From: Candidatus Rokuibacteriota bacterium
GTDB taxonomy: Bacteria; Methylomirabilota; Methylomirabilia; Rokubacteriales; CSP1-6
Length of the DNA stretch: 64,000 nucleotides
Direction: 5' to 3'
Assembly (NCBI GenBank): GCA_003220435.1
Contig: QHSL01000060.1
Span: 47,917 to 111,916 of the forward strand
Shown: piece by piece, positions 1-64,000 of the stretch
How positions within the stretch are numbered: position 1 is the stretch's first letter
How the letters are laid out: each line of letters opens with the position of its first letter
Made by a program: the position numbers and the translations under genes
The notes under the pieces: generated by a model
Databases searched by the model: none
What the model was told of the DNA's origin: nothing
The model's input: the letters and a program-made list of their open reading frames with translations, nothing else

Positions 1-280
1 ACGTCCCCCGGTGCGCGCAGTGCAGGTGCAACATGCCCACGCGCCCACCGCGATCGCGGAACACGACCAGGTCCTCGCCGAGCACTCGCACGCGCTGCGG
101 CGTCGCGATGAGATCGCGCGCGAACGCGACCGGCTGCCAGAAGCGCCGCAGATACTCGCCGCACGGAGTCCCGGGGCCCACCCGAGTCAGCTCCGGATCC
201 GGTGCGGGGACGTCGCGGCGATGGTAGCCGTCGAACGGACCGGCCGGCGGCTTCGCGGCGCGTGCTCGAGCTCGCTTCAC
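1..280 (-). CDS. Aromatic ring-hydroxylating (Rieske 2Fe-2S) oxygenase, N-terminal part. The gene runs off the window start.
   Basis: The reverse-strand translation from GTG at 280 reads VKRARA...EYLRRFWQPVAFARDL...LVVFRDRGGRVGMLHLHCAHRGT. CAHRG is the first CxH half of a Rieske motif. An AAGGAAG Shine-Dalgarno-like sequence lies 7 nt upstream of the GTG. The ORF is open to position 1. Confidence 0.55.
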   Translation of the reverse strand, partial: MKRARARAAKPPAGPFDGYHRRDVPAPDPELTRVGPGTPCGEYLRRFWQPVAFARDLIATPQRVRVLGEDLVVFRDRGGRVGMLHLHCAHRGT

Positions 281-332
281 GGCACTTCTTCCTTAGCGCC
301 GACGAGAGAGCGGAGTCAAGCCGCGCTGGACG

Positions 333-641
333 ATGCGCTGGGCGACCTTGACCTCGCGCAGTGGCGACGGTAGCCTAACCGCCATCAGGCTTGAACCCGA
401 AGCGATCGCCAAAGCCCTCGCTACCTTCATCAATGCCACGATCATGGCCCGCGGCCATCCGGTGCAGCCCGACGACGATCTCGAGCTGGCCGGCCTCGAT
501 TCGATGGCGCTCTTGAAGATCCTGCTCTTCATCGAGGCCGAATACGGATTCTGGATGCCCGACGAGGACCTCGTCGAGGGGAACATCAGGACGGCACGCG
601 CCCTGGCGCGCTACGTCTCCGGACGGCGGAGCGAGCCGTAG
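333..641 (+). CDS. Acyl carrier protein (phosphopantetheine-binding). The start is uncertain and may be TTG at 348.
   Basis: LAGLDSMALLKILLFIEAEYGF contains the ACP DSL/DSM serine attachment motif in a helix-II-like context. Size is about 85-100 aa. It lies immediately upstream of the condensation-domain and adenylation genes. Confidence 0.6.
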   Translation: MRWATLTSRSGDGSLTAIRLEPEAIAKALATFINATIMARGHPVQPDDDLELAGLDSMALLKILLFIEAEYGFWMPDEDLVEGNIRTARALARYVSGRRSEP

Positions 642-645
642 AGTC

Positions 646-1962
646 GTGAGCCCGCCTCCTCGCCGGCTGCCCCTGCGCGGCGCCGATCTCGTTCTGGTCG
701 CGATGCAGTCGCTCTGGCGCCGCGAGAAGATCAGCAACAACACGCTCATGATCGTCGAGTGCGACGGCCCGCTCGACCCGGCACGGGTGCGCCGCGCGCT
801 CGACCGCTTCCTCGACATCTGTCCCTGGCCCCTCGCGCGCCTGCGCCGCCCGTTCCCGTGGGGGAAGCTGCACTGGGCGGCGGCCGGCCGTGCCGCGCCG
901 GGCTCGCTGCCCTTGCTCCACCAGCGTGTCGACTCACTGAAGCTGCTTCACGTGATGCTCGAAGCCGAGCTGAACACGGTGATCGATCCGCGACGCGAGC
1001 CGCCGCTCCGGGTGTCGGTCCTGTACTCGCCCGCCGGGCGTGACCGCGCGCACAGCTTTCTCGTGTTCACGTGGTTCCATCCGCTGATGGACCCGCGGGG
1101 CGCGCAGAACTTGCTCGCGCATCTGGCCAACATCGACGAGGCCAACGGCCGCCCGCCGTGGGACGGGGCGCCGCCCGCGTTCGTGGCCGAGCCCGATCCG
1201 CGGCCGTTCAGCGTGCGTGGGCGCATGGGCCGGCGGAGCCGCGCGTACATGCGCTCGCTCGCGCCGGCGCCACCGGTATCGCCCGGGTCCGGCTTGACGA
1301 CCCCGGGACGTCCTCGATTTCGCCAGGCAAGATTCGTCGACCGTGATCCGGCCGGCGCCCGCGCCAAACGCGAGATCTGCTGGCGGCTGGCGCTGGTCGG
1401 CAAGGCCATGAGCGAGCTCTGGAGTCACCGCGGGCTCCCCGACGACCCGTTCCTGCTCCCGATCTCGATCGACCTGCGCCCCAAAGGCGACCCGGGACCG
1501 ACGTTCGGCAACATGCTGGCGTTTCACTTCGCCCGGTTCCGCCCCTCGGAGACGGCCGACCTGGCCGCCCTCACGCAGGCACTGCGCCGCCAGATGGTGG
1601 ACGCGCTCCGCGACGGTCAGATCGACGCGAACGCGGTGGCGATGGAGTTTCTGACGTACCGTCGGCTCTCGGTGATGCTGAACGACCTGCCGGGCACCGC
1701 GGCCCGCGAGACCTTCTCGTTCAACTGCGCCGACCTCGGAGATTTCCCCGTAACGCTCGAGAAGGTCTTCGGGGCGCGGGTCGTGAACGCCTACCACGCG
1801 CCGTCCGTGCTGCCCCGGCCTGGGATCGGGGTATTCTTCAACCGCTGTGGGAAGGACAACAACCTCGTCGTCTCGTGGATCGACGGGGCGGTGGCCGAGG
1901 ACGAGGTGACGCGGATCGTGGAGGTCATACGCGACGAGATGGACTGGATCGAGGCTCGCTGA
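646..1962 (+). CDS. Free-standing condensation-domain-like acyltransferase (NRPS C-domain, PapA5 or WS/DGAT-like fold).
   Basis: 438-aa ORF. WFHPLMDPRG resembles a degenerate HHxxxDG condensation motif. It sits between the ACP and the acyl-AMP ligase and has the same strong GC3 bias as its neighbours. Confidence 0.5.
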   Translation: MSPPPRRLPLRGADLVLVAMQSLWRREKISNNTLMIVECDGPLDPARVRRALDRFLDICPWPLARLRRPFPWGKLHWAAAGRAAPGSLPLLHQRVDSLKLLHVMLEAELNTVIDPRREPPLRVSVLYSPAGRDRAHSFLVFTWFHPLMDPRGAQNLLAHLANIDEANGRPPWDGAPPAFVAEPDPRPFSVRGRMGRRSRAYMRSLAPAPPVSPGSGLTTPGRPRFRQARFVDRDPAGARAKREICWRLALVGKAMSELWSHRGLPDDPFLLPISIDLRPKGDPGPTFGNMLAFHFARFRPSETADLAALTQALRRQMVDALRDGQIDANAVAMEFLTYRRLSVMLNDLPGTAARETFSFNCADLGDFPVTLEKVFGARVVNAYHAPSVLPRPGIGVFFNRCGKDNNLVVSWIDGAVAEDEVTRIVEVIRDEMDWIEAR

Positions 1963-1964
1963 CG

Positions 1965-3449
1965 ATGAATCTCGCCGATCTGCTCCACGCGTCGGCCGGT
2001 CGGTGGCCCGACTGCCCGGTCGTGACCGACGTGCGCTCGGGCCGCTCGATGAGCTACGGACAGCTCGCGCGCGAGTCACGCCGGGTCGCGGCGTTTCTGA
2101 AGGCGCGCGGCGTAGAGCCCGGCCAACGCGTCGGGCTCCTCACGCCGAACGGCGTCGCGTACCTGCCGGCGGCGTTCGGTCTCCTCGAGTCGGGCGCGTG
2201 CCTGGTGCCGCTGGCCAGCAACCTGGCCCACGCCGAGATCGCCGAGATCATCCGCGAGGTCCAGCTCAACGGCTGCCTGGCCTGGCCGGGCGCCGACACC
2301 CCTGCCGCGCCCGAAGCGGTCGCGTCTCTGCACGGCGGCGAGTGCGACGGGTTCACGTTCGGCTGGATCGATCGCGGCGCCCGAGCGCCCACGGAGTTCT
2401 ATCGGCTCAACGCCGCCTTCATCCGATTCACCTCAGGGACGACCGCCCGAAGCAAAGGCGTCGTGCTCTCGCATGAGGCGACGGCCGCCAGGGTCGAAGC
2501 CGCCGATCGCGTGCTCGAGTTCACCGCGCGGGACCGCATTCTCTGGATGCTGCCGCTCGCCTACCACTTCGCGGTGACGATCGTCGCCTACGTGCGGGCC
2601 GGGTCGCACATTCTGCTGTGCCCCGACACGCTGCCCCGTGCGCTGGTCGACGCGACCCGACGGCTCCGGCCGAGCGTGCTGTACGCCTCGCCGCTCCACT
2701 TCGAGCGCATGGGCCACCTCGGGCCGAGCGAGCCGCTGACGAGCCTCCGTCTCGTGCTCTCGACCAGCGCGCCGATCACCCAGGCGGTGATGGACCGCTT
2801 CGAATCCGTCTACGGGGTGCCGGTCGGTCAAGCCTACGGGATCATCGAGTGCGGCCTGCCGTGCATCAACCTGCGAGCCGACGGCGTCCCGGCCACCGCC
2901 GTGGGTCGGCCCGTTCCCGGCTACGAGATCGCCGTGCTCTCCGAGGAGGGGGCGCCGCTCGCCATCGACGCGATCGGTGAGATCGCCGTGCGGGGCCGCG
3001 GGCTCTTCTCGGCCTACTACGCGCCCTGGCAGCTGCACGAGCAGGTCGCGCGCGACCGCTGGTTCCTGACCGGCGACCTCGGTCAGGTGGATTCGGCGGG
3101 CGTGCTGCACCTCAAGGGCCGGAAGAAGGCGGTCATCTTCGTGGCGGGTCTGAAGTTCTTCCCCGAGGAAGTGGAGGACTGCATCAACCAGTTCCCGGGG
3201 ATCAAAGAGTCCCGCGTGTTCGGCCGACCGCACGCCCGTATCGGTGAAGTGCCCTGCGCCGAGGTTGTCGTGGATCCGGCGGGCTGCGACCTCGACGCGC
3301 TCAAGGCGCACTGCGCCCGCGCGCTCTCCTCCTACAAGGTGCCGCTGGAGTTCAAGGTCGTGGACGCCGTGCCGCGGACGCCCGGCGGGAAGATCTCCCG
3401 GCGGTCGGCGCGGGACGACGCGGCGACGGTCTCCCTCGAGCGAGGGTGA
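1965..3449 (+). CDS. AMP-dependent synthetase/ligase (acyl-AMP or acyl-CoA ligase, adenylation enzyme).
   Basis: MNLADLL... contains FTSGTTARSKGVVLSHE (AMP-binding motif I, T[SG]GTTG-K), YGxxE and GDLG motifs, and K(x)SRR near the C-terminus. The ATG at 1965 overlaps the upstream stop (ATGA). Confidence 0.85.
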   Translation: MNLADLLHASAGRWPDCPVVTDVRSGRSMSYGQLARESRRVAAFLKARGVEPGQRVGLLTPNGVAYLPAAFGLLESGACLVPLASNLAHAEIAEIIREVQLNGCLAWPGADTPAAPEAVASLHGGECDGFTFGWIDRGARAPTEFYRLNAAFIRFTSGTTARSKGVVLSHEATAARVEAADRVLEFTARDRILWMLPLAYHFAVTIVAYVRAGSHILLCPDTLPRALVDATRRLRPSVLYASPLHFERMGHLGPSEPLTSLRLVLSTSAPITQAVMDRFESVYGVPVGQAYGIIECGLPCINLRADGVPATAVGRPVPGYEIAVLSEEGAPLAIDAIGEIAVRGRGLFSAYYAPWQLHEQVARDRWFLTGDLGQVDSAGVLHLKGRKKAVIFVAGLKFFPEEVEDCINQFPGIKESRVFGRPHARIGEVPCAEVVVDPAGCDLDALKAHCARALSSYKVPLEFKVVDAVPRTPGGKISRRSARDDAATVSLERG

Positions 3450-3456
3450 CGAGACC

Positions 3457-4737
3457 ATGAGAGTCGCGATCATCGGGGCGGGCCCGGCGGGATCGGCGCA
3501 GGGGCTCCTGCTCGCCCGAGCGGGCGCGGACGTGACGCTCTTCGACGACGGGCGGCGCCCGGAGCTGCTGGTCGGCGAGTCGCTGATCCCCGCCGTCATT
3601 CCGATCTTCAAGCGCCTCGGCATCGAGGACACCATGGCGACGTGCGGCCGGCTGAAGCCCGGCGTCTCGTTCGTGTGGTCGGAGTCGGAGCGCTTCAGCT
3701 TCACGTTCGCGCGGTTCGCGCCGGCCGTGGCCCCGTACGCCTACAACATCGCGCGCCCCCAGTTCGACGAGGCGGTGCGGGCGCGAGCGCTGGCCGCCGG
3801 CGTCCAGCACGTGATCGCGCGGGCGCGCCTCATGCCGGCGGGCACCGGATCGGCCGAGCTGGCGCTCGACGCCGAGACGCTCGCCGCCGCGCCGACGCTC
3901 GGAGGCCGTCAGCCCGATTTCATCGTCGACGCGACCGGGCGCGGCCGGCTCGCGGCCGGCGCGCTGAGGATTCCCGCGCGGGTCGGGCCACGCAATGACG
4001 TGGCGCACTTCGCCCACTTCGAGGGTTTCAAGTGGGACGACGTGCCCGGCCAGGTGCTCATCTCACGACTCAAGGCGGGATGGAGCTGGGGCATCCCCCT
4101 CAAGGAGCGTCTCTCGGTAGGCATCGTGATGGGCCGCGAGGACGCGGCCGGTCTCGGCGCCACGCCCGCGGAGCGTCTCGAGCGGGCGATCGCGATCGAC
4201 CCGTGGCTCACCTCGATGGTCGGCGGCGCCAGGCGAGTGACGTCGGTCGCGACCTACTCCAACTACCAGCTGATTTCCGAGCGAGGCTGCGGCCCGGGCT
4301 GGGTGACCATCGGCGACGCGTTCGGCTTCGTCGACCCCATGCTGTCGCCGGGCGTCTTCCTGGCGCTCCGCTCGGCGGAGCTGGTGGCCGAAGCGCTCGC
4401 GCCGTTCGTGCGCCGGCCGGCGACGCCCTCGCCTGACGAGCTCCACGTGGCGCTGCGCCCCTACGCGGCGACGCAGCAGCGCATGCTGACCGCGTGGCTC
4501 GACCTCGTCGCCCACTTCTACGACGGGCGCATGCTGGCGCTCATGCGGTCCGGGCGCAATTGGATCGACGAAGGGCCGAGCGCCTTCAAGAACGCGGCGC
4601 AGAACCACATCGAGCGCCACATCGCCCTACAGGCTTCCGGCGTCGGAACCACGTCTCGCTACAGCCGCGCCCTGCTCCGCGTGCTCGCGCGCTACGGCAT
4701 GCGCGGGGTCACGCCCGCGGAGATGGCCATACATTGA
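3457..4737 (+). CDS. Flavin-dependent halogenase (FAD-dependent, tryptophan-halogenase-like family).
   Basis: MRVAIIGAGPAGS is an N-terminal GxGxxG FAD motif. GESLIP is present. AGWSWGIPL matches the WxWxIP motif that distinguishes flavin halogenases from monooxygenases. The product is 426 aa. Confidence 0.8.
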   Translation: MRVAIIGAGPAGSAQGLLLARAGADVTLFDDGRRPELLVGESLIPAVIPIFKRLGIEDTMATCGRLKPGVSFVWSESERFSFTFARFAPAVAPYAYNIARPQFDEAVRARALAAGVQHVIARARLMPAGTGSAELALDAETLAAAPTLGGRQPDFIVDATGRGRLAAGALRIPARVGPRNDVAHFAHFEGFKWDDVPGQVLISRLKAGWSWGIPLKERLSVGIVMGREDAAGLGATPAERLERAIAIDPWLTSMVGGARRVTSVATYSNYQLISERGCGPGWVTIGDAFGFVDPMLSPGVFLALRSAELVAEALAPFVRRPATPSPDELHVALRPYAATQQRMLTAWLDLVAHFYDGRMLALMRSGRNWIDEGPSAFKNAAQNHIERHIALQASGVGTTSRYSRALLRVLARYGMRGVTPAEMAIH

Positions 4738-4744
4738 TTACATG

Positions 4745-4990
4745 GGGGGCCCCGACATGGCCCCCCAATCCCCCCAACCTTCGGAGCGTCCCGGCGTAGC
4801 CGTGACGCTCCTCTACCTCCCGCGGCAGTGTTGGGGCCCCGACATGGCCCCCCAATCCCCCCAACCTTCGGAGCGTCCCGGCGTAGCCGTGACGCTCCTC
4901 TACCTCCCACGGCGGTGTTGGGGCCCCGACATGGCCCCCCGGCGGCGGCAGGGGGCGCCGACATGGCCCCGGGCGGTCAGCACGCTGGCT
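4745..4990. repeat. Tandem direct repeat. An 87-bp unit occurs twice and is followed by a degenerate partial third copy.
   Basis: GACATGG recurs at 4754, 4841 and 4928, giving a period of 87. Copies 1 and 2 are almost identical. Each unit contains two GC-rich hairpins: GGGGCC-N7-GGCCCC and GGAGCGTC-N13-GACGCTCC. The array lies between the convergent halogenase and methyltransferase genes. Confidence 0.9.
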
Positions 4991-5753
4991 TCAGCGCGAT
5001 GTACTCGTTGAGCATTCCGCCGCGCACGCGACGGGTAACTCCGGCGAAGGCGCTCGCCCTCAGCACGTCGAGGATCTGGTCCGACGGCACACAGTGGGCG
5101 ATCGTGTCCCAGTAGTACTTCATGAGCAGCTCGGCCTCCCCGCTTCCGGTGCTGAGCCGGGTGAGCAGCGGCAACACGCTTTCGAAGTAGAGCCGGAAGA
5201 CGCGCTGGCCCACGGCTGAGCTCGGCAGCGAGATCTCGAGGATCAATAGCCGCCCACCCGGCTTCAAGACCCGTCGGCACTCGCGGAACGCCACGCCGAG
5301 ATCGGTCACGTGGCGCAGTGCGTAGCCCATGCACAGGAAGTCGAAGTGGTTCGTGGTGAACGGGAGATCTTCCACGATCCCCTGCACCAGGGGAACCGCC
5401 AGCGCCTTGCGGGCCTCCCTGAGCATCCCGGCGCTCGGATCGAGCCCGACGACCGCCCGCGGTTCACGCAGCACGTGCGTCGCCGCCCGGGCCACGAGGC
5501 CGGTGCCGGTGGCGATATCGAGGAACTTCATGCCGTTGCGGAGCCCGGACTGTGTCAGCACCCACCCCCGATAGAATCGTCCCGAGCCCAGCGAGCCCAT
5601 CGCGCAGACCCAGTCGTAGTGCTTCGCCGCATTATCGAAGAGCGCGCTGACGAACGGCCGCCGCTCGCTCGCGCTCTCGTAATATTTCTTGAGCACCGGA
5701 TGCGGCGCCGTCGCCGCCGTCCGATCCGCAGTCTTGTCGCTCATCGGTTCCAC
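4977..5753 (-). CDS. Class I SAM-dependent methyltransferase, UbiE/MenG-like.
   Basis: LDIATGTGLVA is methyltransferase motif I. The product is about 255 aa and overall resembles the UbiE/COQ5 demethylmenaquinone/ubiquinone methyltransferase family. Confidence 0.8.
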   Translation of the reverse strand: MEPMSDKTADRTAATAPHPVLKKYYESASERRPFVSALFDNAAKHYDWVCAMGSLGSGRFYRGWVLTQSGLRNGMKFLDIATGTGLVARAATHVLREPRAVVGLDPSAGMLREARKALAVPLVQGIVEDLPFTTNHFDFLCMGYALRHVTDLGVAFRECRRVLKPGGRLLILEISLPSSAVGQRVFRLYFESVLPLLTRLSTGSGEAELLMKYYWDTIAHCVPSDQILDVLRASAFAGVTRRVRGGMLNEYIALKPAC

Positions 5754-5892
5754 CTACCTCCGCGGTCGACAATAAGCGAGGGTCAGAGTCCTGGCAATGC
5801 CGACACGCCCGGCGCAGGGCCCATCGCGACTGGGCGGTCTTGCGGAAGGATCCGTGCTCGATCAGACTACGACGTCACGAGGAGGACGCACG

Positions 5893-6990
5893 ATGCGAGT
5901 GACCGCGGCGGTGTTGTACGACACGAAGAAGCCGGTAGTGGTGGAGGACGTCGAGCTGCTCGAGCCCGGCCCGAACGAGGTGCTCGTGCGGTGGAAGGCC
6001 AACGGCGTCTGTCACAGCGACCTGCACGTGATCACGGGCGACTATCCCCATCCCCTGCCGGTCGTGCTCGGACACGAAGCGGCCGGGGTGGTCGAGAGTG
6101 TCGGCCCGGGCGTAGTGACGGTGACGCCGGGCGACCACGTCTGCTCGAGCTACATCCCGTCGTGCGGGAAGTGCTGGTACTGCATCGGCGGTCAACCCAC
6201 CATGTGCGCGCTCCGCGACAAGCCGCGCTGGTTCATGCTCGACGGCACGCCGCGCCTCCGCAAGGACGGGCGCGGCCTGCACCACTTCCTGCAGGTCTCG
6301 GGCTACGCGACGCATTCGGTGCTGCCCGAAGAGTGCGTGATCCCGATCCGGAAGGACGCGCCGCTCGACGTCGTGTGCCTGGTGAGCTGCGGCGTCCTCG
6401 CCGGCGCCGGGCCGGTCTTCAACCGCGCCAAGGTGCCTCCCGGGGCCAGCGTGGCCGTGTGGGGGTGCGGCGGCGTCGGGCTGAATACGATCCAGGCCGC
6501 GCGCCTCGTGGGTGCGGCCAAGATCATCGCCGTTGACACGGTGAAGCAGAAGCTCGCCTGGGCCGAGGAGTTCGGTGCGACCCACGTCGTCGACGCCGCG
6601 GCCGAGGATCCGGTCGCTCGCGTTCAGGCGTTGAGCGGCCGGGGCGGCGTCGACTTCGCGTTCGAGGTAGTGGGAACGCAGAAGACGATCGAGCAGGCGC
6701 TCAACGCCACCCATCGCGGCGGCACATGCGTGGTCGTCGGCGTGTCACCGGCCGGCACGCGGGTCTCCGTCGATCCCGGGATGCTCCTGCAGCAGCGCGT
6801 GCTCACCGGCAGCTCGTTCGGCGGCGGCCACCAGCGGACCGACGTCCCGATGCTCATCGACCTCTACATGAGCGGCAAGTACCGGCTCGACGAGCTCATC
6901 AGCCGGCGCCTGCCCCTCGGTGAGCTGAACCACGCCTTCGACCTCATGGTGCGAGGCGAGGTCAAGCGCAGCGTGATCGTCTACGAATAG
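5893..6990 (+). CDS. Zinc-dependent alcohol dehydrogenase (MDR superfamily).
   Basis: GVCHSDLHV and GHEAAGVVESVG are the catalytic Zn motifs. CGKCWYC is the structural Zn cluster. GCGGVGL is a Rossmann motif. A GGAGGA Shine-Dalgarno sequence lies 7 nt before the ATG at 5893. Confidence 0.9.
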   Translation: MRVTAAVLYDTKKPVVVEDVELLEPGPNEVLVRWKANGVCHSDLHVITGDYPHPLPVVLGHEAAGVVESVGPGVVTVTPGDHVCSSYIPSCGKCWYCIGGQPTMCALRDKPRWFMLDGTPRLRKDGRGLHHFLQVSGYATHSVLPEECVIPIRKDAPLDVVCLVSCGVLAGAGPVFNRAKVPPGASVAVWGCGGVGLNTIQAARLVGAAKIIAVDTVKQKLAWAEEFGATHVVDAAAEDPVARVQALSGRGGVDFAFEVVGTQKTIEQALNATHRGGTCVVVGVSPAGTRVSVDPGMLLQQRVLTGSSFGGGHQRTDVPMLIDLYMSGKYRLDELISRRLPLGELNHAFDLMVRGEVKRSVIVYE

Positions 6991-7008
6991 GCGACCGGCG
7001 GCGGGCGG

Positions 7009-7482
7009 TCAGCTCGCCCTGGCCATGCTCGCCATGCGACGCTTCATCTCGTCCTCGGGCACGTCCTCCTTGTGGGTACCGACGTGCCAGATGTGCCCGA
7101 ACGGATCCTCGATGGTCCCGGTGCGATCGCCGTAGAACTTGTCCTCGACCGGCTGGACGAGCTTGGCGCCGCCGGCCACCGCCGCCTTGACCGTCGCGTC
7201 GACGTCCTCGACGTAGAGCATGATGCCGACGCCCGAGCCACCGAATGCCCGTGGGCTCCGCGCCCGGATGTCCGGATGCTCGTCGGCCAGCATGATCATG
7301 GAATCACCGATGCTGATCTCGGCGTGGCCCACCTTGCCACCCGGTGACGGCATGCGCATCCGCTCGGTGGCACCGAATATCCGTTTGTAGAAATCGAGGG
7401 CCTTGGCGGCGCCGTCGATGATCAGGTACGGCGTGGCGGTGTGATACCCCGTGGGAACCGGCGTCACCTTGGCTTTGCTCAT
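7009..7482 (-). CDS. VOC-family protein (glyoxalase/bleomycin-resistance/PhnB-like).
   Basis: MSKAKVTPVPTGYHTATPYLIIDGAAKALDFYKRIFGA...GHAEISIGDSMIMLADE is the PhnB/VOC fold pattern. A GGAGG Shine-Dalgarno sequence lies before the ATG at 7482. Confidence 0.75.
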   Translation of the reverse strand: MSKAKVTPVPTGYHTATPYLIIDGAAKALDFYKRIFGATERMRMPSPGGKVGHAEISIGDSMIMLADEHPDIRARSPRAFGGSGVGIMLYVEDVDATVKAAVAGGAKLVQPVEDKFYGDRTGTIEDPFGHIWHVGTHKEDVPEDEMKRRMASMARAS

Positions 7483-7549
7483 CGCGACCTCCATCCCCCT
7501 CACCCTGCACCCCGGCGGAAATCCGCCGGCGTCACCACGAACGGCGCGG

Positions 7550-8266
7550 TTACTCGAACCCCCACCGGCTCTCGACGATGATCTCGGCCGTCAGCGCGAG
7601 GTGATCGCTCAACGCGCGAACCGCCGCGTCGACATCGCGGTCACACACCGCCCGAGCGATCGTCGCGTGCTCCGCCCCGACCGCGCGCGGGCGCACGCCG
7701 TGAGCGAGGAAGCGATAGCGCTCCGACTGCTCGTAGAGCGTGTCGCGGAAGCGGAGCAGCCACGGAGACGCGCAGGCCGACACCAGGGCGAAGTGGAATC
7801 GCCGGTGGAGCGTCCGCCACGCCTCGAAGCGCGCGCCCGCATCGCCCGGTTGTGGGAGCGGCGTGGCCTCGAGCTCGCGGTACGCGGCGCGGATTCCCGC
7901 GAGCCAGTCAGCGCCGCCGAGCTCGATCGCCCGACGGAGCGCGAGCGCCTCGATGTCGATCCGCGCCTTCGTGATGTCCCGCAGCCTGCCGATCGACACC
8001 GGACTCACGCGGAATCCCCGCTGGTCCTCGGCCTGCACCAGGTCCTCGGCCGCCAGGCGTGACAGCGCTTCGCGGACGGCGCTGAGGCTCACGGCGAAGC
8101 GCCGCGCCAGCCCGGCGATCAGGAGCTTCTCGCCCGGCTTGAGGTGGCAGGACAGGATCTCGGCCCGCAGCTGCGCGAAGACGGCGCTGGTCAGGCTACG
8201 GACCGGCTGGCCGTCACGGGTCAGCCCGATCGTGAGGCCCGGGCGAGGCGAGAGGCGGACGGCCAT
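7550..8266 (-). CDS. GntR-family transcriptional regulator (FadR/FCD subfamily).
   Basis: The N-terminal winged HTH is LIAGLARRFAVSLSAVREALSRLAAEDLV. The C-terminal half is an all-helical FCD-like effector domain. Confidence 0.8.
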   Translation of the reverse strand: MAVRLSPRPGLTIGLTRDGQPVRSLTSAVFAQLRAEILSCHLKPGEKLLIAGLARRFAVSLSAVREALSRLAAEDLVQAEDQRGFRVSPVSIGRLRDITKARIDIEALALRRAIELGGADWLAGIRAAYRELEATPLPQPGDAGARFEAWRTLHRRFHFALVSACASPWLLRFRDTLYEQSERYRFLAHGVRPRAVGAEHATIARAVCDRDVDAAVRALSDHLALTAEIIVESRWGFE

Positions 8267-8307
8267 GGCGGCGCGACTATAGCCCGCGGCCACGAGGGTC
8301 ACAAGCA

Positions 8308-8325
8308 GAAAATCGATTTTCGATG
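8308..8325. promoter_or_regulatory. AT-rich perfect palindrome GAAAATCGATTTTCGATG in the divergent GntR / unknown-gene intergenic region. It is a candidate operator.
   Basis: AAATCGATTT is a 10-bp perfect palindrome, and ATCGA-AAA-TCGAT overlaps it. This is an AT island inside an otherwise roughly 70% GC region. It lies about 40-60 bp upstream of both divergent starts. Confidence 0.4.
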
Positions 8326-8358
8326 ACAAGAGCAGGTGGGCATGTTAAGGGGAGCCCG

Positions 8359-9807
8359 ATGATCATCCACGTCAACTTCCTGCCGAAGCCCGGCGACACC
8401 GGAGCCAGCGAGGTGATCGCGTCGCTCGCCGGCCTGCTCGATCAGGGTCGGCTCGACGGCGAGGTGCTCTCCCGCCTGCGGCTTCACCTGGACTGGCTCC
8501 AGTACAAGGCGAACTTCCGTGAGCCGATCACGGTCCGCCACGCCACCGGCGCTCGCGGCGAGCCGACCGCGCTCGCAGAGCTCGCGATCGACGTGCGCCG
8601 CGCGCGGCCCGAGCGCCTCGGCGACGAGCTCGCGCACGCGATCGCGTCGGTCGGCGCCGTGGAGCACGAGGTGGCCGGCCGCGCCGTCCTCGAGGACTGG
8701 GCACCGCTCAGCCGGAGTGCGATCTGGCAGTTCAATCGGCTCTTCTGGCAGCGCCTCGTCGATTGGGAGCGCCAGACGGGCCGGGGGTTCGAGGCGGCGC
8801 TGCCGAGCGGTCGGTCGGACGCGAACCATCCGGCGGCCGTCGCCGACGCGGTCGCCGATTTCTGGACGCTGCTGGTCGAGCTCGACAAGCGTGGCCAACT
8901 CCCGCAGGAGATCTTCGCGCTGGAGATCGGCGTGGGTCCAGGCACGCGGGCCGGGCTCTGGCTCGATCGCTTCAAGGCCCTCGACGAGGCGCGCGCCACC
9001 GGCTTCTATCCCCGCCTGCGCTTCCTGCTCGCGGATTACTCGATGCCGACGCTCGACCGCGCACACCGCGCCGTCGAGGCGCACCGCGACGTCGTCAGCA
9101 CGATCGCCACCGACGCGCTGAACCCGATGCGCGCGCTGTCGTTCCTCCGGTACAAGATCCTCTATGTCCACCTCACCAACGTGTACGACAACCTGCCGGT
9201 GGACGAGCTCGTCCGCCGCGACGGCCAGCTGTATCTGGTCGAGACCCGTGCGTATCTGCCGGAGCCGGCATCGACGGCAATTGCTCAGGCCTTCGGGGTT
9301 GGCCCGTCCGAGCAGCCGGCGACCGTCGGTCGCCTGCTCGAGGCGGGTCCCGACCTCTTTGGCGACCGCGAGCGCGGCGTGGCGTTCTGGCGCGCGGTAT
9401 GGGACGGCGTGTGTCTGGAGGAGCGCCTTCGCCGCCTCGAAGGCATCGCCGACGTGCCGCTGCCGCCCGGGCTCGACGGCACCGACCTGGAGGAGCTGCT
9501 CACGACCGCGCCCGCCGACATCCGGTTTCACCTCTCGGGTGGCGCGGTGGAGAGCTTCATGAACACGGTCCCGCTGTTGCACCCGCGCGGTTATCTCCAG
9601 GTGCAGGACATCTTCGTGGCCACGATGGACGAGTACCGCCAGGGGTTCCGGGGGCCGGGCAAGCTCGACGGCTCGGTCGTGAACTGGGTCAACGGCCCCC
9701 TCCTGCGCGTGGTCGGCGCGCGGGCCGGGTACGACGTGCACTTCGCGCCGTTCCGGTATCGGCCGGGCTCGCGCACGACCATTCTCTACACGACGCTCCG
9801 GGAGTGA
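8359..9807 (+). CDS. Hypothetical protein of 483 aa. It has a weak resemblance to a SAM-methyltransferase-like fold (ExGxGxG).
   Basis: Long ORF with strong codon bias. FALEIGVGPGTRAGLWLD loosely resembles methyltransferase motif I (MidA/DUF185-like). I recognise no confident family. It lies immediately upstream of the core-MetE gene. Confidence 0.55.
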   Translation: MIIHVNFLPKPGDTGASEVIASLAGLLDQGRLDGEVLSRLRLHLDWLQYKANFREPITVRHATGARGEPTALAELAIDVRRARPERLGDELAHAIASVGAVEHEVAGRAVLEDWAPLSRSAIWQFNRLFWQRLVDWERQTGRGFEAALPSGRSDANHPAAVADAVADFWTLLVELDKRGQLPQEIFALEIGVGPGTRAGLWLDRFKALDEARATGFYPRLRFLLADYSMPTLDRAHRAVEAHRDVVSTIATDALNPMRALSFLRYKILYVHLTNVYDNLPVDELVRRDGQLYLVETRAYLPEPASTAIAQAFGVGPSEQPATVGRLLEAGPDLFGDRERGVAFWRAVWDGVCLEERLRRLEGIADVPLPPGLDGTDLEELLTTAPADIRFHLSGGAVESFMNTVPLLHPRGYLQVQDIFVATMDEYRQGFRGPGKLDGSVVNWVNGPLLRVVGARAGYDVHFAPFRYRPGSRTTILYTTLRE

Positions 9808-9815
9808 GGGAGATC

Positions 9816-10817
9816 ATGGCCGGTCAGCACCTGACCACCGCCGTCGTCGGCAGCTACTCGATGCCCGGCTGGCTCGAGCGGGCGAAGAACGACTATCTGC
9901 GCCGGCGCATCACCGCGCACGATCTGGACGAGATGCACGACACCGCCGTGAAGGCCGCCATCAAGGACCAGGAGGTCGCCGGCATCGATATCGTCTCCGA
10001 CGGTGAGCTCCGCCGCGACAACATGATCGACTACTTCGCGATGCGGCTGCCCGGTGTCGAGATAGACCGTACGTCCAAGACGTCGTACTACGACTTCTAC
10101 GAGTCCGTCGTGCGCGGGCGGATGCCGATGGCGCCGCTCGGCCTCGTCGAGCACTACCGGTTCCTGCGCCGCTTCACCGACCACCGCACGAAGGTCTCGG
10201 TCACGGGCCCCCACTCGCTGGTCAAGCGCATCCGCAACGAGCACTACCCGAGCGAGGAAGCGTTCGCGATGGAGATCGCGCGCATCATGAACCTCGAGCT
10301 GCGCGAGCTGGTCCGTGCCGGCGCCGAGCAGATCCAGATCGACGAGCCCTACTACTCGGGGTTCCCCGAAGATCTGCCCTGGGGCGTGCGCGCAGTCAAC
10401 GCGTTGGTGGAGAACGTCGACGCGCGGCTGAGCCTCCACGTCTGCTACGGCAACCGCTACGGCAAGCCCTCGTGGGAGGGCAGCTACCGCTACCTGTTCC
10501 CGGCGATCCTCGAGGCGCGCATCGACCAGGTCACGCTCGAGTTCGCGCGGCGCGGCAGCGAGGACCTCCGGCTCTTCAAGGAGTTCGACGCGCCGTTCAC
10601 GCTCGGCCTCGGCGTCATCGACGTGAAGACCCACGATGTCGAGACGCCCGCGGTGGTGGCCGAGCGCATCCGGGAGGCGCTCGCGATCCTCCCGACCGAG
10701 CGGCTGTCCGTCAACCCGGACTGCGGCCTGCTGCATCTGCCACGCGAGATCGCCTTCGCCAAGCTCTGCGCGATGGTGGAGGGCACGCAGCTGGTGCGCC
10801 GCGAGATCTCTGGATGA
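9816..10817 (+). CDS. Core MetE: cobalamin-independent methionine synthase with only the C-terminal catalytic domain and no N-terminal folate-binding barrel.
   Basis: 333 aa. LSLHVCYGN supplies the Zn-ligand His/Cys, and NPDCGL is the MetE C-terminal DCGL motif. A GAGGGAG Shine-Dalgarno sequence precedes the ATG at 9816. The product is less than half the length of canonical MetE (about 750 aa). Confidence 0.8.
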   Translation: MAGQHLTTAVVGSYSMPGWLERAKNDYLRRRITAHDLDEMHDTAVKAAIKDQEVAGIDIVSDGELRRDNMIDYFAMRLPGVEIDRTSKTSYYDFYESVVRGRMPMAPLGLVEHYRFLRRFTDHRTKVSVTGPHSLVKRIRNEHYPSEEAFAMEIARIMNLELRELVRAGAEQIQIDEPYYSGFPEDLPWGVRAVNALVENVDARLSLHVCYGNRYGKPSWEGSYRYLFPAILEARIDQVTLEFARRGSEDLRLFKEFDAPFTLGLGVIDVKTHDVETPAVVAERIREALAILPTERLSVNPDCGLLHLPREIAFAKLCAMVEGTQLVRREISG

Positions 10818-10859
10818 CCAGAGCTGAGCAGTCTGGATGACCAGACCGGAGCTCTCCGG

Positions 10860-12287
10860 ATGACGAACCCGCTGCGGGTGGCGCTGGCGGCGGGGCGCTT
10901 CTGCTACGTGGTCGAGCTGGTCGCGTCCGCGCTCACCCGCGAGGCGCGGCTGCTGGAGACGGCGTCGGGCCTGGCGCGACTGCCCCAGGTGGTCGCCGGC
11001 AGCGTCACGAGCTACGCGGGCGGCGCGATGGGTCACGATCCGCTGCGGGTGGCCGCGGCGGCGCGCGCCCGCGGGCTGACCCCCAACATCCACCTGACGT
11101 GCGTGAGCCAGGACCGCGGCGGGCTGCGCAAGACCCTGGACGACATGCACGCGCTCTCGCTCGAGAACGTCTTCGCGCTCACCGGCGACTACCCGGGCGC
11201 GGGCGACCAGCCGCCGGTGTTCGATCTGGACTCGGTGCAGCTCGTCCATCTGGTCGACGAGCTGCGCCGGGGCGGCAAGGCGTTTCACGTCACGGTGGCG
11301 GTCTCGCCCTTCAAGTACACCGAAGCGGACTGCGTGTACCAGTACGTCAAGCTCGAGAAGAAGATCGCCGCCGGCGCCGACGCCGCCGTCACTCAGGTCG
11401 GCTGGGATGCGCGAAAGCTCGAGGAGCTCAAGCGCTACCTCGACGCGCGGGGGCTTCGCACCCCGCTGCTCGGCAACGTCTACGTGCTCGGCCCGAGGAC
11501 TGCCGAGCGGATGGCGACAGGCCGGCCGCCTGGATGCTGGGTCTCGCCCGAGCTGCTCGCCGCCGTGCGGGCCGAGAGCCTGGCGCAGGACGGCGGGCGT
11601 CAGGCTCGGCTCGAGCGGGCGGCCCGGACGGTGGCGGTGCTGCGCGGGTTGGGCTACGCCGGAGCCTATATCGGCGGCACCCACGACCCGGTGCAGATCG
11701 CCTGGATCATCAGGCGCGCCGACGAGCTGGCACCGAGGTGGGAGGCCCTCGCCGCCGAGCTTCGCTACGGCCCCGCCGGCGGCTTCTATCTTTCGGCGTC
11801 AGCGCCGCGCCCTCGGCACCCGCGACGGGACGCACTGCCGCGAATGCTGGAGTGGCTCGGGCGCGCGCTGCCGGTCACCCGCGACACGCCCCTCCGGCGA
11901 GCGCTCGCGCGCGTGTTCGCCTGGATCGACCGCCACCGGCCGGCCGCGGTGCTGCTCGAGCACGTCGAGCTCGCGATCAAGAAGCCCCTCTTCGGGTGCC
12001 AGGCGTGCGGCAACTGCGTGCTGGGCCACCTCGAGTACGTGTGCCCGCAGACCTGTCCCAAGCAGATGCGCAACGGCCCGTGCGGTGGCACCGACAACGG
12101 CCGATGCGAGGTGGTGCCGGACAAGCCCTGCATCTGGGTCGCGGTCCACGACCGCGCCAAGGCGTCGGGATCGCTCGACGGCCTCAAGACCTACGTCCCG
12201 CCGCCGCATCGCCAGCTTCGCGACACGAGCTCGTGGATCAACTACTTCCTGGACCGAGACAGCCGGCCCGGTCCGGGCGGAGGCTGA
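10860..12287 (+). CDS. metF: Methylenetetrahydrofolate reductase (MetF-like) fused to a C-terminal MetV-type zinc-ribbon domain.
   Basis: The N-terminal roughly 300 aa form an MTHFR TIM barrel (HLTCVSQDRGGLRKTLDDM, FALTGDYP). The C-terminus has CQACGNCVLGHLEYVCPQTCPKQMRNGPCGG, a Cys-rich MTHFR_C/MetV domain. That domain is a separate small protein in acetogens. Confidence 0.8.
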   Translation: MTNPLRVALAAGRFCYVVELVASALTREARLLETASGLARLPQVVAGSVTSYAGGAMGHDPLRVAAAARARGLTPNIHLTCVSQDRGGLRKTLDDMHALSLENVFALTGDYPGAGDQPPVFDLDSVQLVHLVDELRRGGKAFHVTVAVSPFKYTEADCVYQYVKLEKKIAAGADAAVTQVGWDARKLEELKRYLDARGLRTPLLGNVYVLGPRTAERMATGRPPGCWVSPELLAAVRAESLAQDGGRQARLERAARTVAVLRGLGYAGAYIGGTHDPVQIAWIIRRADELAPRWEALAAELRYGPAGGFYLSASAPRPRHPRRDALPRMLEWLGRALPVTRDTPLRRALARVFAWIDRHRPAAVLLEHVELAIKKPLFGCQACGNCVLGHLEYVCPQTCPKQMRNGPCGGTDNGRCEVVPDKPCIWVAVHDRAKASGSLDGLKTYVPPPHRQLRDTSSWINYFLDRDSRPGPGGG

Positions 12288-12424
12288 TGTGCACCGGTCC
12301 CCTGGGCCAAGATGATCGAGGAGAAGAGCGGCGGCCGCCTCAACGCCGTGTCAGCGCAGGTCGCGCAAGCAAGACACGCAGGCGAGCTCGTGTCGGCAGC
12401 TACTGAGATGCGTTCGCTGAGATC

Positions 12425-12595
12425 AACCGCCGACGCGGCCGCGACGGGGGTCGAGGGCGGGGGTCCCCTGGGCGACCTGTGTAGTCAGGGTTGACCAGAA
12501 ATCTCGCGTCGAGACACAGGCGAAGCGCGTCGCAGCTACCAGGTCGCTCAGGGGACCCCCGGCCTCGACCTCGTCGCGGCCGCAGACGACGCGAA
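12425..12595. repeat. Long imperfect palindrome (hairpin element A). Stems of about 50 bp enclose a 60-nt loop that begins TGTAGTCAGGGTTG.
   Basis: The left arm is 12431-12480 (GCCGACGCGGCCGCGACGGGGGTCGAGGGCGGGGGTCCCCTGGGCGACCTG). Its reverse complement matches the right arm at 12541-12590 with about 5 mismatches or indels. The loop spans 12481-12540. Confidence 0.7.
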
Positions 12596-12600
12596 GGCAG

Positions 12601-13026
12601 CTAAGTGAGGCGCTTGGCGCGAGTCGCCGGCACGAGCTGCCCGTACCTGACGCCTTTGAGCGCGAGCAGCTCGTTGGCGACGGAGCGGATCCGGCGCGGC
12701 GACCCGCGGAGGGCCACGACCTCGAGGCACGTGTGCGCGTCCAGGTGAATGTGGAGCGCCGCGGTGATCGTGCGATAGCTGTGGTGCTGGATGTCGGTGA
12801 GCTTGTCCTCCAGCGCGCGCGTGCCGTGGTCGTAGACCAGCGACAGAACGCCCACCGTCTCGCCCGGCCGCCGTGTCCATTCCTCCTTGACGAGCTCGGC
12901 GCGCAGCAGGTCGCGCACGAACTCGCTGCGGTTCGCGTAGCGGCGGCCGGCGCGCAGGCGGTCCAGCGTGCGCATCAGCCGGGCCGGCAGCGAGACGGTA
13001 AACCGGACGGCGCGCTCGTCGGGCAT
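12601..13026 (-). CDS. nikR: Nickel-responsive transcriptional regulator NikR.
   Basis: The N-terminal ribbon-helix-helix is VRFTVSLPARLMRTLDRL. The C-terminal ACT-like domain carries the Ni-site motif HIHLDAHTCLEV (H-x-H...H-x-C). The product is 141 aa. Confidence 0.8.
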   Translation of the reverse strand: MPDERAVRFTVSLPARLMRTLDRLRAGRRYANRSEFVRDLLRAELVKEEWTRRPGETVGVLSLVYDHGTRALEDKLTDIQHHSYRTITAALHIHLDAHTCLEVVALRGSPRRIRSVANELLALKGVRYGQLVPATRAKRLT

Positions 13027-13082
13027 CGCAGTCGCGATCGTACTGGATCGACCCGTCTCGGCGTGGTATTACCTTTCAGCCG

Positions 13083-15134
13083 ATGTTCATACCCAGCCGT
13101 ATCGCCGGCGCGATCCTGGCCGGCGCCTTGCTGGTGGCGCCCGGCGCTGAAGGCCAGGCGCCGCCCTCCCCCCCGGCGCCGCCGCCTCGAACGGACGAGC
13201 AAGCGCTACCGCCGGTCACGGTGACGGCGCCGCTGCCCGTTTCCGCGTCGTCCGAGACCCTGATCCCGGGACGCGACTTCGAGCTGCGCCCCCAGGGCCG
13301 GCCGGCCGACGTGGTGCGCCTCATCCCCGGGTTCGTCATCAGCCAGCACCAGGGCGGCGGCAAGGCCGAGCAATACTTTCTGCGAGGCTTCGACGCCGAC
13401 CACGGCACCGACGTCGCGCTCTTCGTCGACGGGCTTCCCGTCAACCTCCGGAGCCACGCGCACGGCCAGGGATACGCCGATCTCCACTTCCTGATCCCCG
13501 AGACGATCCAGCGGATCGAGGGGTTCAAGGGGCCCTATTTCGTGGAGTATGGGGATTTCGCCACCGCGGGCGCGGTGAACTTCGTGCTCCGCGACGTGGT
13601 GGACGAGAACGTGGCCGAGGCCGCCGGCGGAATGTTCAACACGCAGCGCTATCTCACGCTCTTCTCGCCGACGCGGGACACCCTCAAGACCCTCGTCGCG
13701 CTCGAGTACTACCGCAACGACGGCGCCTTCGAGCATCCGAACGGCTACCAGCGTTTCAATCTCCTGGCCCGGGCGCGCGCGACCGTGAGTGAGGGGATGA
13801 ATCTCGGCGGGTGGCTCTCCCACTACCAGGCCGAATGGCACGGCTCGGGCGAGATCCCGGTGCGCGCCGTCCGCACCGGGCTCCTCTCGCGCTTCGGGTC
13901 GATCGACCCCAACGAGGGCGGCTACACCCAGCGAAGCAACCTCAACGTCGACTGGAGCTGGCGCCTCGACGAGCAGCAGCTCGTGGCGGTGCGCGCGTAC
14001 GGCAGCTACTACGCGCTCGACCTCTTCAACAACTTCACCTTCTTTCTCAATGACGAGCAGAACGGCGACGAGATCAATCAGCGCGATCGTCGCGTCCTGG
14101 CCGGCCTCGACGCCCGGTACGAGCACGAGAGCAAGCCCTTCGGGGCGAGCCTCACCAGCACCGCGGGCTTCCAGTACCGCATCGACACGCCCCGGGTCGT
14201 CCTCGCGCGCTCGGTGCAGCGCCACCAGCTCGAGCGCGTCCAGGACGTCGACGTCGTCGAGCAGTCGTACGCGCCCTACGTCAAGCTCGACCTCGTCCCC
14301 CTCGACTGGCTGCGCCTCGTCACCGGCGCGCGCGGCGACATCTTCAGCTACGACGTGCGCTCGCGCGTCAACGCGACCGGCGAGAGCCTGGACGGCGAGG
14401 CCACGAGGGCCCGCGCGAACGTGAAGGCCAACCTCGTCCTGGGCCCCTGGTACCGGACCGAACTCTTCGCGAACTTCGGCACGGGTTACCACAGCAACGA
14501 CGCGCGCGCGGTGATCAGCGATCCGCGCCAGCCCGCCCTGCCGACCGCGCGCGGCTACGAGTTCGGCGTCAAGACGCGGGCCATCCCGCGGGTCGAGTTC
14601 TCCGCGACGTACTGGGTCATCGACCTCGCCAGCGAGCTGGTGTTCGTCGGCGACGACGGCACGACCGAAGCTCGCGGGCCGAGCCACCGCGACGGCTGGG
14701 AGCTGGCGCTGCGCGCGAAGCTGCTCGACTGGCTCGAGTTCGCGGGCGACACGACCTTCAGCAACGCGGCGTTCGATACGGGCGAGGCGATACCGCTGGC
14801 GCCGAAGGTGACGGCGCGGGCCGAGCTGACCGCGCGGATGCCGTGGGGGCTCTCGACGAGCTTCGAGATGCGCTACCTCGCCGACCGCTGGGCCGACGAG
14901 GCCCGCCAGCAGACGGCGCGCGGCTACCTGCTCTTCGACTGGACGGCCCGCTATCGCTACAAGTCGATCGAGGCGTTCGTGAGCATCGAGAACCTCTCGA
15001 ACGTCGACTGGCGCGAAGCCCAGTTCTTCTTCACCTCGCGCCTCGCCAACGAGCCCGCTACCGGCGTGCCCGACATCCACTACACCCCCGGCACTCCTCG
15101 CACCGTCCTCGGCGGCCTCGCCGTTCGCTTTTGA
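13083..15134 (+). CDS. TonB-dependent outer-membrane receptor. It is a candidate Ni/Co uptake receptor because it neighbours nikR.
   Basis: There is a signal peptide (MFIPSRIAGAILAGALLVAPGAEG) and a plug domain (DFELRPQGRPADVVRLIPGFVIS...GFDADHGTDVALFVDGLPVN). The 22-strand barrel ends in a terminal aromatic (LGGLAVRF). Confidence 0.85.
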   Translation: MFIPSRIAGAILAGALLVAPGAEGQAPPSPPAPPPRTDEQALPPVTVTAPLPVSASSETLIPGRDFELRPQGRPADVVRLIPGFVISQHQGGGKAEQYFLRGFDADHGTDVALFVDGLPVNLRSHAHGQGYADLHFLIPETIQRIEGFKGPYFVEYGDFATAGAVNFVLRDVVDENVAEAAGGMFNTQRYLTLFSPTRDTLKTLVALEYYRNDGAFEHPNGYQRFNLLARARATVSEGMNLGGWLSHYQAEWHGSGEIPVRAVRTGLLSRFGSIDPNEGGYTQRSNLNVDWSWRLDEQQLVAVRAYGSYYALDLFNNFTFFLNDEQNGDEINQRDRRVLAGLDARYEHESKPFGASLTSTAGFQYRIDTPRVVLARSVQRHQLERVQDVDVVEQSYAPYVKLDLVPLDWLRLVTGARGDIFSYDVRSRVNATGESLDGEATRARANVKANLVLGPWYRTELFANFGTGYHSNDARAVISDPRQPALPTARGYEFGVKTRAIPRVEFSATYWVIDLASELVFVGDDGTTEARGPSHRDGWELALRAKLLDWLEFAGDTTFSNAAFDTGEAIPLAPKVTARAELTARMPWGLSTSFEMRYLADRWADEARQQTARGYLLFDWTARYRYKSIEAFVSIENLSNVDWREAQFFFTSRLANEPATGVPDIHYTPGTPRTVLGGLAVRF

Positions 15135-15270
15135 CCAGCGCGAATCGCGCCCCGTCCTAAAGTCGGCCGTCGTCCCACACCTCGCTGGTTCTAGGCCCTC
15201 GACCGCTCGCAGCGGGTCTGCTAACAGACCTTCAGCAACGCGCGCTCCTGCGTCTCAAGCTTGCGCAACG

Positions 15271-15424
15271 GTAGTCCGGGCGGGGGGCGCGGGGGTGGGT
15301 AGGCCCCTCCGCGGTCCGTGTAGTCAGGGTTGTCCCGAAGGGGAGTTCTTAGAAGAGGAAGCAGCGGGCAGCGGCTACCGGACCGCGGAGGGGCCTACCC
15401 CCCCGCGCCCCCCGCCCGGACTAC
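15271..15424. repeat. Long near-perfect palindrome (hairpin element B). Stems of about 48 bp enclose a 60-nt loop that begins TGTAGTCAGGGTTG and ends GGCTAC.
   Basis: The left arm 15271-15318 is GTAGTCCGGGCGGGGGGCGCGGGGGTGGGTAGGCCCCTCCGCGGTCCG. Its reverse complement matches the right arm 15379-15424 with about 2 differences. The loop shares its first 14 nt and last 5 nt with element A. The arm sequences are unrelated to those of A. Confidence 0.75.
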
Positions 15425-17712
15425 TTAATAGCGACAGCTTTGACCTGGCGGAAGTCCGTAAGCCCGCTGATGGTCTTGAGCACGCCATCCTGCACGAGCG
15501 TGGTCATGCCTTCGGTCTTCGCCTGTACCAGCATCTCGGCGACGCGCGACCTGGTCTGGATGAGGCGCTTCAGCTCGTCGGTCGCGATCAGCAGCTCGTG
15601 GATCGCGGCCCGCCCGCGGTAGCCGGTCTTGCCGCAGGCGCTGCAGCCCTTGCCGCGGTAGAGCACGAACGACTCCTCATACTTGTGGCCGAGCGCGGCC
15701 AGGGCCTCCGCGCCGTACGCCTCGGCGAGCTCGTCGAACTCGCCGCGGTCGGGATGGTACTCCGTCTTGCAGTCGGTGCAGATGCGCTTGACGAGGCGCT
15801 GCGCCATGATGCCCAGCAGCGCGTCGGCGAAGTTGAACGGGTCGAGGCCCATGTCGAGCAAGCGGATGACCGTCTCCACCGAGCTGTTCGTGTGGAGCGT
15901 GCTGAACACCAGGTGGCCGGTCAGCGAGGCTTCGATGCCGGTCGACGCCGTCTCCTCGTCGCGCATCTCGCCGACCATGATCACGTCGGGGTCGGCCCGG
16001 AGGAAGGCGCGCATCGCGGCCGCGAAGTCGAAGCCGATCTTCGGCATCACCTGCACCTGGCGCAGGCCGTACTGCGTGATCTCGACCGGGTCCTCGGCGG
16101 TCCAGATCTTGCGCTCGGGCTTGTTGATGTGGCCGAGGAGCGAGTGCAGCGTGGTAGTCTTGCCCGAGCCGGTCGGCCCGACGCACAGGATGAGCCCGTA
16201 CGGCTTCTCGGCGACCCGCTTGAGCTCGCGGAGGTTGCGGTCCGTCATGCCGAGCTTGTCGAGCGCGATCAGCTCGCTGGCCGCCAGGATCCGCATGACC
16301 ACGTCCTCGTTCTGGTTCGCGGTCGGGATCGTGGCGACACGCAGCTCGATCTCACGGTCGGAGAGCTTGAACTTGATCTTGCCGTCCTGCGGCTTGCGCC
16401 GCTCGGCGATGTCGAGCTGGGCCATGATCTTGATGCGCGCCACGATGGCGCGCCGGTAGGCGCCGGGGATCTTCTGGTACTCCGAGCAGCCGCCGTCGAT
16501 CCGGTACCGGATCACGGTGTCCTTCTGGGTGCCATAGGGCTCGATGTGGATGTCGGAGGCACGCGCCTTGTAGGCGTCCACGATGATCTGGTTGGCGAGC
16601 CGGATGACCGCGCTGTCGTTCTCGTCGAGCTCGCCCAGGCCCATGTCGAGCGTCTCGGTGACGTCTTCGTTCCGCAGGTCGCCGAGGATCGTGCCGATCG
16701 AATCCCTCGCGGTGGTCTCGCCGCCGGCCTGGGCGAGGAAGCGCAGGATGTCCTTCCGGAGCCCGACCGCCCACTTGATCTTCCGGCTCTTCAGCGCCTG
16801 GCTGACGCTGTCCACCCGTTGCAGGTCTTGAGGATTGTCGATGATGACCAGCACACCGTCGTCCTCGCGCCGGAGCGGCATCCAGAAGTTGCGCCGCAGG
16901 TATTCGATCCGAAGATCCTTCATGAGATCGGGCGGCGGGATGATCCGCTCGTCGTACTCGACGAACGGGCACCGGTAGAACTGGCTCAGCGAGACGCCCA
17001 GCTCGTTCGTGGGGACCTTGTACTGCTCGATCAGGATCGACTCGACGTCGGTCTGTCGGCGCCGCGCCTCGGCGATCGCCGAATTCAGCTCGTCCAGCGA
17101 GACTCGGTGCTGCGCCAGCAGGTAGTCGAACTTGGTCTTGGGCCGGTTCTGGCTCTGGATCAGCTGGGTCTGGTTGTTGAACGCGATGCCGAGCGTCTTG
17201 GCGATCCGCGAGACGCCGGTCTCGTCGTCCTTCGTGAAGCGAGGGCCTTTCTTCTTGTTCAGGAGCTGGATCACGCCGATCGTCCGGCCCTCGTGCTGCA
17301 CCGGCATGCCCAGGATCTGCTTGGTCCGGAAGCCCGTCTTCTTGTCCCACGAGCTGTCGAAGCCCAGGGTGGGCGAGATCATCATGAGCTCCGCCCGGTC
17401 GTAGGCGTCCGTGATGTTCACGATCTTGCCGGTGGCGGCGACGAACCCGGCGACGCTCTTTTCGTTGATGGGGAGCCGGATCTCCTTGACCGTGTCGAGC
17501 GCCAGGAACTTCGAGTAGAGCTCCTGCTTGCCGGGCTCGACCGCGTAGATCGTCATCCGGTCGGCGTCGAGCAGGCCGAGGATCTCACCCTGGAGCTCGA
17601 TGAAGAGGCTGTCGATGGTCTTTGCCGCGTGGATGCGGTCGACGAGCTGGACGAGCTTCTGCTCGTACGCGAGGCGCTGCTGTAGGACGACGACCGACTC
17701 TGCTTGGGCCAC
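15421..17712 (-). CDS. Type II secretion / type IV pilus assembly ATPase (GspE/PilB family) with an N-terminal GAF-like domain.
   Basis: Walker A is GPTGSGKTT. The Asp box, Walker B, His box and the C-terminal tetracysteine CTDCK...CSACG are typical of GspE/PilB. The N-terminal roughly 180 aa are GAF-like. I chose the GTG start at 17712 preceded by GGGAGGAAGC. Confidence 0.85.
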   Translation of the reverse strand: MAQAESVVVLQQRLAYEQKLVQLVDRIHAAKTIDSLFIELQGEILGLLDADRMTIYAVEPGKQELYSKFLALDTVKEIRLPINEKSVAGFVAATGKIVNITDAYDRAELMMISPTLGFDSSWDKKTGFRTKQILGMPVQHEGRTIGVIQLLNKKKGPRFTKDDETGVSRIAKTLGIAFNNQTQLIQSQNRPKTKFDYLLAQHRVSLDELNSAIAEARRRQTDVESILIEQYKVPTNELGVSLSQFYRCPFVEYDERIIPPPDLMKDLRIEYLRRNFWMPLRREDDGVLVIIDNPQDLQRVDSVSQALKSRKIKWAVGLRKDILRFLAQAGGETTARDSIGTILGDLRNEDVTETLDMGLGELDENDSAVIRLANQIIVDAYKARASDIHIEPYGTQKDTVIRYRIDGGCSEYQKIPGAYRRAIVARIKIMAQLDIAERRKPQDGKIKFKLSDREIELRVATIPTANQNEDVVMRILAASELIALDKLGMTDRNLRELKRVAEKPYGLILCVGPTGSGKTTTLHSLLGHINKPERKIWTAEDPVEITQYGLRQVQVMPKIGFDFAAAMRAFLRADPDVIMVGEMRDEETASTGIEASLTGHLVFSTLHTNSSVETVIRLLDMGLDPFNFADALLGIMAQRLVKRICTDCKTEYHPDRGEFDELAEAYGAEALAALGHKYEESFVLYRGKGCSACGKTGYRGRAAIHELLIATDELKRLIQTRSRVAEMLVQAKTEGMTTLVQDGVLKTISGLTDFRQVKAVAIK

Positions 17713-17779
17713 GCTTCCTCCCGGACCAGCCAACCAATTCAGTCTAGCAGAGGAGGGCTCGGCCGCCGTAGCATGGCGC

Positions 17780-18973
17780 ATGGCGTCCATGCCCAGACGG
17801 GCCGACGTGATCGTCGTGGGTGGTGGTGCAAACGGGACCAGCACCGCATATCACCTTGCCGCTCGCGGAGTTAGGAGCGTTCTGCTGCTCGAGCGGCACC
17901 ATCTCGGCGCCGGCGCCACCGGAAAATCCGGCGCCCTGGTGCGGATGCACTACACCAACGAGGCCGAGTCCAGGCTCGCGTTCGAAAGCCTCAAGATGTT
18001 TCGCGAATTCCGGAACATCGTCGGCGGCGACTGCGGGTTCGAGCCGATCGGCTTTCTGCAGCTCGTGGCGCCGGGCTTCGAGGCGGCCCTCGAGCGCAAC
18101 GTGACACGGCAGCAGCGCCTCGGGATCGGCACCCAGGTCCTCAGCCCGGATCGGGTGCGGGATCTCCTGCCGGGCAGTCGCGTCGACGACCTCGGCGCCG
18201 CCGCGTGGGAGCCCAACTCGGGCTTCGCCGATCCGAACGCGACGACGTTCGGCTTCGCCGAGGCGGCACGGCGGCTGGGCGCCACGATCGAGACTGGCTG
18301 CGAGGTCACGAGGATCGTCACCGAGCGCGGGCGCGTCGTCGGTGTCGAGACCGCGAACGGACGCGTCGACACCGACACGGTGGTTCTGGTGCCCGGCGCC
18401 TGGGCCGCGCCCCTGCTGAAGCCGCTCGGCCTCGACTTCGGGCTGGCGCCGCACCGGATCCAGATCACCATCTTCCGCTGGCCGGCCGGATTCGACACTC
18501 GCCACTGCGTCGTCATCGACGCCACCCGGCACTCGTGGTTCCGTCCAGAGGGCTCGGCCGCAACGCTGATCGGCGTCGAGCTCGGCGTGGGTCACGCCGA
18601 CCCCGACACGTACGACGAGGGCGTCGATCCGGAGTTCGTGGCGACCTGCCGCGAAGCGTTGAGCGCGCGCCTGCCGGCCTTCGCGAAGGCCACCATGCGC
18701 GGCGGTTGGGCGGGAATGATCATGATGAGCCCCGACGGTCGGCCGATCATCGACCAGATCCCGTCGGTCGCAGGACTCTACTGCATGCTCGGCGACTCGG
18801 GAACCTCGTTCAAGACATCCCCGGCGATCGGCAAGTGCCTCGCCGAGTGGATCGTGGACGGTAAACCGCGGACCGTCGACCTCACGCCGTTCCGCTCGAC
18901 GCGGTTCGCCGAGGGGAGGCTCTGGCAGGACGCGGACAACTACGGGCTCGATGGGCTGACGATTTCCCGCTGA
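17780..18973 (+). CDS. FAD-dependent oxidoreductase (DAO family, sarcosine/glycine-oxidase-like).
   Basis: DVIVVGGGANGTSTAYHLA is a dinucleotide-binding motif. Length and the C-terminal pattern fit the DAO family. Confidence 0.8.
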   Translation: MASMPRRADVIVVGGGANGTSTAYHLAARGVRSVLLLERHHLGAGATGKSGALVRMHYTNEAESRLAFESLKMFREFRNIVGGDCGFEPIGFLQLVAPGFEAALERNVTRQQRLGIGTQVLSPDRVRDLLPGSRVDDLGAAAWEPNSGFADPNATTFGFAEAARRLGATIETGCEVTRIVTERGRVVGVETANGRVDTDTVVLVPGAWAAPLLKPLGLDFGLAPHRIQITIFRWPAGFDTRHCVVIDATRHSWFRPEGSAATLIGVELGVGHADPDTYDEGVDPEFVATCREALSARLPAFAKATMRGGWAGMIMMSPDGRPIIDQIPSVAGLYCMLGDSGTSFKTSPAIGKCLAEWIVDGKPRTVDLTPFRSTRFAEGRLWQDADNYGLDGLTISR

Positions 18974-18977
18974 GCTC

Positions 18978-20378
18978 TCAGCGGCCGAGCGCGGCCAGCA
19001 TCTCCTCCACGCGCGTAAATTTGATCCGGGGTCGTCGCTGGGCCTTCCCGCGCTGTACCTCGATCTCGTTGAGCTTGAGCCAGTCGGCGTAGGAGACGAC
19101 GCGCGGTTGGCGCTCGCGGATCAGCGCCTCGGCCGCGGCGGCGGTCGCCGGCGGCTGGAGCACGGCGCCGATCTCGAGATCCTCGAACATCATCTCGACG
19201 GTCTCGGCCGCGTCCGGCTTGTTGGTGCCGATGACGCCCGTCGGACCGCGCTTGATCCATCCCGCGGTGTACTCGCCGACGAGCGGCTGCTTGCTCGACG
19301 GGTCGAGCACGCGCCCCTTGTCGTTAAGGATGACGCCCCAGCTCTCGTTGAACGGCACGCCCGGCAACGGCACGCCGCGGTAGCCGACCGAGCGGAACAC
19401 GAGCCCGACTTGGAGCTCCTCGAAGCGGTCGGTCGCGCGCGGCTGCAGCGCGCCGGTCGAGGAGGCGTAGAGCTCGTTGCGCACCAGGCGCATAGCCGCG
19501 ACGCGGCCGGCACCGTCACCCCGCAGCTCGACCGGCGAGACGAGGAACCTCAAGACGAGCCGTCGTGACTTGCCCGTCGCCGGGCGCTGCGCATACCCCC
19601 GGAGGATCTCGACCTTCTTCCGCGTGGCCCGGTCCTCGCTGCGCTCGACGGCGGCCCGGCTCAGGTCGTCGAGCTCGACTTCGTCGGGCAGCGCCGTGAT
19701 GTCCGCATCGGCCAGCTCGCCGAGCTCCTTGATCTCGGGATTGGTGAAGGCCGCCTGGGCGGGTCCGCGCCGGCCGAGCAGGTAGACCTCCTTCACGCGG
19801 CTGTGTCGGAGAGTCTCCAGGGCGTAGTCGGCGATGTCGGTGGCGGCCAGCTCCTCCGCGGTCCGGCAGAGGATCCGAACGACATCCACCGCGACGTTCC
19901 CGACGCCGACGACCGCGACGCGTTCCTGCGTGAGATCGAACTCACAGTGGCGATAGTCGGGGTGGCCGTTGTACCAGGCGACGAACTCCGTCGCCGGGTG
20001 GCTCCCGGCCAGGTCCTCGCCGGGAATTCCCATGCGCCGGTCGGTCTGCGCTCCGGTGCAGTACACGATCTGGTGGTAGTGCTCCCGGAGATCCGCGAGC
20101 GTCACATCCTTGCCGAACTCGACGCCTCCGTAGAACCGGAAGCGCGGGTTGGCGGCGACTTTGTCGAACGCAGTGGTGACGAACTTGATCTTCTGATGGT
20201 CGGGTGCGACGCCCAGGCGCACCAGCCCGTACGGTGTGGGCAGCCGGTCGATCAGGTCGACCTCGGCGACCACCTGGGCGTTCTGGAACACGTGGTCGGC
20301 GACGTAGAACCCGGTCGGGCCGGCCCCGATGATCGCGACGCGCAAGGGCCGCGCCGGGGTGCCCGTCGTGAGCGTCAA
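18978..20378 (-). CDS. NADPH:ferredoxin (adrenodoxin-type) reductase, FprA-like.
   Basis: RVAIIGAGPTGFY and VAVVGVGNVAVD are two dinucleotide-binding motifs. The 466-aa length and overall pattern fit the FprA / glutamate-synthase-beta-like family. Confidence 0.8.
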   Translation of the reverse strand: MTLTTGTPARPLRVAIIGAGPTGFYVADHVFQNAQVVAEVDLIDRLPTPYGLVRLGVAPDHQKIKFVTTAFDKVAANPRFRFYGGVEFGKDVTLADLREHYHQIVYCTGAQTDRRMGIPGEDLAGSHPATEFVAWYNGHPDYRHCEFDLTQERVAVVGVGNVAVDVVRILCRTAEELAATDIADYALETLRHSRVKEVYLLGRRGPAQAAFTNPEIKELGELADADITALPDEVELDDLSRAAVERSEDRATRKKVEILRGYAQRPATGKSRRLVLRFLVSPVELRGDGAGRVAAMRLVRNELYASSTGALQPRATDRFEELQVGLVFRSVGYRGVPLPGVPFNESWGVILNDKGRVLDPSSKQPLVGEYTAGWIKRGPTGVIGTNKPDAAETVEMMFEDLEIGAVLQPPATAAAAEALIRERQPRVVSYADWLKLNEIEVQRGKAQRRPRIKFTRVEEMLAALGR

Positions 20379-20820
20379 CGCGGCGGCCCGCTCTCGTCGC
20401 CGAGGAGCTGCATCTGCAGCGTGTCGACCTCGCCCTGGTAGTGATCGCGCTGCGCCTTCACGACGTCGCCGATCGACACCATGCCGACCAGCCGGCCGCC
20501 GCTGTCCACGACCGGCAGGTGACGGATCCGCCGCTCGGTCATCGTGTGCGCCACCGCGAGGAGATCGTCGTGCGGCTGCCCCGTGATGACGTCGCGGGTC
20601 ATGAGGTCGGCGACCGAGCGCTCGAGGAAGCCCTCGTTGCGCGCGGCCTCGCGCACGATGTCGCGTTCGGAGAGGATCCCCACCGGGCGATTTCCCTCCA
20701 CGGCGATCAGCGCGCCGATGTTGTGGCGATCCAGCAGCGCGAGCGCCTCCCGGATTGACTCCTCGGGACGGACCGTCACGGCGATCGAGCCCTTGCGCGC
20801 GAGGATGTTCGCGATGTTCA
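20375..20820 (-). CDS. CBS-domain pair protein.
   Basis: MNIANILARKGSIAVTV... has two CBS repeats (GALIAVEGNRPVGILSERDIV and HLPVVDSGGRLVGMVSIGDVV). The six-frame track fuses it with the upstream MeaB gene in another frame. Confidence 0.8.
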
Positions 20821-21852
20821 TCTGGCGTCTCCTTTGGCGTCTCCCTCTCCGGGTCCGAGTCCGGCTCCCGACATAGTACGCCCCGTCTGGGTTAGGAGCT
20901 GCCGGGCACAGGCGTGGGGCGCGAGCTCGCGCCGGGCCACGCGTTCCAGCAGGCTCGCGCCGGCCGTGCCCTCGGCGCCGAGGCTTTGATTCTCGAGCAC
21001 CGTCTCGGCGACGAGGTCCTGCGCGATCTTCAGCACGCGCGCGGTGACGATTCGCCGGCGCCGGCGCTCGAGCTCGCCGCTGGTCTTGAGATACGCGATG
21101 TGGCCGTCGAGCGCATCGGCGATCGCTTCGATCCCCTCGTCGCGCGCCGCGGACGCCGACAGGACCGGTGGCATCCACGCCGCCTCCGCCGTCGGCAGCA
21201 GCGTGAGCATCGCGCGTAGCTCGGCCACCGTTCGGTCGGCGCCCTCGCGGTCGGCCTTGTTGACCACGTGCACGTCGGCGATCTCGAGCACGCCGGCCTT
21301 GAGCGCCTGCACGTCGTCGCCCAGCCCCGGTACGGAGATGACCAGCACCGTGTGGGCCAGGCGCATGACGTCGACCTCGTCCTGCCCGACACCCACGGTC
21401 TCGACGAGGACGAGATCCCGCCCGGCCGCGTCCATGAGGTCGACGGCGTCGGCCGCCGCGCGGCAAAGACCGCCCAGGGCGCCGCGCGTCGCCATCGAGC
21501 GGATGAAAACGCCGGGATCGAGGGCGAGGTCGCTCATGCGGATGCGATCGCCGAGGATCGCGCCGCCGGAGAACGGCGACGACGGGTCGACGGCGACGAT
21601 GCCGACCGTGCGGCCGCGAGCCCGCGCCACCACCGCCAGCGCGCGCGCCAGCGTGCTCTTGCCGCTGCCGGGCGCGCCCGTGACGCCGACGATCTGGGCC
21701 CGCCCGGTGTGGGGATACATGCGGGCGGACAACGCCTCCGCCCGTGGACCGCCGGACTCCACCCAGGTGAGGCCGCGCCCGAGGGCGCGGATCGATCCTT
21801 CCGCGATCTGGGTTGCGAGCGTCTCGACGTCCGACCTCACCGCGGCGGCCAT
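20818..21852 (-). CDS. meaB: Methylmalonyl-CoA-mutase-associated G-protein chaperone MeaB/ArgK.
   Basis: Walker A is GVTGAPGSGKST, followed by VDPSSPFSGGAILGDRIRM, the NKADR G4 motif and an overall MeaB pattern. No mutase gene is adjacent in this window. Confidence 0.85.
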   Translation of the reverse strand: MAAAVRSDVETLATQIAEGSIRALGRGLTWVESGGPRAEALSARMYPHTGRAQIVGVTGAPGSGKSTLARALAVVARARGRTVGIVAVDPSSPFSGGAILGDRIRMSDLALDPGVFIRSMATRGALGGLCRAAADAVDLMDAAGRDLVLVETVGVGQDEVDVMRLAHTVLVISVPGLGDDVQALKAGVLEIADVHVVNKADREGADRTVAELRAMLTLLPTAEAAWMPPVLSASAARDEGIEAIADALDGHIAYLKTSGELERRRRRIVTARVLKIAQDLVAETVLENQSLGAEGTAGASLLERVARRELAPHACARQLLTQTGRTMSGAGLGPGEGDAKGDAR

Positions 21853-22314
21853 GGTCTCGTGCCATATTACGCGACCGGCGCGTCCCCAGCCCGCTTCCGG
21901 GAGGTTGGGGGGCCTGAAACCCCGGAGTTGTCCGGGCCGGGGCGCTGGTGCGCGTGGTGGCGTTCGGCTAGACTCCCCGGCAGCCGTCCCCAGCCGAGGT
22001 GCCCTTGCGGCTGATCGGACTCGCGGTCATTCTCGCTCTCTGGACATGATCGAAATGGGAAATGGTGCGCTATACAGATCCGTGCAACGCGACGACGGAA
22101 TGAGTAACAACGCCGCTAACGGCAAGGATCGCAAGACTGCCGGATCTCCGTATCTGGATCGCTGCTCCGCGCTAATGGACCGGGCGCGCTGCGTCACACG
22201 GATTATCTAGTTCCGTATACTTCTAGTTCGCCGCATTTGCGGTCTGTCCACGGCGATCGTCATCGGATTGGGTTATACCTGACCGTGCTGCTGAGTGCAG
22301 CCAAGGAGGCGCCG

Positions 22315-22485
22315 ATGTCGGCGGGCAACGCCAAACAGAAGGTCCTTGAGGTGATCGAGAAGCTTCCAGCGGATGCCACGCTGGAGGACGCGATCGAGCG
22401 CCAGGTACCGAGAACCTCCCTCGAAAAAGTAGACGTCACCCATTTCCCAGACGATGAGCGTCAGTGCCTGCAACCGGCGCAGTAG
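22315..22485 (+). CDS. Small hypothetical protein of 56 aa. It is possibly DUF2281-like and antitoxin-like. It sits in a lower-GC island.
   Basis: AAGGAGG lies 6 nt before the ATG. KVLEVIEKLPADATLEDAIERQ resembles small antitoxin-like proteins. The surrounding 21866-22800 region is visibly less GC-rich and contains only broken ORFs. Confidence 0.3.
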   Translation: MSAGNAKQKVLEVIEKLPADATLEDAIERQVPRTSLEKVDVTHFPDDERQCLQPAQ

Positions 22486-22799
22486 CGGTTCGACCGGCGG
22501 TCGTCGATGGAGATTGGGTATTCGTCTCGACCAGCGATCAGCAGCAGGCGCTCACCGAGATCTTCCTCGGCCGCGTGGGTGGAAGAAGAACTATGCTCGT
22601 GCAATCGGCGAGGTCTATGCAGTGAGACGCGCGAGCATCGAGCTGGACGCCACCGGCCGGCGGAGGCTGGGCCGAACAACGCGCTGGAGCCGACGGCCTG
22701 ACGGCCGCGGCTCAGCGCTGGCGTTCGGCGTTCAGCGGATCATCGTCAACGGATGGCACTTCGAGGGCCTGGCGGACCTGGGCCGACTCACCAACTAAA

Positions 22800-23108
22800 T
22801 TACACGACCGCGCCGCGAGGCCGGCGCGACGCCCGCGGCAGAGCCAGCTGAAGCTCGCGACAGCGCTTGCGGAGCGTGTTGCGGTTGAGCCCGAGCAGTC
22901 GCGCCGCGCGGAGCTGGTTGCCTCCGGTCAGCGACAGGACGTGTCCGAGCAGCGGGCGCTCGAGCAGCTCGAGCGCCTCACGATAGAGCCGACCCGGCTT
23001 CGCCGTCGAGAGTCGGTCGACGAGTTGCGGCACGGTCTCGGCCAACGCCCGCGCCACGCCGCGCAGCTCCGCCGTTCCCTCGCCCCGCCCATCCACCACA
23101 TCGACCAT
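22800..23108 (-). CDS. Fis-type helix-turn-helix DNA-binding protein. It is a small stand-alone NtrC-C-terminal-like regulator.
   Basis: The C-terminal HTH TGGNQLRAARLLGLNRNTLRKRC is the Fis/NtrC family signature. Confidence 0.6.
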   Translation of the reverse strand: MVDVVDGRGEGTAELRGVARALAETVPQLVDRLSTAKPGRLYREALELLERPLLGHVLSLTGGNQLRAARLLGLNRNTLRKRCRELQLALPRASRRPRGAVV

Positions 23109-23130
23109 CGCATCCCTCTCTTTTTATAGG

Positions 23131-23184
23131 CGCGCCTCGGCCGGCGGGGCCCCAGCCCCGCGACGGCCTGCGGCGCGCACCGCA
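23131..23184. repeat. Third, diverged copy of the palindromic element found twice at 59588-59713.
   Basis: GCGCCTCGGCCGGCGGGGCCCCAGCCCCGCGACGGCCTGCGGCGCGCAC matches the 59.6-kb copies except for C to G and G to C changes at two positions that pair in the predicted stem. Confidence 0.65.
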
Positions 23185-23199
23185 TGGATAACTCGTGGA

Positions 23200-26414
<3,215 letters not shown>

Positions 26415-26523
26415 GCGCGTGTCCCCCTCGGCGGTCGCTTGCGGCGCAGACCGGAAAAAGGAAAGGCGCCCTCTCGGGCGCCATTACCCGCTGCGACCTC
26501 CTTGTCGCGCGGCGTCCGGAGGC

Positions 26524-26539
26524 AGCAAGGGACGTGCCG
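26524..26539 (-). promoter_or_regulatory. Sigma-54 (-24/-12) promoter candidate for amt.
   Basis: The minus strand reads CGGCACGTCCCTTGCT, where GG and GC are separated by 10 nt. This matches TGGCACG-N4-TTGCW at every position but one. It lies about 110 nt upstream of the amt start. A possible enhancer-like partial palindrome TGCATGCCGGTGCT lies further upstream at about 26668-26681. Confidence 0.5.
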
Positions 26540-26712
26540 TGGTTGCTGGTCAACGACAACGCAAACTTATGCGACGTCGCCTCTCGATTCGGTGCCCGGT
26601 GAATAAGCAATCGCCTCGCGCTGCTCACCCGCCGGGCAGCCCGAGCTTCGTCGGCCTCGACCGTTGCCGGCAGTGCATGCCGGTGCTACGGTCCAGCCCG
26701 AAGGAGCACCCC

Positions 26713-27096
26713 TTGAACGTTCCGTTGGCCGTCAACGGCACCCTGATGCGCGGTCTGTCGCTCAACGGCAACCTTCTGGCAGTCGGCGCCACGTTCGACC
26801 GCGAGGCGATGACGATCCCGAGCTACCGTCTCTGGTCGATCGACGATCGGCATCCCGCGATGGTGCGCGTCTCGCAGGGCGGCGCGGCGATCGCCGTCGA
26901 GGTGTGGCAGGTGCCGGCGGCCGGGCTCGCGACGATCCTGCTCGGCGAGCCGCCGGGGCTGGCGATCGGCAAGGTGCGGCTGGCGGACGGCCAGGAAACG
27001 CTTGGTGTCCTCGGCGAGCCGGCGCTCTGCGAGGGGCAGCGCGAAATCACCGTCTACGGCGGCTGGCGCGCTTACCTCGCGGCAGCGCGCGGCTAG
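26713..27096 (+). CDS. Gamma-glutamylcyclotransferase / AIG2-like family protein.
   Basis: A TTG start at 26713 lies 6 nt after AAGGAG. VNGTLMRGLSLN is the GGCT-fold YGTLxxG motif. The product is about 127 aa. Confidence 0.55.
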   Translation: MNVPLAVNGTLMRGLSLNGNLLAVGATFDREAMTIPSYRLWSIDDRHPAMVRVSQGGAAIAVEVWQVPAAGLATILLGEPPGLAIGKVRLADGQETLGVLGEPALCEGQREITVYGGWRAYLAAARG

Positions 27097-27548
27097 GACC
27101 TGGGCTCGAGCACTTTCCGGTCGAGCTGGCCGAGCCGCTCGGCAAGGATGCCGGCGATGACCACGACGAGCTTGTAGGCGGCGAGGCTGTCGCTCGCGAT
27201 CAGCCGCTGGAACTGCGACCGGGTCAGCAGCTGGTAGTCGCACTCGGTCACGGCCACGACGGTGGCAGACGTCGGGCGGTCGGTGATGATGCTCATCTCG
27301 CCCAGGAGAGTCGGCGCGACGATCTTGGCGAGCAACTGGCGCTGCCCGTCGCCTCCCCGCTTGAAGATCTCCACGTCGCCTTGCAGCAGGAGCAGGAGGC
27401 CGCTCGGCCGCTCGCCCTCGTTCATGAGCGCCTGGCCGGCCGCGGCCCTTTTGCCGACCGAGGCCTGGGCGAGCTGCTCGACCTGAGGGGTGGTCAACCC
27501 ACGGCCGAGCAGCGTGTGCATCACCTCGCGGACCGCGGACGCCTGCAT
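27093..27548 (-). CDS. Cyclic-nucleotide-binding domain protein.
   Basis: GDVEIFKRG...LGEMSIITDRPTSATVVA is a cNMP-binding (CAP effector domain) pattern. The product is 151 aa. Confidence 0.7.
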   Translation of the reverse strand: MQASAVREVMHTLLGRGLTTPQVEQLAQASVGKRAAAGQALMNEGERPSGLLLLLQGDVEIFKRGGDGQRQLLAKIVAPTLLGEMSIITDRPTSATVVAVTECDYQLLTRSQFQRLIASDSLAAYKLVVVIAGILAERLGQLDRKVLEPRS

Positions 27549-27729
27549 CGACGTTGACCCTCCTCACTCGATTGTACGACGTGAGAAGGCGCAGACCGAC
27601 TAACGCCCGACGAGAGCGTCTCGCCGGCGGGCCTCAGCCTATCCGCGGACTTATCGCGCTCCGCGATTTCCCGCGCTGCCGGATTTCAGTGCGAGGCGAG
27701 TCGTTCTGCTGAAGTGGTGGGCAGCTCGA

Positions 27730-28104
27730 CTATCGGCGATCGCAACAGAGACGCCATCGATTCCGCGCGATCCAACCGTAGAGGCGTCGCGCCAGCAACC
27801 CCGTGCCCGGGATCGCCAGACCCGCCGCCAGCCAGCGGAGTCCGCGGATGCGGCGGAGCAACTCGGGCACGGCGTCGGCGCCCGCCAGCACGCGGCCGTC
27901 GGGGAGCACGATCCGCATCGCGGTCGCGCACATCGCCTCCGAGATCTGGGGAAAGCGTTCGCGGCGCGGCGCCGCGCGCCACGGAAGGATCTCGAGGGCG
28001 CCGCCCGAGAGCGCCAGGCGCATGATCCAGAGCGCGCCGGCGCGGCAGCGCGCGCACTCGCCGTCGTAGATCAGGGCGGCGGGTGGGGCTAGCGCTGACC
28101 CCAT
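27730..28104 (-). CDS. Thiol-disulfide oxidoreductase DCC (DUF393) family protein.
   Basis: IYDGECARCRAG matches the DCC YDGxCxxC signature. The product is 124 aa. Confidence 0.7.
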   Translation of the reverse strand: MGSALAPPAALIYDGECARCRAGALWIMRLALSGGALEILPWRAAPRRERFPQISEAMCATAMRIVLPDGRVLAGADAVPELLRRIRGLRWLAAGLAIPGTGLLARRLYGWIARNRWRLCCDRR

Positions 28105-28279
28105 CGCCGGAGGGTGCGGTAGTAGACGACGAAGCCGACCGCCACCGCCGCCGCGACCACCGCCTGCACCAGCGCCGCCGTCGCTCCCTCACGCAAGAAC
28201 AGGCGCAACTGGAGCGCGGCGTAGAGAATGAAGAACGCGATCCCCGCGCCGATGAGAATGCGATGGGCGGTGATCAGCC

Positions 28280-29659
28280 TCAGCTCAGCACGACCTTGAT
28301 GGCGTCGCGGGTGACGCTGACGAGCCGGTCGATCTCCGCCGCCGTCACCACGAGCGGCGGCGCGAAGTAGACCGAGTCGCCGGGCGCCGGGTGCGCGCCG
28401 GCCGCCGGCCGCGTGCGCGTGACGACGCCGCGCTTCATCATCTCGGCCTGGATGCGCGGGGCCACCTTGCGATCGCCGGCGAAGTTCTTTTTGGTGGCGC
28501 GGTCCTCCACCAGCTCGACGGCGGCCAGCAGTCCCTTGCCGCCGCGGATGTCGCCGGCGTTGGGGTGATCACCGAAGGTCTGCTTGAGCCCCTCGTAGAG
28601 CCGCGCGCCCATCGCGGCAGCGTTCTCCGAGAGGCGCTCGCGCTCCATGATGTCGAGGTTCTTCAGCGCGACCGCGCAGCAGGTCGGATGGCCCGAGTAG
28701 GTGTAGGCGTGCATCCAGCGGTCCTCGGGCTTCACCGAGTCCATCGTCTCTTTGATCGGCTTCGACACCATGATGCCGCCGAGCGGCAGGTAGCCCGAGG
28801 TCACACCCTTCGCGAACGAGAGGATGTCCGGCTTCACGTTCCAGTGCCCCAGCGCGAACCAGCGCCCGGTGCGACAGAACCCCGTGATCACCTCGTCGCC
28901 GATCAGCAGCACGTTGTGTCGCGTGCACACCTCGCGCACGCGCGGCCAGTAGTCGTCGGTGGGATAGATGACGCCGCCGCCGCCGTGGATCGGCTCGCCG
29001 ATGAACGCCGCGACGGTATCGGGCCCCTCGCGCAGGATCGTTTCCTCGAGCTCGCGCGCGGCCGCCTGGCCCACGCTCTCGCCGGGCTTGGCGCCCTGGA
29101 ACCGGTACGGGTAGCACGTCTGGATGTGCACGAAGCCCGGCACGCGCGGCTCGAACATCTTCCAGTAGGCGCCCATCCCGGTGGCGCTCATCGCCTGCAG
29201 GGTGACGCCGTGGTAGCCCTGCTGGCGCGAGATGATCTTGATCTTGTCGGGCTTTCCGTGAGCCTTCCAGTAGAAGCGCGCCGTCTTGAACGCCGACTCG
29301 TTCGACTCGGCCCCGCCGCAGGTGAAGAACACCGCCTGCATGTTGTCGTACGTGATCTCCATGAGCCGGTTCGCCAGCGTGATCGCCGGCACGCTCGACG
29401 AGCCGACGTAGCCGGAGAAGTACGCCAGATCCTTCATCTGCGCCGCGGCGGCGTCGGCCAGCTCAGTGCGCCCGTGGCCCACGTTGACGTTCCAGAGCCC
29501 CGAGAGCCCGTCGATGTACTCGTGGCCGCCGATCTCCTGGATCATCGCGCCGCGCCCGCGGACGTAGATGACCGGCTCGGAGTTGTCGACCGGATGATGG
29601 AGCGGGTGGATCAGGTGATCCTGATCGGCCTTGACGAGTTCTGCCGCGGTCAGCGCCAT
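28280..29659 (-). CDS. Class III pyridoxal-phosphate aminotransferase (omega-aminotransferase family).
   Basis: LLIGDEVITGFCRTGRWFA is the class III PLP motif. The lysine region SFAKGVTSGYLPLGG is present. The product is 459 aa. Confidence 0.9.
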   Translation of the reverse strand: MALTAAELVKADQDHLIHPLHHPVDNSEPVIYVRGRGAMIQEIGGHEYIDGLSGLWNVNVGHGRTELADAAAAQMKDLAYFSGYVGSSSVPAITLANRLMEITYDNMQAVFFTCGGAESNESAFKTARFYWKAHGKPDKIKIISRQQGYHGVTLQAMSATGMGAYWKMFEPRVPGFVHIQTCYPYRFQGAKPGESVGQAAARELEETILREGPDTVAAFIGEPIHGGGGVIYPTDDYWPRVREVCTRHNVLLIGDEVITGFCRTGRWFALGHWNVKPDILSFAKGVTSGYLPLGGIMVSKPIKETMDSVKPEDRWMHAYTYSGHPTCCAVALKNLDIMERERLSENAAAMGARLYEGLKQTFGDHPNAGDIRGGKGLLAAVELVEDRATKKNFAGDRKVAPRIQAEMMKRGVVTRTRPAAGAHPAPGDSVYFAPPLVVTAAEIDRLVSVTRDAIKVVLS

Positions 29660-30051
29660 TGCTTCCTCCCCAGTGGAGCCCGTGAGCGACTCGGGCGGGC
29701 CCGCCGATAGTCGCCGTCCGGGATGACGACGGCCCGATGTTGCGGCCCACGATACCGATAGACCCAGGCGCGCTCACGCCGGCCACTCGCGAGCGTGACG
29801 ATAGTGCGACGACGCTCGAAATTGTACCCCACCTCCTCGCGGTCAAGCACCGCGAGAAGTTCTGGATCGTCCAGCCGATACAGCTCCCCACGCGCGCGGG
29901 CATCCCCCTCGATCAGCCCCGGCCATCGGCCCAGATCGACCAGCCGTCCGCGCACGCGTCCCTCGCCGAGGAAGGTCGCATCTCTGGCGAGGAGCCGATG
30001 CAAGACGTAGCCGCGCATGAAGGTTCCGTAGGCGAACAGCAGCGGGGGCAC
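29650..30051 (-). CDS. Gamma-glutamylcyclotransferase / AIG2-like family protein (second copy).
   Basis: LFAYGTFMRGYVLH is the AIG2/GGCT YGTLxxG motif. Its 3' end overlaps the aminotransferase start by 10 nt. Confidence 0.65.
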   Translation of the reverse strand: MPPLLFAYGTFMRGYVLHRLLARDATFLGEGRVRGRLVDLGRWPGLIEGDARARGELYRLDDPELLAVLDREEVGYNFERRRTIVTLASGRRERAWVYRYRGPQHRAVVIPDGDYRRARPSRSRAPLGRKQWR

Positions 30052-30077
30052 GGCGCGGCGGGTCCGGCGGCCGGCCG

Positions 30078-30728
30078 TCAGGAGGTCTCCACCGCCTGGA
30101 GGACCGCGCCCAGGAAGTCGCGCTCGGGCACGGCGCCTTCGAACTGCACCCGGTCGTTGATCACGACCTTCGGCACGCCCATCACGTGGTAGGCGCGCGA
30201 CAGCTCGGGGAACTCGGTCGCCTCGATGACGGTGGAACGCACGCGATCCGACGCCACCGACATGTGCTGTGCCAGGCGCACGGCCCGGGGGCAGTGCGGT
30301 CAGGTGGGCGTCGAGAAGACCTTGATGTCGACGTCGGACGCCAGTGCCCGCAGCGAGGCCAGGGTGTCCTCGCTCAGCGCCGGCGCGCCGGTCGAGGCCA
30401 CGATGATCGCGTCGATCAGGTTGCTGAACTCGTAGCCGAGCGGGACGCCGTAGAAGCGGATGCCATAGTCGCGGGCGCCCTCGACGACAATGGCCGGCAC
30501 CTGGTCGATCCCGTAGGTCTCGGCGCGCTCGCGGTCGATGGCGAGGTTGAGCACCTCGACCGTGATCTGCGCGGAGAGCGCGGCGACCTCGCGCACGAGC
30601 TGCTCGTTCTGCCGGCAGAGGTCGGCGGCGGCGAGCTCCTGCGAGAAGACGACGAGCTTCACCCCTCCGGCGATGCGCTCGAATTCCTTGCGGACGGCGG
30701 CCTGGTCGCGCTCGGTCAGAATGGGCAT
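30078..30728 (-). CDS. Candidate selenoprotein: a PDO / AhpF-N-terminal-like double thioredoxin-fold oxidoreductase. The in-frame TGA at 30300-30302 is read as Sec in the motif TPT-U-PHCP.
   Basis: The track ORFs 30300..30728 and 30078..30281 are in the same frame and separated only by TGA plus 6 codons. The junction reads ...KVFSTPT-[TGA]-PHCPRAV(R)LAQHMS..., and PHC completes a DsbA/PDO-type CPHC active site whose first Cys is the TGA. The second ORF would otherwise begin 6 codons after the active site with no redox motif. A hairpin lies 12-28 nt downstream of the TGA. Confidence 0.55.
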
Positions 30729-30771
30729 GGCGCCATTATACTGTTAGAATCGCGCGCGAGGGGGCCACACG

Positions 30772-31374
30772 ATGAAGCCCTTCGTGGTCAACCGCTACGG
30801 CCGGATCGTCTTCCCGTTCAACTTCTTCCCCGAGCTCGACTTCTCGATCTTCGGCGACGGCGCGGCGGCGCTCGTCGTGGCGCCGGCGCCGGCCGGCGCG
30901 CCGCCCGACGTCGAGTGGCTCCAGACCTACGCCAGCGGGCCCATGAGCGAGGTCGACTCGATCGTGTGGCCGAACCCCGAGTTCGACAACAACATCACCG
31001 TCTACGGCCCGCAGGTGGTCGCGCTCGTGAAGCGCTACCTCACGCAGATGATCGACGAGCTCCGTGGTCTCCCCGGCCCGGAGGGAGCGCCGGGCTCGCT
31101 CCTGGACGCGGTCGACCTGATCGTGCCCCACCAGGCCAACAAGATGATGGTCATCAAGCTCGCGCAGGCCGCCGGCGTCGCGCCCGACCGGCTCTACTTC
31201 GACATCGACCGGGTGGGCAACACGTCGTCGGCGTCGATCCCGATCGCGATCCAGGACGCGGTCCGCGACCGAGTCATCGACCGCCCGCCGCGCATCTTCG
31301 CCCCGGGCTTCGGCGCCGGCGCCGTCGCAGGCTACATCGTCGCGCGAATCGACCCCGCGATCGTCGCCGTCTAA
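30772..31374 (+). CDS. FabH (3-oxoacyl-ACP synthase III) C-terminal-domain-only protein. It lacks the N-terminal domain that carries the active-site Cys.
   Basis: IFGDGAAALVV, LIVPHQANK and RVGNTSSASIPIA (the His and Asn of the Cys-His-Asn triad) align to the C-terminal half of FabH. The product is only 200 aa. It has its own GAGGGGG Shine-Dalgarno sequence and a TAGAAT -10-like box. Confidence 0.7.
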   Translation: MKPFVVNRYGRIVFPFNFFPELDFSIFGDGAAALVVAPAPAGAPPDVEWLQTYASGPMSEVDSIVWPNPEFDNNITVYGPQVVALVKRYLTQMIDELRGLPGPEGAPGSLLDAVDLIVPHQANKMMVIKLAQAAGVAPDRLYFDIDRVGNTSSASIPIAIQDAVRDRVIDRPPRIFAPGFGAGAVAGYIVARIDPAIVAV

Positions 31375-31433
31375 GCGCCGACCCCGCCGCCTGTCTAAAG
31401 CGGGCCGCTGAAGAACCCGCAGGCGGCCGCCTG

Positions 31434-32294
31434 CTAGCCTTTGACGGCGCCGGCGGTGAGCCCCGAAACGTAATAGTCGAGGAACCAGACGTAGATGATG
31501 ACGATGGGCAGGCTCGCCACCACCGCGCCCGCCATCAGCGACCCCCAGTAGTAGATGTCGCCGCGGATCAGGTCGGCGGTGACGCCGACCACGGCGGTCT
31601 TGTTGGCCGTCTGCGAGACGAAGGTCAACGCGTAGGTGAACTCGTTCCAGGTCAGCGTGAAGCCGAACAGGGTGACGCAGACGATCCCCGGGACGGCCAT
31701 CGGCAGCACGATGCGGCAGAGCGTCTGCATGCGGCTGGCGCCGTCCACCAGCGCGCACTCCTCGACCTCGCGGGGAATCGTGCGGAAGTAGCCCATGAGA
31801 AGCCAGGTCGAGAAGGGCACCAGGAAGGTCGGGTACGTCACGATCAACGCCCAGATCGTATCCGAGATGCCGAGCCAGACCACCACCTGGGAGAGCGGCA
31901 GGAAGAGCAGGGTCGGCGGCACGAGGTACGTGATGAACACCGCGGTGCCGAACGTGCCGACGCCACGGTAGCGCAGGCGCGCGAGGCTGTAGCCCGCCAG
32001 GATCGCGATCACGAGCGAGACGCTGGTCGCCACCACGCTGATGATCAGGCTGTTCTTCATCCAGGTCAGGAACTCCGTCTTGAAGAAGAGGTACCGATAG
32101 TGGTCGGTGATCACACCGGTCTGAATGAGGAACGGCACCGCCTTGAGGTTGTAGAGCTCGGCGTCCTTCTTCAGCGAGGTGATCACCATGTAGTAGAACG
32201 GGAACAGCGCGAACGCGATGAACGGGATCATGTTCGCGTAGCCGAACACCGCCGACCGAATCCTCGCTCCGCGCGATCGAACGCCGACGTTCAT
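31434..32294 (-). CDS. Carbohydrate ABC transporter permease (MalG/CUT1-type).
   Basis: There are six TM segments. The EAA loop reads EECALVDGASRMQTLCRIVLP. Confidence 0.85.
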   Translation of the reverse strand: MNVGVRSRGARIRSAVFGYANMIPFIAFALFPFYYMVITSLKKDAELYNLKAVPFLIQTGVITDHYRYLFFKTEFLTWMKNSLIISVVATSVSLVIAILAGYSLARLRYRGVGTFGTAVFITYLVPPTLLFLPLSQVVVWLGISDTIWALIVTYPTFLVPFSTWLLMGYFRTIPREVEECALVDGASRMQTLCRIVLPMAVPGIVCVTLFGFTLTWNEFTYALTFVSQTANKTAVVGVTADLIRGDIYYWGSLMAGAVVASLPIVIIYVWFLDYYVSGLTAGAVKG

Positions 32295-32295
32295 C

Positions 32296-33234
32296 TCATT
32301 CCCTCCGGATGTAGCGGAGCTGGAGGAACACGAAGGCGCCCAGCAGCGGGAACAGGAAGAGCGAGACGGCCGCCCCCTGGCCGAGGTTGCCGCCGGTGAG
32401 CCCGATCTGGTATGCGAGCGTGGCGAACAGGTGCGTGGTGTTGACCGGCCCGCCGCGCGTGAGCACCTGGACGATGTTGAAGTCGGAGAACGTGAAGATC
32501 GTCGAGAACAGGATCACCACCGCGAGCACGGGCTTGAGCAGCGGGAGCGTCACGTGGCGGAAGCGGCCCCAGGAGCCGGCGCCGTCGACCTCGGCCGCTT
32601 CGTAGTACTCGCGCGGGATGGACACGAGGCCGGCCAGGACGATGATGGCGAAGAAGGGCAGTCCGCGCCAGACGTTGACGGCGATCACGGCGGTCACCGC
32701 GTAGCCCGTCAGGCCGAGCCAGTTGGGGCCGGGCGGGTTGATGAGCCCGAGGTGGATCGCCGTCCAGTTCACGACGCTGTAGAGCGAGTCGAACATCCAC
32801 CCCCACGCGAGCACCGAGAGCGCCGTGGGGATGACCCACGGTAGCAGAACGGCCCCCCGGATCAGCCGCTTGAACTTGAAGTCACGGAACAGGAGCATCG
32901 CCAGCCAGACCCCAAGTACGGTCTTGAAGGCGACGGCGATGAGGGCGAAGACGAACGTGTTGTAGACGGTCTGCTGGAAGATCTCGTTGCCGAGAATCTC
33001 CCAGAAGTTCCGCAGCCCGATGAACTGTCCCGGTGACCCGACCCAGTAGTCCGACAGGCTGAAGTAGATCGCCATGCCGAACGGGTACGCGACGAGGCCT
33101 ACGATCAGCGCCAGCGCCGGCACGATCAGGCTGTAGCCGAAGACGTGCTCCTGCTCCCACCACTCGCGGACTCGCGCGAGGCGACTAGGCCGAGCGAGCT
33201 CCGTCGCCTCGAGCGCGCGTTCACCGATGGCCAT
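32296..33234 (-). CDS. Carbohydrate ABC transporter permease (MalF/CUT1-type).
   Basis: MAIGERALE... contains the EAA loop YEAAEVDGAGSWGRFRHVTLP. Its stop lies 1 nt before the next permease start. The 618-aa track ORF is a frame artefact. Confidence 0.85.
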   Translation of the reverse strand: MAIGERALEATELARPSRLARVREWWEQEHVFGYSLIVPALALIVGLVAYPFGMAIYFSLSDYWVGSPGQFIGLRNFWEILGNEIFQQTVYNTFVFALIAVAFKTVLGVWLAMLLFRDFKFKRLIRGAVLLPWVIPTALSVLAWGWMFDSLYSVVNWTAIHLGLINPPGPNWLGLTGYAVTAVIAVNVWRGLPFFAIIVLAGLVSIPREYYEAAEVDGAGSWGRFRHVTLPLLKPVLAVVILFSTIFTFSDFNIVQVLTRGGPVNTTHLFATLAYQIGLTGGNLGQGAAVSLFLFPLLGAFVFLQLRYIRRE

Positions 33235-33235
33235 G

Positions 33236-34546
33236 CTAGGTCTTTCCCTTCGTCTCGAGCTTCCCCTGCGCCGCGAGCCTGATCTGATCCTCGCCCCACG
33301 CCAGCGCGCGTTTGGTGGGCATGCCGTTGATCGCTTTGGCGACGATGTCGGGCAGGATGAAATTGACGACGATGAGCTGCACGGCGGCGTTGGGCTTGGC
33401 CGGCCAGCCCTGCTCGTGGACGTACTCGGCTTCCTTCGGCAGCATCGCGTACTTCGGGTGGCTCGCCCAGATGGGGTGCTCGGCGAAGCGCTTGAGCGGG
33501 GGCTGATTGAAGGCGCTGCCCCCGACGATGAAGGAGTCGTAGTTCTCCTTCTGGTAGAGAAACTTGATGAAGTCCTTGGCGAGCGAGATGTTCTTCGAGA
33601 ACTTCCAGATCGCCAGCGAGTTGACGCCTGTTGCGGAATGGATTCCGGCCGGGCCGCCGGGGCTGTTGTGGTGGTTGATCTCGTCGGCGATCGGCATCTT
33701 CTTCTCCACGGCCGCGACGTAGGGGCTGATCGCGTTGTGGATCCACGAACCCTTTCCTGAAAGCAGGAAACGGTTGTTCGAGGCGTTGTCCCACGAGAGC
33801 ACTTCGGGCTCCATGGCATCCCGATAGAGTTCTTTGTACCACTCGACCACCTGGGCCGCCTTGTCGCTGTTGATCGCCGGCGTCTTGCCGTCGGTCTCGA
33901 GCACCTTGCCGCCGTTGCACCAGAGGATGGACCAGAAGCTGATGTTCGCATCCGTGCAGTGGCTGATCGGAATGCCGACGGGGTTGCCCTGCTTCTTGAG
34001 GATCTTCCCAACCTTGAGGAGGTCGTCCCAGGTCTTCGGCGGTTGGACTCCCGCCTTCTTGAACTGAACCTCGTTGTAGCACCCCGGAAACGCCACCCAG
34101 AACCACGGCACCGCCCGCCACCCCGATGCGGTTTGACAGGTGTCCCTGGCAAACGGGTACCAGCCCCCGTAGCGGTCGCCGAGGTAGGCGGCGAGGTCGC
34201 CCATGTCGACCAGCTGCTGCTCGTAGAGGAAGGGGTCGGCGGCGCCGGTGACGATGAGGTCGTGACCGGACTGCGACGCGGCCTGCGCAGCGCGCTTGGC
34301 GAACAGTTGCGGACCCTGAATGGTATCGACGCGCACCGTCACTCCCGCCTGTTTAGCGAAGACCTCGGCCTGCCGCCGGAGCTCATCATCCGATGCCGGG
34401 ACGAAATGGTTGAAGGTGAGGAACGTCAGCTCACGCTTCTGGGCGATCGCCGGCGCCCGCTCGAGGAACATCGACGACGTGCCGGCGAGAGCGCCTGCGG
34501 AGGTTTTGAGGAATCGCCGACGGTTGATCCCGCTGCTCATGGCCAT
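33236..34546 (-). CDS. ABC transporter substrate-binding protein (family 1) with a twin-arginine (Tat) signal.
   Basis: MAMSSGINRRRFLKTSAGALAGTSSMFLERAPAIAQ is an RRxFLK Tat motif with AxA cleavage. The mature protein is about 71% identical to the neighbouring paralog (about 45% at the N-terminus, about 83% over the C-terminal region). Confidence 0.85.
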   Translation of the reverse strand: MAMSSGINRRRFLKTSAGALAGTSSMFLERAPAIAQKRELTFLTFNHFVPASDDELRRQAEVFAKQAGVTVRVDTIQGPQLFAKRAAQAASQSGHDLIVTGAADPFLYEQQLVDMGDLAAYLGDRYGGWYPFARDTCQTASGWRAVPWFWVAFPGCYNEVQFKKAGVQPPKTWDDLLKVGKILKKQGNPVGIPISHCTDANISFWSILWCNGGKVLETDGKTPAINSDKAAQVVEWYKELYRDAMEPEVLSWDNASNNRFLLSGKGSWIHNAISPYVAAVEKKMPIADEINHHNSPGGPAGIHSATGVNSLAIWKFSKNISLAKDFIKFLYQKENYDSFIVGGSAFNQPPLKRFAEHPIWASHPKYAMLPKEAEYVHEQGWPAKPNAAVQLIVVNFILPDIVAKAINGMPTKRALAWGEDQIRLAAQGKLETKGKT

Positions 34547-34557
34547 GCTCCCTGCCG

Positions 34558-35862
34558 TTACACGGCGCCCCCTTCTTTGAGCTTGCCCTGCACCGCCAGC
34601 TTGACCTGGTCCTCCGCCCACGCCATGGCCCGCTTCGTGGGCATCCCGTTGATGGCCTTCGCGACCATGTCCGGCAGGATGTAGTTGACCTGGATCAGCT
34701 GGACCGCGGCGTTGGGCTTCGCCGGCCACCCGCGCGGATGAGCGTACTCGGCTTCCTTCGGCAGCATGGCGAACTTCGGGTTCTTGGCCCAGATCGGGTG
34801 GTCCGCGAAGTGTCGGAGCGGGGGATGGTTGAAGGCGTTGGAGGCGACGATCCAGGAGTCGAAGTTGTCCTTCTGGAAAAGGAACTTGATGAAGTCCTTG
34901 GCGAGCTGCCCGTTCTTGGAGAACTTCCAGATGCCGATCGCCGTGATCGGCGGGGCCGAGTGAGTACCGGCCGGTCCCGCCGGGCTGTTGTGGTGGTTGA
35001 TCTCGTCGGCGATGGGCATGCTCTTGGTCAGCGCAAGGTTGTACGGACTGATCGGGTTGTGGATCCAGGAGCACTTGCCGGCGAGGATACAGCGGTTGTT
35101 CGACGCGTCGTCCCACGAGAGGACCTCGGGTTCCATCGCGTCGCGATACAGCTCCTTGTACCACTCGATCACCCGCGCGGTCTTGTCCGAGTTGATGGCG
35201 GGGGTCTTGCCGTCGGCCTCGAGCACCTTGCCGCCGTAGCACCAGAGCACGGACCAGAACGTCGTGTTGGCATCGGCGCAGTGGCTGACGGCGATACCGA
35301 CGGGGTTGCCTTGCTTCTTGAGGATCGTGCCGTGCTTGAGCAATTCATCCCACGTCTTGGGGTGCTCGAGCCCGGCCTTCTTGAAGTGAGTCATGTTGTA
35401 CGTGGCCGGGAAGGACACCCAGAACCAGGGCACCCCACGCCAGCCGGCTTTGGTTCGCGCGGCTTCTTCGGCGAACGGGTACCAGCCGCCGTATCGCTTG
35501 CCGAGATCGTCGATCACGTCCCCCATGTCGACGAGCTGGTTCTCGAAGAGGAACGGGTCGGCGTCGGCGACGAACAGGAGGTCGTGGCCCGACTGCGCCT
35601 GCGCCTCGGCCGCACGCTTCGCGGGCAACTGGAGATGGGCGATGGTGTCTACCCTCACCGCGACGCCCGCTTGCTTGCCGAAAGTCTCGGCCTGCTTGCG
35701 TAGCTCGTCGTCGGAGGCAGGGACGAAGTGGTTCCAGCTGAGGAACGTCAGCTCACGCTTCTGGGCGAACGCGGGTGCCCGACCGAGGGCCAGCCAGGAC
35801 GCCATGCCGGTGGCTGCGCCGGAAGCGACACGGACAAAGTGTCGACGCGAGGTCCGTTGCAT
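34558..35862 (-). CDS. ABC transporter substrate-binding protein, tandem paralog, with a Tat signal.
   Basis: MQRTSRRHFVRVASGAATGMASWLALGRAPAFAQ is a Tat signal. The sequence is largely collinear with the 33236..34546 protein (KRELTFL..NHFVPASDDELR.QAE.F.KQAGV.VRVDTI...). Confidence 0.85.
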   Translation of the reverse strand: MQRTSRRHFVRVASGAATGMASWLALGRAPAFAQKRELTFLSWNHFVPASDDELRKQAETFGKQAGVAVRVDTIAHLQLPAKRAAEAQAQSGHDLLFVADADPFLFENQLVDMGDVIDDLGKRYGGWYPFAEEAARTKAGWRGVPWFWVSFPATYNMTHFKKAGLEHPKTWDELLKHGTILKKQGNPVGIAVSHCADANTTFWSVLWCYGGKVLEADGKTPAINSDKTARVIEWYKELYRDAMEPEVLSWDDASNNRCILAGKCSWIHNPISPYNLALTKSMPIADEINHHNSPAGPAGTHSAPPITAIGIWKFSKNGQLAKDFIKFLFQKDNFDSWIVASNAFNHPPLRHFADHPIWAKNPKFAMLPKEAEYAHPRGWPAKPNAAVQLIQVNYILPDMVAKAINGMPTKRAMAWAEDQVKLAVQGKLKEGGAV

Positions 35863-35979
35863 ACAGACTCCATGGGCTGGGCAGGGTTGACGGGACGGCG
35901 AAGGATTCGGAAGGACCGGGGAGATCACCCCCTCGCGGCTCAGATCGTTGCAAGTTTCTATCACCGAGGGTCTGGACGG

Positions 35980-37434
35980 TCAAGGCCACACTCCGACGAG
36001 CGCCGGCCCCCCGGCCCGGAGCGCTCGGCCGAGGAGTTCGCTGAAGCGCGATTCGCTGTCGGCCGCGAAGGCGGCGACCCCGAAGCTCTGAGCCAGCTTC
36101 ATCGAATTCGACGCGCCCGTCGAGGTGTCGTTGAACACGACCACGACGATCGGCGCGGCGAGCCGCGCGGCGGTCTCCAGCTCGGTCGCGGCCACCGTCA
36201 GCCCGGCGGCGCCCGTGAAGCACACGATGCGGCGGTCGGGGTGGACGAGGTGCGCGGCGATCGCCGCGGGCAGGGCGAAGCCGGCCGTCGCGAGACCGTT
36301 GGACGTCAGGAACTCCCGCGGGGCGATCGCCTGCCAGCCAGCGGCAACACCCGCGTGATGTGGCCCGGCATCGACGGTCGCGATCGTGCCGGCGGGCGTC
36401 GCCTCGCGCGCGAGGCGCACGACGCGGGCCGCGAGCCCGTCGCCGATGCTCCGGGCCGCGCCCTCGCGCCGGAGGCGATCGAGCTCGGCGACGTCCCAGT
36501 CAGCGCGGGGCTTGTCACGCAGCCGCTGCGCCAGCTCCTCGATGACGGCGCCGATATCGCCGAGGACCTGCACCGCCGGCATCCAGTCGTCGAGCGCCTG
36601 CGGCGGGCCGATGCCGAGCACCGGCGCACTCGACCAGCACGCGGCCGGTACCGGCTCGAGCGCGTCGAGCCCGATTCCTACCATGAGATCGGCGCGGCGC
36701 AGCAGGCGCTCGTCGACGCCGGCAGTGCCCAGCACGCCGAGCATCAATGGGTGCGGATCCGGCAACGTGCCCTTGGCGCGAGCCGTCGTCAGCAGAGGCG
36801 CCGGCAGCGCCTCGGCGACCGCGCGCAGCCACTGTGCGGCGCCGGCGGAGCGACAGTGAAGGCCGGCGAGCAGCAGCGGGCGGGAGGCGCTGGAGAGCGC
36901 GCGGGCCGCCGCGTCGAGCGCCACCGCGTCGGGATACGGGAGCGGATCGGGGCGGCACGACGTCGCCACGGGCACGGCGGGGCGCGTGACGACGTCGGCG
37001 GCGACGTCGAGATGGACCGGGCCGCGCGGCTCGGCCATCGCGAGCCTCGCGGCGTGGGCGATCCGGTGCGCGGCGGACTCGGCCTCGACGCCGAGCGTTT
37101 CCTTGCAGGCGAGCACGGAGGCCGGGTGCCCGCTGGTCAACAGGACCACGGGCGCGCGATCCAGCAGCCCGTGGACGACGCCCGCGACGGCGGCCGCGAC
37201 GCCCGGCCCCGGCCCGATCACGACCGCGCCGGGCGCGTCGACGAGATCGCCGGTGACCGCGGCCATGATGCACGCGGCGGTCTCGCCGGACGCGAGCGTC
37301 AGCGGAAGCCCGCCGGCGCGCGCCGCCTCGATCAGCGCGAGGTTGGCCCCTCCGCTCGGGACACCGAAGATGCGAGGCGTTCCGGCGCGCTTCAGGCCGT
37401 CGACGACAACCTCGGCGACGGTCGTACGGCTCAC
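35980..37434 (-). CDS. Thiamine-diphosphate-dependent enzyme (acetolactate-synthase-large-subunit-like family).
   Basis: TVAEVVVDGLKRAGTPRIFGVPSGGANL is the TPP_enzyme_N pyrimidine-binding domain. The central domain and a C-terminal GAAG...NDT TPP-binding fold are present. The GTG start at 37434 overlaps the upstream TGA (GTGA). Confidence 0.75.
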   Translation of the reverse strand: MSRTTVAEVVVDGLKRAGTPRIFGVPSGGANLALIEAARAGGLPLTLASGETAACIMAAVTGDLVDAPGAVVIGPGPGVAAAVAGVVHGLLDRAPVVLLTSGHPASVLACKETLGVEAESAAHRIAHAARLAMAEPRGPVHLDVAADVVTRPAVPVATSCRPDPLPYPDAVALDAAARALSSASRPLLLAGLHCRSAGAAQWLRAVAEALPAPLLTTARAKGTLPDPHPLMLGVLGTAGVDERLLRRADLMVGIGLDALEPVPAACWSSAPVLGIGPPQALDDWMPAVQVLGDIGAVIEELAQRLRDKPRADWDVAELDRLRREGAARSIGDGLAARVVRLAREATPAGTIATVDAGPHHAGVAAGWQAIAPREFLTSNGLATAGFALPAAIAAHLVHPDRRIVCFTGAAGLTVAATELETAARLAAPIVVVVFNDTSTGASNSMKLAQSFGVAAFAADSESRFSELLGRALRAGGPALVGVWP

Positions 37435-37868
37435 GCGGTGCGGGACGGCAAGTAGACCGTGGCGCTCCCAGGGGTGGCGACGCCGTCGCGCGGATTCTCG
37501 ATCCAGACGTCGAGCTCGACGGCGCCGTTGTCGCCGTCGCGCCACTTGCGGGCCACGCGTCCCCTGACGGCGATCGTGTCGCCACGCAGGTGGGGGCGCC
37601 GCATCTGGAACGCGAGGCGCTTCAGGAATCCTGCGTCGCCCGCCCAGTCCGTGGCCAGCCGGCAAAGCGCGGCGCGGATGAACCCGGTGTTGATGAAGAT
37701 GTCGGCGTGGCCGCCGTCCCGTGCGAAGGCCGAGTCGTGGTGGACCGGGTAGAAGTCCTGGGTGCCCGAGACCTGCTGCACCATGCGCGTCATCGTGAGC
37801 GGGAGCGAGAAGCCGTCGAGGGCGTCCCCCGCGACGACGTCCTCCCAGCAGCGCTGCGGCTCAGCCAC
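37431..37868 (-). CDS. MaoC-like (hotdog fold) dehydratase subunit.
   Basis: FYPVHHDSAFARDGGHADIFINTGFIRAALCRL is the hotdog active-site region of the (R)-hydratase/MaoC family. A GTG start at 37868 is assumed. Confidence 0.65.
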   Translation of the reverse strand: MAEPQRCWEDVVAGDALDGFSLPLTMTRMVQQVSGTQDFYPVHHDSAFARDGGHADIFINTGFIRAALCRLATDWAGDAGFLKRLAFQMRRPHLRGDTIAVRGRVARKWRDGDNGAVELDVWIENPRDGVATPGSATVYLPSRTA

Positions 37869-38352
37869 GAGCCGCGTCTCCGGCGGCGCGGTGCACCATG
37901 ATCTGGTTGATGCGCTCGGCGATGATCCGCTGCTCGCCATCGACGATCGTCGTGCCGGTCCGGATCCAGACCGAGAGCGGATCGAGCCGGGTCTTGCGCA
38001 GCTCCACCGTCAGCACCCGGTGACGCGAGCCCAGGCGATCCCCCACCCTCGCAGTGCGGAACCACTCGAACTCGTGCCCCAGGTTCACGAGCCGGTCGCC
38101 CGGCGTCGGGATGCGCCGCACCAGCGAGATGATGTCGAGCTCGGCCGGCGGCCACGGGCCCGCCGAGGCGAAGTAGTCGACCATCACCGGCGGGCACTCG
38201 CCGCGCTCGAGGTAGCGCGGGTTGAGGTCGTCGACCATGTGGCAGTAGCGCCGGATCGGGTCGTGCTCGACGGGATAGCGTCCCCAGACGAGCGGCGTCT
38301 CGTAGCCTTCCCACGCCTTCCGCACCGTCTCGACGTCGAACGCGGCGGTCAT
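37861..38352 (-). CDS. MaoC-N-terminal-like (hotdog fold) dehydratase subunit, paired with the previous gene.
   Basis: MTAAFDVETVRKAWEGYETPL... is about 163 aa with the FAS1-like dehydratase MaoC_N pattern. The ATG at 38352 overlaps the aminotransferase stop (ATGA). Confidence 0.65.
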   Translation of the reverse strand: MTAAFDVETVRKAWEGYETPLVWGRYPVEHDPIRRYCHMVDDLNPRYLERGECPPVMVDYFASAGPWPPAELDIISLVRRIPTPGDRLVNLGHEFEWFRTARVGDRLGSRHRVLTVELRKTRLDPLSVWIRTGTTIVDGEQRIIAERINQIMVHRAAGDAARG

Positions 38353-39521
38353 TTCCTCGCGAAGCTCTCGAACACCGGGCGCATCCGCTCGAGCGCCTTC
38401 TTGAGATTGGCTTCCGAGTTGGCGTACGAGAACCGCAGATAGCCCTCGCCGTGGGCGCCGAACGCGGCGCCCGACAGCGCCGCCACGCCGGCCTCGTTCA
38501 GGAGCCGCTCGGCGACGTCGGCGGACGGCCGGCGCGTGCCGGTGATGTTCGGGAACACGTAGAAGGCGCCGCGCGGCCGCGCGCAGTTGACGCCCGGCAG
38601 CTGGTTGAGCCCGTCCACCAGCAGGTCCCGGCGCCGCTTGAACTCGGCCACCATGCGCGCGACCGGCGTCTGATCGCCCTGGAGGGCGGCGATGCCAGCC
38701 AGCTGCACGAAGGACGCCGTGCACGAGTTCGAGTTCACCATGAGCCGCGCCACGTGCTCGGCGAGCTTCGGCGGCATCACGCCGTACCCGAGACGCCAGC
38801 CGGTCATCGCGTACGACTTCGAGAAGCCGTCGAGCAGGATCGTCAGGTCGCGCATGCCGCGCATGTTCATGATCGACGCGAACTCGCCCTCGTAGAGGAA
38901 CTGGCGATAGATCTCGTCGGTGAGCACCGGGATCTGGTGGGCGACGGCGATCGCCGCGATGCGCTCGAGCTGCGACCGGTCCAGGACGCCGCCGGTGGGA
39001 TTCTCGGGCGAATTGATCACGATCAGCTTCGTCTTCGACGAGACGCTGCGCTCGAACAGCTCCAGGTCGAACCCGAAGCCGCTCTCCTCGCGCAGCGGAA
39101 TCGGCACCGGCGTGCCGCCGACGAAGTTGATGACGGACTCGTAGATCGGGAAGCCGGGGTTCGGATGGATGACCTCGTCGCCCTCGCCGATCATGGCCAT
39201 GATCGTGAAGAACATGATCGGCTTGGCGCCGGGCGTGACGACGACCTCCTCGGGCGAGACGGGCACGCCGCGCGTCTCGGCGACGTGCTTGGCGATCGCC
39301 TCGCGCAGCTCGGGCAGCCCGGCCGACGGGCCGTAGTGCGTGGCCCCCGCGTCGAGCGCCTGCTTGGCGGCGTCCTTGATGTGCACCGGCGTGTCGAAGT
39401 CCGGCTCACCGATCTCGAGGTGAACGATCTCGCGTCCGGAGCGCTCGAGCTGCCGGGCTCGCGCCAGCACCTCGAACGCCGATTCGGTGCCGAGCCGCGC
39501 CATCCGTGAGGCGATGTTCAT
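38349..39521 (-). CDS. Class I/II pyridoxal-phosphate aminotransferase (aspartate/aromatic aminotransferase family).
   Basis: The conserved lysine is in LDGFSKSYAMTGWRLGY. NPTG and the overall AAT-I pattern are present. The product is 390 aa. Confidence 0.9.
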   Translation of the reverse strand: MNIASRMARLGTESAFEVLARARQLERSGREIVHLEIGEPDFDTPVHIKDAAKQALDAGATHYGPSAGLPELREAIAKHVAETRGVPVSPEEVVVTPGAKPIMFFTIMAMIGEGDEVIHPNPGFPIYESVINFVGGTPVPIPLREESGFGFDLELFERSVSSKTKLIVINSPENPTGGVLDRSQLERIAAIAVAHQIPVLTDEIYRQFLYEGEFASIMNMRGMRDLTILLDGFSKSYAMTGWRLGYGVMPPKLAEHVARLMVNSNSCTASFVQLAGIAALQGDQTPVARMVAEFKRRRDLLVDGLNQLPGVNCARPRGAFYVFPNITGTRRPSADVAERLLNEAGVAALSGAAFGAHGEGYLRFSYANSEANLKKALERMRPVFESFARK

Positions 39522-39564
39522 GCGGTTCTCCTTTCACTTCTCTTCGGGCGCCCTATTATAGGGC

Positions 39565-40203
39565 GTGGACTTCGTCAACGTTCCGGCCGGATCGTTCCGC
39601 ATGGGCTGGGCCGACGGTCACCCGTGCGAGCGTCCGGGGCACGTCGTGTGGGTCGACGCCTTCCTGATCGCGCGCACCCCGGCGACGAATGCCGACTACG
39701 CCGCGTATCTGGCCGTCACCGGCGCCGCGCCCCCGCCGTTCTGGTCCGATCCGTCGTTCACCGATCCGCTCCAACCCGTCGTCGGACTGTCGTGGGTCGA
39801 CGCCGTCGCGTTCGCTCGATGGTCCGGTGCGCGTCTGCCGACGGAGGCCGAGTGGGAGAAGGCGGCGCGCGCCGGCGTGGAGGACCGCCGCTTCCCCTGG
39901 GGCGACGAGCGGCCCGATGCGACGTTCGGCCGACCGCCACGCGTCGGTCGGACGCTCGCCAACGCGCTCGGACTCACCGATCTCTCGGGCGTCTGCCACG
40001 AATGGTGCGCCGACTGGTACGACGACGCCTACTACCTCCGTTCGCCCGCACGCAACCCGTGCGGGCCGGAGAACGGCGAACGGCGCGTGAGCCGCGGCGG
40101 CGCCTGGCGCCACGCCGATCCGTGGAGCCCCGTCGCGCATCGCTCCTCGCTGCCGCCGCACCTGCGCTACTCCGACTACGGCGTGCGTCTCGTCCGCGCC
40201 TGA
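39565..40203 (+). CDS. Formylglycine-generating-enzyme (FGE/sulfatase-modifying-factor) domain protein.
   Basis: RMGW...GLSWVDAVAFARWSGARLPTEAEWEKAARAG...NALGLTDLSGVCHEWCADWY...RVSRGGAW follows the FGE-sulfatase / EgtB-C-terminal-like pattern. Confidence 0.7.
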   Translation: MDFVNVPAGSFRMGWADGHPCERPGHVVWVDAFLIARTPATNADYAAYLAVTGAAPPPFWSDPSFTDPLQPVVGLSWVDAVAFARWSGARLPTEAEWEKAARAGVEDRRFPWGDERPDATFGRPPRVGRTLANALGLTDLSGVCHEWCADWYDDAYYLRSPARNPCGPENGERRVSRGGAWRHADPWSPVAHRSSLPPHLRYSDYGVRLVRA

Positions 40204-40227
40204 CGGCGTACAATACCCGCGAATCAC

Positions 40228-41172
40228 ATGGCGCCCGCGCGGGAGTCGATCCTGAGGGAGGGGATCTTCGCCGGCCTGATCGGCGCGGCCGTCGTCGCGG
40301 TCTGGTTCCTGCTGTTCGATCTCTGGCGAGGGCAACCGTTCCTGACGCCGGGATTGCTCGGCGCCGCCGTCTTTCAGGGCGTGAACAACCCGATCGGCGT
40401 CCAGCCCACCGTCGGCAACGTCCTCGGCTACACGATCGTCCACGGCCTGGCGTTCATCGCGTTCGGCGTGCTCGCGGCGAGCCTCATGGCGGTGAGCGAG
40501 CGCGAGCCCACCCTGCTCCTCGCGTTCGTGATCCTCTTCGCCAGCTTCGAGGTGTTCGTGTTCGGCGTCGTGGGCGCGCTCGGGAAGTCGATGCTGGGCG
40601 CCCTCGTGTGGTGGGCGATCCTGATCGGCAACCTGCTCGCGTCGTTTGCGATGCTCTGGTATTTTTTCCGCGCTCACCGAACGCTGTCGCGGACGCTGAT
40701 CGGCTCCTGGGGCGGTGTTGTCCGCGAAGGGGTCGTGGCCGGCCTTCTCGCCGCCGCGGTCGTCGCGGGCTGGTTCCTGGTGATTGACGCGATCCAGGGC
40801 GAGCCGCTGCGGACGCCGAAGCTCCTGGGCACGGGGCTGCTGCGCCAATCCGACCCGCTCGCCGCGATCGTCTCGTACACGATCGCGCACGGGATCGCGT
40901 TCGCGCTGTTCGGCATCATCGGCGCGGCGCTCATCGCCAGCGCCGAGCGGCAGCCACTCTTCGTGTTCGCCCTGGTGATCTTCTTCACCGCGTTCGAGGT
41001 GTTCTTCATCGGCGGCGTCCTCATCGCGGCCAAGTGGATTTTGGACGAGCTCGCCGGCTGGACCGTCCTGGTCGGCAATCTCCTCGCTACCGTCGCCATG
41101 CTCGCTTACTTCTTGGCTAACCATCGGGCGCTTGCTCGGCGGCTTACTGAAGCTTGGGCTGAAGAAGACTAG
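40228..41172 (+). CDS. Integral membrane protein built from two tandem homologous halves of about 150 aa each (DUF-type).
   Basis: ESILREGIFAGLIGAAVVAVWFLLFDLWRGQPFLTPGLLG...ASFEVFVFGVVGALGKSMLGALVWWAILIGNLLASFAML in the first half parallels GVVREGVVAGLLAAAVVAGWFLVIDAIQGEPLRTPKLLG...TAFEVFFIGGVLIAAKWILDELAGWTVLVGNLLATVAML in the second. This is a clear internal duplication. Confidence 0.7.
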   Translation: MAPARESILREGIFAGLIGAAVVAVWFLLFDLWRGQPFLTPGLLGAAVFQGVNNPIGVQPTVGNVLGYTIVHGLAFIAFGVLAASLMAVSEREPTLLLAFVILFASFEVFVFGVVGALGKSMLGALVWWAILIGNLLASFAMLWYFFRAHRTLSRTLIGSWGGVVREGVVAGLLAAAVVAGWFLVIDAIQGEPLRTPKLLGTGLLRQSDPLAAIVSYTIAHGIAFALFGIIGAALIASAERQPLFVFALVIFFTAFEVFFIGGVLIAAKWILDELAGWTVLVGNLLATVAMLAYFLANHRALARRLTEAWAEED

Positions 41173-41941
41173 CGGCGGACGGGCGGCGGAGGACCAGGAG
41201 GTCGATGGCTTCGAGAACTGGCGTCGGGATGGTTTCCTGGTCGGCGGCGTGGCGCATGCGGGCGAGGCCGGCTTGGAACTCGGCGTCGGTGATGAGGGCG
41301 AAGGTGGAGAGGGCGCGCTGCTTGATGCGGTCGTAGTGGGCGGTGAGGCTCGCGTCGATCTCTTGCTCGAGCGTGTCGAGGGCGACCAGCTCGAAGCCGT
41401 GGGCGGCGAAGGCCGAGCGCACCGACTCAACCGTCGGCAGACGCGCCTCGTCGGCGGCGCGCGCCTCGGGGAAGAACTCGAAGTAGCGCACGCGGTCGAG
41501 CCGCCCGGCGAAGGTGTTGCGGATGAACACGAGGCCACCCGGCTCGAGAACCCGGCGCAGCTCGCGCGCGCAGGCGCCGAGGTCGCCCACGTGATGGATG
41601 ACCATCGAGAGGAACGCGAAGTCGAACTCACCGTCGGCGGCCGGGATGGCGTCGGCCGCGCCTCCCACGTAGGCGACGTCGCGATGCGCGCCGTGGCGCT
41701 CGGCCTCCTCGCGCATCTTCGCGGACGGCTCGACGCCGACGACGCGGGCGCCGAAAGCGTCGGCCAGGATCCCCGAGAAGCGACCGGTGCCGGCACCGAG
41801 GTCGAGGATCGCTCGCGCGCTCCGCCGGCCGAGGTAGGCGGCGATCGCATCCATCCAGAGCCCACCGGTGTCCGGCGCGAGCGCGCGGCCCGTGCGATAC
41901 GTCCGATAGAGATCGCGGTCGTAGTCGACCGGCGTCACCAC
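41144..41941 (-). CDS. Class I SAM-dependent methyltransferase.
   Basis: ILDLGAGTGRFS is motif I, and a post-I acidic residue follows. The product is 265 aa. The GTG start overlaps the upstream stop. Confidence 0.8.
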   Translation of the reverse strand: MVTPVDYDRDLYRTYRTGRALAPDTGGLWMDAIAAYLGRRSARAILDLGAGTGRFSGILADAFGARVVGVEPSAKMREEAERHGAHRDVAYVGGAADAIPAADGEFDFAFLSMVIHHVGDLGACARELRRVLEPGGLVFIRNTFAGRLDRVRYFEFFPEARAADEARLPTVESVRSAFAAHGFELVALDTLEQEIDASLTAHYDRIKQRALSTFALITDAEFQAGLARMRHAADQETIPTPVLEAIDLLVLRRPSAASLLQPKLQ

Positions 41942-42699
41942 AAGGCGTCGGGGAGGGGCAGTCCCTTGAACTCGTGGGTCGGCAGTGGCACGGACGGCGT
42001 GATGCCGAGCCGCTCGGCGAGCGCATAGAGCTGCCGCAGGTGCTGCGCCGCGTGCCAGGTCGTGCGCTCGAGCAGGTCGTGGCCGGACTGCGGGCCGTAG
42101 TAGACCTTGATCACGCGCTCGAACTCACCCGGCGACGCGCCCTCGAACCAGCCGGTGATGCGCCCGCGCACGAGGGCGCCGTAGCGCGCGATGGCCGGAC
42201 CGTCGCGCAGGTCGTCGGGCGCCTGGTCGAGCAGCCAGGTCCCCGGGAACTCCCCGAGGTCCATGCCGTCCACGAACGCCAGCGAGAGCCGGAAGACGTG
42301 ATAGCCGAGGTTGCGGAAGGTCCGGTTGCGCTCGGGAGGCCGCCACTCGAGATGCTGGTCCGGCACGATCCGCATGAACTGCTGGGTCGTGTCCAGGAAG
42401 ACGTCGAGCCGCCGGGCCAGCTCCGTCGGCGGAAGCTTGGTCACCCCCGCGTAGGGAATGCCGAGCAGCGCGGCGTAGGCCGGCGGGTTCCAGCCGTGCG
42501 CGGCACGGTCGCCGACGGTGACCGCCGGCACGCGGGATACGCCCAGCCGCTTGAGCTCGTCGTAGCCCGCCGGGTTCGCCTGAACGTCCACCGGGTCGAA
42601 CTCGACCCCCCAAGACGAGAGAAGCTCCTTCGTCTTGGCACAGGACGATCAACCCGGGCGATAGAAGAGCTTGACCACTGTTCCAGAAACCTTGCTCAT
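41935..42699 (-). CDS. Candidate selenoprotein: a glutaredoxin-like domain (U-S-S-C motif, TGA at 42649-42651) fused to a DinB_2/YfiT-like thiol-dependent enzyme domain.
   Basis: ATG at 42699 gives MSKVSGTVVKLFYRPG-[TGA]-SSCAKTKELLSSWGVEFDPVDVQANPAGYDELKRLGVSRVPAVTVGD..., a textbook Grx fold (xCxxCxxxKxLL..GVxFxxVDV) whose first active-site Cys is the TGA. The track starts this gene at GTG 42591, in the middle of the Grx fold. A perfect 9-bp stem with an 11-nt loop (CCAAGACGA-AGGAGCUUCUC-UCGUCUUGG) starts 11 nt downstream of the UGA. Confidence 0.55.
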
Positions 42700-42749
42700 G
42701 TCGGTCCCCCTCGCGGATCGCGGTCCCGATTGTACCCGGGCGACCCGTC

Positions 42750-43022
42750 TCAGTCGACGCCCAGGGCAGCCAGACGATTGTAGAGCCACGCCCACGCGAA
42801 CCCGGCAACCCACGAGCCCGCGACCAGCGCCAGCAGGGTGCCGAGGAATCCGCCGTAGGTCAGGCTCGCGGGCAGGAGCGCGGCGACATCGGCCCCGAAG
42901 AACTGGGCATTGAAGAGGAACCGGAACACGTCCCGTTGCACGACCGCCAGGACATAGAAGACCACGTAGAAGGCCCCACAGAGCACGGCCAGCGAATGGG
43001 CGAACGCGAATCTCTTCAGCAT
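42750..43022 (-). CDS. Small hypothetical membrane protein of 90 aa.
   Basis: A GAGGAGG Shine-Dalgarno sequence precedes the ATG at 43022. The product has two predicted TM helices (MLKRFAFAHSLAVLCGAFYVVFYVLAVV... and ...GGFLGTLLALVAGSWVAGFAWAWLY). Confidence 0.5.
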   Translation of the reverse strand: MLKRFAFAHSLAVLCGAFYVVFYVLAVVQRDVFRFLFNAQFFGADVAALLPASLTYGGFLGTLLALVAGSWVAGFAWAWLYNRLAALGVD

Positions 43023-43060
43023 GGCTCCTCCTCGCGGCTCGAGTTGGGATCGCCCGCGCG

Positions 43061-43849
43061 TCACTTCCCGCGGAACGTCGGCGTCTGCTTGCGGGCGAAC
43101 GCGGTCACACCGTTCTTGAAGTCCTCGGTGTGGCCGCTGGCGGCGATGGCCTGCGCCTCCAGCTCCATCTGGGTCTCGAGGCTCTCCCACGTCGACTGGT
43201 GGAACAGCCGCTTGGCGCCGCCGAAGGCCTTCGACGGCCCCTGCGCCAGCTCCCGGGCCAGCGTCTTGACCGCCGTCGCGAGCTCCGCGTCCGGCACCAC
43301 GCGCGTCACCAGCCCCCACTCGAGCGCCTCGCGGGCCGTGAGGACGCGGTTCGTGAAGTAGAGCTCCATCGCGCGGCGGAGCCCGACGAGCCGCGGCAAG
43401 AAGTAGGACGACGAGCCGTCGGGCGTGGCGGCGATCCGCGAGTAGGCCATCGTGAAGCGCGCGGACTCGGCGGCCATCACGATGTCACCGGAGAGCGCGA
43501 AGCTGAGCCCGCCGCCCGCGGCGACGCCGTTCACCGCCATGATGACGGGCTTGTCGCTGCGGCAGAACCGCGACACGGTCCCGTGCAGATAGGTCGTGAG
43601 CTCCTTGACCAGCACGCCGATGCGCTCGAGGTTGTCCGCGAAGTCCTTCACGTCGCCGCCGGCGCAGAAGGCGCGGCCGGCACCGGTGACGACGACGCAG
43701 CGGACGGCCGGATCCTCGTCGACGTCGAGTGCGGTGTGGAACAGCTCGCGGCCGAGGCCGAGGCTGAGCGCGTTGAACGCGTCCGGCCGGTTGAGCGTGA
43801 TCGTCGCGACTCCCTCGCTGCGCTCCAGCGTCAAGAACTCGAGGCTCAT
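43061..43849 (-). CDS. Enoyl-CoA hydratase/isomerase (crotonase family).
   Basis: ITLNRPDAFNAL, VVVTGAGRAFCAGGDVK and AVNGVAAGGGLSFALSGD are crotonase signatures. The product is 262 aa. The 594-aa track ORF is an artefact. Confidence 0.85.
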   Translation of the reverse strand: MSLEFLTLERSEGVATITLNRPDAFNALSLGLGRELFHTALDVDEDPAVRCVVVTGAGRAFCAGGDVKDFADNLERIGVLVKELTTYLHGTVSRFCRSDKPVIMAVNGVAAGGGLSFALSGDIVMAAESARFTMAYSRIAATPDGSSSYFLPRLVGLRRAMELYFTNRVLTAREALEWGLVTRVVPDAELATAVKTLARELAQGPSKAFGGAKRLFHQSTWESLETQMELEAQAIAASGHTEDFKNGVTAFARKQTPTFRGK

Positions 43850-43866
43850 GGCGGTCGTCCTCCCCT

Positions 43867-46800
43867 TCAGGTCAGTCCGAGGCGCCGCCGGGCCACCGCC
43901 CCGACGACGTTCAGGACGTCCTCGATCTTCAACGGCTTGCCGAGCACCAGCTCCACACCGTGGGTCTGGCGCTCCGCCGCCGACAGCTCGACCCCGAATC
44001 CGGAGACGAGGACCACCGGCACCGCGGGGGCATGCTCCTTGACGGCCTGGGCCACCTGCCAGCCGGACACCCGGGGCATCGCCAGATCGGTGAACACGAG
44101 GTCGAAGAATTCGGAGCGGATCCGCGCGATCGCCTCGCCGCCGTCGTTGAGCACCACGACCCGATGGCCCGCCATCTCGAGCAAGTCGCCGAGCACCGCG
44201 CCCACGTCCTCCTCGTCGTCGACCACCAGACAGCGCAACGACACACCGGGCGGCGCGGGCTCGACGGCCGACACGGTCTCCGCCCGCTCGGGCGCCGCGC
44301 GCGGCGTGAACCGGAGGCGGAACGTGGTACCGCGGCCCTCCTGGCTCTCGACCGTGATCCGCGCGCCGTGGCGCGTGAGGATGCCGTACGTCATGGAGAG
44401 CCCCAGGCCGGTGCCCTGCGGGCCCTTCGTGGTGAAGAACGGGTCGAAGATCTTGCCGCGGATGGCCTCGGGGATTCCGACGCCGGAGTCGACCACCGTC
44501 ACCACGACCTCGTCGCCCTCCACGGCGGTGGTGAGGGTCAACGACCCGCCCCCCGGCATCGCGTCCAGCGCGTTCAGGATGAGGTTGGTCATGGCCTCGC
44601 GGAGCTCGGCGGGGTCGCCGGCCACCCGGGGTAGGTTCGCGAACGAGGTCCGCACGTCGAGGGCCACGCCGCGACTGCTCGGCTCTTCCTTCCAGCTCGA
44701 CTGGGTGATCTCGAGCGCTTCGCGCACGATCTCGTTGAGGTTGATCGCGACGAAGGGCTGATCGCGGCGCGTCCGCGTGAACTCCTGCAGCCGCCGGACG
44801 GTCTGCGCTCCGTCGAGGGCGGCGCGCTCGATCACCTTGAGCCACTGGCGCAGCTGCGGGTCTTCGAGCCGCTGGAGCGTCAGCTGCGCCCGGCCCAGGA
44901 TCGACGCGAGCAGGTTGTTGAAGTCGTGGGCGACGCCCGACGCCATCTCGCCGAGCGCGCGCAGCTTCTCCGTGCGGACGAGCTGGTCCTGCGCCGCCGC
45001 CAGCTCGCCGTACGCACGAGTGCGCTCCTCGAAGAGCTGCGCGCTACGCAGCGCGAGCGCGACGAGGTGGGCGATGTTGGTGAGGAGCCGCTCATGGGCC
45101 ACGCTGAACGCGCCCTCCGCGCTCCGGAGGCCGAGCACGCCGAGCACCGCTTCGTCCGCCATCATCGGGACGCCCAGCCAGTAGCGCAGCGGCGCGACGG
45201 CCAGCGTGGGCTCGACGCCCCGGCGGGCGCACTCGCCGATGTAGTCGTCGGTGCGGAGCGGCCGCCCGGTCTGGATCACGACCGACATGAGTCCGACCGA
45301 GCCGAGAGGATACCGGAGCGGCGCGCGCGCGTCCGGCGCGCCGTCGACGACGCGGAGCGCGATCTCGAGCTCCTTGCGCTCGGGGTCGTGGAGCGCGACG
45401 AACAGGTGACGGGCGTCCAGCACGCGAGCGACCTGCACCCGGATCGCCTCGATGAGGGCCACCCGATCGAGCTGGCCGGTGACCGCCTGCGACAGCTCGT
45501 GGAGCACCGACAGCTCCTCGACCTGCCGACGGTTCTCCTCGAAGAGGCGGACGTTCTCGAGCGCGACCCCGGCCTGCGTGGCGACGGCTTCCATCAGCGC
45601 CATCTCGCCGGCCGAGAGCTCGCGCACCTGCTCCCACCAGATCAACGAGAACCCGCCGATCACCCGCTCCTGCGCAACGATCGGGACAAACAGGTGGCTC
45701 TGGTGCGCGAGCAGCTCCTTGGCAAACTGTGGAATCCGTCCGTCGCCGGGCACGTCGGCCGAGAAGATCGGGCGCTTCGTCCGGATCGCCTCCGCCAAGA
45801 AGGCATGCTCGGCGAGCGGAATGCTGAAGCCCGTCATGCGGGCGCGGAGATCGACGGGAACGTGGTAGCCGGCGACCGGCAGGAGCCGCGAGCCGTCCTC
45901 ATCGAGCAGCCACACCCCCGCCGAGTCGGCGCCCAGGGCGCGAGTCACGCGGCGGAGGAAATGGCGGAGGAGGGCCTGGAGGTCGAGCGTCGTCGACATC
46001 GCCTGGCTCAGCGACAGCAGTGTCTCCGTCTCACGCACCCGCTCCCGGGCCTCGGCGTAGAGTCGCGCGTTCTCCAGCGCGATGGCGGCCCGCGCGGCGA
46101 AGCTCTCCAGGACGGCCAGATCCTCGTCGAGGAAGGGCGCCGCAGGGTCCCCCGCGCGATTCATGGCGATGACGCCGAGCAACCGGTCCTGGAAAATGAG
46201 CGGGCACGCCACCGCACGCGTCACGCCGAGATCGACCCATCGCTGGAGGGCGACGCTCGAGTCCGCGTAGTCGTTGACGATCAGCCCCCGCTGTTGCTCG
46301 GCGCAGGCGCCGACCACGCCGTGCCCGAAGCGGACGGTGACGCCGCCGAACCCGCCGCCCTCCGTCCACGCGCGGGGCGCCAGCATCCGATCGCCGTCGA
46401 CGAGATAGATGACGCCGTTGGCCTCGAAGAGGCGCGTGGCGCGCTCGACGATCAGCGTGAACAGGCGCGCCGGATCGAGCTCGGGCGCCAGCTCGCGCTC
46501 GGCCTCGGCAAGCGTCGCGATCTGGGCGCGGCGGGCCGCCTCGAGCGAGAACAGCCGGGCGTTCTCGAGCGCCAGCGCGGCCTGGTCGGCGAACGCCTCG
46601 AGCAGTGCGACCTCGGCCGGCGAGAAGACGCGGCCGCTCGCGTCGGCCAGGGCCAGCGCGCCGATGATCCGTCCCTTGGCTCGGAGCGGCACCGACAGGA
46701 CCGCGCCGTCACCCGCTTGCCGCATCGTCGCGCGCAGGTCGTCGGTCATGACGACGGTCGGATCCGTGAAGAGATCGGCCGATGCGACGGCCCGCCCCTC

Positions 46801-49800
46801 GGCGACGGCCCGGCCCGACGCGCCGACGCCGGCGGGCACCGTGGATCCGAGCTGCAGCACGTTGCGAAGGTGACCGCCCACCGCCAGCGTCACCAGCGAG
46901 CCGTCGGGCTGGAGCAGCCGCAGCGTCGAGGACTGGGCCCGGAAAAATGCGGTGACGCTGTCGACGATCCGCTCGCCGACCGCCCTGGGATCGAGGCTCT
47001 CGGTGAGCGTGCGGGCGAGTCGCGCCAGCTCTTCCGCCTCGAGCCGGCGGCGCGTACCCTCCGTGTAGAGCCGGGCATTCTCCAGCGCGAGCGCGGCCTG
47101 GTCGGCGAGCGCCTCGGCGACGCGGATCTCGTCCTCGCCGAACCGCCGGCCGGGCTGGTCGCCGACGGAGAGCGCCCCCACGACGCGCTCGCCCACCCGC
47201 AGCGGCACCGCCAGCACCGCGCGATGGCCGGCGCGCTCGGGGCGCGGGCGCGTCTCGTCGGTGAACGTGAAGCGGGGGTCCGTCGAGACGTCGGGGGTCG
47301 CGAACGGTCGGCGCTCCTCGACCGCGAGGCCCGCGACACCGATGCCGCTGGGCATCACCGGGTTCCGGCCGACCGCCACTCCGGAGGTGCCCGAGACGGC
47401 GAGCGCGACGAGCGATGCGGACTCCGTCTCGAGGCGATAGAGCGTGGAGGACTCCGCGGCCAGCACGCTGAGGGCGTTATCGGCGACCCGTTGCGCGACG
47501 AGGTCGGGATCGAGGGTTTCCGAGAGGAGTCGGCCGAGGTCGGCCAGCGCCCGCATGCGCTGCGCCTGGCGCGTGGCCTCGTGATACAGGCGGGCGTGCT
47601 CGAGCGCGATCGCCGCCTGCCCGGCGAACGCCTCGGCGATCTCCTGGTCGCGGGCCGAGAACGGTCGCCGCGCTCGGAAGCTGAGCACGCCGATCGCCCG
47701 GTCCGCCACCTTGAGCGGCACGCCGAGGAACGTCGTGTAGCCAAGCCGCTGCTGCGCCTCGTAGTGCTCCGGCACCACGTCGGTGACCGACGTGAGCTCG
47801 CAGTTGATCGTCCCGCCGCTCGTCATGACCCGACCGCTCAGGCTCTCGTCGATCCGGATGCGCGGGCGGAGCATCGTCTCGTGGGCGGCTCCGGCGAGCC
47901 CCGCGATGACCAGTTCGTCGCCGTCGAGCAGGCGGAACCTGGCGTTGTCGACCTCGAGGAGCCGGGCGGCCTCCTCGGCGATCGAGGAGAGCAGCGAGTC
48001 GGTCGGCGTCACCCCGCCGATCTTCTTGTTGATCTCGAGCAGCGCCGCCAGGTAGGCGCGGCGGGCGCGCTCGTCCGCGAACGCCTTGGCGTTGTTGATC
48101 GCGTTCGCGGCGTGCGAGGCCAGGGAGCCCAGGATCTGGATCTCTTCGAGGGTGTGCGCGTGCCGGACCCGGGAGCCCAGCGCCAGCGCGCCGAGCGCCC
48201 GCACGCCGACCTCCAGCGGGACCACGACCACGCTGACCACGCCTTCAGCGCGCACGCGCTCGACGAATCGGGTCCGCGGGTCGTTGAGCACGTCGACGAC
48301 CTCCAGCGGCTCGCGAGTCACGACGACGGTTCCGATCAGTCCCTCCCCCACCCGCAGCCGCGAGACCTCGCCCCTCGCCACGGTGGTGCCCGCCTCGGTC
48401 CGGAGCGAGACATGCCGCGCGTCGTCGTCCACGATCCACAGCTGCGCGGCGCTCGAGCCGAACAGCTCGACCGCGGCGTCGACCACGCGCTGGAACACCT
48501 CGTCGAGGGAGAGCGTGGCGGTGAGCGTGTGGGCCAGGCGCGCCAGCGTCTCGAGCCGCCGGCTCTTCTCGCGACTCTCGATCAGGAGCGTGGCGCGGGC
48601 CACCGCCTGGCCCACCTGATGCGCGACCGCTTGCAAGAGGTTCAGCTCGTCGGCGTCGAACGCGCGGACGTCCCGGGAGATCAGCGCCATCACTCCCCAT
48701 GTCCGGCCGCTCACGGGAATCGGCAGCCCGAGCTGCGTCCGGTAGCCTCCGGCCCGCAGCCGATCGGCCACGTCGGGGGTCAGCGCTTGCGACGACGTGA
48801 GATCCGAGACAACGGGCCGGCCGCTGTCGATCACCTCGCGGACGTGGCTCTGGTCGAGGGGGCGGACCCGAACTCGCTCGATGTCCGCGGGTAGGAGCCC
48901 GCGGTGGCCGACCAGGACGAGCGTCTGCGCCGCGCGGTCGAAGCGGAAGACGGCCCCGAAGTGCATCCGCGCCAGCGCGCACACGACCTCGAGCGTGCGC
49001 TCCGCGGTGACGGTGAGGTCGTCGCCGCTGCCGGTGGCCACCGCGACGGCGTGCAGTGCCTCGAGCTCCCGGCTTCGGCGCGCGTACGGCGCCTCGCGTC
49101 CTTCCGTACGCGGCTCTCGCGATCCTTCCCCTCGCCCCGACACGATGCCCACGACGACCACCCCGACCGCGACGGCCACCGCGCCGCCCAGCGAGACCGC
49201 CCACCAGAACCAGAGGCGCCGGCTCTCGCCTTGATGCTCGCGCTCCGAGACCAGCGCCCAGATGCTGCCGCCGGCTTCGGCGACCGGACGCGCGATCCAC
49301 GACTCCCCCTTGATGCTCACGCGCCCGGTCCGGGCGACGGCGTCCCAGCCCTGCGTCAGCGCGCCGGCCAGCGTGGAGCCGAGCACGCGGTCGCCCGACA
49401 CCACCACGAGCGCCGCGCGGGTCGGCAGGCGCGCCAGCAACGCGTCCAGCGACTCGAAGCGCCGCCCGACCACGACCATGCCGGCGGGGAGCGGCGCGAT
49501 GCCGAGGACGTAGGGCCGCTCGTCGACGACGGCGAGGCGTGCGACGGTCTCCGGGGGGCGGGCGACCGCCGGCACGACGACCGGGCGCGCCGCCGGCACC
49601 TGGACCAGCGGGGCGCCGGTCGCGTCGACGATGAGCAGCAGGTCGGCGAAGCGCTCCCGCGTCAACGCCTGCATCCGCGGCCCCGCACCGCGCGCGAGCG
49701 TGGCCCAGTCGCTCCGGCTCGTGCCCTCGACGACGGCCGGGTCCTGGGCCAGGAGCCACGCCTCGCGACGCACGTCCTCGAGCGCCGTCGCGACGATCGC

Positions 49801-49953
49801 GTGGACGGACGCGAGCGCGGCGCTGACGGTGGTCGCCTGGCGGGACGCGAGCTGGCGCGCGAGCAGCACGCCGGCGACGGACCAGAGCGTGAGGAGACCG
49901 ACGAGCGGGAGAACCAGGCGGCGCACGGATCGGTGTCCGAGCGCGAGCCTCAC
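43867..49953 (-). CDS. Hybrid sensor histidine kinase. It has a periplasmic sensor domain, about nine tandem GAF domains, HisKA + HATPase_c, and a C-terminal receiver domain.
   Basis: Two TM helices flank a periplasmic domain of about 250 aa. Repeated GAF units each end in ...LENARLY/F. HisKA reads ASGVAHDFNNLL. HATPase_c has DSGVGIP and GTGLGLS. The receiver has LVVDDEEDV...D...LVSGF...K. A GTG start at 49953 overlapping the pyk stop (GTGA) is preferred over the in-gene ATG at 50010. Confidence 0.85.
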   Translation of the reverse strand: MRLALGHRSVRRLVLPLVGLLTLWSVAGVLLARQLASRQATTVSAALASVHAIVATALEDVRREAWLLAQDPAVVEGTSRSDWATLARGAGPRMQALTRERFADLLLIVDATGAPLVQVPAARPVVVPAVARPPETVARLAVVDERPYVLGIAPLPAGMVVVGRRFESLDALLARLPTRAALVVVSGDRVLGSTLAGALTQGWDAVARTGRVSIKGESWIARPVAEAGGSIWALVSEREHQGESRRLWFWWAVSLGGAVAVAVGVVVVGIVSGRGEGSREPRTEGREAPYARRSRELEALHAVAVATGSGDDLTVTAERTLEVVCALARMHFGAVFRFDRAAQTLVLVGHRGLLPADIERVRVRPLDQSHVREVIDSGRPVVSDLTSSQALTPDVADRLRAGGYRTQLGLPIPVSGRTWGVMALISRDVRAFDADELNLLQAVAHQVGQAVARATLLIESREKSRRLETLARLAHTLTATLSLDEVFQRVVDAAVELFGSSAAQLWIVDDDARHVSLRTEAGTTVARGEVSRLRVGEGLIGTVVVTREPLEVVDVLNDPRTRFVERVRAEGVVSVVVVPLEVGVRALGALALGSRVRHAHTLEEIQILGSLASHAANAINNAKAFADERARRAYLAALLEINKKIGGVTPTDSLLSSIAEEAARLLEVDNARFRLLDGDELVIAGLAGAAHETMLRPRIRIDESLSGRVMTSGGTINCELTSVTDVVPEHYEAQQRLGYTTFLGVPLKVADRAIGVLSFRARRPFSARDQEIAEAFAGQAAIALEHARLYHEATRQAQRMRALADLGRLLSETLDPDLVAQRVADNALSVLAAESSTLYRLETESASLVALAVSGTSGVAVGRNPVMPSGIGVAGLAVEERRPFATPDVSTDPRFTFTDETRPRPERAGHRAVLAVPLRVGERVVGALSVGDQPGRRFGEDEIRVAEALADQAALALENARLYTEGTRRRLEAEELARLARTLTESLDPRAVGERIVDSVTAFFRAQSSTLRLLQPDGSLVTLAVGGHLRNVLQLGSTVPAGVGASGRAVAEGRAVASADLFTDPTVVMTDDLRATMRQAGDGAVLSVPLRAKGRIIGALALADASGRVFSPAEVALLEAFADQAALALENARLFSLEAARRAQIATLAEAERELAPELDPARLFTLIVERATRLFEANGVIYLVDGDRMLAPRAWTEGGGFGGVTVRFGHGVVGACAEQQRGLIVNDYADSSVALQRWVDLGVTRAVACPLIFQDRLLGVIAMNRAGDPAAPFLDEDLAVLESFAARAAIALENARLYAEARERVRETETLLSLSQAMSTTLDLQALLRHFLRRVTRALGADSAGVWLLDEDGSRLLPVAGYHVPVDLRARMTGFSIPLAEHAFLAEAIRTKRPIFSADVPGDGRIPQFAKELLAHQSHLFVPIVAQERVIGGFSLIWWEQVRELSAGEMALMEAVATQAGVALENVRLFEENRRQVEELSVLHELSQAVTGQLDRVALIEAIRVQVARVLDARHLFVALHDPERKELEIALRVVDGAPDARAPLRYPLGSVGLMSVVIQTGRPLRTDDYIGECARRGVEPTLAVAPLRYWLGVPMMADEAVLGVLGLRSAEGAFSVAHERLLTNIAHLVALALRSAQLFEERTRAYGELAAAQDQLVRTEKLRALGEMASGVAHDFNNLLASILGRAQLTLQRLEDPQLRQWLKVIERAALDGAQTVRRLQEFTRTRRDQPFVAINLNEIVREALEITQSSWKEEPSSRGVALDVRTSFANLPRVAGDPAELREAMTNLILNALDAMPGGGSLTLTTAVEGDEVVVTVVDSGVGIPEAIRGKIFDPFFTTKGPQGTGLGLSMTYGILTRHGARITVESQEGRGTTFRLRFTPRAAPERAETVSAVEPAPPGVSLRCLVVDDEEDVGAVLGDLLEMAGHRVVVLNDGGEAIARIRSEFFDLVFTDLAMPRVSGWQVAQAVKEHAPAVPVVLVSGFGVELSAAERQTHGVELVLGKPLKIEDVLNVVGAVARRRLGLT

Positions 49954-51383
49954 GTGCGGCGCTCGCCCACCCGGTGAAGCTTCAATAGATTTGTCGTCCC
50001 TCGGACCCACATCGGTGAGCCGGAGATGATAACGATCACGTCATTGGCACGCATCGAGTCGTCGCCGAGCAGGGTCGCCTCGACCTCCTCGATCATCTCG
50101 TCGGTCGTCTCGACCTTCCGGATGAGACGTGACGAGACCCCCCACGAGAGGGCCAGCCGTCGCTGGACCTCGACGAACGGGGTGAGCGCGATGATCGGCA
50201 CGTCCGGGCGCGCCTGGGAGATCAGTCGGGCCGAGAAGCCCGATTCGGTGAACGCCACGATGGCGCGCGCACCGAGCGCATGCGCCGCAGTCGCCGCCGC
50301 GTCCGAGATCGCTTCCGGGAAGCTCGCGCTCGGACGTCGCCGCCGCTCCCGGTCGATGGCCAGCACCGCGCCGTCCGCGCGCTCCGCGATCCGCGCCATG
50401 ACCGCGACGGCCTCGGCGGGATACCGCCCGGTGGCCGTCTCGGCCGACAGCATGATCGCGTCGGCGCCGTCGAAGATCGCCGTGGCGACGTCCGACACCT
50501 CGGCGCGCGTCGGGCGGAGATGCGTCACCATCGACTCGAGCATCTGGGTCGCGACGATCACGGCGACCTTGGCGCCGCGCGCCTGGCGGATGATCTCCTT
50601 CTGGATGTGGGGAACGTCCTCGAGCGGCACGTCCACGCCCAGATCGCCGCGGGCGACCATGACCGCGTCGACGACGTTCAGGATACCAGGCAGGTTGGCG
50701 AGGACCTCGTGCCGCTCGAGCTTGGCGACGAGCGGCACGTCGTCGGCGCCCTCGGCTCGCAGGAAGCTCCGCACCTCCTCGATGTCGTCGGCCGAGCGCA
50801 CGAACGAGACCGCGACGAAGTCGACGCGCTGTCGGAGGCCGAAGCGCAGGTCCGCACGGTCCTTGTCGGTCAGGCAGGACATCGGCAGCGACACGTGCGG
50901 CAGCGAGAGCCCCTTGTGGTCGCTGATGCGCCCACCGGCCACCACCCGGCACCGGACCTCGTCCGGTAGCACGGCCTCGACGCGAAGCTGGATCATCCCG
51001 TCGTCCATCCAGATCTGGTCGCCCGGCCGTAAATCCTTCAAGAACTCCGGATGGGTGATCGACGCGCGCTCGGCGGTGCCGACGACCGGTCGCATGCTGA
51101 GCGCGAACACACCGTCCGGCTCGAGGTCCACGCGCGCGCCGCCGCCGGGCCCGAACGTGCCCAGCCGGATCTTGGGCCCCTGCAGATCTTGAAGTATGGC
51201 CACCGGCCGGCCCCAGCGGGCCTCGCCTTCACGAATGCGACGGATGACTTCGGCGTGCTCCTCGTGCGTGCCGTGGGAGAAGTTGAGGCGCGCGACGTCC
51301 AAGCCGGCCGCCGCGAGGCGGTCCAGCTCGGCGGTGCTGCTGCTGGCGGGACCGATCGTGCAGACGATCTTGGTCCGGCGCAT
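49950..51383 (-). CDS. pyk: Pyruvate kinase.
   Basis: MRRTKIVCTIGPASSS...ARLNFSHG...MVARGDLGVD...VIVATQMLESM are canonical pyruvate kinase motifs. The product is 477 aa. Confidence 0.9.
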   Translation of the reverse strand: MRRTKIVCTIGPASSSTAELDRLAAAGLDVARLNFSHGTHEEHAEVIRRIREGEARWGRPVAILQDLQGPKIRLGTFGPGGGARVDLEPDGVFALSMRPVVGTAERASITHPEFLKDLRPGDQIWMDDGMIQLRVEAVLPDEVRCRVVAGGRISDHKGLSLPHVSLPMSCLTDKDRADLRFGLRQRVDFVAVSFVRSADDIEEVRSFLRAEGADDVPLVAKLERHEVLANLPGILNVVDAVMVARGDLGVDVPLEDVPHIQKEIIRQARGAKVAVIVATQMLESMVTHLRPTRAEVSDVATAIFDGADAIMLSAETATGRYPAEAVAVMARIAERADGAVLAIDRERRRRPSASFPEAISDAAATAAHALGARAIVAFTESGFSARLISQARPDVPIIALTPFVEVQRRLALSWGVSSRLIRKVETTDEMIEEVEATLLGDDSMRANDVIVIISGSPMWVRGTTNLLKLHRVGERRT

Positions 51384-51386
51384 GCG

Positions 51387-54281
<2,895 letters not shown>

Positions 54282-54309
54282 GGCGCCCTATTATACGGCC
54301 CGCACTGCG

Positions 54310-56016
54310 TCAGCGTCGCGAGGCCGCGGCGACATTCCACACGCGGCTCGCGGTCCACGCCAGGGGGGCGGCGGCCAGCGCCGGATAGGTCCACACCACG
54401 CCGGCCCACCCCGGCAGGCGTGAGCCGTACGTGGCAACGCCCGCCAGCGCGATCATGCCGGCGAGCGAGCCGGCCAGCCGTGCCCAGCGGTCGGCGCCGG
54501 CGAGACCGGGCGCCACGATGATCGACGCCGTCAGCCCGAGCCCGGCGAACAACAGTCGCGACGCGTCGCCGGGCCACAGGACAGCGGCGGCGGCGGCTAC
54601 GACTAGGATCACGGTCGTCGGATCGGCCAACACCGCTCGCACCGCGGGCGGCCCGAAGGAGACGAAGGGGGACTTCGATCGACTCGACCGGTCCAGCGTC
54701 GCGTCGAGGATGTCGCGCAACGCCGTCGCGGTCGCGAGAAAGAGCATGAGGAGTCCGGCAGCCCCCACCAGCGCGAGGGTCCGACCGGGCGCGCCCGGAA
54801 CGACTGCCGCCGGCAAGCCGAACACCGCGGCGAGCGCCGGCACCCCGATGGAGAGCCCGGGAGCGGCATACGCGCTGTAGATGCCGAGGCAGGCGGCGAT
54901 GAGCACCAGCACGAACAGGAGTCCCGCGCCGGTCGGAAGGCCTTCACCGGCCACCGCCCGACGCGACCGGAACAGAGCGAGTGCGCCGCCGACCAGTGAG
55001 AACACCGCCCCGAGCGCGCGCGCCGCCGTCGAGACGGTTCCCCGCTCGGGCGGATCGGCCCACGCGGCACCCGAGGCCGCCGCCCCTGGGACGCGCTTGC
55101 CCGCCTCGAACTTCAGGCGCGCCCCGGCGTCCAGCACGAGCCGGTCGCCGGGGCGCAGCGACAGCGCGTCCCCCGCACGCAGCTGCCACTCGCGGAGGCG
55201 GTCGAGCTCGAAGACGCGAAACGTCGCCGGGGCGAGCGCGGTGACGCGATGAGCCTCGGTGAACTCTAGGGCGACCGGCGCGGTGAGGGTTCGACCTTCG
55301 GTCACCCAGGAGTGGCGCTCGCCGAACGTGAGCGCCGGTCGCGACGCCACGTCGCGCCATGCGCTCCACGGGGAGACCGCCACCGTCAGCGCGACGACCG
55401 CCACCGGGACCACGAACCCCAGAACGCCGGCGCAGAGCAGCGTGAGACCTTTGCCGCCGGCGACGAAGTCGGCGCGGAGGCGGACGGCCATCAAGGCGAG
55501 CGCTGCCGCCACGAGAGTCGCCGCCCAGCGTGGATAGCCCAGGGCTCGCGCGACGTCGCCCAGAAGCGAGAGGTTCGCCCAGAGCACGAGCCCGATACTC
55601 AGGCCGGTTGCCACCGGCGCGACGGGGTTCTCGCGTACGGTCTCGTGCGTGGCCGGGACCAGCAATGCGATCAGCGGCGCCACGGTGATCGCGAGGACCG
55701 CGGCCGGCGCCTCCGCGGCGCCCGAGAAGACGGATGCCGCCACGACCGCGAGGATGACCGGCGACGCCCACGCGGCCACGCCGAGCGCGGCGGAGCCGGC
55801 GGGAACGGCGCCCTTGGCGCCGGCGCCGCGTTCGACGGCGGCCACCACGAGCACGGCGGCGAGCGGAGCGGCGAGGGCCGCGTACCACCAGAGCAGGCTG
55901 ATCCCGGCGAGCCTGAGAGCTCCGGGGTTGCCCGGCGCCGCCATCAGGAGGAGAGCGCCGGCGAGGAGACCGAGCAGGGTCGCGACTCCCGCCCGGCGCC
56001 GAGCGGCCGTCGGCAT
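54310..56016 (-). CDS. Polytopic integral membrane protein of unknown function.
   Basis: [26 protein letters not shown]... has at least 12 hydrophobic helices rich in Ala/Leu/Val. I recognise no catalytic motif. Confidence 0.55.
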
Positions 56017-56162
56017 CGCGCGATTATAGCGTTCCCACGCCACCCCCTGAATCGTTATCCTGAAACCTAGCATCTGTTGGAGCGGGGTCCGGGAGACCGG
56101 CTCGAACCGAGGGTGGCCCGAGAGAGGCGCGGCGTGGCTCCGACACGCACGAGGAGGGATCC

Positions 56163-56861
56163 TTGCCCGAAAAGATCGAGCGCGTCATGGTCGTGACGGC
56201 CCACCCTGACGATTCGGAGTTCGGCGCCGGTGGGACCATCGCGAAGCTGGTCAAGGAGGGCTGCGAGGTTACGTACGTGATCGTGACGAACGGCAACAAG
56301 GGCTCGAGCGATCGCACGATGACGCCCGAGCGCCTGGCGCTGATTCGCGCCGAGGAGCAGCGCAACGCCGCCCGCACCCTCGGGGTGGCGCGCATCGAGT
56401 TCCTCGGCTATCCCGACTGCGAGGTCGAGGACACCCGCGACCTGCGCCGCGACGTGACCCGGCAGATCCGAAAGTGGCGCCCCGACCTCCTGATCGCGAT
56501 GAACCCGAACCGCACCTACAACCTCGGCGGCTCCCACCGCGACCATCGCATCACCGCCGCCGTCGCCCTCGATTGTGTCTATCCGCTGGCCCGCGATCAC
56601 ATGTCGTTCCCGGAGCTCATACCCGACTACGAGCCGCACAAGGTGGTCGAGGTCTACCTGATGCAGTGGGAGACCCCCAACCTCGTGGTCGATATCACGG
56701 ACGTCATCGATCTGAAAATCAAGGCGCTGACCTGCCACGCGAGCCAGTTCAAGGATTTCGCGGCGGTCGAGAAGCGCATACGCGAGCGCTCGGCCGAGCT
56801 CGGCAAGGCGAAAGGCTACGCGTACGCGGAGACCTTCGACCGGATCGTCCTCTCGCGATGA
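56163..56861 (+). CDS. PIG-L / LmbE-family N-acetylglucosaminyl deacetylase.
   Basis: VVTAHPDDSEFGAGGT matches the HPDDE zinc-binding motif of the LmbE/PIG-L family. A TTG start follows an AGGAGG Shine-Dalgarno sequence. Confidence 0.8.
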   Translation: MPEKIERVMVVTAHPDDSEFGAGGTIAKLVKEGCEVTYVIVTNGNKGSSDRTMTPERLALIRAEEQRNAARTLGVARIEFLGYPDCEVEDTRDLRRDVTRQIRKWRPDLLIAMNPNRTYNLGGSHRDHRITAAVALDCVYPLARDHMSFPELIPDYEPHKVVEVYLMQWETPNLVVDITDVIDLKIKALTCHASQFKDFAAVEKRIRERSAELGKAKGYAYAETFDRIVLSR

Positions 56862-57595
56862 GCAAGTACGGGCCGGCGCTGGTCAGCGTGGCGCTCTCGC
56901 TCGGCGCCATCGTGGGCTACTTCTCGCTGCTGCGCGTGCCCCTCATCCGGAATCACCCCCTGCTCTACATCGTCGCCTTCGCGCTCGCGGCGGCGATCGC
57001 GGCCGTCGCCGCGCTGCGGGCCCCCCGCTGGCCGAGCCTGACGGCGCTCGCGATCTCGCTGGCGCTCCTGATCCTCGGCAGCTACTTCAACTTCGTCATG
57101 GCGAAGATTCCGCAGAGCTTGATCGCGGCGCGCGTTGGCCAGCCGGCGCCGGACTTCACGCTGCCGGACGCCAAGGGCGCGCCCGTCACGCTCGCGTCGT
57201 TTCGCGGCCGCTCGCCGGTTGTGGTCGTCTTCTATCGCGGCTACTGGTGACCCTTCTGCGTGTCTGAGCTCCAAGGCCTTGGAGCCGTGCTCACGGAGCT
57301 GGGTGACGAGGGCGTGCAGATCCTGGCGATCAGTCCCGATTCGAACGAGCGGAGCCAGGAGCTCGCCGAGCGGCTGCGCGCCCGCTACCGCTTCCTCGCC
57401 GATCGCGACCTCGCGGTGACGAAGCGGTACGGCCTCCTCCACCCTCGCGGCGGCGAAAAGGGCCAGGACGTGCCGGTGCCGGCGACCGTCGTCCTCGACC
57501 GCGACGGGATCGTTCGGTGGCTCACGGTGGCCGACAACTACCAGGTGCGACCCGATCCGGCCGATGTCGCGCGTGTCGTGCGGGCGATCAAGTGA
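56858..57595 (+). CDS. Candidate selenoprotein: a membrane-anchored TlpA/ResA-like (AhpC/TSA-redoxin fold) thiol:disulfide oxidoreductase. The in-frame TGA at 57248-57250 sits in a W-U-PFC motif.
   Basis: ATG at 56858 (overlapping the upstream stop as ATGA) gives three TM helices, then QPAPDFTLPDAKGAPVTLASFRGRSPVVVVFYRGYW-[TGA]-PFCVSELQGLGAVLTELGDEGVQILAISPDS.... This is the TlpA/ResA WCxxC redoxin pattern with the first Cys replaced by TGA. The track splits it at the TGA into ORFs 56474..57250 and 57260..57595, which share a frame. A palindromic hairpin GCUCCAAGGCCUUGGAGC starts 17 nt after the UGA. Confidence 0.6.
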
Positions 57596-57688
57596 TGGTC
57601 GTGCGAGCCGAGGCGGTGCCTCCGCCGAGGCGAGTCTAGTGATGGTCGTGCGAGCCGAGGCGGTGCCTCCGCCGAGGCGAGTCTATCA
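57591..57688. repeat. A 49-bp unit duplicated in direct tandem (GTGATGGTCGTGCGAGCCGAGGCGGTGCCTCCGCCGAGGCGAGTCTA).
   Basis: The copies at 57591-57639 and 57640-57688 are identical except for the last 2 nt. Each holds a GGCGG-N5-CCGCC hairpin. Copy 1 overlaps the stop codon of the preceding gene and copy 2 ends at the YbaK start. Confidence 0.85.
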
Positions 57689-58177
57689 ATGATCGAAAAT
57701 GCCAGCGTTCAGCGGGTCCGGGAGGCGCTGACGGCGGCCGGCGGCGGCCACACCGTAGTCGCCCTGCAACAGCCGGCGCGGACGGCGGCCGAGGCGGCGC
57801 AGGCGGTCGGCTGCCGCGTCGACCAGATCGCGAAGTCGCTGGTGTTCCGCGCCACTCGGAGCCAGCGCGCGGTGCTGGTCGTCGCGAGCGGCGCCAACCG
57901 CGTCGACGAGCTCAAGATCGCCGGGCTCCTCGCCGAGCCCATCGCCCGCGCCGACGCGGACTTCGTGCGCGCTCGGACAGGCTACGCGATCGGCGGCGTC
58001 GCGCCGATCGCCCACGCCGAGCCGCTCACGATCCTGATCGACGAAGACCTGATGCAGTGGCCGGAGATCTGGGCGGCGGCCGGTCACCCGAACACGGTCT
58101 TCAAGCTCACGCCCGACGACCTCGTGCGGATGACCGGCGGCCGCGTCGCACCCGTCAGGACTGGAGATGGAAGATGA
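57689..58177 (+). CDS. YbaK/ProX-family aminoacyl-tRNA deacylase (trans-editing domain protein).
   Basis: The product is 162 aa. ...IAKSLVFR...AVLVVASGANRVDELKIAGLL...TGYAIGGVAPIAH is the YbaK/prolyl-tRNA-synthetase-editing-domain pattern. Confidence 0.75.
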   Translation: MIENASVQRVREALTAAGGGHTVVALQQPARTAAEAAQAVGCRVDQIAKSLVFRATRSQRAVLVVASGANRVDELKIAGLLAEPIARADADFVRARTGYAIGGVAPIAHAEPLTILIDEDLMQWPEIWAAAGHPNTVFKLTPDDLVRMTGGRVAPVRTGDGR

Positions 58178-59574
58178 CCATCTTCAGCTCGGTCATCTCC
58201 TCGATCGCGTAGGCCGGTCCCTCTTTCCCAAAGCCCGACTCCTTGAGGCCGCCGTACGGCATGCGGTCGGCACGCCACTGCGGGCCCCAGTTCACGTGCA
58301 GGTTCCCCGCCTGTACCTCGCGCGCGAACTTCCACGCCCACTCGAGGTTCTCGGTGAAGATCCCGGCGGCGAGCCCGTAGTTCGTGTCGTTGGCGAGCGC
58401 TATCGCCTCGTCGATGTCGGTGAACGGCGAGACGGCGACGGCCGGGCCGAACAGCTCGTCGCAGGAGATCCGCATGTCCGGCTTGACGTCCGCCACGATC
58501 GTCGGCGCGTACATCGCTCCCTGGCGCGTGCCGCCGGTGACGACTCGCGCGCCGCTCGCCACCGCCTCGCGCACCCACTCGTCCACCCGGGCCGCCTCCT
58601 TCTCGCGGATCATCGGACCGATCTGGACGCTCGCGTCGAGCTGATTGCCGACCTTGAGCGCGCTGACCTTGGGCCGCAGCGCATCGAGGAAATCGTCGTA
58701 GACGCGCGACGCGGTCAGGACACGCTGAGTGGAGATGCAGACCTGCCCCGCGTTCGCGTAGCCGGTCGACGCGACCGCGGCGGCGACCTTGTCCAGGTCG
58801 GCGTCCGGCATCACGATCACCGGCGCGTTCGAGCCGAGCTCCATCGTCACCCGCTTGATGCCGGCCGTCTTGCAGATGTGCTCGCCGACGTCGCGGCTGC
58901 CGGTGAAGGTGATCTTGCGCACGCGGCGATCGGCCACCAGTGCGTCGCCGATGTCCCCGCCCGACCCGGTGAGGATGTTGATGCCCTCCGGGGGCAGGCC
59001 GGCCTCGAGCAGGATCTCGGTCAACCGGATCGCCGACAGCGGCGTGTCGGTCGCCGGCTTCACGATCACGGCGTTGCCGCCGGCGATCGCGGGGCCGACC
59101 TTGTGGCAGACCAGGTTCAGCGGGAAGTTGAAGGGGCTGATCGCGACCACGACGCCGCACGGCACGCGGATCGTCACGCCGAACTTTCCCTTGCCGTGCG
59201 ACGCCGCGTCGAGCGCGACGGTCTCGCCGTGGACGCGCTTGGCCTCCTCGGCCGACTCCATGATCGTGTCGACGGCCCGCAGCGCCTCGGCGCGTCCCTC
59301 GGCGACGATCTTCCCCTCCTCCCTCGAGATCAGCGTGCCGAGCTCCTCGACGCGCGCGGCCAGCAGCTCGGCGGCGCGATGGAGGATCTTCCAGCGCTCG
59401 TGGCTCGTCAGCTTCGCCATCGCTCGAGCGCCCCGCTCGGCCGACTGGAGCGCGCGCTCGATGTCACCGCGATCGGCGCGCGGCACGGTGTCGATGACGC
59501 TGTTGTCGTACGAATTGCGCACCTCGATCTTCTGGTCCTTGTCGATCCACTGGCCGGCCACGTACATTTTCATT
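58155..59574 (-). CDS. NAD(P)+-dependent aldehyde dehydrogenase.
   Basis: MKMYVAGQWI... contains TFTGS and GSRDVG. ELGSNAP holds the catalytic Glu and VCISTQRV the catalytic Cys. EGPAYAIEE is the ALDH C-terminal motif. The product is 473 aa. The 625-aa track ORF extends spuriously upstream. Confidence 0.9.
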
Positions 59575-59587
59575 ACGAGTCCCCCTT

Positions 59588-59713
59588 GAATCGTATCCGC
59601 GCCTCCGCCGGCGGGGCCCCAGCCCCGCGACGGCGTGCGGCGCGCACTACGATTCGTATCCGCGCCTCCGCCGGCGGGGCCCCAGCCCCGCGACGGCGTG
59701 CGGCGCGCACTAC
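59588..59713. repeat. A 63-bp unit repeated twice in tandem, containing a GC-rich palindrome (REP-like). It lies in the divergent aldehyde-dehydrogenase / peptidase promoter region.
   Basis: GA(A/T)TCGTATCCGCGCCTCCGCCGGCGGGGCCCCAGCCCCGCGACGGCGTGCGGCGCGCACTAC occurs at 59588-59650 and 59651-59713. The outer stem is GCGCGCC/GGCGCGC and the inner stem is CGGGGC/GCCCCG. A diverged third copy lies at 23131-23184. Confidence 0.85.
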
Positions 59714-59757
59714 GATGGGGAGCGTACGCCTCACAACAGCTGGAGTAAAATACGAGT

Positions 59758-61500
59758 GTGACTCGCCGCCTGGTTGTCCCCTTTCTGTTGCTCGCGTCCC
59801 TGCTGGTCGCCGCCGCCGGGGCCTTCGCGCGAGCCGCCGTCGTCCCGCCCGACGCCGCGCGGCTGGGAGCCGACGTGGAGACGCTGGCCGCTCCGGATAT
59901 GGAGGGCCGCCGCTCGGGCACCGCCGGAGGCGATCGCGCGGCGCGCCAGATCGCCGACTGGCTCGCGGCCGCCGGCCTCCGTCCCGGAGGCGACGCGGGC
60001 TCGTATCTCCAGACGTTCGTCCTCGAGACCACGACGCGCCCGGCCGCCTCGAGCAGCCTGGAGCTCGTCGCGCCGTCGTCGCGGCGCTTCGAGTCCCTCC
60101 GCGACTGGAGCCCGCACGGTGGGTCGCTCGCCGGCGAGGCCAGCGGAGAGGTTGTCTTCGTCGGCTACGGCGCGGACCTGCCCGACGCCGGATACGACGA
60201 CTACGCGTCCGTCGACGTTCGCGGCAAGATCGCGCTCGCATTGGAGGGCGCGCCGGCACACCTCGGCGGAACACACGTGAGCCGCCTCGACAAGCTGATC
60301 GCCGCGAAGCGGCGCGGCGCCGCCGCGCTGCTACTCGCCGGCGACGAGCTGCCGGCGCCGGCCGCGACCGCGGCGCGGGTCGGCCTCGTGTCGGCAGCGC
60401 TGACGCGCGAGTCGGCCGACGTCCTGCTGGCTCCGGCCGGCCGAACGACGGCCGGAGTCGCGACGAGTCTGGTCGCGGCGCGCGCGCCGACGTCGTTCGC
60501 GACGGGCGCGCGCGTCAAGGTCCGGGTCGAGATGGTCGCGGACGAGATCCGGGCGGCGAACGTCGTGGGTGTCCTGCCCGGCACCGACCCGGTGCGCGCG
60601 GGCGAGGCCATCGTGATCGGCGCGCACTACGATCATCTCGGTCGCGCCAACGGTATCGTCTACCCCGGTGCCGATGACAATGCGTCCGGCAGCGCGGTCG
60701 TCCTCGGCCTGGCGCGCGCGTTCGGGGCGGCGGGCGGCGCCGAGCGAACGCTTGTCTTCGCGCTGTTCGGGGCCGAGGAGCTCGGGCTCCTGGGCTCGCG
60801 CCATTACGTGAGCCATCCGCTGATCCCTCTCACGAAGACCGTCGCGATGCTCAACTTCGACATGGTCGGAAGGATGCAGGGCACCCGCCTCACCATCGCC
60901 GGCGGCGACAGCGGCAGCGGACTTCGCGCGAAGGCGGAAGAGGCGGCCCAGAAGGAAAGCGTGACGGCCGAGCTCCTCGGCAATCCCCACGGCCCGTCCG
61001 ATCACAGCCAGTTCTATAGCGCGGGCGTTCCGGTGCTGTTCTTCTACACCGGCGGTCACGGTGACTATCACCGCCCGACCGACACCGCGGACAAGATCAA
61101 CGCGGCGGGCATGGCGCGCCTGAGCGCCGTCGCGGTGCGGATCATCGAGAACCTCGCAGGGGACGGCGCCCGGCCCGCCTACGCTCAGGTCCCGCGGCCG
61201 GCCGGGCGCCGGACGCCGTCCGGCGCCGCCCCCGGGGGCGCGTTCCTCGGCATCTCCGCGCCGCCCAGCGGCAACGACGGTCTTCGGGTGGCCAGTGTCG
61301 TCCCGGGGACAGCGGCCGCGCAGGCAGGCTTACGTGAGGGCGACGTGATCGTCCGCATCGCCGGGACGTTGATCGCCGGCCTGGAGGACGTGAGAACGCT
61401 GCTCCGTGACCGCCGGCCCGGCGACACCGTGTCGGTGCTCTACCTCAGGGACGGCGAGGCGCACGCCACGACAGCGACGCTCGGGGTCCGCGCGGACTAG
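59758..61500 (+). CDS. Secreted M28-family metallopeptidase with a PA-domain insert and a C-terminal PDZ domain.
   Basis: There is a signal peptide. HYDHLG and DDNASGSAVVLGLA are M28 zinc-ligand motifs, and FGAEELGLLGS and NFDMVG are present. The C-terminal PDZ reads GLRVASVVPGTAAAQAGLREGDVIVRIAG. The start is GTG at 59758. Confidence 0.8.
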   Translation: MTRRLVVPFLLLASLLVAAAGAFARAAVVPPDAARLGADVETLAAPDMEGRRSGTAGGDRAARQIADWLAAAGLRPGGDAGSYLQTFVLETTTRPAASSSLELVAPSSRRFESLRDWSPHGGSLAGEASGEVVFVGYGADLPDAGYDDYASVDVRGKIALALEGAPAHLGGTHVSRLDKLIAAKRRGAAALLLAGDELPAPAATAARVGLVSAALTRESADVLLAPAGRTTAGVATSLVAARAPTSFATGARVKVRVEMVADEIRAANVVGVLPGTDPVRAGEAIVIGAHYDHLGRANGIVYPGADDNASGSAVVLGLARAFGAAGGAERTLVFALFGAEELGLLGSRHYVSHPLIPLTKTVAMLNFDMVGRMQGTRLTIAGGDSGSGLRAKAEEAAQKESVTAELLGNPHGPSDHSQFYSAGVPVLFFYTGGHGDYHRPTDTADKINAAGMARLSAVAVRIIENLAGDGARPAYAQVPRPAGRRTPSGAAPGGAFLGISAPPSGNDGLRVASVVPGTAAAQAGLREGDVIVRIAGTLIAGLEDVRTLLRDRRPGDTVSVLYLRDGEAHATTATLGVRAD

Positions 61501-61532
61501 CGGTACGCACGAAGGGCGCTGAAGGAGCTCGC

Positions 61533-63143
61533 ATGGTCGACGCCGACGTGAGGGCCGCCGTGACGCTCACCGAGATGATGCGGCGTCGCGCCGCGCTCTC
61601 GCCCGATCGCCAGTACTTCCACCTGTTCGACGAGATCGTGACGTACGAGCGGCTCTGGGCGCAAAGCGGCCGGTACGCCGTCGGGCTGGCGCGCGCCGGC
61701 GTCGGCGCCGGCGACAAGGTCTGCTTGATCTATCCGACGTGCGCCGAGTTCTTCTACACGTTCTTCGGCGCGCTGCGGCTCGGCGCGATCCCGGTGCCGC
61801 TCTATCCCACGCTCGGCGTGGAGATGACGGCGAACATCTTCCGCGACTCCGAGGCGGTCGCGGTCACGACCATCGGCTGGTTCCGCAGCGGCGTGGACGA
61901 GAGCTGTGCGCTGGCGCCGAATGTCCGCATGGTGCTGGAGCCGCCCGACCTCGACGCGGAGACGGAATTTTCGCCGTTCGTCGAGGCAAAGGCCGAAGAC
62001 CTGGCGTTCCTGCAGTACACGTCGGGCAGCACGGGGCAGCCGCGCGGCGTGATGCTCACGCACGCGAACGTGGTGTCGACCATTCACTTCATGGCCGAGG
62101 CGGCCGGGCTCACCGCCGACGACCGCGTGGTGTCGTGGCTGCCGCTCTACCACGACATGGGCCTCATCGGCTGCTCCTTCACGCCGCCGCTCACCGCCAC
62201 GCCACTCTGGCTGCTGCCGCCCGACCTCCGCAACCCCCGCCAGTGGCTCACGCTGGTCACCGAGATCCGCGCGACGTTCACGGTCTCGCCGGACTTCGGA
62301 TACCGGAACTGCGTGCGCAACGTCCGCGACACCTCCGGGCTCGATCTGAGCAGCCTCAAGGCCGCCCTCTCCGGCGCCGAGCCGGTGCGGACGTCGACGA
62401 TCGAGGCGTTCGAGTCGCACTTCGGCCTGGAGCGGATCGTCCGGCCGTGTTACGGCCTGGCCGAGGCGACACTGGCGGTCGCCATCTGGCCGCGCGCGGT
62501 CCCGCTCCGGCTCGACGCGAGCAGGCGATTCCTCTCGGTGGGCCAGCCGTGCCGCGGCGTGTCGGTCCGCATCCTGGCGCCGCGGGACGAAGCGCCGAAC
62601 GCCGAGCGTCCGGTGGGCAAGGAAGGCGAGATCTGTGTCAAGAGCCCCGGGGTCATGAAGGGCTACTACAACAACCCGGCGGCGACGGCGAGGGTGCTCA
62701 TGCCGGGCGGCTGGCTCCGGACCGGCGACCTCGGGTTCGTCGACGCCGAAGGCTTTCTCTACGTGACCGGCCGCCTCAAGGACCTCATCATCCTGGGCGG
62801 CGTCAACGTGCTGCCGGCCGACATCGAGGAGGTCGTCGACCGCGTCGACGGCGTGCGCTACTCGGCCGCCGTCGGCATCGACAGCGAGCGGACCGGCACC
62901 CAGCGGCTGCACGTCGTCGCGGAGGTGCGCAGCGAGACCGCCTCGTCCGAGGACTACCACGGCCTCGTGCGCGAGATCACCAGCCGCGTCCACCGGGCGC
63001 GCGGCCACCGGCCGGCCCGGGTCATCCTCGTCCGGTCGAGCACGATTCCCAAGACGTCCAGCGGGAAGATTCAGCACTCGCGCCTGGTGCAGATGATCCA
63101 GGAGGACGAGCTCGGCGAGCGCGTGGTGTACGGCGATGCCTGA
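61533..63143 (+). CDS. Fatty acyl-AMP ligase (FAAL) / AMP-dependent synthetase.
   Basis: YTSGSTGQPRGVMLTH is AMP-binding motif I. YGLAE and GDLGF are present, and a lysine lies near the C-terminus (SSGKIQH). The pattern is FAAL-like and there is no CoA-ligase-specific motif I could verify. Confidence 0.85.
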   Translation: MVDADVRAAVTLTEMMRRRAALSPDRQYFHLFDEIVTYERLWAQSGRYAVGLARAGVGAGDKVCLIYPTCAEFFYTFFGALRLGAIPVPLYPTLGVEMTANIFRDSEAVAVTTIGWFRSGVDESCALAPNVRMVLEPPDLDAETEFSPFVEAKAEDLAFLQYTSGSTGQPRGVMLTHANVVSTIHFMAEAAGLTADDRVVSWLPLYHDMGLIGCSFTPPLTATPLWLLPPDLRNPRQWLTLVTEIRATFTVSPDFGYRNCVRNVRDTSGLDLSSLKAALSGAEPVRTSTIEAFESHFGLERIVRPCYGLAEATLAVAIWPRAVPLRLDASRRFLSVGQPCRGVSVRILAPRDEAPNAERPVGKEGEICVKSPGVMKGYYNNPAATARVLMPGGWLRTGDLGFVDAEGFLYVTGRLKDLIILGGVNVLPADIEEVVDRVDGVRYSAAVGIDSERTGTQRLHVVAEVRSETASSEDYHGLVREITSRVHRARGHRPARVILVRSSTIPKTSSGKIQHSRLVQMIQEDELGERVVYGDA

Positions 63144-64000
63144 GCTACGCTTCGGCTGCCATCTCCCGGTCTACGGCGCCGCCGCGACGCGCGACGTGCT
63201 GCTCGGCTTCGCGCGGCGCATGGAAGCCCTCGGCTACGACTCGTTGTGGGCGAGCGACCACGTCGTGATCCCGTACGCGATCGCGTCGAAATATCCGTAC
63301 AGCCCGACCGGCGACTTTCCCCTACCGCCCACCGCCAGCTTCCTCGAGCCGCTGGTGGCGCTCGGCCTCGTCGCCGGGGCGACCGAGCGCATCCGTCTGG
63401 GCACGACCGTCCTCGTCCTGCCTCATCGTCACCCCCTGCTCGCCGCCAAGATGCTCGCGACGCTCGATCACCTGGCACCCGGGCGCGTCGTTCTCGGCGC
63501 GGGCGTCGGCTGGATGAAGGAGGAGATCGAGCTGTTCGGCGTCCCCTACGAACGACGGGGCGCCTGGAGCGACGAGGCGATCCGGGTCATGAAGGCGTGC
63601 TGGCGCGACGAGCGCGTGGCGCACCGGGGCGAGTTCTTTCGCTTTGACGCGCTCGGCGTCGCTCCCAAGCCCGCGCGCGGGACGATTCCGATCTGGATCG
63701 GCGGCCACACGCGCCGCGCGCTCCGGCGCGTGGTCGAGCTCGGCGACGGCTGGCACGCCGCGTTCCCCAGCGCCGATAAGATGCGGGCCGGGCTCGCCGA
63801 TCTGGCGACGGCCTGCGGCAAGGCCGGGCGTGACGTGAAGTCGCTCACGATCAGCGCGCGCATGGGGATGCCGGCGCGTCAGGACGCCGAGGCGCTCGTG
63901 CGCGAGATCCGCGACCTCGCTGCCCTCGGCGTGACCCACGTCATTCTGGAATCGCGCGTCCGCGACCTCGACGATCTGATCTCGCTCTACGAGAAGTTCG
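63135..64000 (+). CDS. LLM-class (luciferase-like) flavin/F420-dependent oxidoreductase, truncated at the window end.
   Basis: MPELRFGCHLPVYG...YDSLWASDHVVIP...VLGAGVGWMKEEIELFG...IWIGGHT is the LLM fold. The ATG at 63135 overlaps the FAAL stop (ATGCCTGA). The frame is open to position 64000. Confidence 0.8.

What the first reader, a model, noticed from the sequence alone, without database searches (positions are those of the whole stretch)
8359..12287. Truncated core-MetE next to a fused MetF-MetV reductase and an unclassified 483-aa protein
The MetE homolog has only the C-terminal Zn/homocysteine domain (HVCYGN ... DCGL). It lacks the N-terminal barrel that binds methyl-THF-polyglutamate in canonical MetE. 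Such core-MetE proteins have been proposed to be folate-independent methionine synthases that take methyl groups from corrinoid or other partner proteins. Here it sits between an unknown 483-aa protein (weak methyltransferase-like GxGxG) and an MTHFR whose C-terminus is fused to the Cys-rich MetV-type domain that is a separate subunit in acetogens. The unknown protein is a good candidate for the missing methyl-donor partner. The divergent GntR gene and the AT-rich palindrome at 8308-8325 may regulate the set.
Basis: partly seen in the sequence, partly recalled or inferred. Interest (0 to 1): 0.55.

Follow-up and report, generated by a model that had tools for sequence, protein, structure and literature searches.

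The report
Conserved core-MetE, MTHFR, MidA-like methyltransferase module
Three adjacent genes (a methyltransferase-fold protein of unknown role, a half-size methionine synthase and a folate reductase) form a module kept together across many uncultured soil bacteria, and it probably makes methionine without vitamin B12 in a way nobody has described.

Summary
Window 8359-12287 carries three co-directional genes. They are a 482-aa protein with no Pfam or NCBIfam hit, a 333-aa core-MetE with intact zinc and homocysteine ligands, and an MTHFR fused to a MetV-type Cys-rich domain.

The linkage is not chance. In 166 non-redundant loci from at least six phyla, core-MetE lies directly after the unknown gene in 130 of the 146 loci with enough sequence downstream.

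Elsewhere the protein is fused to MTHFR in several architectures. There, core-MetE is replaced by the unrelated PF02574 homocysteine methyltransferase. MetK, AhcY, an adenosine-kinase-like PfkB, PurU and formate-THF ligase join the cluster in some lineages.

My best reading is a folate-linked, B12-independent methionine-synthase or methyl-cycle module in which the MidA-like protein is an obligate third component. Its chemical role is unresolved: methyl hand-over, SAM gating or methyl sink.

I found no published description.

The parts
7550..8266 (-). GntR/FCD-family transcription regulator, divergent from the trio. The ORF is open to 8329 but the likely start is the ATG at 8266.
   Evidence: PF00392 at 1e-16 and PF07729 FCD at 7e-22; the best NCBIfam model is CsiR-like at 127 bits, below its cutoff. 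Relatives align only from residue 19-22. A sigma-70-like promoter for this gene lies at 8304-8276. The gene is linked to the trio only in the closest relatives L006, L010 and L012.
8309..8320 (.). Perfect 12-bp palindrome AAAATCGATTTT in the 92-bp divergent intergenic region, 39 bp upstream of the first gene of the trio. Candidate operator.
   Evidence: It is unique in the window, with 0 of 100 shuffles giving a match even at one mismatch. The identical 12-mer lies at the same distance upstream in L006 and L010, the two loci that keep a full-length GntR, and in none of the other 170 loci. Binding by the GntR protein is inferred, not shown.
8359..9807 (+). 482-aa MidA/NDUFAF7(COG1565)-like class I methyltransferase-fold protein (called UNK in the report). 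It has an extra N-terminal alpha/beta domain of about 100 aa. The Rossmann core is about aa 185-300. Motif I is E189-x-G191-x-G193-x-G195 (nt 8923-8943). The acidic residue at the end of strand 2 is D226. The DALNP motif is at 252-256. Motif IV is H271-LTNVYDNLP-280 (nt 9169-9198).
9816..10817 (+). 333-aa core-MetE: the zinc-dependent homocysteine S-methyltransferase barrel only. Zinc ligands are H208, C210, E242 and C303. Homocysteine ligands are S13, E64 and D176.
   Evidence: PF01717 at 6e-45. The best NCBIfam model is NF003317/PRK04326 at 292 bits, below its cutoff of 406; no equivalog cutoff is reached. The best solved structure is 3RPD (a MesD) at 152 bits. All seven ligands are at least 95% conserved in 68 orthologues. 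The Trp of the canonical TGPxTxxSW motif is Arg139 here.
10803..10864 (.). Three tandem copies of a 23-nt unit (GAGnnnTCyGGATGAC) spanning the core-MetE stop and the MTHFR start.
   Evidence: the repeat finder family D1: three copies with 23-nt spacing. In relatives the core-MetE stop and MTHFR start overlap or abut (for example L012, L002 and L003). Here the junction is triplicated, leaving a 42-nt spacer with two 8-codon mini-ORFs (read).
10860..12287 (+). 475-aa methylenetetrahydrofolate reductase fused to a MetV-type Cys-rich domain. The MTHFR barrel is nt 10896-11483 or beyond. The DUF5981/MetV domain is nt 11967-12203.
   Evidence: PF02219 at 9e-21 and PF12225 at 7e-26. The HLTC, ALTGD and TQ motifs align to solved MetF structures. 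Eight Cys of the motif FGCxxCGNC...CPxTC...PCGG...C...C are at least 95% conserved in 53 orthologues. MetV is an FeS- and zinc-containing subunit of acetogen MetVF reductases (PMC8760232).

Best explanation
The three genes are one functional unit: a cobalamin-independent, folate-linked methionine-synthase (methyl-cycle) module.

(1) The MetF-MetV fusion reduces 5,10-methylene-THF to 5-methyl-THF. Family membership is shown. The reductive direction and the electron donor are inferred.

(2) The core-MetE binds homocysteine on its zinc site and forms methionine. The ligands are shown. Activity is inferred.

(3) The 482-aa MidA-like methyltransferase-fold protein is an obligate accessory component coupled to both enzymes. 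The coupling is inferred from conserved adjacency, repeated fusion to MTHFR, and replacement of core-MetE by another homocysteine methyltransferase.

The homocysteine enzyme has no folate-binding half and lacks the Trp of the canonical TGPxTxxSW motif. I therefore think the MidA-like protein either presents or hands over the methyl group of 5-methyl-THF to the zinc-thiolate, or gates this step with bound SAM/SAH. The gating version would resemble the SAM-binding regulatory domain of eukaryotic MTHFR. Which of the two is unresolved.

In the window's lineage the set is probably controlled by the divergent GntR/FCD regulator through the AAAATCGATTTT palindrome (inferred).
For: Gene identities.

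Linkage:
- The trio appears in the same order in the first three look-ups and in about 75 of 80 species-level genome loci.
- Overall, core-MetE lies directly after the MidA-like gene in 130 of 146 loci with room, with a median gap of about 25 nt.
- No other neighbour is broadly conserved.

Fusions:
- MTHFR-DUF5981-UNK proteins of about 1200 aa (P0152, P0163 and about 19 more).
- MTHFR-UNK (P0200).
- UNK-MTHFR (P0255).
- Divergent MTHFR-like-UNK proteins (P0218, P0229, P0230, P0261). Their N-terminal halves have no Pfam hit; the resemblance to MTHFR is my reading of their motifs.
- Sources.

Non-orthologous replacement: in three of four distinct contexts the fusion gene is directly preceded by a stand-alone PF02574 homocysteine methyltransferase. 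In L091 the two genes overlap by 4 nt. That protein is most like the N-terminal half of YitJ-type HMT/MTHFR enzymes.

Methyl-cycle neighbours:
- AhcY-MetK-UNK-cMetE in L099.
- MetVF-UNK-cMetE-MetK-PurU in L135 and L152.
- MetK directly before UNK in L070.
- Formate-THF ligase in 28 loci.
- Sources.

The core-MetE is closest to the archaeal PRK04326 model. From memory, that model corresponds to the catalytic subunits of split MetE, which normally pair with a separate folate-binding subunit (PMC7857596). None is present here.

MetVF enzymes have no NADH site and their physiological partner is an open question (PMC8760232).
Against: - The accessory protein has the fold and intact SAM-type motifs of a real methyltransferase. 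I know of no class I methyltransferase-fold protein that uses methyl-THF, so a hand-over role would need new chemistry.
- One clade of the family (38-42% identical; L094-L108) lacks an adjacent core-MetE. It sits next to MTHFR, MetK, AhcY and PfkB instead. That fits a general methyl-cycle role at least as well as a MetE-subunit role.
- In several lineages the trio is embedded among catabolic genes: acyl-CoA dehydrogenase, AMP-ligases, TRAP transporters and GcvT-family genes. PurU, an irreversible deformylase, is a neighbour in some loci. Both hint at methyl oxidation rather than biosynthesis.
- I could not test whether these genomes lack MetH or full-length MetE.
- No physical interaction or activity was tested.
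Confidence: 0.45

Rival explanations
1. Methyl-supply operon for a dedicated methyltransferase. The MidA-like protein is an ordinary SAM-dependent methyltransferase acting on an unknown protein or small-molecule acceptor, so it is the 'sink' of the cycle. MTHFR, core-MetE and, in some lineages, MetK, AhcY, adenosine kinase and FTHFS are co-encoded only to regenerate SAM. The core-MetE would use 5-methyl-THF on its own.
For: - MidA/NDUFAF7 fold with conserved motif I, the strand-2 acidic residue, DALNP and motif IV.
- Pfam methyltransferase hits in relatives.
- L099 (AhcY-MetK-UNK-cMetE) encodes exactly a closed methyl cycle if UNK is the methyltransferase.
- Clade B members have no core-MetE next to them but do have MetK, AhcY and PfkB.
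Against: - A SAM consumer has no obvious reason to be fused several times to MTHFR, which is three steps away, rather than to MetK or AhcY.
- It also has no obvious reason to keep an almost invariant position directly upstream of the homocysteine methyltransferase across phyla.
- Core-MetE and PF02574 proteins are not known to use methyl-THF alone (PMC7857596, PMC7005905), so the methyl-delivery gap stays open.
Confidence: 0.25
2. Methyl-harvest and oxidation module running the other way. The homocysteine methyltransferase (core-MetE or PF02574) takes methyl groups from 'onium' donors such as betaines, S-methylmethionine or DMSP. After activation to SAM, the MidA-like N-methyltransferase passes the methyl to THF or to another acceptor. 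MetVF then oxidises 5-methyl-THF towards formate through PurU or FTHFS.
For: - Catabolic context in some lineages: acyl-CoA dehydrogenase overlapping the start of UNK, AMP-ligases, enoyl-CoA hydratase, methylcitrate genes, and TRAP or CitMHS transporters.
- GcvT-family genes in L037, L128 and L130.
- PurU and FTHFS as neighbours. From memory, this resembles the metF-folD-purU and ligM-metF-ligH demethylation clusters.
- The stand-alone PF02574 partners score high against the BHMT model.
- A PF02574 enzyme can use DMSP or betaine directly (PMC12366255).
- MetVF-type enzymes oxidise methyl-THF with flavin or rubredoxin acceptors (PMC8760232).
Against: - It needs an unknown reaction (SAM to THF methyl transfer) and costs about three ATP equivalents per methyl group.
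- The planctomycete contexts are housekeeping, not catabolic.
- No transporter or catabolic gene is conserved with the trio overall.
- The window itself has no such neighbours next to the trio.
Confidence: 0.12
3. Electron-input module. The Rossmann-type protein binds NAD(P)H rather than SAM and supplies the nucleotide site that MetVF-type reductases lack. This would be analogous to RnfC2 in type III enzymes.
For: - MetF and MetV have no NADH site, and the donor of type II enzymes is unknown (PMC8760232).
- The tightest coupling of UNK is to MTHFR, by fusion and adjacency in every clade.
- A glycine-rich loop plus an acidic residue at the end of strand 2 is also an NAD signature.
Against: - The conserved motif IV and C-terminal domain are methyltransferase features.
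- No flavin or FeS motif is present to convert hydride transfer into one-electron transfer.
Confidence: 0.07
4. This is a folate-independent core methionine synthase of the MesA-D kind, and its neighbour is a MesX-like or corrinoid methyl-donor protein.
For: The core-MetE lacks the folate-binding half. Its best solved relative is a MesD (3RPD, 152 bits). The window encodes MeaB, so the organism probably uses B12.
Against: - The neighbour hits no DUF1852 or B12-binding family and has a SAM-methyltransferase fold.
- The MesD-, MesA- and MetE-type NCBIfam cutoffs are all missed.
- A dedicated MTHFR is co-encoded or fused, which a folate-independent route would not need.
- No corrinoid-protein gene is conserved nearby. 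The single B12-binding gene in L090 is 3.6 kb away on the other strand.
Confidence: 0.03
5. No functional unit. The short MetE is a decayed fragment and the adjacency is chance.
For: None found.
Against: All catalytic residues are conserved, amino-acid identity across phyla is 64-95%, and the same order recurs in about 130 loci.
Confidence: 0.01

Closest known systems
Split MetE of archaea and Sulfobacillus (catalytic Meth_synt_2 subunit plus separate Meth_synt_1 subunit; Price et al. 2021, PMC7857596)
   Same: A half-size catalytic subunit with the full zinc and homocysteine site, encoded next to a partner gene and expected to use a methyl-pterin. The window's core-MetE scores best against PRK04326 (292 bits). 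From memory, that model represents these archaeal proteins.
   Different: The score is below the model's cutoff. The neighbouring partner is a MidA-like methyltransferase-fold protein, not a Meth_synt_1 barrel. An MTHFR is part of the unit. The hosts are soil bacteria.
MesD/MesX (core methionine synthase plus DUF1852, oxygen-dependent; PMC7857596)
   Same: A bacterial core-MetE that depends on a neighbouring protein of unknown chemistry. 3RPD is the best solved relative. Glu is kept at the position that is Gln in MesA and MesC.
   Different: No DUF1852 is present. NF006589 scores 183 bits against a cutoff of 392. MesD does not need MetF, whereas here MTHFR is co-encoded or fused.
YitJ-type bifunctional homocysteine S-methyltransferase/MTHFR of Firmicutes (NF006396)
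   Same: A direct physical link between a folate-domain-less homocysteine methyltransferase and MTHFR. The PF02574 partners of the planctomycete fusions score best against its N-terminal half (about 250 bits).
   Different: YitJ has no MetV domain and no MidA-like domain. Its homocysteine domain is PF02574, not MetE-type.
Eukaryotic MTHFR with a C-terminal SAM-binding regulatory domain
   Same: Catalytic barrel first, SAM-binding module after it, in the same order as the roughly 1200-aa bacterial fusions. This would explain conserved SAM motifs without a methyl acceptor.
   Different: From memory, the eukaryotic regulatory domain has a different, non-Rossmann fold. It did not appear among the fold matches. 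Here motif IV is also conserved, which suggests catalysis.
MidA/NDUFAF7/COG1565 (PF02636) protein arginine methyltransferases
   Same: Best fold match over about 270 residues, including the C-terminal domain. Motif spacing is similar. From memory, MidA carries E-x-G-x-G-x-G, a VE-x-SP motif and ANEFFDALP.
   Different: The window protein shows no sequence-level hit. It has an extra N-terminal domain of about 100 aa. Its genomic partners are methyl-cycle enzymes, not complex I.
MetVF (type II) methylene-THF reductases of acetogens (PMC8760232)
   Same: A MetF barrel plus a Cys-rich FeS/zinc MetV module. There is no NADH site and the physiological partner is unknown.
   Different: The two parts are fused in MetF-MetV order in the window; they are separate metV-metF genes in some relatives (L123, L141, L145). 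The hosts are not acetogens. The enzyme is always paired with the MidA-like protein.

Membership tests
Core-MetE (Meth_synt_2-only methionine synthase) | Single C-terminal-type barrel of about 300-390 aa with no Meth_synt_1 domain | tested here: met
   333 aa. PF01717 covers residues 7-324. There is only a weak secondary PF08267 similarity inside the same barrel.
Core-MetE (Meth_synt_2-only methionine synthase) | Zinc ligands His/Cys/Glu/Cys and homocysteine ligands Ser/Glu/Asp (E. coli H641, C643, E665, C726; S433, E484, D599) | tested here: met
   H208, C210, E242, C303 and S13, E64, D176 are each at least 95% conserved in 68 orthologues.
Core-MetE (Meth_synt_2-only methionine synthase) | Methionine formation from homocysteine with a non-folate methyl donor | not testable with these tools
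   This needs an enzyme assay.
MesD/MesX | Adjacent DUF1852 (MesX) gene, and close similarity to ACIAD3523 or the NF006589 model | tested here: not met
   No DUF1852 hit on the neighbour. NF006589 scores 183 bits against a cutoff of 392. No conserved gene other than UNK and MTHFR lies nearby.
MesA (methanogen core synthase) | About 40% or more identity to the M. marburgensis enzyme; found only in methanogens | tested here: not met
   NF002119 scores 154 bits against a cutoff of 258; I assume from memory that this model represents MesA. The hosts are bacteria.
MesB/MesC (linked to the Wood-Ljungdahl corrinoid FeS protein) | Presence of, or clustering with, acsC/acsD | tested here: inconclusive
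   No conserved corrinoid-protein neighbour within 8-10 kb on either side in 166 loci. Whole genomes could not be searched.
Split MetE | Separate Meth_synt_1 (folate-binding) subunit, usually adjacent | tested here: not met
   The adjacent gene has a MidA-like fold. No neighbour of the expected kind is conserved. A distant Meth_synt_1 gene elsewhere in the genome cannot be excluded.
MetVF-type MTHFR | PF02219 barrel with flavin and folate motifs, plus a Cys-rich MetV (PF12225) module | tested here: met
   PF02219 at 9e-21 and PF12225 at 7e-26. HLTC, TGD and TQ motifs are present. Eight conserved Cys.
MetVF-type MTHFR | FeS clusters, and activity with reduced ferredoxin or flavin but not NAD(P)H | not testable with these tools
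   Biochemical property (PMC8760232).
MidA/NDUFAF7/COG1565 (PF02636 Methyltransf_28) | Family fold: class I methyltransferase core plus the family-specific C-terminal domain | tested here: met
MidA/NDUFAF7/COG1565 (PF02636 Methyltransf_28) | Sequence match to the Pfam model at its gathering score | tested here: not met
   The window protein has no hit. Six of 28 relatives hit, best E 9e-7. P0255 scores 25.4 bits against a cutoff of 23.3. I file it as a distant relative, not a member.
MidA/NDUFAF7/COG1565 (PF02636 Methyltransf_28) | SAM binding and protein arginine methylation | not testable with these tools
   SAM-type motifs are conserved. Binding and the substrate are unknown.

The most novel reading that the evidence does not exclude
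The MidA-like protein is a class I methyltransferase-fold enzyme recruited to methionine synthesis itself. Docked on, or fused to, the MetVF reductase, it takes the 5-methyl-THF made there and delivers its methyl group to zinc-activated homocysteine held by a folate-domain-less partner. That partner can be core-MetE or, interchangeably, a PF02574 protein. Bound SAM/SAH might serve as a non-consumed cofactor or switch. This would be a fifth kind of methionine synthase: B12-independent, independent of the MetE N-terminal domain, and common in uncultured soil phyla.
Probability: 0.25. Interest if true: 0.85.

Novelty: new variant of a known kind. Interest (0 to 1): 0.68.

Why it matters
Two questions are open. 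How do core methionine synthases obtain methyl groups outside Wood-Ljungdahl organisms? What do MetVF-type reductases couple to? This module links both to one conserved, uncharacterised protein family. The family has more than 2000 members and 649 clusters at 50% identity. It occurs in Acidobacteriota, Methylomirabilota/Rokubacteria, Binatia, Chloroflexota, Planctomycetota and some Actinomycetota, all of them poorly cultured soil and groundwater lineages.

If the module is their methionine synthase, genome-based predictions of methionine prototrophy and B12 dependence for these phyla would change. It would also give the bacterial MidA/COG1565 superfamily a first metabolic context.

The question can be tested directly with three or four cloned genes.

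Tried and rejected
- Pfam, NCBIfam and PDB sequence searches on the 482-aa protein gave nothing, either as a single sequence or as profiles A1 and A3.
- The first structure model, built from a shallow alignment (65-92% identity), was poor (pLDDT 64). It only suggested a generic methyltransferase fold. Adding the MTHFR-fusion homologues raised pLDDT to 88.
- The afdb50 fold library was unavailable.
- The Phaeocystis 'MetE-fusion' paper looked like a possible match. Its domains are PKS/ACP plus MetE plus a CzcO oxidoreductase, so it is unrelated.
- P0290, an apparent UNK-core-MetE fusion, is a frameshifted gene call on a long-read contig and not a real fusion.
- No riboswitch (SAM, B12 or THF) was found in the window or in seven diverse loci.
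- The context of the divergent fusion P0261 was uninformative.
- A DMSP-demethylation (dmdBCD-like) reading of the Rokubacteria neighbours was considered. Those neighbours are not conserved with the trio, so I kept it only as part of a low-probability rival.
- The first attempt at the metagenome scan failed because the alignment was too divergent. It was repeated with A5.
- Seven full-text literature searches found no description of this gene set.
None is present in the 64-kb window.

Full report
**1. Observation**

The window has about 70% G+C. Real genes stand out by third-position G+C near 0.9.

- The first gene encodes 482 aa. Its ATG at 8359 is preceded by GGGGAG. Homologues are 482 aa and align end to end.
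- The second gene (9816-10817) starts 8 nt after the stop of the first and encodes 333 aa.
- The third gene (10860-12287) encodes 475 aa.
- A GntR/FCD regulator is divergent from the trio. The ORF is open to 8329, but its real start is probably 8266.
- The AT-rich palindrome is a perfect 12-mer, AAAATCGATTTT, at 8309-8320.

**2. The two recognisable enzymes**

*Core-MetE.* The 333-aa protein is a full Meth_synt_2 barrel (E 6e-45) with no N-terminal barrel. It reaches no NCBIfam equivalog cutoff. The scores are listed below; the family assignments in brackets are from my memory and were not checked with the tools.

| NCBIfam model | Score (bits) | Cutoff (bits) |
|---|---|---|
| PRK04326 (archaeal type) | 292 | 406 |
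| PRK09121 (MesD-like) | 183 | 392 |
| PRK00957 (MesA-like) | 154 | 258 |
| Canonical MetE models | about 105 | 541-930 |

- Its best solved relative is 3RPD, a MesD (152 bits).
- Price et al. (PMC7857596) use seven residues to judge function: H208, C210, E242, C303, S13, E64 and D176 in this protein. All seven are at least 95% conserved in 68 orthologues.
- In the alignment to T. maritima MetE, the Trp of the canonical TGPxTxxSW motif is Arg139 here. From memory, that Trp stacks on the pterin.
- So this is an intact homocysteine-activating enzyme without the usual means of holding methyl-folate.

*MTHFR.* The 475-aa protein is an MTHFR barrel (HLTC, ALTGD and TQ motifs) followed by PF12225/DUF5981.

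- Eight cysteines of that domain are at least 95% conserved in 53 orthologues.
- In acetogens, MetV is a separate FeS- and zinc-containing subunit. MetVF enzymes have no NADH site, and their physiological donor is still debated (PMC8760232).
- The fused form is what the Pfam family was named for, so the fusion itself is not new.

**3. The unknown protein**

Searches found more than 2183 homologues, nearly all labelled hypothetical, at 65-92% identity among the top 120. An exhaustive search found 649 representatives at 50% identity. Every cluster member examined came from a MAG, a metagenome or a raw sequencing run, never from a named isolate. One was annotated 'class I SAM-dependent methyltransferase'.

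*Structure.*
- A first AlphaFold model was poor (pLDDT 64).
- Adding distant fusion homologues to the alignment gave pLDDT 88.2 and pTM 0.88.
- The top six Foldseek hits are the same family.

*Sequence.*
- Six of 28 diverse relatives hit PF02636 Methyltransf_28 (best E 9e-7). So does the fusion protein P0255.
- The most conserved positions are the classical SAM-site elements:
  - E189-x-G191-x-G-x-G;
  - D226 at the end of strand 2;
  - D252-A253 (DALNP);
  - H271-LTNVYDNLP, which from memory resembles the MidA motif ANEFFDALP.

The protein is therefore a distant MidA-like class I methyltransferase-fold protein with an extra N-terminal domain of about 100 aa. It is not MesX-like, and it matches no corrinoid-binding family.

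**4. Linkage**

- Three context look-ups all showed the same trio.
- A scan of one genome per species returned 80 loci from Rokubacteria/Methylomirabilota, Binatia, Acidobacteriota (Vicinamibacterales, Acidiferrales, Terriglobia), Chloroflexota and an actinobacterial MAG.
- A metagenome scan seeded with distant members returned 80 more loci.
- Over 166 non-redundant loci, core-MetE lies directly after the MidA-like gene in 130 of the 146 loci with enough sequence. The median gap is about 25 nt.
- MTHFR is within 3 kb in 106 of 144 loci. This is a lower bound, because many contigs end early.
- Clustering all neighbouring ORFs found nothing else broadly conserved.

**5. Fusions and replacement**

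The MidA-like domain occurs fused to MTHFR in several architectures:
- MTHFR-DUF5981-UNK, about 1200 aa, about 20 clusters, mostly Planctomycetota.
- MTHFR-UNK (P0200).
- UNK-MTHFR (P0255).
- A divergent MTHFR-like domain fused to UNK (P0218, P0229, P0230, P0261). Their N-terminal halves have no Pfam hit. I read them as MTHFR-like from their motifs only.

In three of four distinct contexts the 1200-aa fusion gene is directly preceded by a stand-alone PF02574 homocysteine S-methyltransferase. In L091 the two genes overlap by 4 nt. That protein scores best against the N-terminal half of YitJ-type HMT/MTHFR (about 250 bits), then BHMT, then MetH.

So two unrelated zinc-dependent homocysteine methyltransferases, neither with a folate domain, alternate as partner of the same MTHFR-plus-MidA-like pair. 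This is the strongest evidence that the unit acts on homocysteine and methionine.

**6. Wider neighbours**

- L099 reads AhcY-MetK-UNK-cMetE.
- L135 and L152 read MetVF-UNK-cMetE-MetK-PurU.
- In L070 MetK directly precedes UNK.
- A divergent clade (38-42% identical, L094-L108) lacks core-MetE:
  - UNK is followed by MTHFR (L094, L096, L097, L107);
  - it is flanked by MetK, by a PfkB kinase that is probably adenosine kinase, by AhcY or by PurU;
  - in L100 and L102 a PF02574-class I methyltransferase fusion lies beside it.
- Formate-THF ligase occurs in 28 loci, usually right after MTHFR.
- GcvT-family genes occur in three loci.
- Sources.
- Some Rokubacteria and Binatia loci embed the trio among an acyl-CoA dehydrogenase, AMP-ligases, methylcitrate genes and TRAP transporters.
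- No riboswitch was found.

**7. Local regulation**

The 12-mer palindrome is unique in the window, with none found in 100 shuffles. It recurs identically, about 40 bp upstream of the first gene, in L006 and L010. These are the two related loci that keep a full-length GntR gene. L012 retains only a GntR fragment and lacks the palindrome. A sigma-70-like promoter for the regulator abuts it. Operator function is inferred.

**8. Mechanism**

*Shown:*
- the gene identities;
- the intact active-site residues;
- the MidA-like fold with SAM-type motifs;
- the conserved adjacency;
- the fusions to MTHFR;
- the interchange of homocysteine methyltransferase families;
- the methyl-cycle neighbours.

*Inferred:*
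- MetFV supplies 5-methyl-THF.
- Core-MetE makes methionine.
- The MidA-like protein is an obligate coupling component.

Neither type of homocysteine enzyme is known to use methyl-THF unaided (PMC7857596; PMC7005905). The only other conserved gene is the MidA-like one. The simplest complete model gives it either the hand-over role or a SAM-gating role. I put this at 0.45.

*Weaknesses of this model:*
- A SAM-type fold has no known methyl-THF chemistry.
- The clade without core-MetE fits a general methyl-cycle role.
- The catabolic contexts and PurU point towards methyl oxidation.

*Alternatives* (detailed under rivals):

| Alternative | Confidence |
|---|---|
| Ordinary SAM-dependent 'sink' methyltransferase with its own supply operon | 0.25 |
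| Methyl-harvest and oxidation route running in reverse | 0.12 |
| NAD(P)H input module for MetVF | 0.07 |
| MesX-like or corrinoid version | 0.03 |
| Chance adjacency or decayed gene | 0.01 |

**9. Comparison and novelty**

- The unit works most like a split MetE or a MesD/MesX pair: a core enzyme plus a helper.
- It also resembles YitJ (homocysteine methyltransferase joined to MTHFR) and eukaryotic MTHFR (barrel plus SAM-binding module).
- It fails the membership tests for MesA, MesD, split MetE and PF02636. It is a member only of the broad core-MetE and MetVF kinds.
- Seven full-text searches found no description.
- I rate it a new variant of a known kind, with interest 0.68.

Noticed in passing
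window 10803-10864: The core-MetE stop and MTHFR start junction is triplicated as three 23-nt tandem units (GAGnnnTCyGGATGAC). This leaves a 42-nt spacer with two 8-codon mini-ORFs. In relatives the stop and start overlap or abut. It may be a recent slippage duplication that uncouples translation.
   Followed up: partly
L018-L025, L029, L106, L128, L145, L164, L169 (for example L024:8729-9826): A second, distant MetE-like paralogue of about 365 aa (25-29% identical to the core-MetE) often lies just upstream of the trio in Rokubacteria. It scores 290 bits against NF005085/PRK06520, which from memory is the YxjG/YxjH-like type. A third paralogue (37-39% identical, PRK04326-like) follows MTHFR in L014, L026 and L063. 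Several homocysteine methyltransferases in one locus may mean several methyl donors.
   Followed up: partly
L100:5430-7208 (-) and L102: A 592-aa fusion of a PF02574 homocysteine S-methyltransferase domain with a small class I (PrmA/MTS-like) methyltransferase domain lies next to a clade-B MidA-like gene. This is another pairing of a homocysteine-binding domain with a methyltransferase-fold domain.
   Followed up: no
L003/L004/L008 versus window 7009-15134: A MAG labelled Binatia shares the window's flanking genes (glyoxalase, NikR, TonB-dependent receptor) and 84-90% identical trio proteins. It also has RND efflux genes upstream and TRAP DctPQM plus a GNAT gene between MTHFR and NikR, all absent from the window. 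Either the taxonomic labels are inconsistent or the region was rearranged recently.
   Followed up: no
window 20818-21852 (-): A MeaB-type GTPase (methylmalonyl-CoA mutase chaperone) is present, so the organism probably uses cobalamin. This bears on whether a B12-independent methionine route is a backup or the main route.
   Followed up: no
window 43867-50010 (-): A 2047-aa hybrid histidine kinase with eight GAF domains, plus HisKA, HATPase and a receiver domain. It is unusually GAF-rich.
   Followed up: no
window 15421-17844 (-): A GspE/PilB-type secretion ATPase with an N-terminal GAF domain and an MshEN domain.
   Followed up: no
window 646-1962 (+), 40228-41172 (+), 54310-56073 (-): Three sizeable ORFs (438, 314 and 587 aa) with coding-like codon bias have no Pfam hit at E 1e-5.
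   Followed up: no
L090:15229-15924 (-): A stand-alone B12-binding protein (PF02607 plus PF02310, 231 aa) lies 3.6 kb from one planctomycete PF02574 plus MTHFR-MetV-MidA-like pair. This was seen once, so it may be coincidence.
   Followed up: no

Follow-up and report, generated by a model that had tools for sequence, protein, structure and literature searches.

The question raised by this locus is whether two very long hairpins, which bracket a nikR gene and a TonB-dependent receptor gene in a Candidatus Rokuibacteriota contig, are the ends of a mobile cassette or elements with a history of their own. The window, by which we mean the whole 64-kb stretch of DNA that was analysed, contains the two hairpins, A and B, and their neighbours as listed here (for the hairpins, the strand is the one bearing the conserved head of the loop).

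12296-12343, plus strand: 48-nt remnant of dctP (TRAP transporter) between the MTHFR-like gene and A, context only
12428-12592, plus strand: element A, whole hairpin, type 1, fold of -123.9 kcal/mol, covariance model R1
12435-12479, plus strand: left arm of A, G-rich, pairing with 12540-12583
12480-12499, plus strand: conserved head of A, TGTAGTCAGGGTTGACCAGA, consisting of T, GTAG and a mini-hairpin and fitting the family head pattern
12480-12539, plus strand: loop of A, 60 nt, with head, variable and relatively A+T-rich middle, and GCTAC tail
12540-12583, plus strand: right arm of A, C-rich, its end 17 nt before the nikR stop codon (12601-12603)
12601-13026, minus strand: nikR (Pfam NikR_C and RHH_1), context gene
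13083-15134, plus strand: TonB-dependent receptor gene with Plug domain, context gene
15271-15424, plus strand: element B, whole hairpin, type 1, fold of -142.4 kcal/mol, covariance model R1
15271-15318, plus strand: left arm of B, first bases GTAGTCCGGG
15319-15338, plus strand: conserved head of B, TGTAGTCAGGGTTGTCCCGA, fitting the family head pattern
15319-15378, plus strand: loop of B, 60 nt
15379-15424, plus strand: right arm of B, its terminal CTAC holding, as complement, the TAG stop codon (15421-15423) of the PilB-like gene
end at 15421, minus strand: gene for a GAF-MshEN-T2SSE ATPase (PilB-like), from the domain scan

The stems of both elements are near-perfect, at 45-48 bp each. The arms of A form 43 Watson-Crick pairs and 2 G.T pairs with 1 mismatch, with weaker pairing out to about 12428/12592, while those of B form 46 Watson-Crick pairs with one 2-nt bulge; an identical copy of B is present in L051. 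Both loops start with TGTAGTCAGGGTTG and end with GCTAC, and the R1 covariance model scores 81.7 bits for A and 94.5 bits for B. RNA folding of the two strands, as the preliminary description had proposed, showed both hairpins to be far more stable than shuffled sequences (z of -10.2 for A and -12.4 for B on the plus strand, and of -8.8 and -12.7 on the minus strand; 0/200 shuffles fold as well). The anatomy and coordinates given in that description, namely near-perfect stems, 60-nt loops, a common 14-mer start and a GCTAC end, were reproduced, as was the overlap of the right arm of B with the stop of the PilB-like gene, the TAG complement at 15421-15423 lying inside the arm. Its statement that the stems are completely different was, however, too strong. 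Over the 60 nt up to and including the head, A and B align with 70% identity, and the loop-proximal 25-30 nt of the arms have the consensus ...GGGGGTGCCCnCCGCGACCYG across loci, running into TGTAG of the head. The two stems are therefore not unrelated, since their loop-proximal halves align.

Both elements lie in convergent 3' spacers, where terminator hairpins are expected, and they could in principle be coincidental palindromes or unrelated ordinary hairpin terminators. We give this reading a negligible probability, in view of the fold z-scores of -10 and -12, the 14-mer of the loop start, which occurs twice in the 64 kb (in A and B only) against 0.05 occurrences expected, and the dozens of related, strongly covarying copies elsewhere; neither a U-tract nor a consensus terminator was found at the elements. 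A search for further long inverted repeats of this kind across the window gave none. High-G+C bacteria do possess long, G+C-rich hairpin terminators that lack a U-tract and lie in convergent 3' spacers, with short loops and no common sequence. The Rokubacteria elements resemble these in their G+C-rich convergent-spacer placement and differ from them in the 60-nt loop with its recurring 20-nt head.

The preliminary description had further suggested that A and B delimit a mobilisable cassette. Indeed, the two lie in direct orientation and flank exactly nikR and the receptor gene, and in L060 the MTHFR-like and PilB-like genes are only 16 nt apart, so that all of the interval 12288-15420 is missing there. 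Relatives, however, keep the gene pair at the same chromosomal place without a hairpin. nikR adjoins the receptor gene also in L027, L047, L061 and L062. L061 and L062 carry the array acetyltransferase-nikR-receptor-tonB-PilB (preceded in L062 by MTHFR-dctPQM) with no hairpin beside nikR, the receptor gene or the PilB-like gene; L027 has nikR, the receptor gene and B, but no hairpin after nikR; L047 has B, but a hairpin of a different core type (type 3) after nikR. L035 retains B at the PilB-like gene and lacks nikR, and 1.9 kb of different DNA lies ahead of its receptor gene. B-type hairpins follow the PilB-like gene even where an MFS transporter gene is the neighbour, and the remaining members of the family are single copies at unrelated loci. 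The dctP remnant, which is 94% identical to positions 1555-1602 of L062 within dctP (E 1e-15) and is also matched by L061 and L035, speaks for gene loss by deletion and not for cassette insertion; the compact layout of the window therefore arose by deletions. The receptor of the window is 100% identical to a protein of a metagenome-assembled Candidatus Rokuibacteriota genome. nikR and the receptor gene with the same two hairpins were not found at any other chromosomal position, plasmid or phage, and scans of viral contigs gave 0 matches. The synteny shows the nikR-receptor pair to be ancestral and the hairpins to be later arrivals. A and B are independent of the nikR-receptor module and are not cassette ends; a role as boundary or recombination sites of such a cassette is very improbable.

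Integron attC sites were also considered. These are imperfect palindromes of copy-variable sequence that conserve a single-strand fold and function on one strand; their sequence conservation resides in the outer R''/R' boxes (RYYYAAC ... GTTRRRY) and not in the centre. The Rokubacteria hairpins share with them the variable sequence and the conserved single-strand fold, and would likewise act on one strand. The assignment was rejected, as no RYYYAAC/GTTRRRY boxes are present at the stem bases and a scan of 28 window ORFs revealed no integrase; nor is there a one-orientation array of one-gene cassettes, the genes between A and B being an ancestral divergently transcribed pair, and nikR and the receptor gene occur without hairpins in L061 and L062.

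A and B belong to a repeated, structured nucleic-acid family, which is the structured-element or MITE option of the preliminary description, and the copy search outlined there retrieved dozens of further copies elsewhere. A head-plus-tail scan of genome contigs gave 18 matches, six of them hairpins, all from Candidatus Rokuibacteriota, and the remaining 12 without a stem. A head scan of metagenomes gave 33 loci, about 26 of which have 40-57 bp stems and 59-65 nt loops; the loop length is 59-62 nt in most copies and 65 nt at one locus. At least seven distinct loci with unrelated neighbours are represented in Candidatus Rokuibacteriota genomes and soil metagenomes, the neighbours including nikR, the PilB-like ATPase gene, radical-SAM and phosphoribosyltransferase genes, zwf, gltX, hrcA and an ABC ATPase gene. 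Nearly all copies lie between convergent genes, in 3' spacers, mostly with one arm 0-20 nt from a stop codon. Orthologues of B are present in L013, L035, L027 and L047. In the contigs scanned, each species genome has 1-2 exact-head copies, a count that may omit diverged ones; a covariance-model search of 322 kb found no additional copies beyond those known. Copies found via a neighbouring protein (L055, L057, L058, L061 and L062) have diverged heads, and the invariance of the head is in part an effect of collecting copies by the head pattern. The type 1 family exists, and its copies persist at the same loci across species. We found no published description of it, so that it is apparently undescribed, and nothing in the literature on Rokubacteria repeat content. 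In the whole window there were 0 Rfam matches at gathering thresholds; in E-value mode, the sole matches of types 1 and 3 were to generic microRNA-precursor models, with scores of 28-57 bits where the thresholds are 100-168, and type 2 matched none. A and B are independent members of this Rokubacteria-specific family, type 1, of long-hairpin extragenic repeats.

We also analysed how the stems change. Across copies, 97% of the stem cells in the alignment are paired and 11/20 stem pairs have changed on both sides, with a covariation score of 0.355 compared with 0.13 for shuffled alignments and 0.05-0.08 with slid partners. A set of 11 orthologues from a single locus has 12 pair columns with at least two Watson-Crick types, and three indels each have their mirror image in the opposite arm. 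The covarying arms of the preliminary description are well founded. The stems of orthologous B elements have diverged, yet their pairing is still 48/48 and 49/49, beside PilB-like proteins that are 82-91% identical to that of the window. Identity among these orthologues is 1.00 in the head, 0.94 in the tail, 0.83-0.85 in the arms and 0.60 in the loop middle; for comparison, it is 0.69 at the third positions of codons in the adjacent gene. Strong constraint acts on stem pairing, on the loop length and on the initial 20 nt of the loop, whereas the loop middle drifts. By itself the loop does not fold stably (mean z -0.39). The arms were also compared with the neighbouring coding sequence, of which they might have been inverted duplications; the similarity is not significant for either element (about 8% of shuffles as high for A and about 16% for B), which goes against that origin.

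Distinct non-Watson-Crick events within the stems, read on the head strand, comprise 16 of G.U type and 5 of A.C type (binomial p ~0.03), and the orthologue set has 32 G.U cells, several of them common to many sequences, against 5 singleton A.C cells. The persistence of G.U but not A.C on the head strand is what would be expected of a dedicated structured non-coding RNA without a mobile-DNA history, either a cis-acting 3' UTR or a processed small RNA, in which the long stem would serve as scaffold or as substrate of RNase III, and the head as a recognition or seed sequence displayed by the loop. The strong covariation, the conserved head and loop length around a drifting middle, the retention of copies at orthologous loci across species and the low copy number all fit such an RNA. 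However, G.T is also the most tolerated mismatch in single-stranded DNA, and the strand asymmetry is therefore no proof of RNA. A promoter or terminator consensus was looked for and not found, the loop is devoid of a stable conserved fold, the neighbouring genes are functionally incoherent, and the element occurs in either orientation relative to the same neighbouring genes, being inverted as a whole with respect to its flanking genes in L026. Presence/absence polymorphism and the existence of sister families with unrelated cores and the same style of arms likewise resemble the dynamics of repeat elements. We regard the RNA reading as unlikely.

The same genomes contain two such sister families, which share the architecture of type 1 but have different conserved cores. 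At least three families thus have this architecture, in which a G+C-rich stem of 35-56 bp encloses a core of 60-90 nt. The combination of a conserved core with locus-specific self-complementary arms, noted at first for A and B, is general to three core families. Their presence is variable. The type 2 site, directly after a stop codon, is filled in L010, L019, L037 and L041 and empty in L008, L023, L032, L039 and L043. L061 and L062 carry a type-1-like copy between DAO and Pyr_redox genes, where the spacer of the window is 4 nt, and the 3' spacer of the PilB-like gene is 15-20 nt without a hairpin in some relatives and 158-220 nt in others.

The second suggestion of the preliminary description was a mechanism that builds palindromic arms around a conserved core. 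On such a reading, the core alone would be mobile or recognised, and self-templated (fold-back) synthesis would produce the arms or renew them. Three core families, each with a conserved core and different, often 100% complementary arms, are consistent with this, and so are the mirrored indels and the position after nikR, which is occupied by type 1 in the window and by type 3 in L047 and is empty in L027. In L010, moreover, some 30 nt at the 3' end of the adjacent gene are included in the inverted repeat (0/300 shuffles as high). At 11/12 loci, A and B included, extension into the flanks is not significant. The arms of inserted type 2 elements have no counterpart in the empty site and were therefore not copied from the target, and the loop-proximal consensus common to different loci implies that arms are inherited with the element. 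The arms also change at a lower rate than synonymous sites, as would be expected under selection for pairing. Taken together, we hold this origin of the arms to be quite improbable.

Hairpin-forming MITEs (Correia/NEMIS, ERIC, bcr1 and Nezha) are non-coding, intergenic elements of about 150-190 bp that form one full-length hairpin, show presence/absence polymorphism between close relatives and can be co-transcribed with neighbouring genes; their copies have terminal inverted repeats in common, because the transposase binds these. The Rokubacteria elements are similar in size, non-coding, full-length hairpins of polymorphic presence (type 2). Insertion polymorphism between related genomes, as in MITEs, is seen for type 2, for the type-1-like copy of L061 and L062 and for the spacer of the PilB-like gene. 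Unlike in MITEs, the arms are the variable part, only their loop-proximal portion being common to copies, and no consistent target-site duplication was found among 19 elements, 17 of which have no significant flanking direct repeat. The repeat GGCAGCTA flanking A at 12397 and 12597 is equalled by 9% of shuffles and that of type 3 in L047 by 3%, and at type 2 the only flanking repeat is an imperfect one of 9-11 nt. No insertion sequence that shares the ends and could be the parent was found.

Together with MITEs, REP-type elements are the known repeats that come nearest to the family. In copies collected by the head pattern, the head reads GTAG and then TC(A)GGG-TTGT-CCCGA, a bulged 5-bp stem capped by a 4-nt loop; an outer GTAG at the stem end occurs only in B-type and zwf-locus copies. 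REPs are small palindromes that follow a conserved tetranucleotide, in most cases GTAG (PMC8266576); in REPMb, a palindrome of 10 nt interrupted by 4 nt lies close to GTAG, and a BIME consists of a REP, a linker and an inverted REP (PMC8266576; PMC3733652). REPs, BIMEs and REPINs are extragenic palindromes and inverted doublets mobilised by the Y1 HUH transposases RAYT/TnpAREP, the cognate gene being single-copy in the genome (PMC8266576; PMC3733652; bioRxiv 10.1101/2022.05.22.493013). Like these, the type 1 elements are extragenic and non-coding, lie mostly after genes, between convergent or tandem genes, and fold into hairpins whose function would be strand-dependent. The GTAG tag directly 5' of a small imperfect hairpin in the type 1 head looks REP-like, the order of arm, conserved linker and inverted arm recalls the REP, linker motif and inverted REP of a BIME, and long persistence by vertical descent is shared with REPINs (bioRxiv 10.1101/2022.05.22.493013; PMC8266576; PMC3733652). 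In contrast to REPs, type 1 is most conserved at its centre and not in its arms, which differ strongly among copies, and its stems of 45-56 bp are far longer. Single arms showed no palindromy (nine arms, z of -1.7 to +1.3 against shuffles), and 'two inverted REPs' therefore does not describe the stems. REPs are typically very numerous and near-identical, whereas type 1 occurs twice in 64 kb and in 1-2 exact-head copies per genome. Neither the 28 window ORFs scanned nor the gene tables for related loci showed a transposase, RAYT/TnpAREP or other partner protein, and none of the ten best-ranked papers for RAYT or REPIN terms links these with Methylomirabilota or Rokubacteria.

On balance, the reading that we favour, and judge moderately probable, is that of a REP/BIME-like or MITE-like repeat that is now kept as a 3'-end hairpin, its function being predicted from sequence features. 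Palindromic non-coding units would settle in short spacers after stop codons and then be kept, as are REP/BIME/REPIN elements and hairpin MITEs. The head-bearing strand probably functions in single-stranded, folded form, given that G.U (or G.T) is tolerated on that strand only. The head would be a putative GTAG-tagged REP-type mini-hairpin, serving as a recognition site for a trans-acting protein, for which the obvious candidate is a transposase-like Y1 (HUH) enzyme of the REP-associated kind, with an RNA-binding factor as the alternative. A hairpin of about -120 to -140 kcal/mol, if transcribed together with the 3' end of the upstream gene, may block 3' exonucleases, and the same hairpin may act as a barrier to read-through between convergent genes, both as in REPs. 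The arms might be kept complementary by arm-to-arm templating, through template switching or mismatch correction within the hairpin, together with selection.

A bolder extension, which we think rather unlikely, is a superfamily in which only the short central module is recognised and the 45-56 bp arms are free and continually re-templated arm from arm by fold-back or template-switch synthesis, with an HUH-type nick at the GTAG head as a possible starter. If true, such re-templating would make the element a self-correcting palindrome, a mode of maintenance or transposition undescribed for REPs or MITEs of bacteria. A REP-like recognition system may be present in a phylum with none known, and the combination of conserved centre and free arms would widen the REP/REPIN-type definition if there is a partner enzyme. 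Diverged orthologues with full pairing and mirrored indels are, in any case, a natural data set on how long palindromes stay perfect. For annotators, two hairpins that look alike on either side of a gene pair are not necessarily the sign of a mobile cassette. Rokubacteria are uncultured, abundant in soil and have large genomes, and type 1 with its two sister families provides a ready marker for 3'-end and intergenic annotation in these bacteria, for which a covariance model is easily built from the present alignment.

Re-examination of the window bore out the two long hairpins, elements A and B, with the positions, stems and 60-nt loops given for them in the preliminary description. They stand one on each side of the nikR and TonB-dependent receptor gene pair, in the following arrangement (window positions).

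12435-12479, left arm of A, pairs with the right arm
12480-12539, loop of A, 60 nt
12540-12583, right arm of A
12601-13026, - strand, nikR
13083-15134, + strand, TonB-dependent receptor gene, Plug domain
15271-15318, left arm of B
15319-15378, loop of B, 60 nt
15379-15424, right arm of B
end at 15421, - strand, GAF-MshEN-T2SSE (PilB-like) ATPase gene

Both elements are placed between convergent gene ends, and the TAG stop codon of the PilB-like gene falls within the right arm of B, as had been proposed. The shared loop ends were likewise confirmed: both loops start with TGTAGTCAGGGTTG and end with GCTAC (the tail), and the common 14-mer at the loop start is absent elsewhere in the 64-kb window (0.05 expected by chance), as is any other long inverted repeat of this kind. 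On the head strand the sequence at the loop start is T-GTAG-TCAGGGTTGTCCCGA; the head, the conserved first ~20 nt of the loop, consists of GTAG and then a bulged 5-bp hairpin with a 4-nt loop. As single strands, A and B fold at -124 kcal/mol (z -10) and -142 kcal/mol (z -12), respectively, and their opposite strands are nearly as stable; a stable conserved fold of the loop by itself was not supported (mean z -0.39). A consensus scan of positions 12000-16000 for promoters and terminators detected no promoter, and nothing at A or B. A -35-like TTGACC/TTGTCC in the head lacks a consistent -10 partner in our reading of the copies.

The search for further copies, suggested earlier, found dozens of copies in Rokuibacteriota genomes and metagenomes; this family is referred to here as type 1. 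With one genome scanned per species, the combination of head and tail gave 18 matches, 6 with a long stem, all from Rokuibacteriota, and 12 without a hairpin. A metagenome scan for the 20-nt head retrieved 33 loci; in about 26 of these the stem measures 40-57 bp and the loop 59-65 nt. The copies fall at no fewer than seven distinct loci with unrelated neighbours, among them nikR, the PilB-like gene, a phosphoribosyltransferase gene facing a radical-SAM gene, an ABC ATPase gene, zwf, gltX and hrcA. Almost all copies occupy spacers between convergent genes and have one arm at a distance of 0-20 nt from a stop codon. A covariance model, which misses the diverged heads of loci L055 to L058, added no type 1 copy in the 322 kb searched. 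Viral contigs gave 0 matches for the type 1 head and for the core of a second family (type 2, below), and a phage or plasmid origin was rejected on this ground.

Contrary to the initial view that the stems of A and B are completely different, they show 70% identity over 60 nt ending in the head, and the loop-proximal 25-30 nt of the arms have a cross-locus consensus ending in CGCGACCYG. A check of arm covariation showed that pairing is strongly maintained: across type 1 loci 97% of cells are paired, both sides have changed in 11 of 20 pairs, and the covariation score is well above shuffle and slide controls. At one locus with 11 orthologues, at least two Watson-Crick types occur in each of 12 pair columns, and three indels in one arm have their mirror image in the other. 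Where the adjacent PilB-like protein is 82-91% identical to that of the window, the stems of the orthologous B elements have diverged but still pair at 48/48 or 49/49 positions. In the orthologue set, identity is complete in the head (1.00), falls to 0.94 in the tail and 0.83-0.85 in the arms, and is lowest in the loop middle (0.60); third codon positions of the neighbouring gene stand at 0.69. Constraint thus acts on the head and arms, and the loop middle drifts at a kept length. It is the design of a conserved centre with free arms, together with the mirrored indels, that makes the family unusual.

Read on the head strand, the distinct non-Watson-Crick events in the stems comprise 16 G.U versus 5 A.C (p ~0.03); the orthologue set contains 32 G.U cells, several of which recur in many sequences, versus 5 A.C cells, all singletons. 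Judged from the sequences, this bias suggests that the head-bearing strand functions in folded form, either as RNA or as single-stranded DNA. An arm taken alone does not fold, which rules out the arms as REP units. The possibility that the arms are inverted copies of neighbouring coding sequence found little favour: such similarity is significant only at the radical-SAM locus (L010), and not for A, B or nine other loci.

An inverted-repeat scan of the compared loci uncovered two further families, built like type 1 around different conserved cores.

L010, L019, L037, L041 and L052, type 2, core 78-92 nt
L037 4993-5152, L010 2540-2701, L041 1885-2044 and L052 1153-1310, type 2, arms 40-42 bp (33 bp in L052), core ACGCGGCACGCGTGCGCTGCTCCGCGGCGGCTGGGCTCCATCCGGGCGC...
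L047 2369-2549 and 8928-8996, type 3, core 69 nt with internal hairpins, 56-bp perfect stem

Type 2 shows a sign of mobility: it is present or absent at one site among close relatives, immediately 3' of a stop codon, and the empty site has no counterpart of its arms. The two type 3 copies are found in one 9-kb contig; their cores are 94% identical and their arms different. A conserved centre with locus-specific arms that complement each other, as first noticed in A and B, is thus seen in three core families and is therefore a general rule in these genomes. One type 3 copy occupies the post-nikR position, where the window has A; orthology of its arms with those of A was considered and dropped, the complexity being too low for identity values to discriminate. 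Locus L046 contains a shortened type 2 copy joined to an adjacent type 1 arm.

The gene order in relatives contradicts the idea that A and B delimit a mobilisable nikR-receptor cassette, since the gene pair is found at the same place without flanking hairpins. L062 and, with some decay, L061 have the order acetyltransferase, nikR, receptor, tonB, PilB-like, DAO, with no hairpin beside nikR, the receptor gene or the PilB-like gene; L062 also has an MTHFR-like gene and dctPQM immediately upstream. In L047 the acetyltransferase gene and nikR are separated by a type 3 hairpin, and the B position is taken by type 1. L027 has B only, and L035 reads PilB-like, B, 1.9 kb of other DNA, receptor, dctM, dctP and MTHFR-like, with nikR absent. 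The MTHFR-like and PilB-like genes of L060 are 16 nt apart. The window itself belongs to a Candidatus Rokuibacteriota metagenome-assembled genome, and its receptor matches a protein of such an assembly at 100% identity; near-identical soil contigs have both A and B. Just after the MTHFR-like stop codon, the window retains a 48-nt remnant of the TRAP transporter gene dctP (12296-12343). This remnant has 94% identity to the intact L062 gene and by sequence comparison shows that dctPQM and the acetyltransferase gene were deleted in the lineage of the window. Given these gene orders and the remnant, a larger ancestral cluster was reduced by deletions to the layout of the window. On this comparison, nikR and the receptor gene belong to the ancestral set, to which A and B were added separately.

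Hairpins of the B type, with diverged heads, are also found 3' of the PilB-like gene where an MFS transporter gene comes next (L055, L057 and L058), and in other relatives the spacer after the PilB-like gene is only 15-20 nt (homologues P0114 and P0119, from gene coordinates). The C-terminus ...AVAIK* is common to almost all of the PilB-like homologues listed (n=120), so the stop codon is older than the hairpin. In L058, ~60 nt comprising the core and the start of the right arm (5450-5510) are directly repeated just upstream of the left arm (5340-5400), and may have been left by an older copy or by unequal recombination. L056, an unrelated contig of lower G+C with planctomycete-type domains, has a PilB-like paralogue followed by a 21-bp stem enclosing two small hairpins and the string TGTAGGTTAC (9296-9406), probably a different local repeat.

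Signs of mobility were seen at two other places. The DAO and Pyr_redox genes converge in the window with a 4-nt spacer (18971-18980); the same spacer is ~240 nt in L062 and ~260 nt in L061 and there holds a type-1-like hairpin with the head TGTAGTCAGCGCTGCCCG (12904-13051 and 12683-12831, respectively). L026 (3807-3949) shares both flanking genes with ten other orthologues, yet its entire type 1 element, arm mismatches included, lies between them in the reverse orientation, which disqualifies it as an independent test of strand selection; the arrangement is reminiscent of small inversions associated with hairpins in chloroplast DNA. No transposase appeared among the 28 ORFs scanned in the window, and target-site duplications gave no consistent or general signal across the elements tested. 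A is flanked by imperfect direct repeats, GGCAGCTAcTGAG (12397-12409) and GGCAGCTAaGTGAG (12597-12610, containing the nikR stop codon), a possible target-site duplication whose match score was equalled in 9% of shuffles.

REPs are palindromes preceded by GTAG, REPMb being a 10-nt palindrome interrupted by 4 nt (PMC8266576), and BIMEs consist of a REP, a linker and an inverted REP placed after genes (PMC8266576, PMC3733652). The type 1 head, GTAG and then a short interrupted hairpin, looks like the layout of a small REP, and the family is therefore filed next to REP/BIME/REPIN and hairpin MITEs. It is not placed inside them: its arms are neither palindromic units nor conserved between copies, its copy number appears low and it shows no consistent target-site duplication. 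Rfam gave nothing in the window at gathering thresholds and no real match in E-value searches with types 1, 2 and 3, and we found no relevant literature on the motif, on Rokubacteria repeats or on RAYT/REPIN in this phylum; most likely, the family is an undescribed variant near these classes. We infer that a palindromic, non-autonomous repeat colonised 3' spacers, where it is now kept as a putative 3' hairpin of very high stability that carries a conserved recognition module, and that its arms would be kept complementary by selection on the single-strand fold, aided by arm-to-arm templating.

Some further features of the window were recorded. An exact 16-nt direct repeat, GACCTTCAGCAACGCG, is present in the receptor gene (14753-14768) and in the spacer before B (15227-15242). 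A 31-nt inverted repeat, 81% complementary with its halves 100 nt apart (31304-31334 and 31435-31465), lies in the 3' coding ends of convergent KAS III-like and ABC permease genes; it is without the type 1 head and may be due to chance in G+C-rich DNA. Finally, positions 43867-50040 (- strand) hold an ORF of ~2057 codons for a hybrid histidine kinase with eight GAF domains, HisKA, HATPase_c and a receiver domain.

Follow-up and report, generated by a model that had tools for sequence, protein, structure and literature searches.

A split thioredoxin-fold gene of Candidatus Rokuibacteriota very probably encodes a protein disulfide oxidoreductase with selenocysteine in its active site

Does the TGA codon that interrupts a thioredoxin-fold reading frame in a member of the Candidatus Rokuibacteriota terminate translation, or does it specify selenocysteine (Sec) in the active site of a single redox enzyme? 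The locus lies within a stretch of DNA of 64,000 nucleotides that was analysed as a whole (referred to as the window in the following) and contains two ORFs on the minus strand. The upstream ORF (30300..30728) has an ATG start, encodes 142 amino acids and ends with the TGA at 30302..30300, while the downstream ORF (30078..30281) begins with GTG, encodes 67 amino acids and is read in the same frame. The TGA and the GTG are separated by exactly six codons (P H C P R A). Translation of the segment from 30728 to 30078 in one frame yields 216 codons with a single internal stop (...DIKVFSTPT, the stop, and then PHCPRAVRLAQHMS...), and read-through across the TGA gives ...KVFSTPT-U-PHCPRAV.... The coordinates, the common frame and the motif are those described in the initial annotation of this DNA, which had singled out the two ORFs, the TGA and the six codons between them as a candidate selenoprotein gene. 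The features of the gene are as follows.

30078..30728, minus strand: gene for a PDO-like (TIGR02187) predicted selenoprotein of 216 residues; public calls list two ORFs of 142 and 67 amino acids
30300..30302, minus strand: in-frame UGA, putative Sec codon for residue 143, with which the U-P-H-C redox motif begins
30291..30293, minus strand: codon for the predicted resolving Cys of the UxxC motif; Cys is invariant, with TGT/TGC used 41/37 among 78 species

We conclude that 30300..30728 and 30078..30281 are very probably one gene that encodes a double-thioredoxin-fold disulfide oxidoreductase in which an active-site Cys is replaced by a UGA-encoded Sec residue.

Family searches were run on the read-through product with Cys put in place of the stop. 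The 216-amino-acid product scored 250.2 bits against the NCBIfam model TIGR02187.2 (PDO_seleno_TRX, protein disulfide oxidoreductase), whose cut-off is 185; residues 6-212 matched profile positions 2-209 of 209, so that the match is full-length and above the curated cut-off. The Pfam domain Thioredoxin_3 was placed at residues 134-210 and thus spans the TGA at residue 143. Comparison with proteins of solved structure returned E-values of ~1e-41 for the PDO of Pyrococcus horikoshii (1J08) and ~1e-40 for that of P. furiosus (PfPDO; 1A8L), and residues 2-213 aligned end to end with both of these and with the Aquifex aeolicus entries 2AYT and 2YWM (E ~1e-39 to 1e-41). In 1A8L and 1J08, the column of the UGA is occupied by the first Cys of the C-terminal CPYC site. 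By sequence alignment to the solved PDOs, the product has two thioredoxin-fold units in tandem within a single chain of ~220 residues, and its C-terminal unit has a CPxC-type redox site that reads U-P-H-C here and TPTCP[YH]CP in homologs. The PDO- or AhpF-N-like double thioredoxin fold that had been proposed for this gene is corroborated by the 250 bits against TIGR02187 and by the end-to-end alignment with PDO structures; within the PDO/TIGR02187 family the product is a full-length member whose TGA falls on the first Cys of CP[YH]C.

The PDOs of P. furiosus, P. horikoshii and Aquifex share with the Rokubacterial protein the two tandem thioredoxin folds and a C-terminal CP[YH]C-type site at the same place, but the archaeal and Aquifex proteins (1A8L, 1J08, 2AYT, 2YWM) use Cys where the Rokubacterial protein would use Sec. 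They also differ in the N-terminal unit. PfPDO possesses a second redox site there (C-Q-Y-C), whereas the N-terminal unit of the query has no CxxC; its A-D-L-C aligns with the PfPDO site, an AxxC in which only the second Cys is found, and the column of this retained residue is Cys in 121 of the 152 rows of the homolog set. Because the first fold carries AxxC with a single Cys kept, the product is predicted to be a PDO-like protein with one redox centre only. In this respect it resembles the N-terminal domain of AhpF (PDB 1HYU, 1ZYN; sequence similarity at E ~1e-13), a double thioredoxin fold with a redox-active dithiol in the second fold only. Unlike AhpF, the Rokubacterial protein stands alone, lacks a fused FAD/NADH thioredoxin-reductase-like module and has no ahpC gene adjacent to its own. 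An identity as AhpF was rejected, since the product has 216 residues and reaches 77 bits against TIGR03140 (cut-off 503); membership in TIGR03143 likewise failed (96 bits; cut-off 688). With scores this far below the AhpF cut-offs, the label 'AhpF' that JGI records attach to the gene halves reflects domain-level resemblance only.

The codon for residue 143 is TGA in 87 of 87 sequences, namely the window, six independent metagenome contigs and 80 species-representative genomes. The latter loci came from a scan of one genome per species; they encode proteins with 66-94% amino acid identity, and nearly all of them are labelled Rokubacteria, Rokuibacteriota, Methylomirabilota or Methylomirabilia, a few having another or no phylum name. 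Seven independent metagenome contigs encode the exact 142-amino-acid product, which is followed in each of them by a Thioredoxin_3 ORF of 61-67 amino acids, and truncated homologs of 140-150 amino acids (83-100% identity) made up more than 100 clusters in a protein search. An exhaustive search of 50%-identity cluster representatives yielded 149 further homologs with 31-49% identity, mostly 210-240 amino acids in length. When these distant homologs were aligned with MAFFT, the UGA column contained Cys in 140 of the 147 that cover it, within the motif TPTCP[YH]CP. UGA and Cys at this position form a classical Sec/Cys pair. This distribution, with Cys in 140 of 147 distant homologs and TGA in all 80 related species, agrees with the proposal that Sec replaces the first Cys of the CxxC motif. 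The converse outcome envisaged at the outset, an upstream ORF that is complete in homologs, did not materialize; the out-of-clade homologs are single-chain proteins with Cys at this place.

Individual records deviate at the codon. On one JGI contig of 1.4 kb it reads TTA (Leu), which is one base away from TGA and, at 70% G+C, very rare as a codon; the hairpin described below is intact on this contig. The sole close relative with the Cys form (P0001) is a single read-derived sequence without DNA.

Codon-level comparison of 78 orthologs that are free of gaps around the UGA provided information on translation beyond this point. At codon +1 (Pro) all four synonymous codons are used and at codon +3 (Cys) TGT (41) and TGC (37) are both common, the amino acid remaining unchanged in either case; codon +2 alternates between His and Tyr, as does the CP[HY]C motif of the Cys-containing homologs. 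Four of the 78 species have GTA or GTC where GTG is annotated as the start, which is therefore not conserved as such. Given the synonymous-only changes at Pro +1 and Cys +3 and the unconserved start codon, the downstream stretch has the pattern of translated sequence and not that of a spacer ahead of a conserved start. The six codons annotated as intergenic thus appear to evolve as translated sequence under protein-level purifying selection, and the gene is continuous across the TGA.

A hairpin follows the UGA within the coding sequence.

30272..30288, minus strand: 17-nt upper stem-loop CCGGGC-CGUGC-GCCUGG, putative SelB-binding core, starting 11 nt past the UGA
30267..30294, minus strand: whole predicted SECIS, including the 3-bp lower stem CUG/CAG (RNAalifold)

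With the U of the UGA set as offset 0, CCGGGC (+14..+19) pairs with GCCUGG (+25..+30) around the loop CGUGC (+20..+24), and the lower stem is formed by CUG (+8..+10) and CAG (+33..+35). The folding energy is -8.9 kcal/mol for the upper hairpin and -10.5 kcal/mol when the CUG/CAG lower stem is included. The RNAalifold consensus of 21 diverse orthologs consists of exactly this upper and lower stem, so that the stem-loop drawn in the initial annotation (a 6-bp upper stem, a CGUGC loop and a lower CUG/CAG stem) is recovered as claimed. Among the 21 orthologs, a single change in the stem was found, from G.U to A-U in one species, and the G and U of the loop are invariant in all 87 sequences. The lower stem has no independent support; its pair 9/36 is broken in two of 21 sequences, and the positions are also constrained by coding.

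The codons that make up the hairpin have lost their synonymous variation. Codons +4 to +9 (CCC CGG GCC GUG CGC CUG) have entropies of 0, 0, 0.39, 0.34, 0 and 0 bits among species with 64-97% nucleotide identity, a mean of 0.12 bits that compares with 1.09 bits for the 72 other conserved codons with a degeneracy of 4-fold or more. Only one of these 72 comparison codons, the one right before the UGA, has an entropy below 0.4. In 200,000 random draws of six codons, an entropy this low never occurred, and a Mann-Whitney test gave p = 3e-5. The Arg codon CGG is fixed within the hairpin, though another Arg codon is used more often in the rest of the gene, and the synonymously frozen bases coincide exactly with the hairpin CCGGGC-CGUGC-GCCUGG. 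Judged from this codon comparison, RNA-level constraint acts on a SECIS-like hairpin at the canonical distance from the UGA. It is the loss of synonymous variation, and not the ability of the segment to fold, that makes the case for a function of the hairpin.

In the published bSECIS model, as quoted in PMC13188914, the loop has 3-9 nt with a G in its first two positions, the upper stem has 4-16 bp, the distance from the UGA to the loop is 16-37 nt and the energy is -7.5 kcal/mol or lower. The Rokubacterial hairpin agrees with all four criteria (a loop of 5 nt with G at position 2 followed by U, a stem of 6 bp, a spacing of 17 nt and -8.9 kcal/mol). A simple scan with the bSECIS criteria also passes 10 of 27 (37%) ordinary TGA stops of the window with its 70% G+C; because of this, the hairpin alone is not discriminating, and the scan was dropped as stand-alone evidence. 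The folding energy of the window's own 60-nt stretch was no better than that of shuffled sequences (z = +0.56), a comparison that is uninformative in DNA with 70% G+C. The minimum-free-energy fold of this 60-nt stretch was rejected in favour of the conserved hairpin, as its alternative pairing includes position +32, at which the species differ. No compensatory covariation was seen in the hairpin among the 21 orthologs, the stem being invariant. Searches of the whole window against Rfam at gathering thresholds, and of 101 nt around the UGA at E <= 10, returned nothing relevant, a miss to which we give little weight.

The minimal SECIS of E. coli fdhF is described as a 17-nt upper stem-loop, 11 nt away from the UGA, with G23 and U24 in its loop (Liu et al., 1998, as cited in PMC8659212). 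The Rokubacterial element is likewise a 17-nt hairpin at nucleotides 15-31 (U of UGA = 1) with an invariant GU in the loop. It differs from the fdhF element in that its 5' arm lacks a bulged U, its loop is CGUGC and its stem sequence is unrelated; binding by SelB is predicted. Since the geometry equals that of the E. coli minimal element, the candidate SECIS can be tested directly in E. coli reporter systems.

ARAGORN reported no tRNA-Sec in the window and 60 related loci, Pfam scans of ~40 window ORFs found no SelA, SelB-wing or SelD, and tblastn searches for SelA, SelB and SelD in ~1.2 Mb of related DNA (stretches of +/-10 kb) gave no matches with approximate E. coli query sequences. Because selA, selB, selC and selD are absent from the window and from the fetched loci, the support for Sec decoding in Methylomirabilota comes from the literature. 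A metagenome-assembled genome of Methylomirabilota with 63 predicted selenoprotein genes is described by Deng et al. (2026), as cited in PMC13188914, and Sec-type group 4 hydrogenases have been reported from the phylum (PMC13582414). The deep-Sep paper mentions neither a PDO selenoprotein family nor the phylum of the Rokubacteria.

Two further genes of the window carry an in-frame TGA at a redox motif.

41935..42699, minus strand: glutaredoxin-DinB_2 fusion, second selenoprotein candidate (TGA 42649..42651, hairpin 42610..42638)
56858..57595, plus strand: AhpC/TSA (Prx-like) protein, putatively membrane-anchored, third selenoprotein candidate (TGA 57248..57250, hairpin 57268..57285)

In the glutaredoxin-DinB_2 fusion, the motif is FYRPG-TGA-SSC (G-U-SSC), with the TGA at 42651..42649. 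Orthologs located in the flanks of 24 PDO loci have TGA in 24 of 24 cases; conservation extends to the 9-bp hairpin CCAAGACGA/UCGUCUUGG, whose closing pair is C-G in place of A-U in three species (L027, L044 and L045). The Prx-like protein has the motif FYRGYW-TGA-PFC (W-U-PFC) and a strongly hydrophobic N-terminal region of ~90 residues that suggests a membrane anchor. Its 18 metagenomic orthologs (52-99% identity) all contain the TGA as well as a hairpin of 7 bp with the loop GGNC, while homologs at 32-55% identity have TGC (Cys) instead of TGA. The same layout had been ascribed to both genes from the start, and the conserved TGA and hairpin (24/24 and 18/18 orthologs) substantiate it. No additional convincing candidate emerged when the window was scanned for other coding-like pairs of ORFs that share a frame and are joined by a TGA.

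We put the probability at about 90% that 30078..30728 encodes a stand-alone oxidoreductase of the PfPDO/AhpF-N type in Rokuibacteriota whose UGA is decoded as Sec and whose hairpin at 30288..30272 serves as the SECIS. The hairpin would bind SelB-GTP-Sec-tRNA(Sec) while the ribosome is positioned at the UGA, and Sec insertion would compete there with release factor 2 (RF2). In the finished protein, Sec143 would be the N-terminal attacking nucleophile of the U-P-H-C centre in the second thioredoxin fold; it might attack substrate disulfides or receive electrons through a selenenylsulfide formed with Cys146. By analogy with archaeal PfPDO and the Thermotoga Grx-like proteins, we take the electron donor of the PDO-like protein to be probably a thioredoxin-reductase-type flavoprotein, and its downstream targets are presumably peroxiredoxins or protein disulfides.

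Public annotations call the locus differently, with the TGA as a true stop that separates two proteins, a 142-amino-acid thioredoxin-fold protein and a 67-amino-acid C-terminal fragment starting from the GTG at 30281; TGA is, after all, a normal stop in this genome. Such a division would cut the second fold through its first beta-strand, remove the nucleophilic residue from it and sever the Thioredoxin_3 domain, which crosses the TGA (residues 134-210). The peptide encoded by the six codons from the TGA to the GTG is conserved, with synonymous differences among the codons; four of the 78 species have GTA or GTC in place of the GTG, and out-of-clade homologs are single proteins of 210-235 amino acids with Cys at the position of the UGA. 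A pair of separate proteins is therefore very unlikely. Nor do we attach more than a negligible probability to a sequencing or assembly error or to a pseudogene copy. Single-base differences at the codon do occur (TTA on one JGI contig and Cys in one read-derived sequence), but 87 of 87 independent assemblies, which stem from many studies, have the TGA and both halves of the gene are under strong purifying selection, which refutes this explanation and bears out the earlier argument against a chance stop or base-call error.

There remains the question of which amino acid is inserted, and by what kind of decoding. Nothing beyond the three in-frame TGAs speaks for a genome-wide reassignment of TGA to a standard amino acid (code 4 or code 25-like); 27 confident genes of the window end at TGA with normal lengths, for instance those for pyruvate kinase (477 amino acids) and UvrA (964 amino acids), and the in-frame TGAs are confined to CxxC-type redox cysteines. 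We regard such a reassignment as refuted for all practical purposes and, because TGA is an ordinary stop in these 27 genes, context-dependent recoding alone can explain the read-through. Recoding of the UGA through SECIS and SelB might also deliver Cys, always or under selenium scarcity, by means of a tRNA(ReC)/selC*-type tRNA. Such tRNAs are discussed for Sec-rich uncultured bacteria (PMC13582414), and insertion of Sec and of Cys cannot be told apart from DNA sequence. No tRNA of this kind was seen, though, in the window and 60 related loci, and TGC or TGT would be the simpler choice if Cys were intended; yet TGA is kept in 80 of 80 species-representative genomes, and the sole relative of the TGC/TGT type is one read-derived sequence. 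This makes Cys insertion improbable in our estimation, and the decoding of the UGA as Sec is the reading that we retain.

The PDO gene is followed on the same strand by two genes.

29650..30051, minus strand: GGACT/AIG2-like gamma-glutamyl cyclotransferase-family gene (Pfam PF06094), 26 nt past the PDO stop
28280..29659, minus strand: class-III aminotransferase gene (Pfam PF00202), third gene of the cluster, overlapping the GGACT stop

The GGACT-like gene, which is likely co-transcribed with the PDO gene, lies directly downstream on the same strand in 73 of the 77 related loci with enough sequence, and the class-III aminotransferase gene keeps the third position in all 65 loci for which enough sequence is at hand. 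One might speculate that the PDO is a dedicated redox component of an undescribed pathway for gamma-glutamyl or thiol compounds and not a general disulfide reductase and, separately, that three selenoprotein genes per 64 kb, if typical, would amount to a selenoproteome larger than the 63 genes reported for this phylum as the bacterial record; we rate these ideas as tentative and rather unlikely.

In public records, the gene is split into a 142-amino-acid part called 'hypothetical protein' or 'AhpF' and a part of 61-69 amino acids called 'hypothetical' or 'DsbA-family', and this is so on many contigs and in hundreds of sequence clusters. The record identical to the 142-amino-acid product is named 'hypothetical protein DME04_09170 [Candidatus Rokuibacteriota bacterium]'. 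The two other selenoprotein candidates of the window are affected by the same kind of split, and merging the fragments would restore three redox enzymes to the proteome of an abundant, uncultured soil phylum. A PDO-type selenoprotein family has been listed as such since 2004. The Rokubacterial protein belongs to this family and shares with its listed members the UxxC motif, with predicted Sec at the first Cys of the second-fold CPxC, and a candidate SECIS hairpin directly downstream within the coding sequence. It differs from them in its lineage, the high-G+C Rokubacteria/Methylomirabilota, found mostly in soil and groundwater, in the presumed presence of Sec in 80 of 80 species representatives, and in the splitting of the gene in public annotation. 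As the family has been known since 2004 and Methylomirabilota were already reported to be rich in Sec, our analysis amounts to an annotation correction and not to a discovery. Only three points are new: the probable occurrence of Sec in every Rokubacterial species representative recovered, a candidate SECIS resembling the minimal element of E. coli, and the mislabelled split ORFs. The Rokubacterial PDO gene leaves the knowledge of selenoproteins in general unchanged, and it offers a clean example of a probable Sec residue shared by all species representatives that were recovered from a large clade. The name of the NCBIfam model, PDO_seleno_TRX, already contains the element 'seleno'.

In-frame TGA codons followed by predicted hairpins occur in two genes of the window besides that of the PDO selenoprotein:

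41935..42699, minus strand: glutaredoxin-DinB_2 fusion gene; TGA at 42649..42651 within a G-U-SSC motif (U, inferred selenocysteine); hairpin at 42610..42638
56858..57595, plus strand: AhpC/TSA (Prx-like) gene; TGA at 57248..57250 within a W-U-PFC motif; hairpin at 57268..57285

The TGA of the glutaredoxin-DinB_2 fusion gene is kept in each of the orthologs found in related loci (24/24), and the 9-bp hairpin downstream of it carries a compensatory exchange of an A-U for a C-G pair in three of these loci (L027, L044, L045). Because the fusion protein scores under the cut-offs of the UXX-star selenoprotein models (NCBIfam), it may represent a separate Grx-type selenoprotein subfamily. Eighteen metagenomic orthologs of the Prx-like gene retain the TGA together with a 7-bp hairpin whose loop reads GGNC; remoter homologs possess TGC at the position of the TGA. 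This gene probably falls into an already known selenoprotein family, 'Prx-like thiol:disulfide oxidoreductase'; the hydrophobic N-terminus of its predicted product probably serves as a membrane anchor.

At the UGA of the PDO gene itself, the immediately preceding Thr codon (30303..30305, minus strand) is nearly fixed among the orthologs (75 ACC, 2 ACG), and Thr codons elsewhere in the gene vary freely. The near-fixed ACC may reflect a context effect on the competition between selenocysteine insertion and termination. TGA is present in all orthologs except P0002, a close relative (74% identity) encoded on the short JGI contig Ga0597037_0494071, in which a TTA (Leu) codon is found instead (614..616 of locus L088). 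This codon is a single base away from TGA and is very rare at such a G+C content, and the predicted SECIS hairpin of P0002 is intact. The TTA is probably due either to a sequencing error or to inactivation of the gene by a recent mutation.

The PDO gene is part of a cluster with a conserved gene order:

28280..30728, minus strand: PDO selenoprotein, GGACT-like gamma-glutamyl cyclotransferase, class-III aminotransferase

GGACT adjoins the PDO gene in 73 of 77 related loci with enough sequence, and the aminotransferase occupies its cluster position in 65 of 65 such loci.

Several other reading frames of the window deserve comment:

30772..31374, plus strand: 200-aa ORF with ACP_syn_III_C as its sole domain
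8763..10817, plus strand: 684-aa ORF with very high GC3, ending at TGA 10815..10817
10860..12287, plus strand: MTHFR/DUF5981 gene, ATG at 10860, in the frame of the preceding 684-aa ORF
43867..50010, minus strand: hybrid histidine kinase (2047 aa)

Related genomes (L008, L011, L021, L028, L032) encode a protein of ~620 aa, of which the ACP_syn_III_C ORF matches the first ~25 and the last ~175 residues (compared with L008 8098..9957, minus strand). Between '...ELDFS(V/I)F' and 'IFGDGAAALVV...', ~1.25 kb appears to have been lost in frame, through either a real deletion in the genome or an assembly collapse. The 684-aa ORF and the MTHFR/DUF5981 gene are most likely merely neighbouring genes; the former overlaps a candidate ORF (8323..9807) for which a Pfam search yielded no match. 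In the histidine kinase, ~8 GAF domains precede a HisKA, an HATPase_c and a receiver domain.

Follow-up and report, generated by a model that had tools for sequence, protein, structure and literature searches.

A membrane-anchored Prx-fold redoxin gene from Candidatus Rokuibacteriota with an in-frame TGA, probably encoding a selenoprotein

In the 64,000-nt stretch of Candidatus Rokuibacteriota DNA analyzed here (the window), two open reading frames, 56474..57250 and 57260..57595, lie in one frame, 786 nt apart in the ORF list, and the first of them ends at a TGA. Does this TGA separate two genes, does it break one, or is it decoded? Our answer is that 56858..57595 very probably constitutes a single gene, coding for a 245-residue selenoprotein in which UGA is decoded as selenocysteine (Sec) at residue 131 by the mechanism proposed below. 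The protein, here called the redoxin, is an example of an already known type of bacterial selenoprotein; soil bacteria commonly have it, and gene annotation cuts it in two.

One reading frame across a conserved TGA

Translation of the complete gene (56858..57595, + strand) gives 245 codons including Sec131, with the stop TGA at 57593-57595, and the sole internal stop is the TGA at 57248-57250, in the context ...VVVFYRGYW*PFCVSELQGL.... The start codon ATG (56858..56860, + strand) overlaps, as ATGA, the stop TGA (56859-56861) of a PIG-L/LmbE-family deacetylase gene located immediately upstream (56163..56861, + strand; Pfam PF02585, E=4.7e-34). In the related loci L001-L005 the start is kept as ATG or GTG with an identical PIG-L overlap, and tblastn matches in relatives span residues 1-245 of the redoxin. 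Both halves carry a coding signature in the same frame, with a GC3 of 0.95 for the upstream half and 0.87 for the downstream half. When U was replaced by C, the Pfam matches reached across the TGA, covering residues 93-233 (AhpC-TSA, E=1e-31; Redoxin, E=2.7e-25), and neither half of the split gene is a complete domain by Pfam. The PIG-L overlap, the common frame, and the continuous domain bear out the proposal of an earlier note on this DNA that the two ORFs form one gene starting at ATG 56858.

PIG-L is the probable operon partner of the redoxin, with translational coupling through the ATGA, and the two proteins would probably be co-translated. The pairing belongs to close relatives; PIG-L lies directly upstream of the redoxin only in L001-L006, L008, and L014, and a search for conserved neighbors over 80 loci returned PIG-L alone, again in close relatives only. 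An SDR neighbor present in 7 of the 80 loci was set aside as generic. A scan of 55900-58300 for promoters and terminators found none.

The codon in question (57248..57250, + strand) is a UGA with C as the next base, at the N-terminal position of a CxxC-type motif. We compared it across the 80 best-matching species genomes for the redoxin, which come from Rokubacteria/Methylomirabilota, Binatia, Acidobacteriota, and others. Codon 131 is TGA in 65 of these genomes, TGC or TGT in 12, AGC (Ser) in 1, and TAA or TAG in none. The comparison shows a UGA that is kept as TGA across many phyla and replaced in relatives, the single AGC apart, only by Cys codons. Database clusters carry the same mark: 108 of the 149 top 50%-identity cluster representatives are ORFs that stop exactly at ...RGxW, and 32 of 120 homologous database clusters stop exactly at the W preceding the Sec codon. 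The closest pairs of Sec and Cys homologues are 51-53% identical. The frequencies of TGA (65/80) and of Cys codons (12/80) at this position support the earlier suggestion that the nucleophilic Cys of the CxxC motif is represented by a Sec-encoding TGA.

TGA is the main stop codon of the window (20 of 30 genes), so the genetic code is not reassigned. Two more TGA-interrupted thioredoxin-fold genes are found on the - strand, at 30302 and 42651, the former 26.9 kb from the redoxin, and this gene is therefore indeed the third thioredoxin-fold gene within 27 kb to have TGA for Cys, as the earlier note had counted. Two other same-frame TGAs proved to be normal boundaries between genes: at 10815 a 327-aa ORF precedes MTHFR, and at 51389 UvrA precedes pyruvate kinase. 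Pfam searches on about 33 ORFs found selA, selB, and selD absent from the 64-kb window, and ARAGORN detected tRNA-Sec neither in the window nor in 60 related loci. A Methylomirabilota metagenome-assembled genome (MAG) with 63 predicted selenoproteins has been described (PMC13188914). The further claim that the organism is Sec-utilising, with an expanded set of thiol-oxidoreductase selenoproteins, is plausible; the three candidates in 64 kb speak for it, and the failure to find selA/B/C/D in the window speaks against it.

A hairpin in the coding region downstream of the UGA

An 18-nt palindrome, GCUCCAAGGCCUUGGAGC (57268..57285, + strand), begins 17 nt after the TGA, where the earlier note had placed it. 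On folding it forms a stem of 7 bp (57268-57274 paired with 57279-57285) with the apical loop GGCC (57275-57278), which is located 24 nt from the UGA, and the minimum free energy (MFE) is -9.1 kcal/mol. These values lie within all four criteria of the bacterial SECIS (bSECIS) consensus as applied here, namely a stem with 4-16 bp, a loop of 3-9 nt with G in its first two positions, a distance of 16-37 nt from the UGA, and an MFE of -7.5 or lower (PMC13188914, section 5).

Taken alone, the hairpin is statistically not unusual. Its stability is ordinary for a 70% GC genome; compared with dinucleotide shuffles the z-score was 0 to -0.5, with no excess, and under synonymous-codon resampling the best hairpin equalled or exceeded the observed one in stability in 259 of 300 sequences. 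A strict consensus scan found consensus-type hairpins downstream of 9-16% of arbitrary codons in the window's genes. Rfam searches, at the gathering threshold over the whole window and at E≤10 over 56800-57700, returned no SECIS and no other credible RNA family. Given that neither shuffling nor resampling revealed excess stability, we dropped folding energy as evidence, and the selenoprotein reading rests instead on the comparison of homologues.

In 15 close relatives the hairpin is 100% paired. The stem codons GAG CTC CAA. CTT GGA are fixed in the 15 genes, even though CAA (8.6% usage), CTT (2.5%), and GGA (8.9%) are rare codons, whereas the loop codon GGN is used in all four of its forms, the loop wobble base being the only one that varies. 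This conservation of synonymous stem sites shows nucleotides that are under selection beyond the needs of the protein. Within clades the stems display only invariance or G-U wobble, and no compensatory double changes were found there. In other clades the stems differ and lie at 16-24 nt, where they likewise fit the bSECIS consensus. A consensus hairpin accompanies 56 of 65 Sec genes; among Cys/Ser homologues the count is 3 of 14, and among control codons 73 of 260. Judged across homologues, the TGA and the hairpin are far beyond chance.

A peroxiredoxin-like fold with a thioredoxin-type active site

The soluble part of the redoxin is an AhpC/TSA (Prx-like) thioredoxin-fold domain, residues 93-221 (57134..57520, + strand; 109.9 bits for Pfam PF00578, whose cut-off is 26). 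The PDB sequence match ranked best is the BCP of A. pernix (2cx3). For the structure we used the AlphaFold2 model of P0072, a TM-anchored Cys homologue 38% identical to the window protein, and Foldseek searches with this model placed BCP/PrxQ proteins on top, with a TM-score of 0.89 on the target.

The active site is of another type. The WUPFC motif of the redoxin aligns with WCPYC of 3hdc, and these comparisons put Sec131 where a W-C-x-x-C motif has its first Cys, at the N-terminal end of helix alpha-1; in the P0072 model, Cys132 stands directly ahead of helix 133-144. Cys134 (TGC, 57257..57259, + strand), the resolving partner in U-P-F-C, is aligned with the Prx peroxidatic Cys in the 2cx3 and 3hdc alignments. 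When Y-R-G-Y-W-U-P-F-C is set against the Prx motif PxxxTxxC, Pro has become Arg and Thr has become Sec, and both the Thr and the Arg of Prx are absent. Pro208 (57479..57481, + strand) belongs to a conserved LPxPAT motif, recognized from the phmmer alignments to 3hdc and 2cx3 and from the family consensus, and by sequence alignment it occupies the position of the cis-Pro of TlpA-like proteins and of the catalytic Arg of Prx. At this point phmmer sets vPaTvvlD of the redoxin against lPdTfivD of 3hdc, and 2cx3 has akRavfiv. The redoxin is thus Prx/BCP-like in fold and thioredoxin-type in its active site, with UxxC and a Pro at the TlpA-like cis-Pro position.

The redoxin falls below the cut-offs for ResA (NF002854, 44.4 against 170), TlpA (NF047696, 33.4 against 230), DsbE (TIGR00385, 21.7 against 123), and the BCP equivalog (NF006960, 55.7 against 140), and among the NCBIfam selenoprotein models it reaches the cut-off of none; the SelL-related model NF040769 gives 46.5 bits against a cut-off of 120, though it is the second-best NCBIfam match. 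The earlier assignment to TlpA/ResA/CcmG therefore holds at the active site, through WCxxC and the Pro, and fails by HMM and by fold, where the domain is AhpC/TSA.

Ahead of the domain lies an N-terminal anchor of three predicted TM helices (56879..57088, + strand), placed by hydropathy at approximately residues 8-24, 35-51, and 61-77. The helices of the P0072 model (3-27, 37-55, and 59-81) agree with the three that the earlier note had read from the sequence. The same three-TM architecture occurs in 36-41 of 65 Sec homologues, and in 63 of the 65 Sec forms the N-terminus either has three TM helices or resembles a signal peptide. Lipoboxes or signal peptides are present in the nearest Cys homologues, and the Cys relatives in the genome set are mostly without an export signal. 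Counts of K+R lean toward N-in/C-out across the family, while the window protein's own charges (1, 2, 2, 2) are ambiguous. Since nearly all Sec forms are anchored or have a signal peptide, the redoxin domain is probably periplasmic.

Proposed decoding and function, and comparison with known systems

Following the established Sec pathway, the hairpin, with its 7 bp and its GGCC loop 24 nt from the UGA, would act as a bacterial SECIS. SelB-GTP-Sec-tRNASec would bind the hairpin as the ribosome arrives at UGA-C, and Sec would be inserted in place of termination. The three N-terminal helices would then serve as an inner-membrane anchor with the redoxin domain on the periplasmic side, a topology suggested by the positive-inside rule together with the signal peptides or lipoboxes of homologues. 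Judging from the active site, Sec131 and Cys134 would cycle between the selenol/thiol and selenenylsulfide states. Such a cycle would make the protein a thiol:disulfide (or hydroperoxide-reactive) oxidoreductase of the thioredoxin type, as TlpA/ResA are, rather than a canonical peroxiredoxin.

Several other explanations were weighed against this scheme. The locus could be a pseudogene, the result of a sequencing or assembly error, or two genes, one for a membrane protein of 130 residues and one for a protein of 102-111 residues with its own start. Gene callers and GenBank do split it in this way, PYM94090.1 being the truncated product, annotated as a 130-aa "hypothetical protein"; the GTG at 57260 is usable as a start for the second ORF, and variants that have lost the active site by deletion occur naturally (P0001). 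However, in the 65 TGA-bearing species genomes the stop falls at one codon and is always TGA, both halves are incomplete as domains within a continuous one-frame coding signature, and the gene including its TGA is 100% identical in three independent metagenome contigs/assemblies. The earlier note had reckoned with a downstream ORF complete in itself or a TGA missing from the reads; the downstream ORF has no CxxC and only the C-terminal part of the domain, and the TGA is found in all three assemblies. The codon, assembly, and cluster comparisons have effectively refuted this explanation, and we give it next to no weight. Alternatively, the UGA could be read through without selenium, with Cys inserted by a selC*-type opal-suppressing tRNA-Cys, or through near-cognate suppression, yielding an ordinary CxxC redoxin. 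In favor of this are the Sec machinery not seen in the window and the UGA-C context, which is a weak terminator. tRNA-Cys species that mimic tRNA-Sec also exist and may be opal suppressors in some anaerobes (PMC5389517). Nevertheless, Cys is obtainable directly from a TGC codon, selC* tRNAs are known from other phyla, and a TGA with a SECIS-type hairpin kept in the 65 TGA-bearing genomes of several phyla is a signature of Sec. The large selenoproteomes predicted for Methylomirabilota MAGs (PMC13188914) point in the same direction, and we consider selenium-free read-through highly improbable.

The remaining alternative accepts Sec and concerns its use. The redoxin might be a Sec-dependent periplasmic peroxidase, an analogue of Prx or GPx instead of a disulfide reductase, in which Sec131 attacks the peroxide and Cys134 resolves. 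BCP/PrxQ peroxiredoxins are the top matches in sequence and fold, Cys134 is aligned with the peroxidatic Cys of Prx, and selenols react fast with peroxides. On the other hand, Sec stands in place of the Thr of PxxxTxxC, a Pro at the TlpA-like cis-Pro position takes the place of the catalytic Arg, and the BCP equivalog score is far from its cut-off. A peroxidase role is unlikely in our judgment, though by no means negligible.

With the UGA decoded as Sec, an uncultivated soil phylum gains a well-supported selenoprotein. The public annotation, in which PYM94090.1 stands as a hypothetical protein of 130 aa, is corrected as well; all gene callers split the gene. The redoxin may also, as a tentative proposal, represent a large subfamily, so far without annotation, of Prx-fold UxxC redoxins that are exported or membrane-anchored and have Sec as a rule, with in-frame SECIS elements that would have evolved separately in each clade. 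The subfamily would comprise at least 108 clusters at 50% identity, from Rokubacteria, Acidobacteriota, Binatia, Gemmatimonadota, and Chloroflexota. If the proposal is true, selection in soil bacteria would have specifically favored selenium chemistry in the periplasm, and the subfamily could serve as a marker of Sec use being widespread in soils. These exported Prx-fold redoxins of soil bacteria are systematically mis-called because of the Sec-UGA; correcting such calls shifts estimates of selenium use in soils and supplies clade-specific SECIS hairpins, as a clean set, for better predictors.

The elements of the system can be compared with known ones. The model of the bacterial SECIS is reportedly that of Zhang and Gladyshev (bSECISearch), with E. 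coli fdhF as the prototype. The redoxin hairpin resembles the consensus in its 7-bp upper stem and its 4-nt loop opening with GG; in contrast, its sequence does not resemble that of the fdhF SECIS, and stems and offsets within the redoxin family vary from clade to clade. PrxQ/BCP proteins (A. pernix 2cx3/4gqc, S. solfataricus Bcp4 3hjp) are the best matches of the redoxin in sequence and structure, but the redoxin has Sec where they have the Thr and Pro where they have the Arg. PRX_like2 (CDD cd02970) is a group of Prx-fold proteins in which a CxxC-type motif replaces the Prx triad. The redoxin, a Prx-fold protein with a CxxC-type motif, is similar to this group and to SelL-related NF040769, although with 46.5 against a cut-off of 120 that model does not count it as a member. 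The selenoprotein entry for cd02970 has UxxS, not UxxC (PMC13188914).

Like TlpA/ResA/CcmG (DsbE), the redoxin begins helix alpha-1 with a motif of the W-C-x-x-C type, has a Pro loop (LPxPAT, in them LPTTF), and is furnished with an export signal or membrane anchor. Unlike them, it has Sec for the nucleophilic Cys, a three-TM anchor compared to their one, and an overall sequence and fold nearer to BCP/PrxQ. It probably works as these extracytoplasmic thiol:disulfide reductases do.

By domain and motif, the redoxin appears to fit the known Prx-like thiol:disulfide oxidoreductase selenoproteins (PF00578, UxxC), which were reportedly described by Kryukov and Gladyshev in 2004. The GOS survey lists a 'Prx-like 1' selenoprotein with pfam00578 and UxxC (PMC2398784), and the Prx-like thiol:disulfide oxidoreductase selenoproteins are tabulated in PMC13188914 (Table 1). 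The redoxin reveals no new mechanism, UxxC Prx-like selenoproteins having been known since 2004 and large Methylomirabilota selenoproteomes having already been reported in 2026. The redoxin has in common with these selenoproteins PF00578, a Sec-first UxxC, Cys homologues, and a SECIS immediately downstream within the coding region. Deltaproteobacteria and marine metagenomes are the main sources of the representatives described so far (PMC1794560, PMC2398784), whereas the subfamily presented here is distinguished by YRGYW-U-P[FYW]C, by a three-TM anchor or signal peptide, and by its occurrence in soil phyla.

A single frame across an in-frame TGA

From the ATG at 56858, the redoxin gene (56858-57595, +) translates as one frame of 245 codons ending at the TGA at 57593, whose sole internal stop is the TGA at 57248-57250, within ...VVVFYRGYW-*-PFCVSELQGL.... 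This frame is shared by both mechanical ORFs, 56474..57250 and 57260..57595, and the coding signature continues through it (GC3 of 0.95 in the upstream and 0.87 in the downstream half, in a window of 69.5% GC). The start overlaps the stop (TGA 56859-56861) of an upstream PIG-L-family gene (56163-56861, +; Pfam PF02585, E=4.7e-34) as ATGA; an ATG or GTG start with the identical four-base overlap is kept in the five closest relatives, and tblastn alignments start from residue 1. Three hydrophobic segments occupy residues 8-24, 35-51, and 61-77. The sequence observation on this gene is thereby confirmed: the earlier note had joined the two ORFs, placed the start at ATG 56858 with this overlap, and predicted three transmembrane (TM) helices.

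Reading the TGA as Cys gives a product in which Pfam recognises AhpC-TSA (E=1e-31, 109.9 bits, residues 93-221) and Redoxin (E=2.7e-25), each without a break at the TGA. Among the objections foreseen were a downstream ORF with its own CxxC and a TGA that is not real. The downstream ORF (57260..57595) contains no CxxC of its own and neither half of the frame alone holds the complete domain. Three independent metagenome contigs carry the gene at 100% identity with its TGA, and there it is split by gene callers into a 130-aa and a 102-aa ORF; GenBank carries the N-terminal piece as PYM94090.1, a hypothetical protein of 130 aa. Ordinary genes of the window most often stop at TGA (20 of 30), so the genetic code is not reassigned.

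Among 120 relatives listed by a search of 5.8 billion proteins, 32 ORFs (134-148 aa) carry the three-TM N-terminus and break off exactly after ...FYRGYW, whereas 80 proteins are full-length and have W-C-P-x-C at the TGA position. We also scanned one genome per species across 185,579 species, obtaining 592 related stretches. Among the best 80 of these loci, the codon is TGA in 65, TGC or TGT in 12, and AGC in 1, the motif is absent in 2, and TAA or TAG occurs in none; the frame goes on with P-[FYWSL]-C in 65/65 TGA loci. Hosts of the Sec forms include Rokuibacteriota/Methylomirabilota, Binatia, several Acidobacteriota classes, Limnocylindria, one Gemmatimonadota MAG, and others, and the nearest Sec/Cys pairs share 51-53% identity across ~175 residues. 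The window is close in sequence to Rokubacteria MAG AR34, with which the redoxin shares 85%, PIG-L 93%, and the aldehyde dehydrogenase 97% identity. A profile of N-terminal halves, run against 1.84 billion 50%-identity representatives, returned 348 proteins at E≤1e-10, with 108 of the top 149 ending at ...RGxW.

This profile also drew four proteins of 843-1,717 aa (P0141, P0142, P0158, and P0168) built of 4-6 tandem TlpA-like WATWCxPC redoxin domains, an architecture unrelated to that of the redoxin gene. The homologue P0001 (also P0005) keeps the three-TM anchor and the domain's C-terminal part, and an in-frame deletion of ~40 residues around the active site removes YRGYW-U-PFC and the SECIS. 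The DNA encoding P0001 is contiguous on two independent JGI contigs (L084 1501-2115; L085 618-1232), so the variant is genuine rather than a product of gene calling, possibly a decaying copy.

The hairpin downstream of the TGA

The palindromic hairpin reported earlier 17 nt past the TGA is present at 57268-57285 (+) as the 18-nt palindrome GCUCCAAGGCCUUGGAGC, which folds into 7 bp with a GGCC loop. Its stability is unexceptional, with z = 0 to -0.5 against dinucleotide shuffles. Synonymous-codon resampling at window usage gave a best hairpin of at least the observed stability in 259/300 cases, and among 7,490 arbitrary codons of window genes, 16% have a consensus-type perfect stem of ≥5 bp downstream (9% for ≥7 bp). 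Folding stability is thus no evidence for a SECIS, and an Rfam search gave no SECIS family.

Conservation of the hairpin, unlike stability, argues for a putative SECIS. Fifteen genes of the Rokubacteria-type clade, with proteins 55-85% identical, share the stem codons GAG CTC CAA. CTT GGA (in that order in 15/15, 15/15, 15/15, 14/14, and 14/15 genes), with 105/105 stem cells paired. Window genes use CAA for 8.6% of Gln, CTT for 2.5% of Leu, and GGA for 8.9% of Gly; the loop Gly uses all four of its codons within the clade, and Leu and Gly codons outside the hairpin vary freely.

The published bacterial SECIS (bSECIS) consensus comprises a loop of 3-9 nt with G in its first two nt, a 4-16-bp stem, a spacing of 16-37 nt, and ≤-7.5 kcal/mol (PMC13188914), and the window hairpin agrees with it on four of four criteria (7 bp, GGCC, 24 nt, -9.1 kcal/mol). 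Other clades carry different hairpins in the same zone, AACUCCG-AGUUA-CGGAGUU in Acidobacteriota, CAGCU-YGGRA-AGCUG in Binatia/Blastocatellia, CGGC-AGUUR-GCCG in Pyrinomonadaceae, and ACUGCA-AGGUY-UGCAGU in loci L033 and L053. Their loops begin 16-24 nt past the UGA and have, in the first two positions, G followed by G or U, which also fits the consensus. An RNAfold-based version of the criteria selected 56/65 Sec genes versus 3/14 Cys/Ser homologues (Fisher p=5e-6) and 73/260 same-gene control codons (p=7e-18), values that are upper bounds on significance because the sequences are phylogenetically related. The nine remaining Sec genes have the same hairpin with weaker energy. Covariation is seen between clades only, with no compensatory double substitutions in the stem within clades.

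Further candidates and genomic neighbourhood

The redoxin had been described as the third thioredoxin-fold gene with TGA for Cys, and two more such genes are indeed found in the window, with Pfam Glutaredoxin/Thioredoxin_3 matches when U is read as C. One, a Sec candidate, is a two-domain glutaredoxin/thioredoxin-like protein (~30078-30728, -; TGA 30300-30302; FSTPT-U-PHCP) matching Thioredoxin_3 (2.8e-23) and Glutaredoxin, with a consensus-type hairpin, CCGGGC-CGUGC-GCCUGG, whose loop begins 17 nt past the UGA. The other, also a Sec candidate, is an N-terminal glutaredoxin fused to DinB_2 (~41935-42699, -; TGA 42649-42651; FYRPG-U-SSC; Pfam 1.1e-12 and 1e-7, respectively), with a 9-bp hairpin, CCAAGACGA...UCGUCUUGG, past the UGA whose 11-nt loop exceeds the strict consensus. 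Two ORFs lie close by, one with an FGE-sulfatase domain (39562-40203, +) and one of 322 aa that is unannotated (40204-41172, +); DinB together with FGE-sulfatase domains recalls EgtB/OvoA-type enzymes. No selA, selB, selD, or tRNA-Sec lies within the 64-kb window. For Methylomirabilota, PMC13188914 cites a MAG reported to have 63 predicted selenoproteins (Deng et al. 2026), which fits the earlier note's idea of an expanded selenoprotein set.

PIG-L is kept directly upstream of the redoxin only in a close clade (loci L001-L006, L008, and L014), and no neighbour conserved across clades was found, so the context yields no functional lead. Divergent from this pair is a 587-aa polytopic membrane protein (54310-56073, -) with no Pfam match, which is conserved beside it (41-84% identity) in L001-L006 and L008. 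The spacer between the redoxin and the ybaK-like gene is filled by a 47-nt tandem repeat (57583-57685) that begins at the stop codon of the redoxin. The region folds strongly (-48.5 kcal/mol, z=-2.8), and the repeat's two copies in the window against three in the otherwise identical contig L081 (3880-4024) make it a variable-number repeat. Further repeats lie at 4746-4940 (intergenic, 87 nt x 2.2, 98% identity) and 59591-59716 (63 nt x 2.0, 100% identity, intergenic, in front of the aldehyde dehydrogenase gene), and long, near-perfect tandem repeats between genes seem to be a trait of the source genome. A hybrid sensor kinase of 2,057 aa (43867-50040, -) has eight GAF domains and, after them, HisKA, HATPase_c, and one receiver domain.

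Location, fold, and class of the redoxin

Three N-terminal TM segments were detected in 36 of the 65 Sec forms and two (probably three) in another 5, and a further 22 show one signal-peptide-like segment there, e.g., ...SLAALAQTKLGPKDG. In the protein search, the closest Cys homologues have a lipobox, a signal peptide, or the same three-TM anchor (P0072 and P0097), and a hydrophobic N-terminus is absent in 9/14 Cys/Ser genes. Mean K+R over 32 N-terminal fragments (N-tail 2.2, loop 1 1.3, loop 2 2.75, after TM3 1.6) favours an N-in/C-out topology, the window redoxin's own counts (1, 2, 2, 2) being ambiguous. With moderate confidence, we infer that the redoxin domain faces the periplasm.

In NCBIfam, the BCP thiol peroxidase model ranks first, ahead of the SelL-related, ResA, PrxU, and TlpA models, and the redoxin stays far below the curated cut-off of each. 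The best PDB sequence match is Aeropyrum pernix BCP, 2cx3. For an AF2 model of P0072, a 38%-identical three-TM Cys homologue (mean pLDDT 84.6), Foldseek against the PDB ranked BCP/PrxQ best (target TM-score up to 0.89) and ResA 29th (0.84). HMM and modelled fold together thus indicate a peroxiredoxin (Prx)-like fold. The active site, by contrast, is of thioredoxin type. In the 2cx3 alignment, the Prx peroxidatic Cys falls on Cys134, the Thr/Ser on Sec131, the Pro on Arg127, and the catalytic Arg on Pro208. WCPYC of TlpA-like 3hdc aligns with WUPFC and its proline segment lPdT with vPaT; in TlpA-like proteins this proline is the cis-Pro. In the P0072 model the first Cys directly precedes helix alpha-1. 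The TlpA/ResA-like reading of the earlier note, with Sec as nucleophile, is therefore right on the probable way of working but not on family membership; the redoxin lies outside the TlpA, ResA, and DsbE families and outside canonical peroxiredoxins.

The evidence supports a predicted Prx-fold UxxC selenoprotein, a well-documented addition to a known kind that is systematically mis-annotated in public data and should bring specialists little surprise. How widely the subfamily occurs in soil phyla, how nearly universal Sec is among its exported forms, and its clade-specific SECIS hairpins go somewhat beyond the literature consulted. The published class that appears to fit is the "Prx-like thiol:disulfide oxidoreductase" selenoproteins, known since 2004, with "Prx-like 1" abundant in marine metagenomes (PMC13188914 Table 1; PMC2398784; PMC1794560). 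With this class the redoxin has PF00578 and UxxC in common. It resembles BCP/PrxQ in sequence and fold, but Sec131 and Pro208 replace the Thr/Ser and catalytic Arg of BCP, and it resembles TlpA-like 3hdc in W(C/U)PxC and the proline segment.
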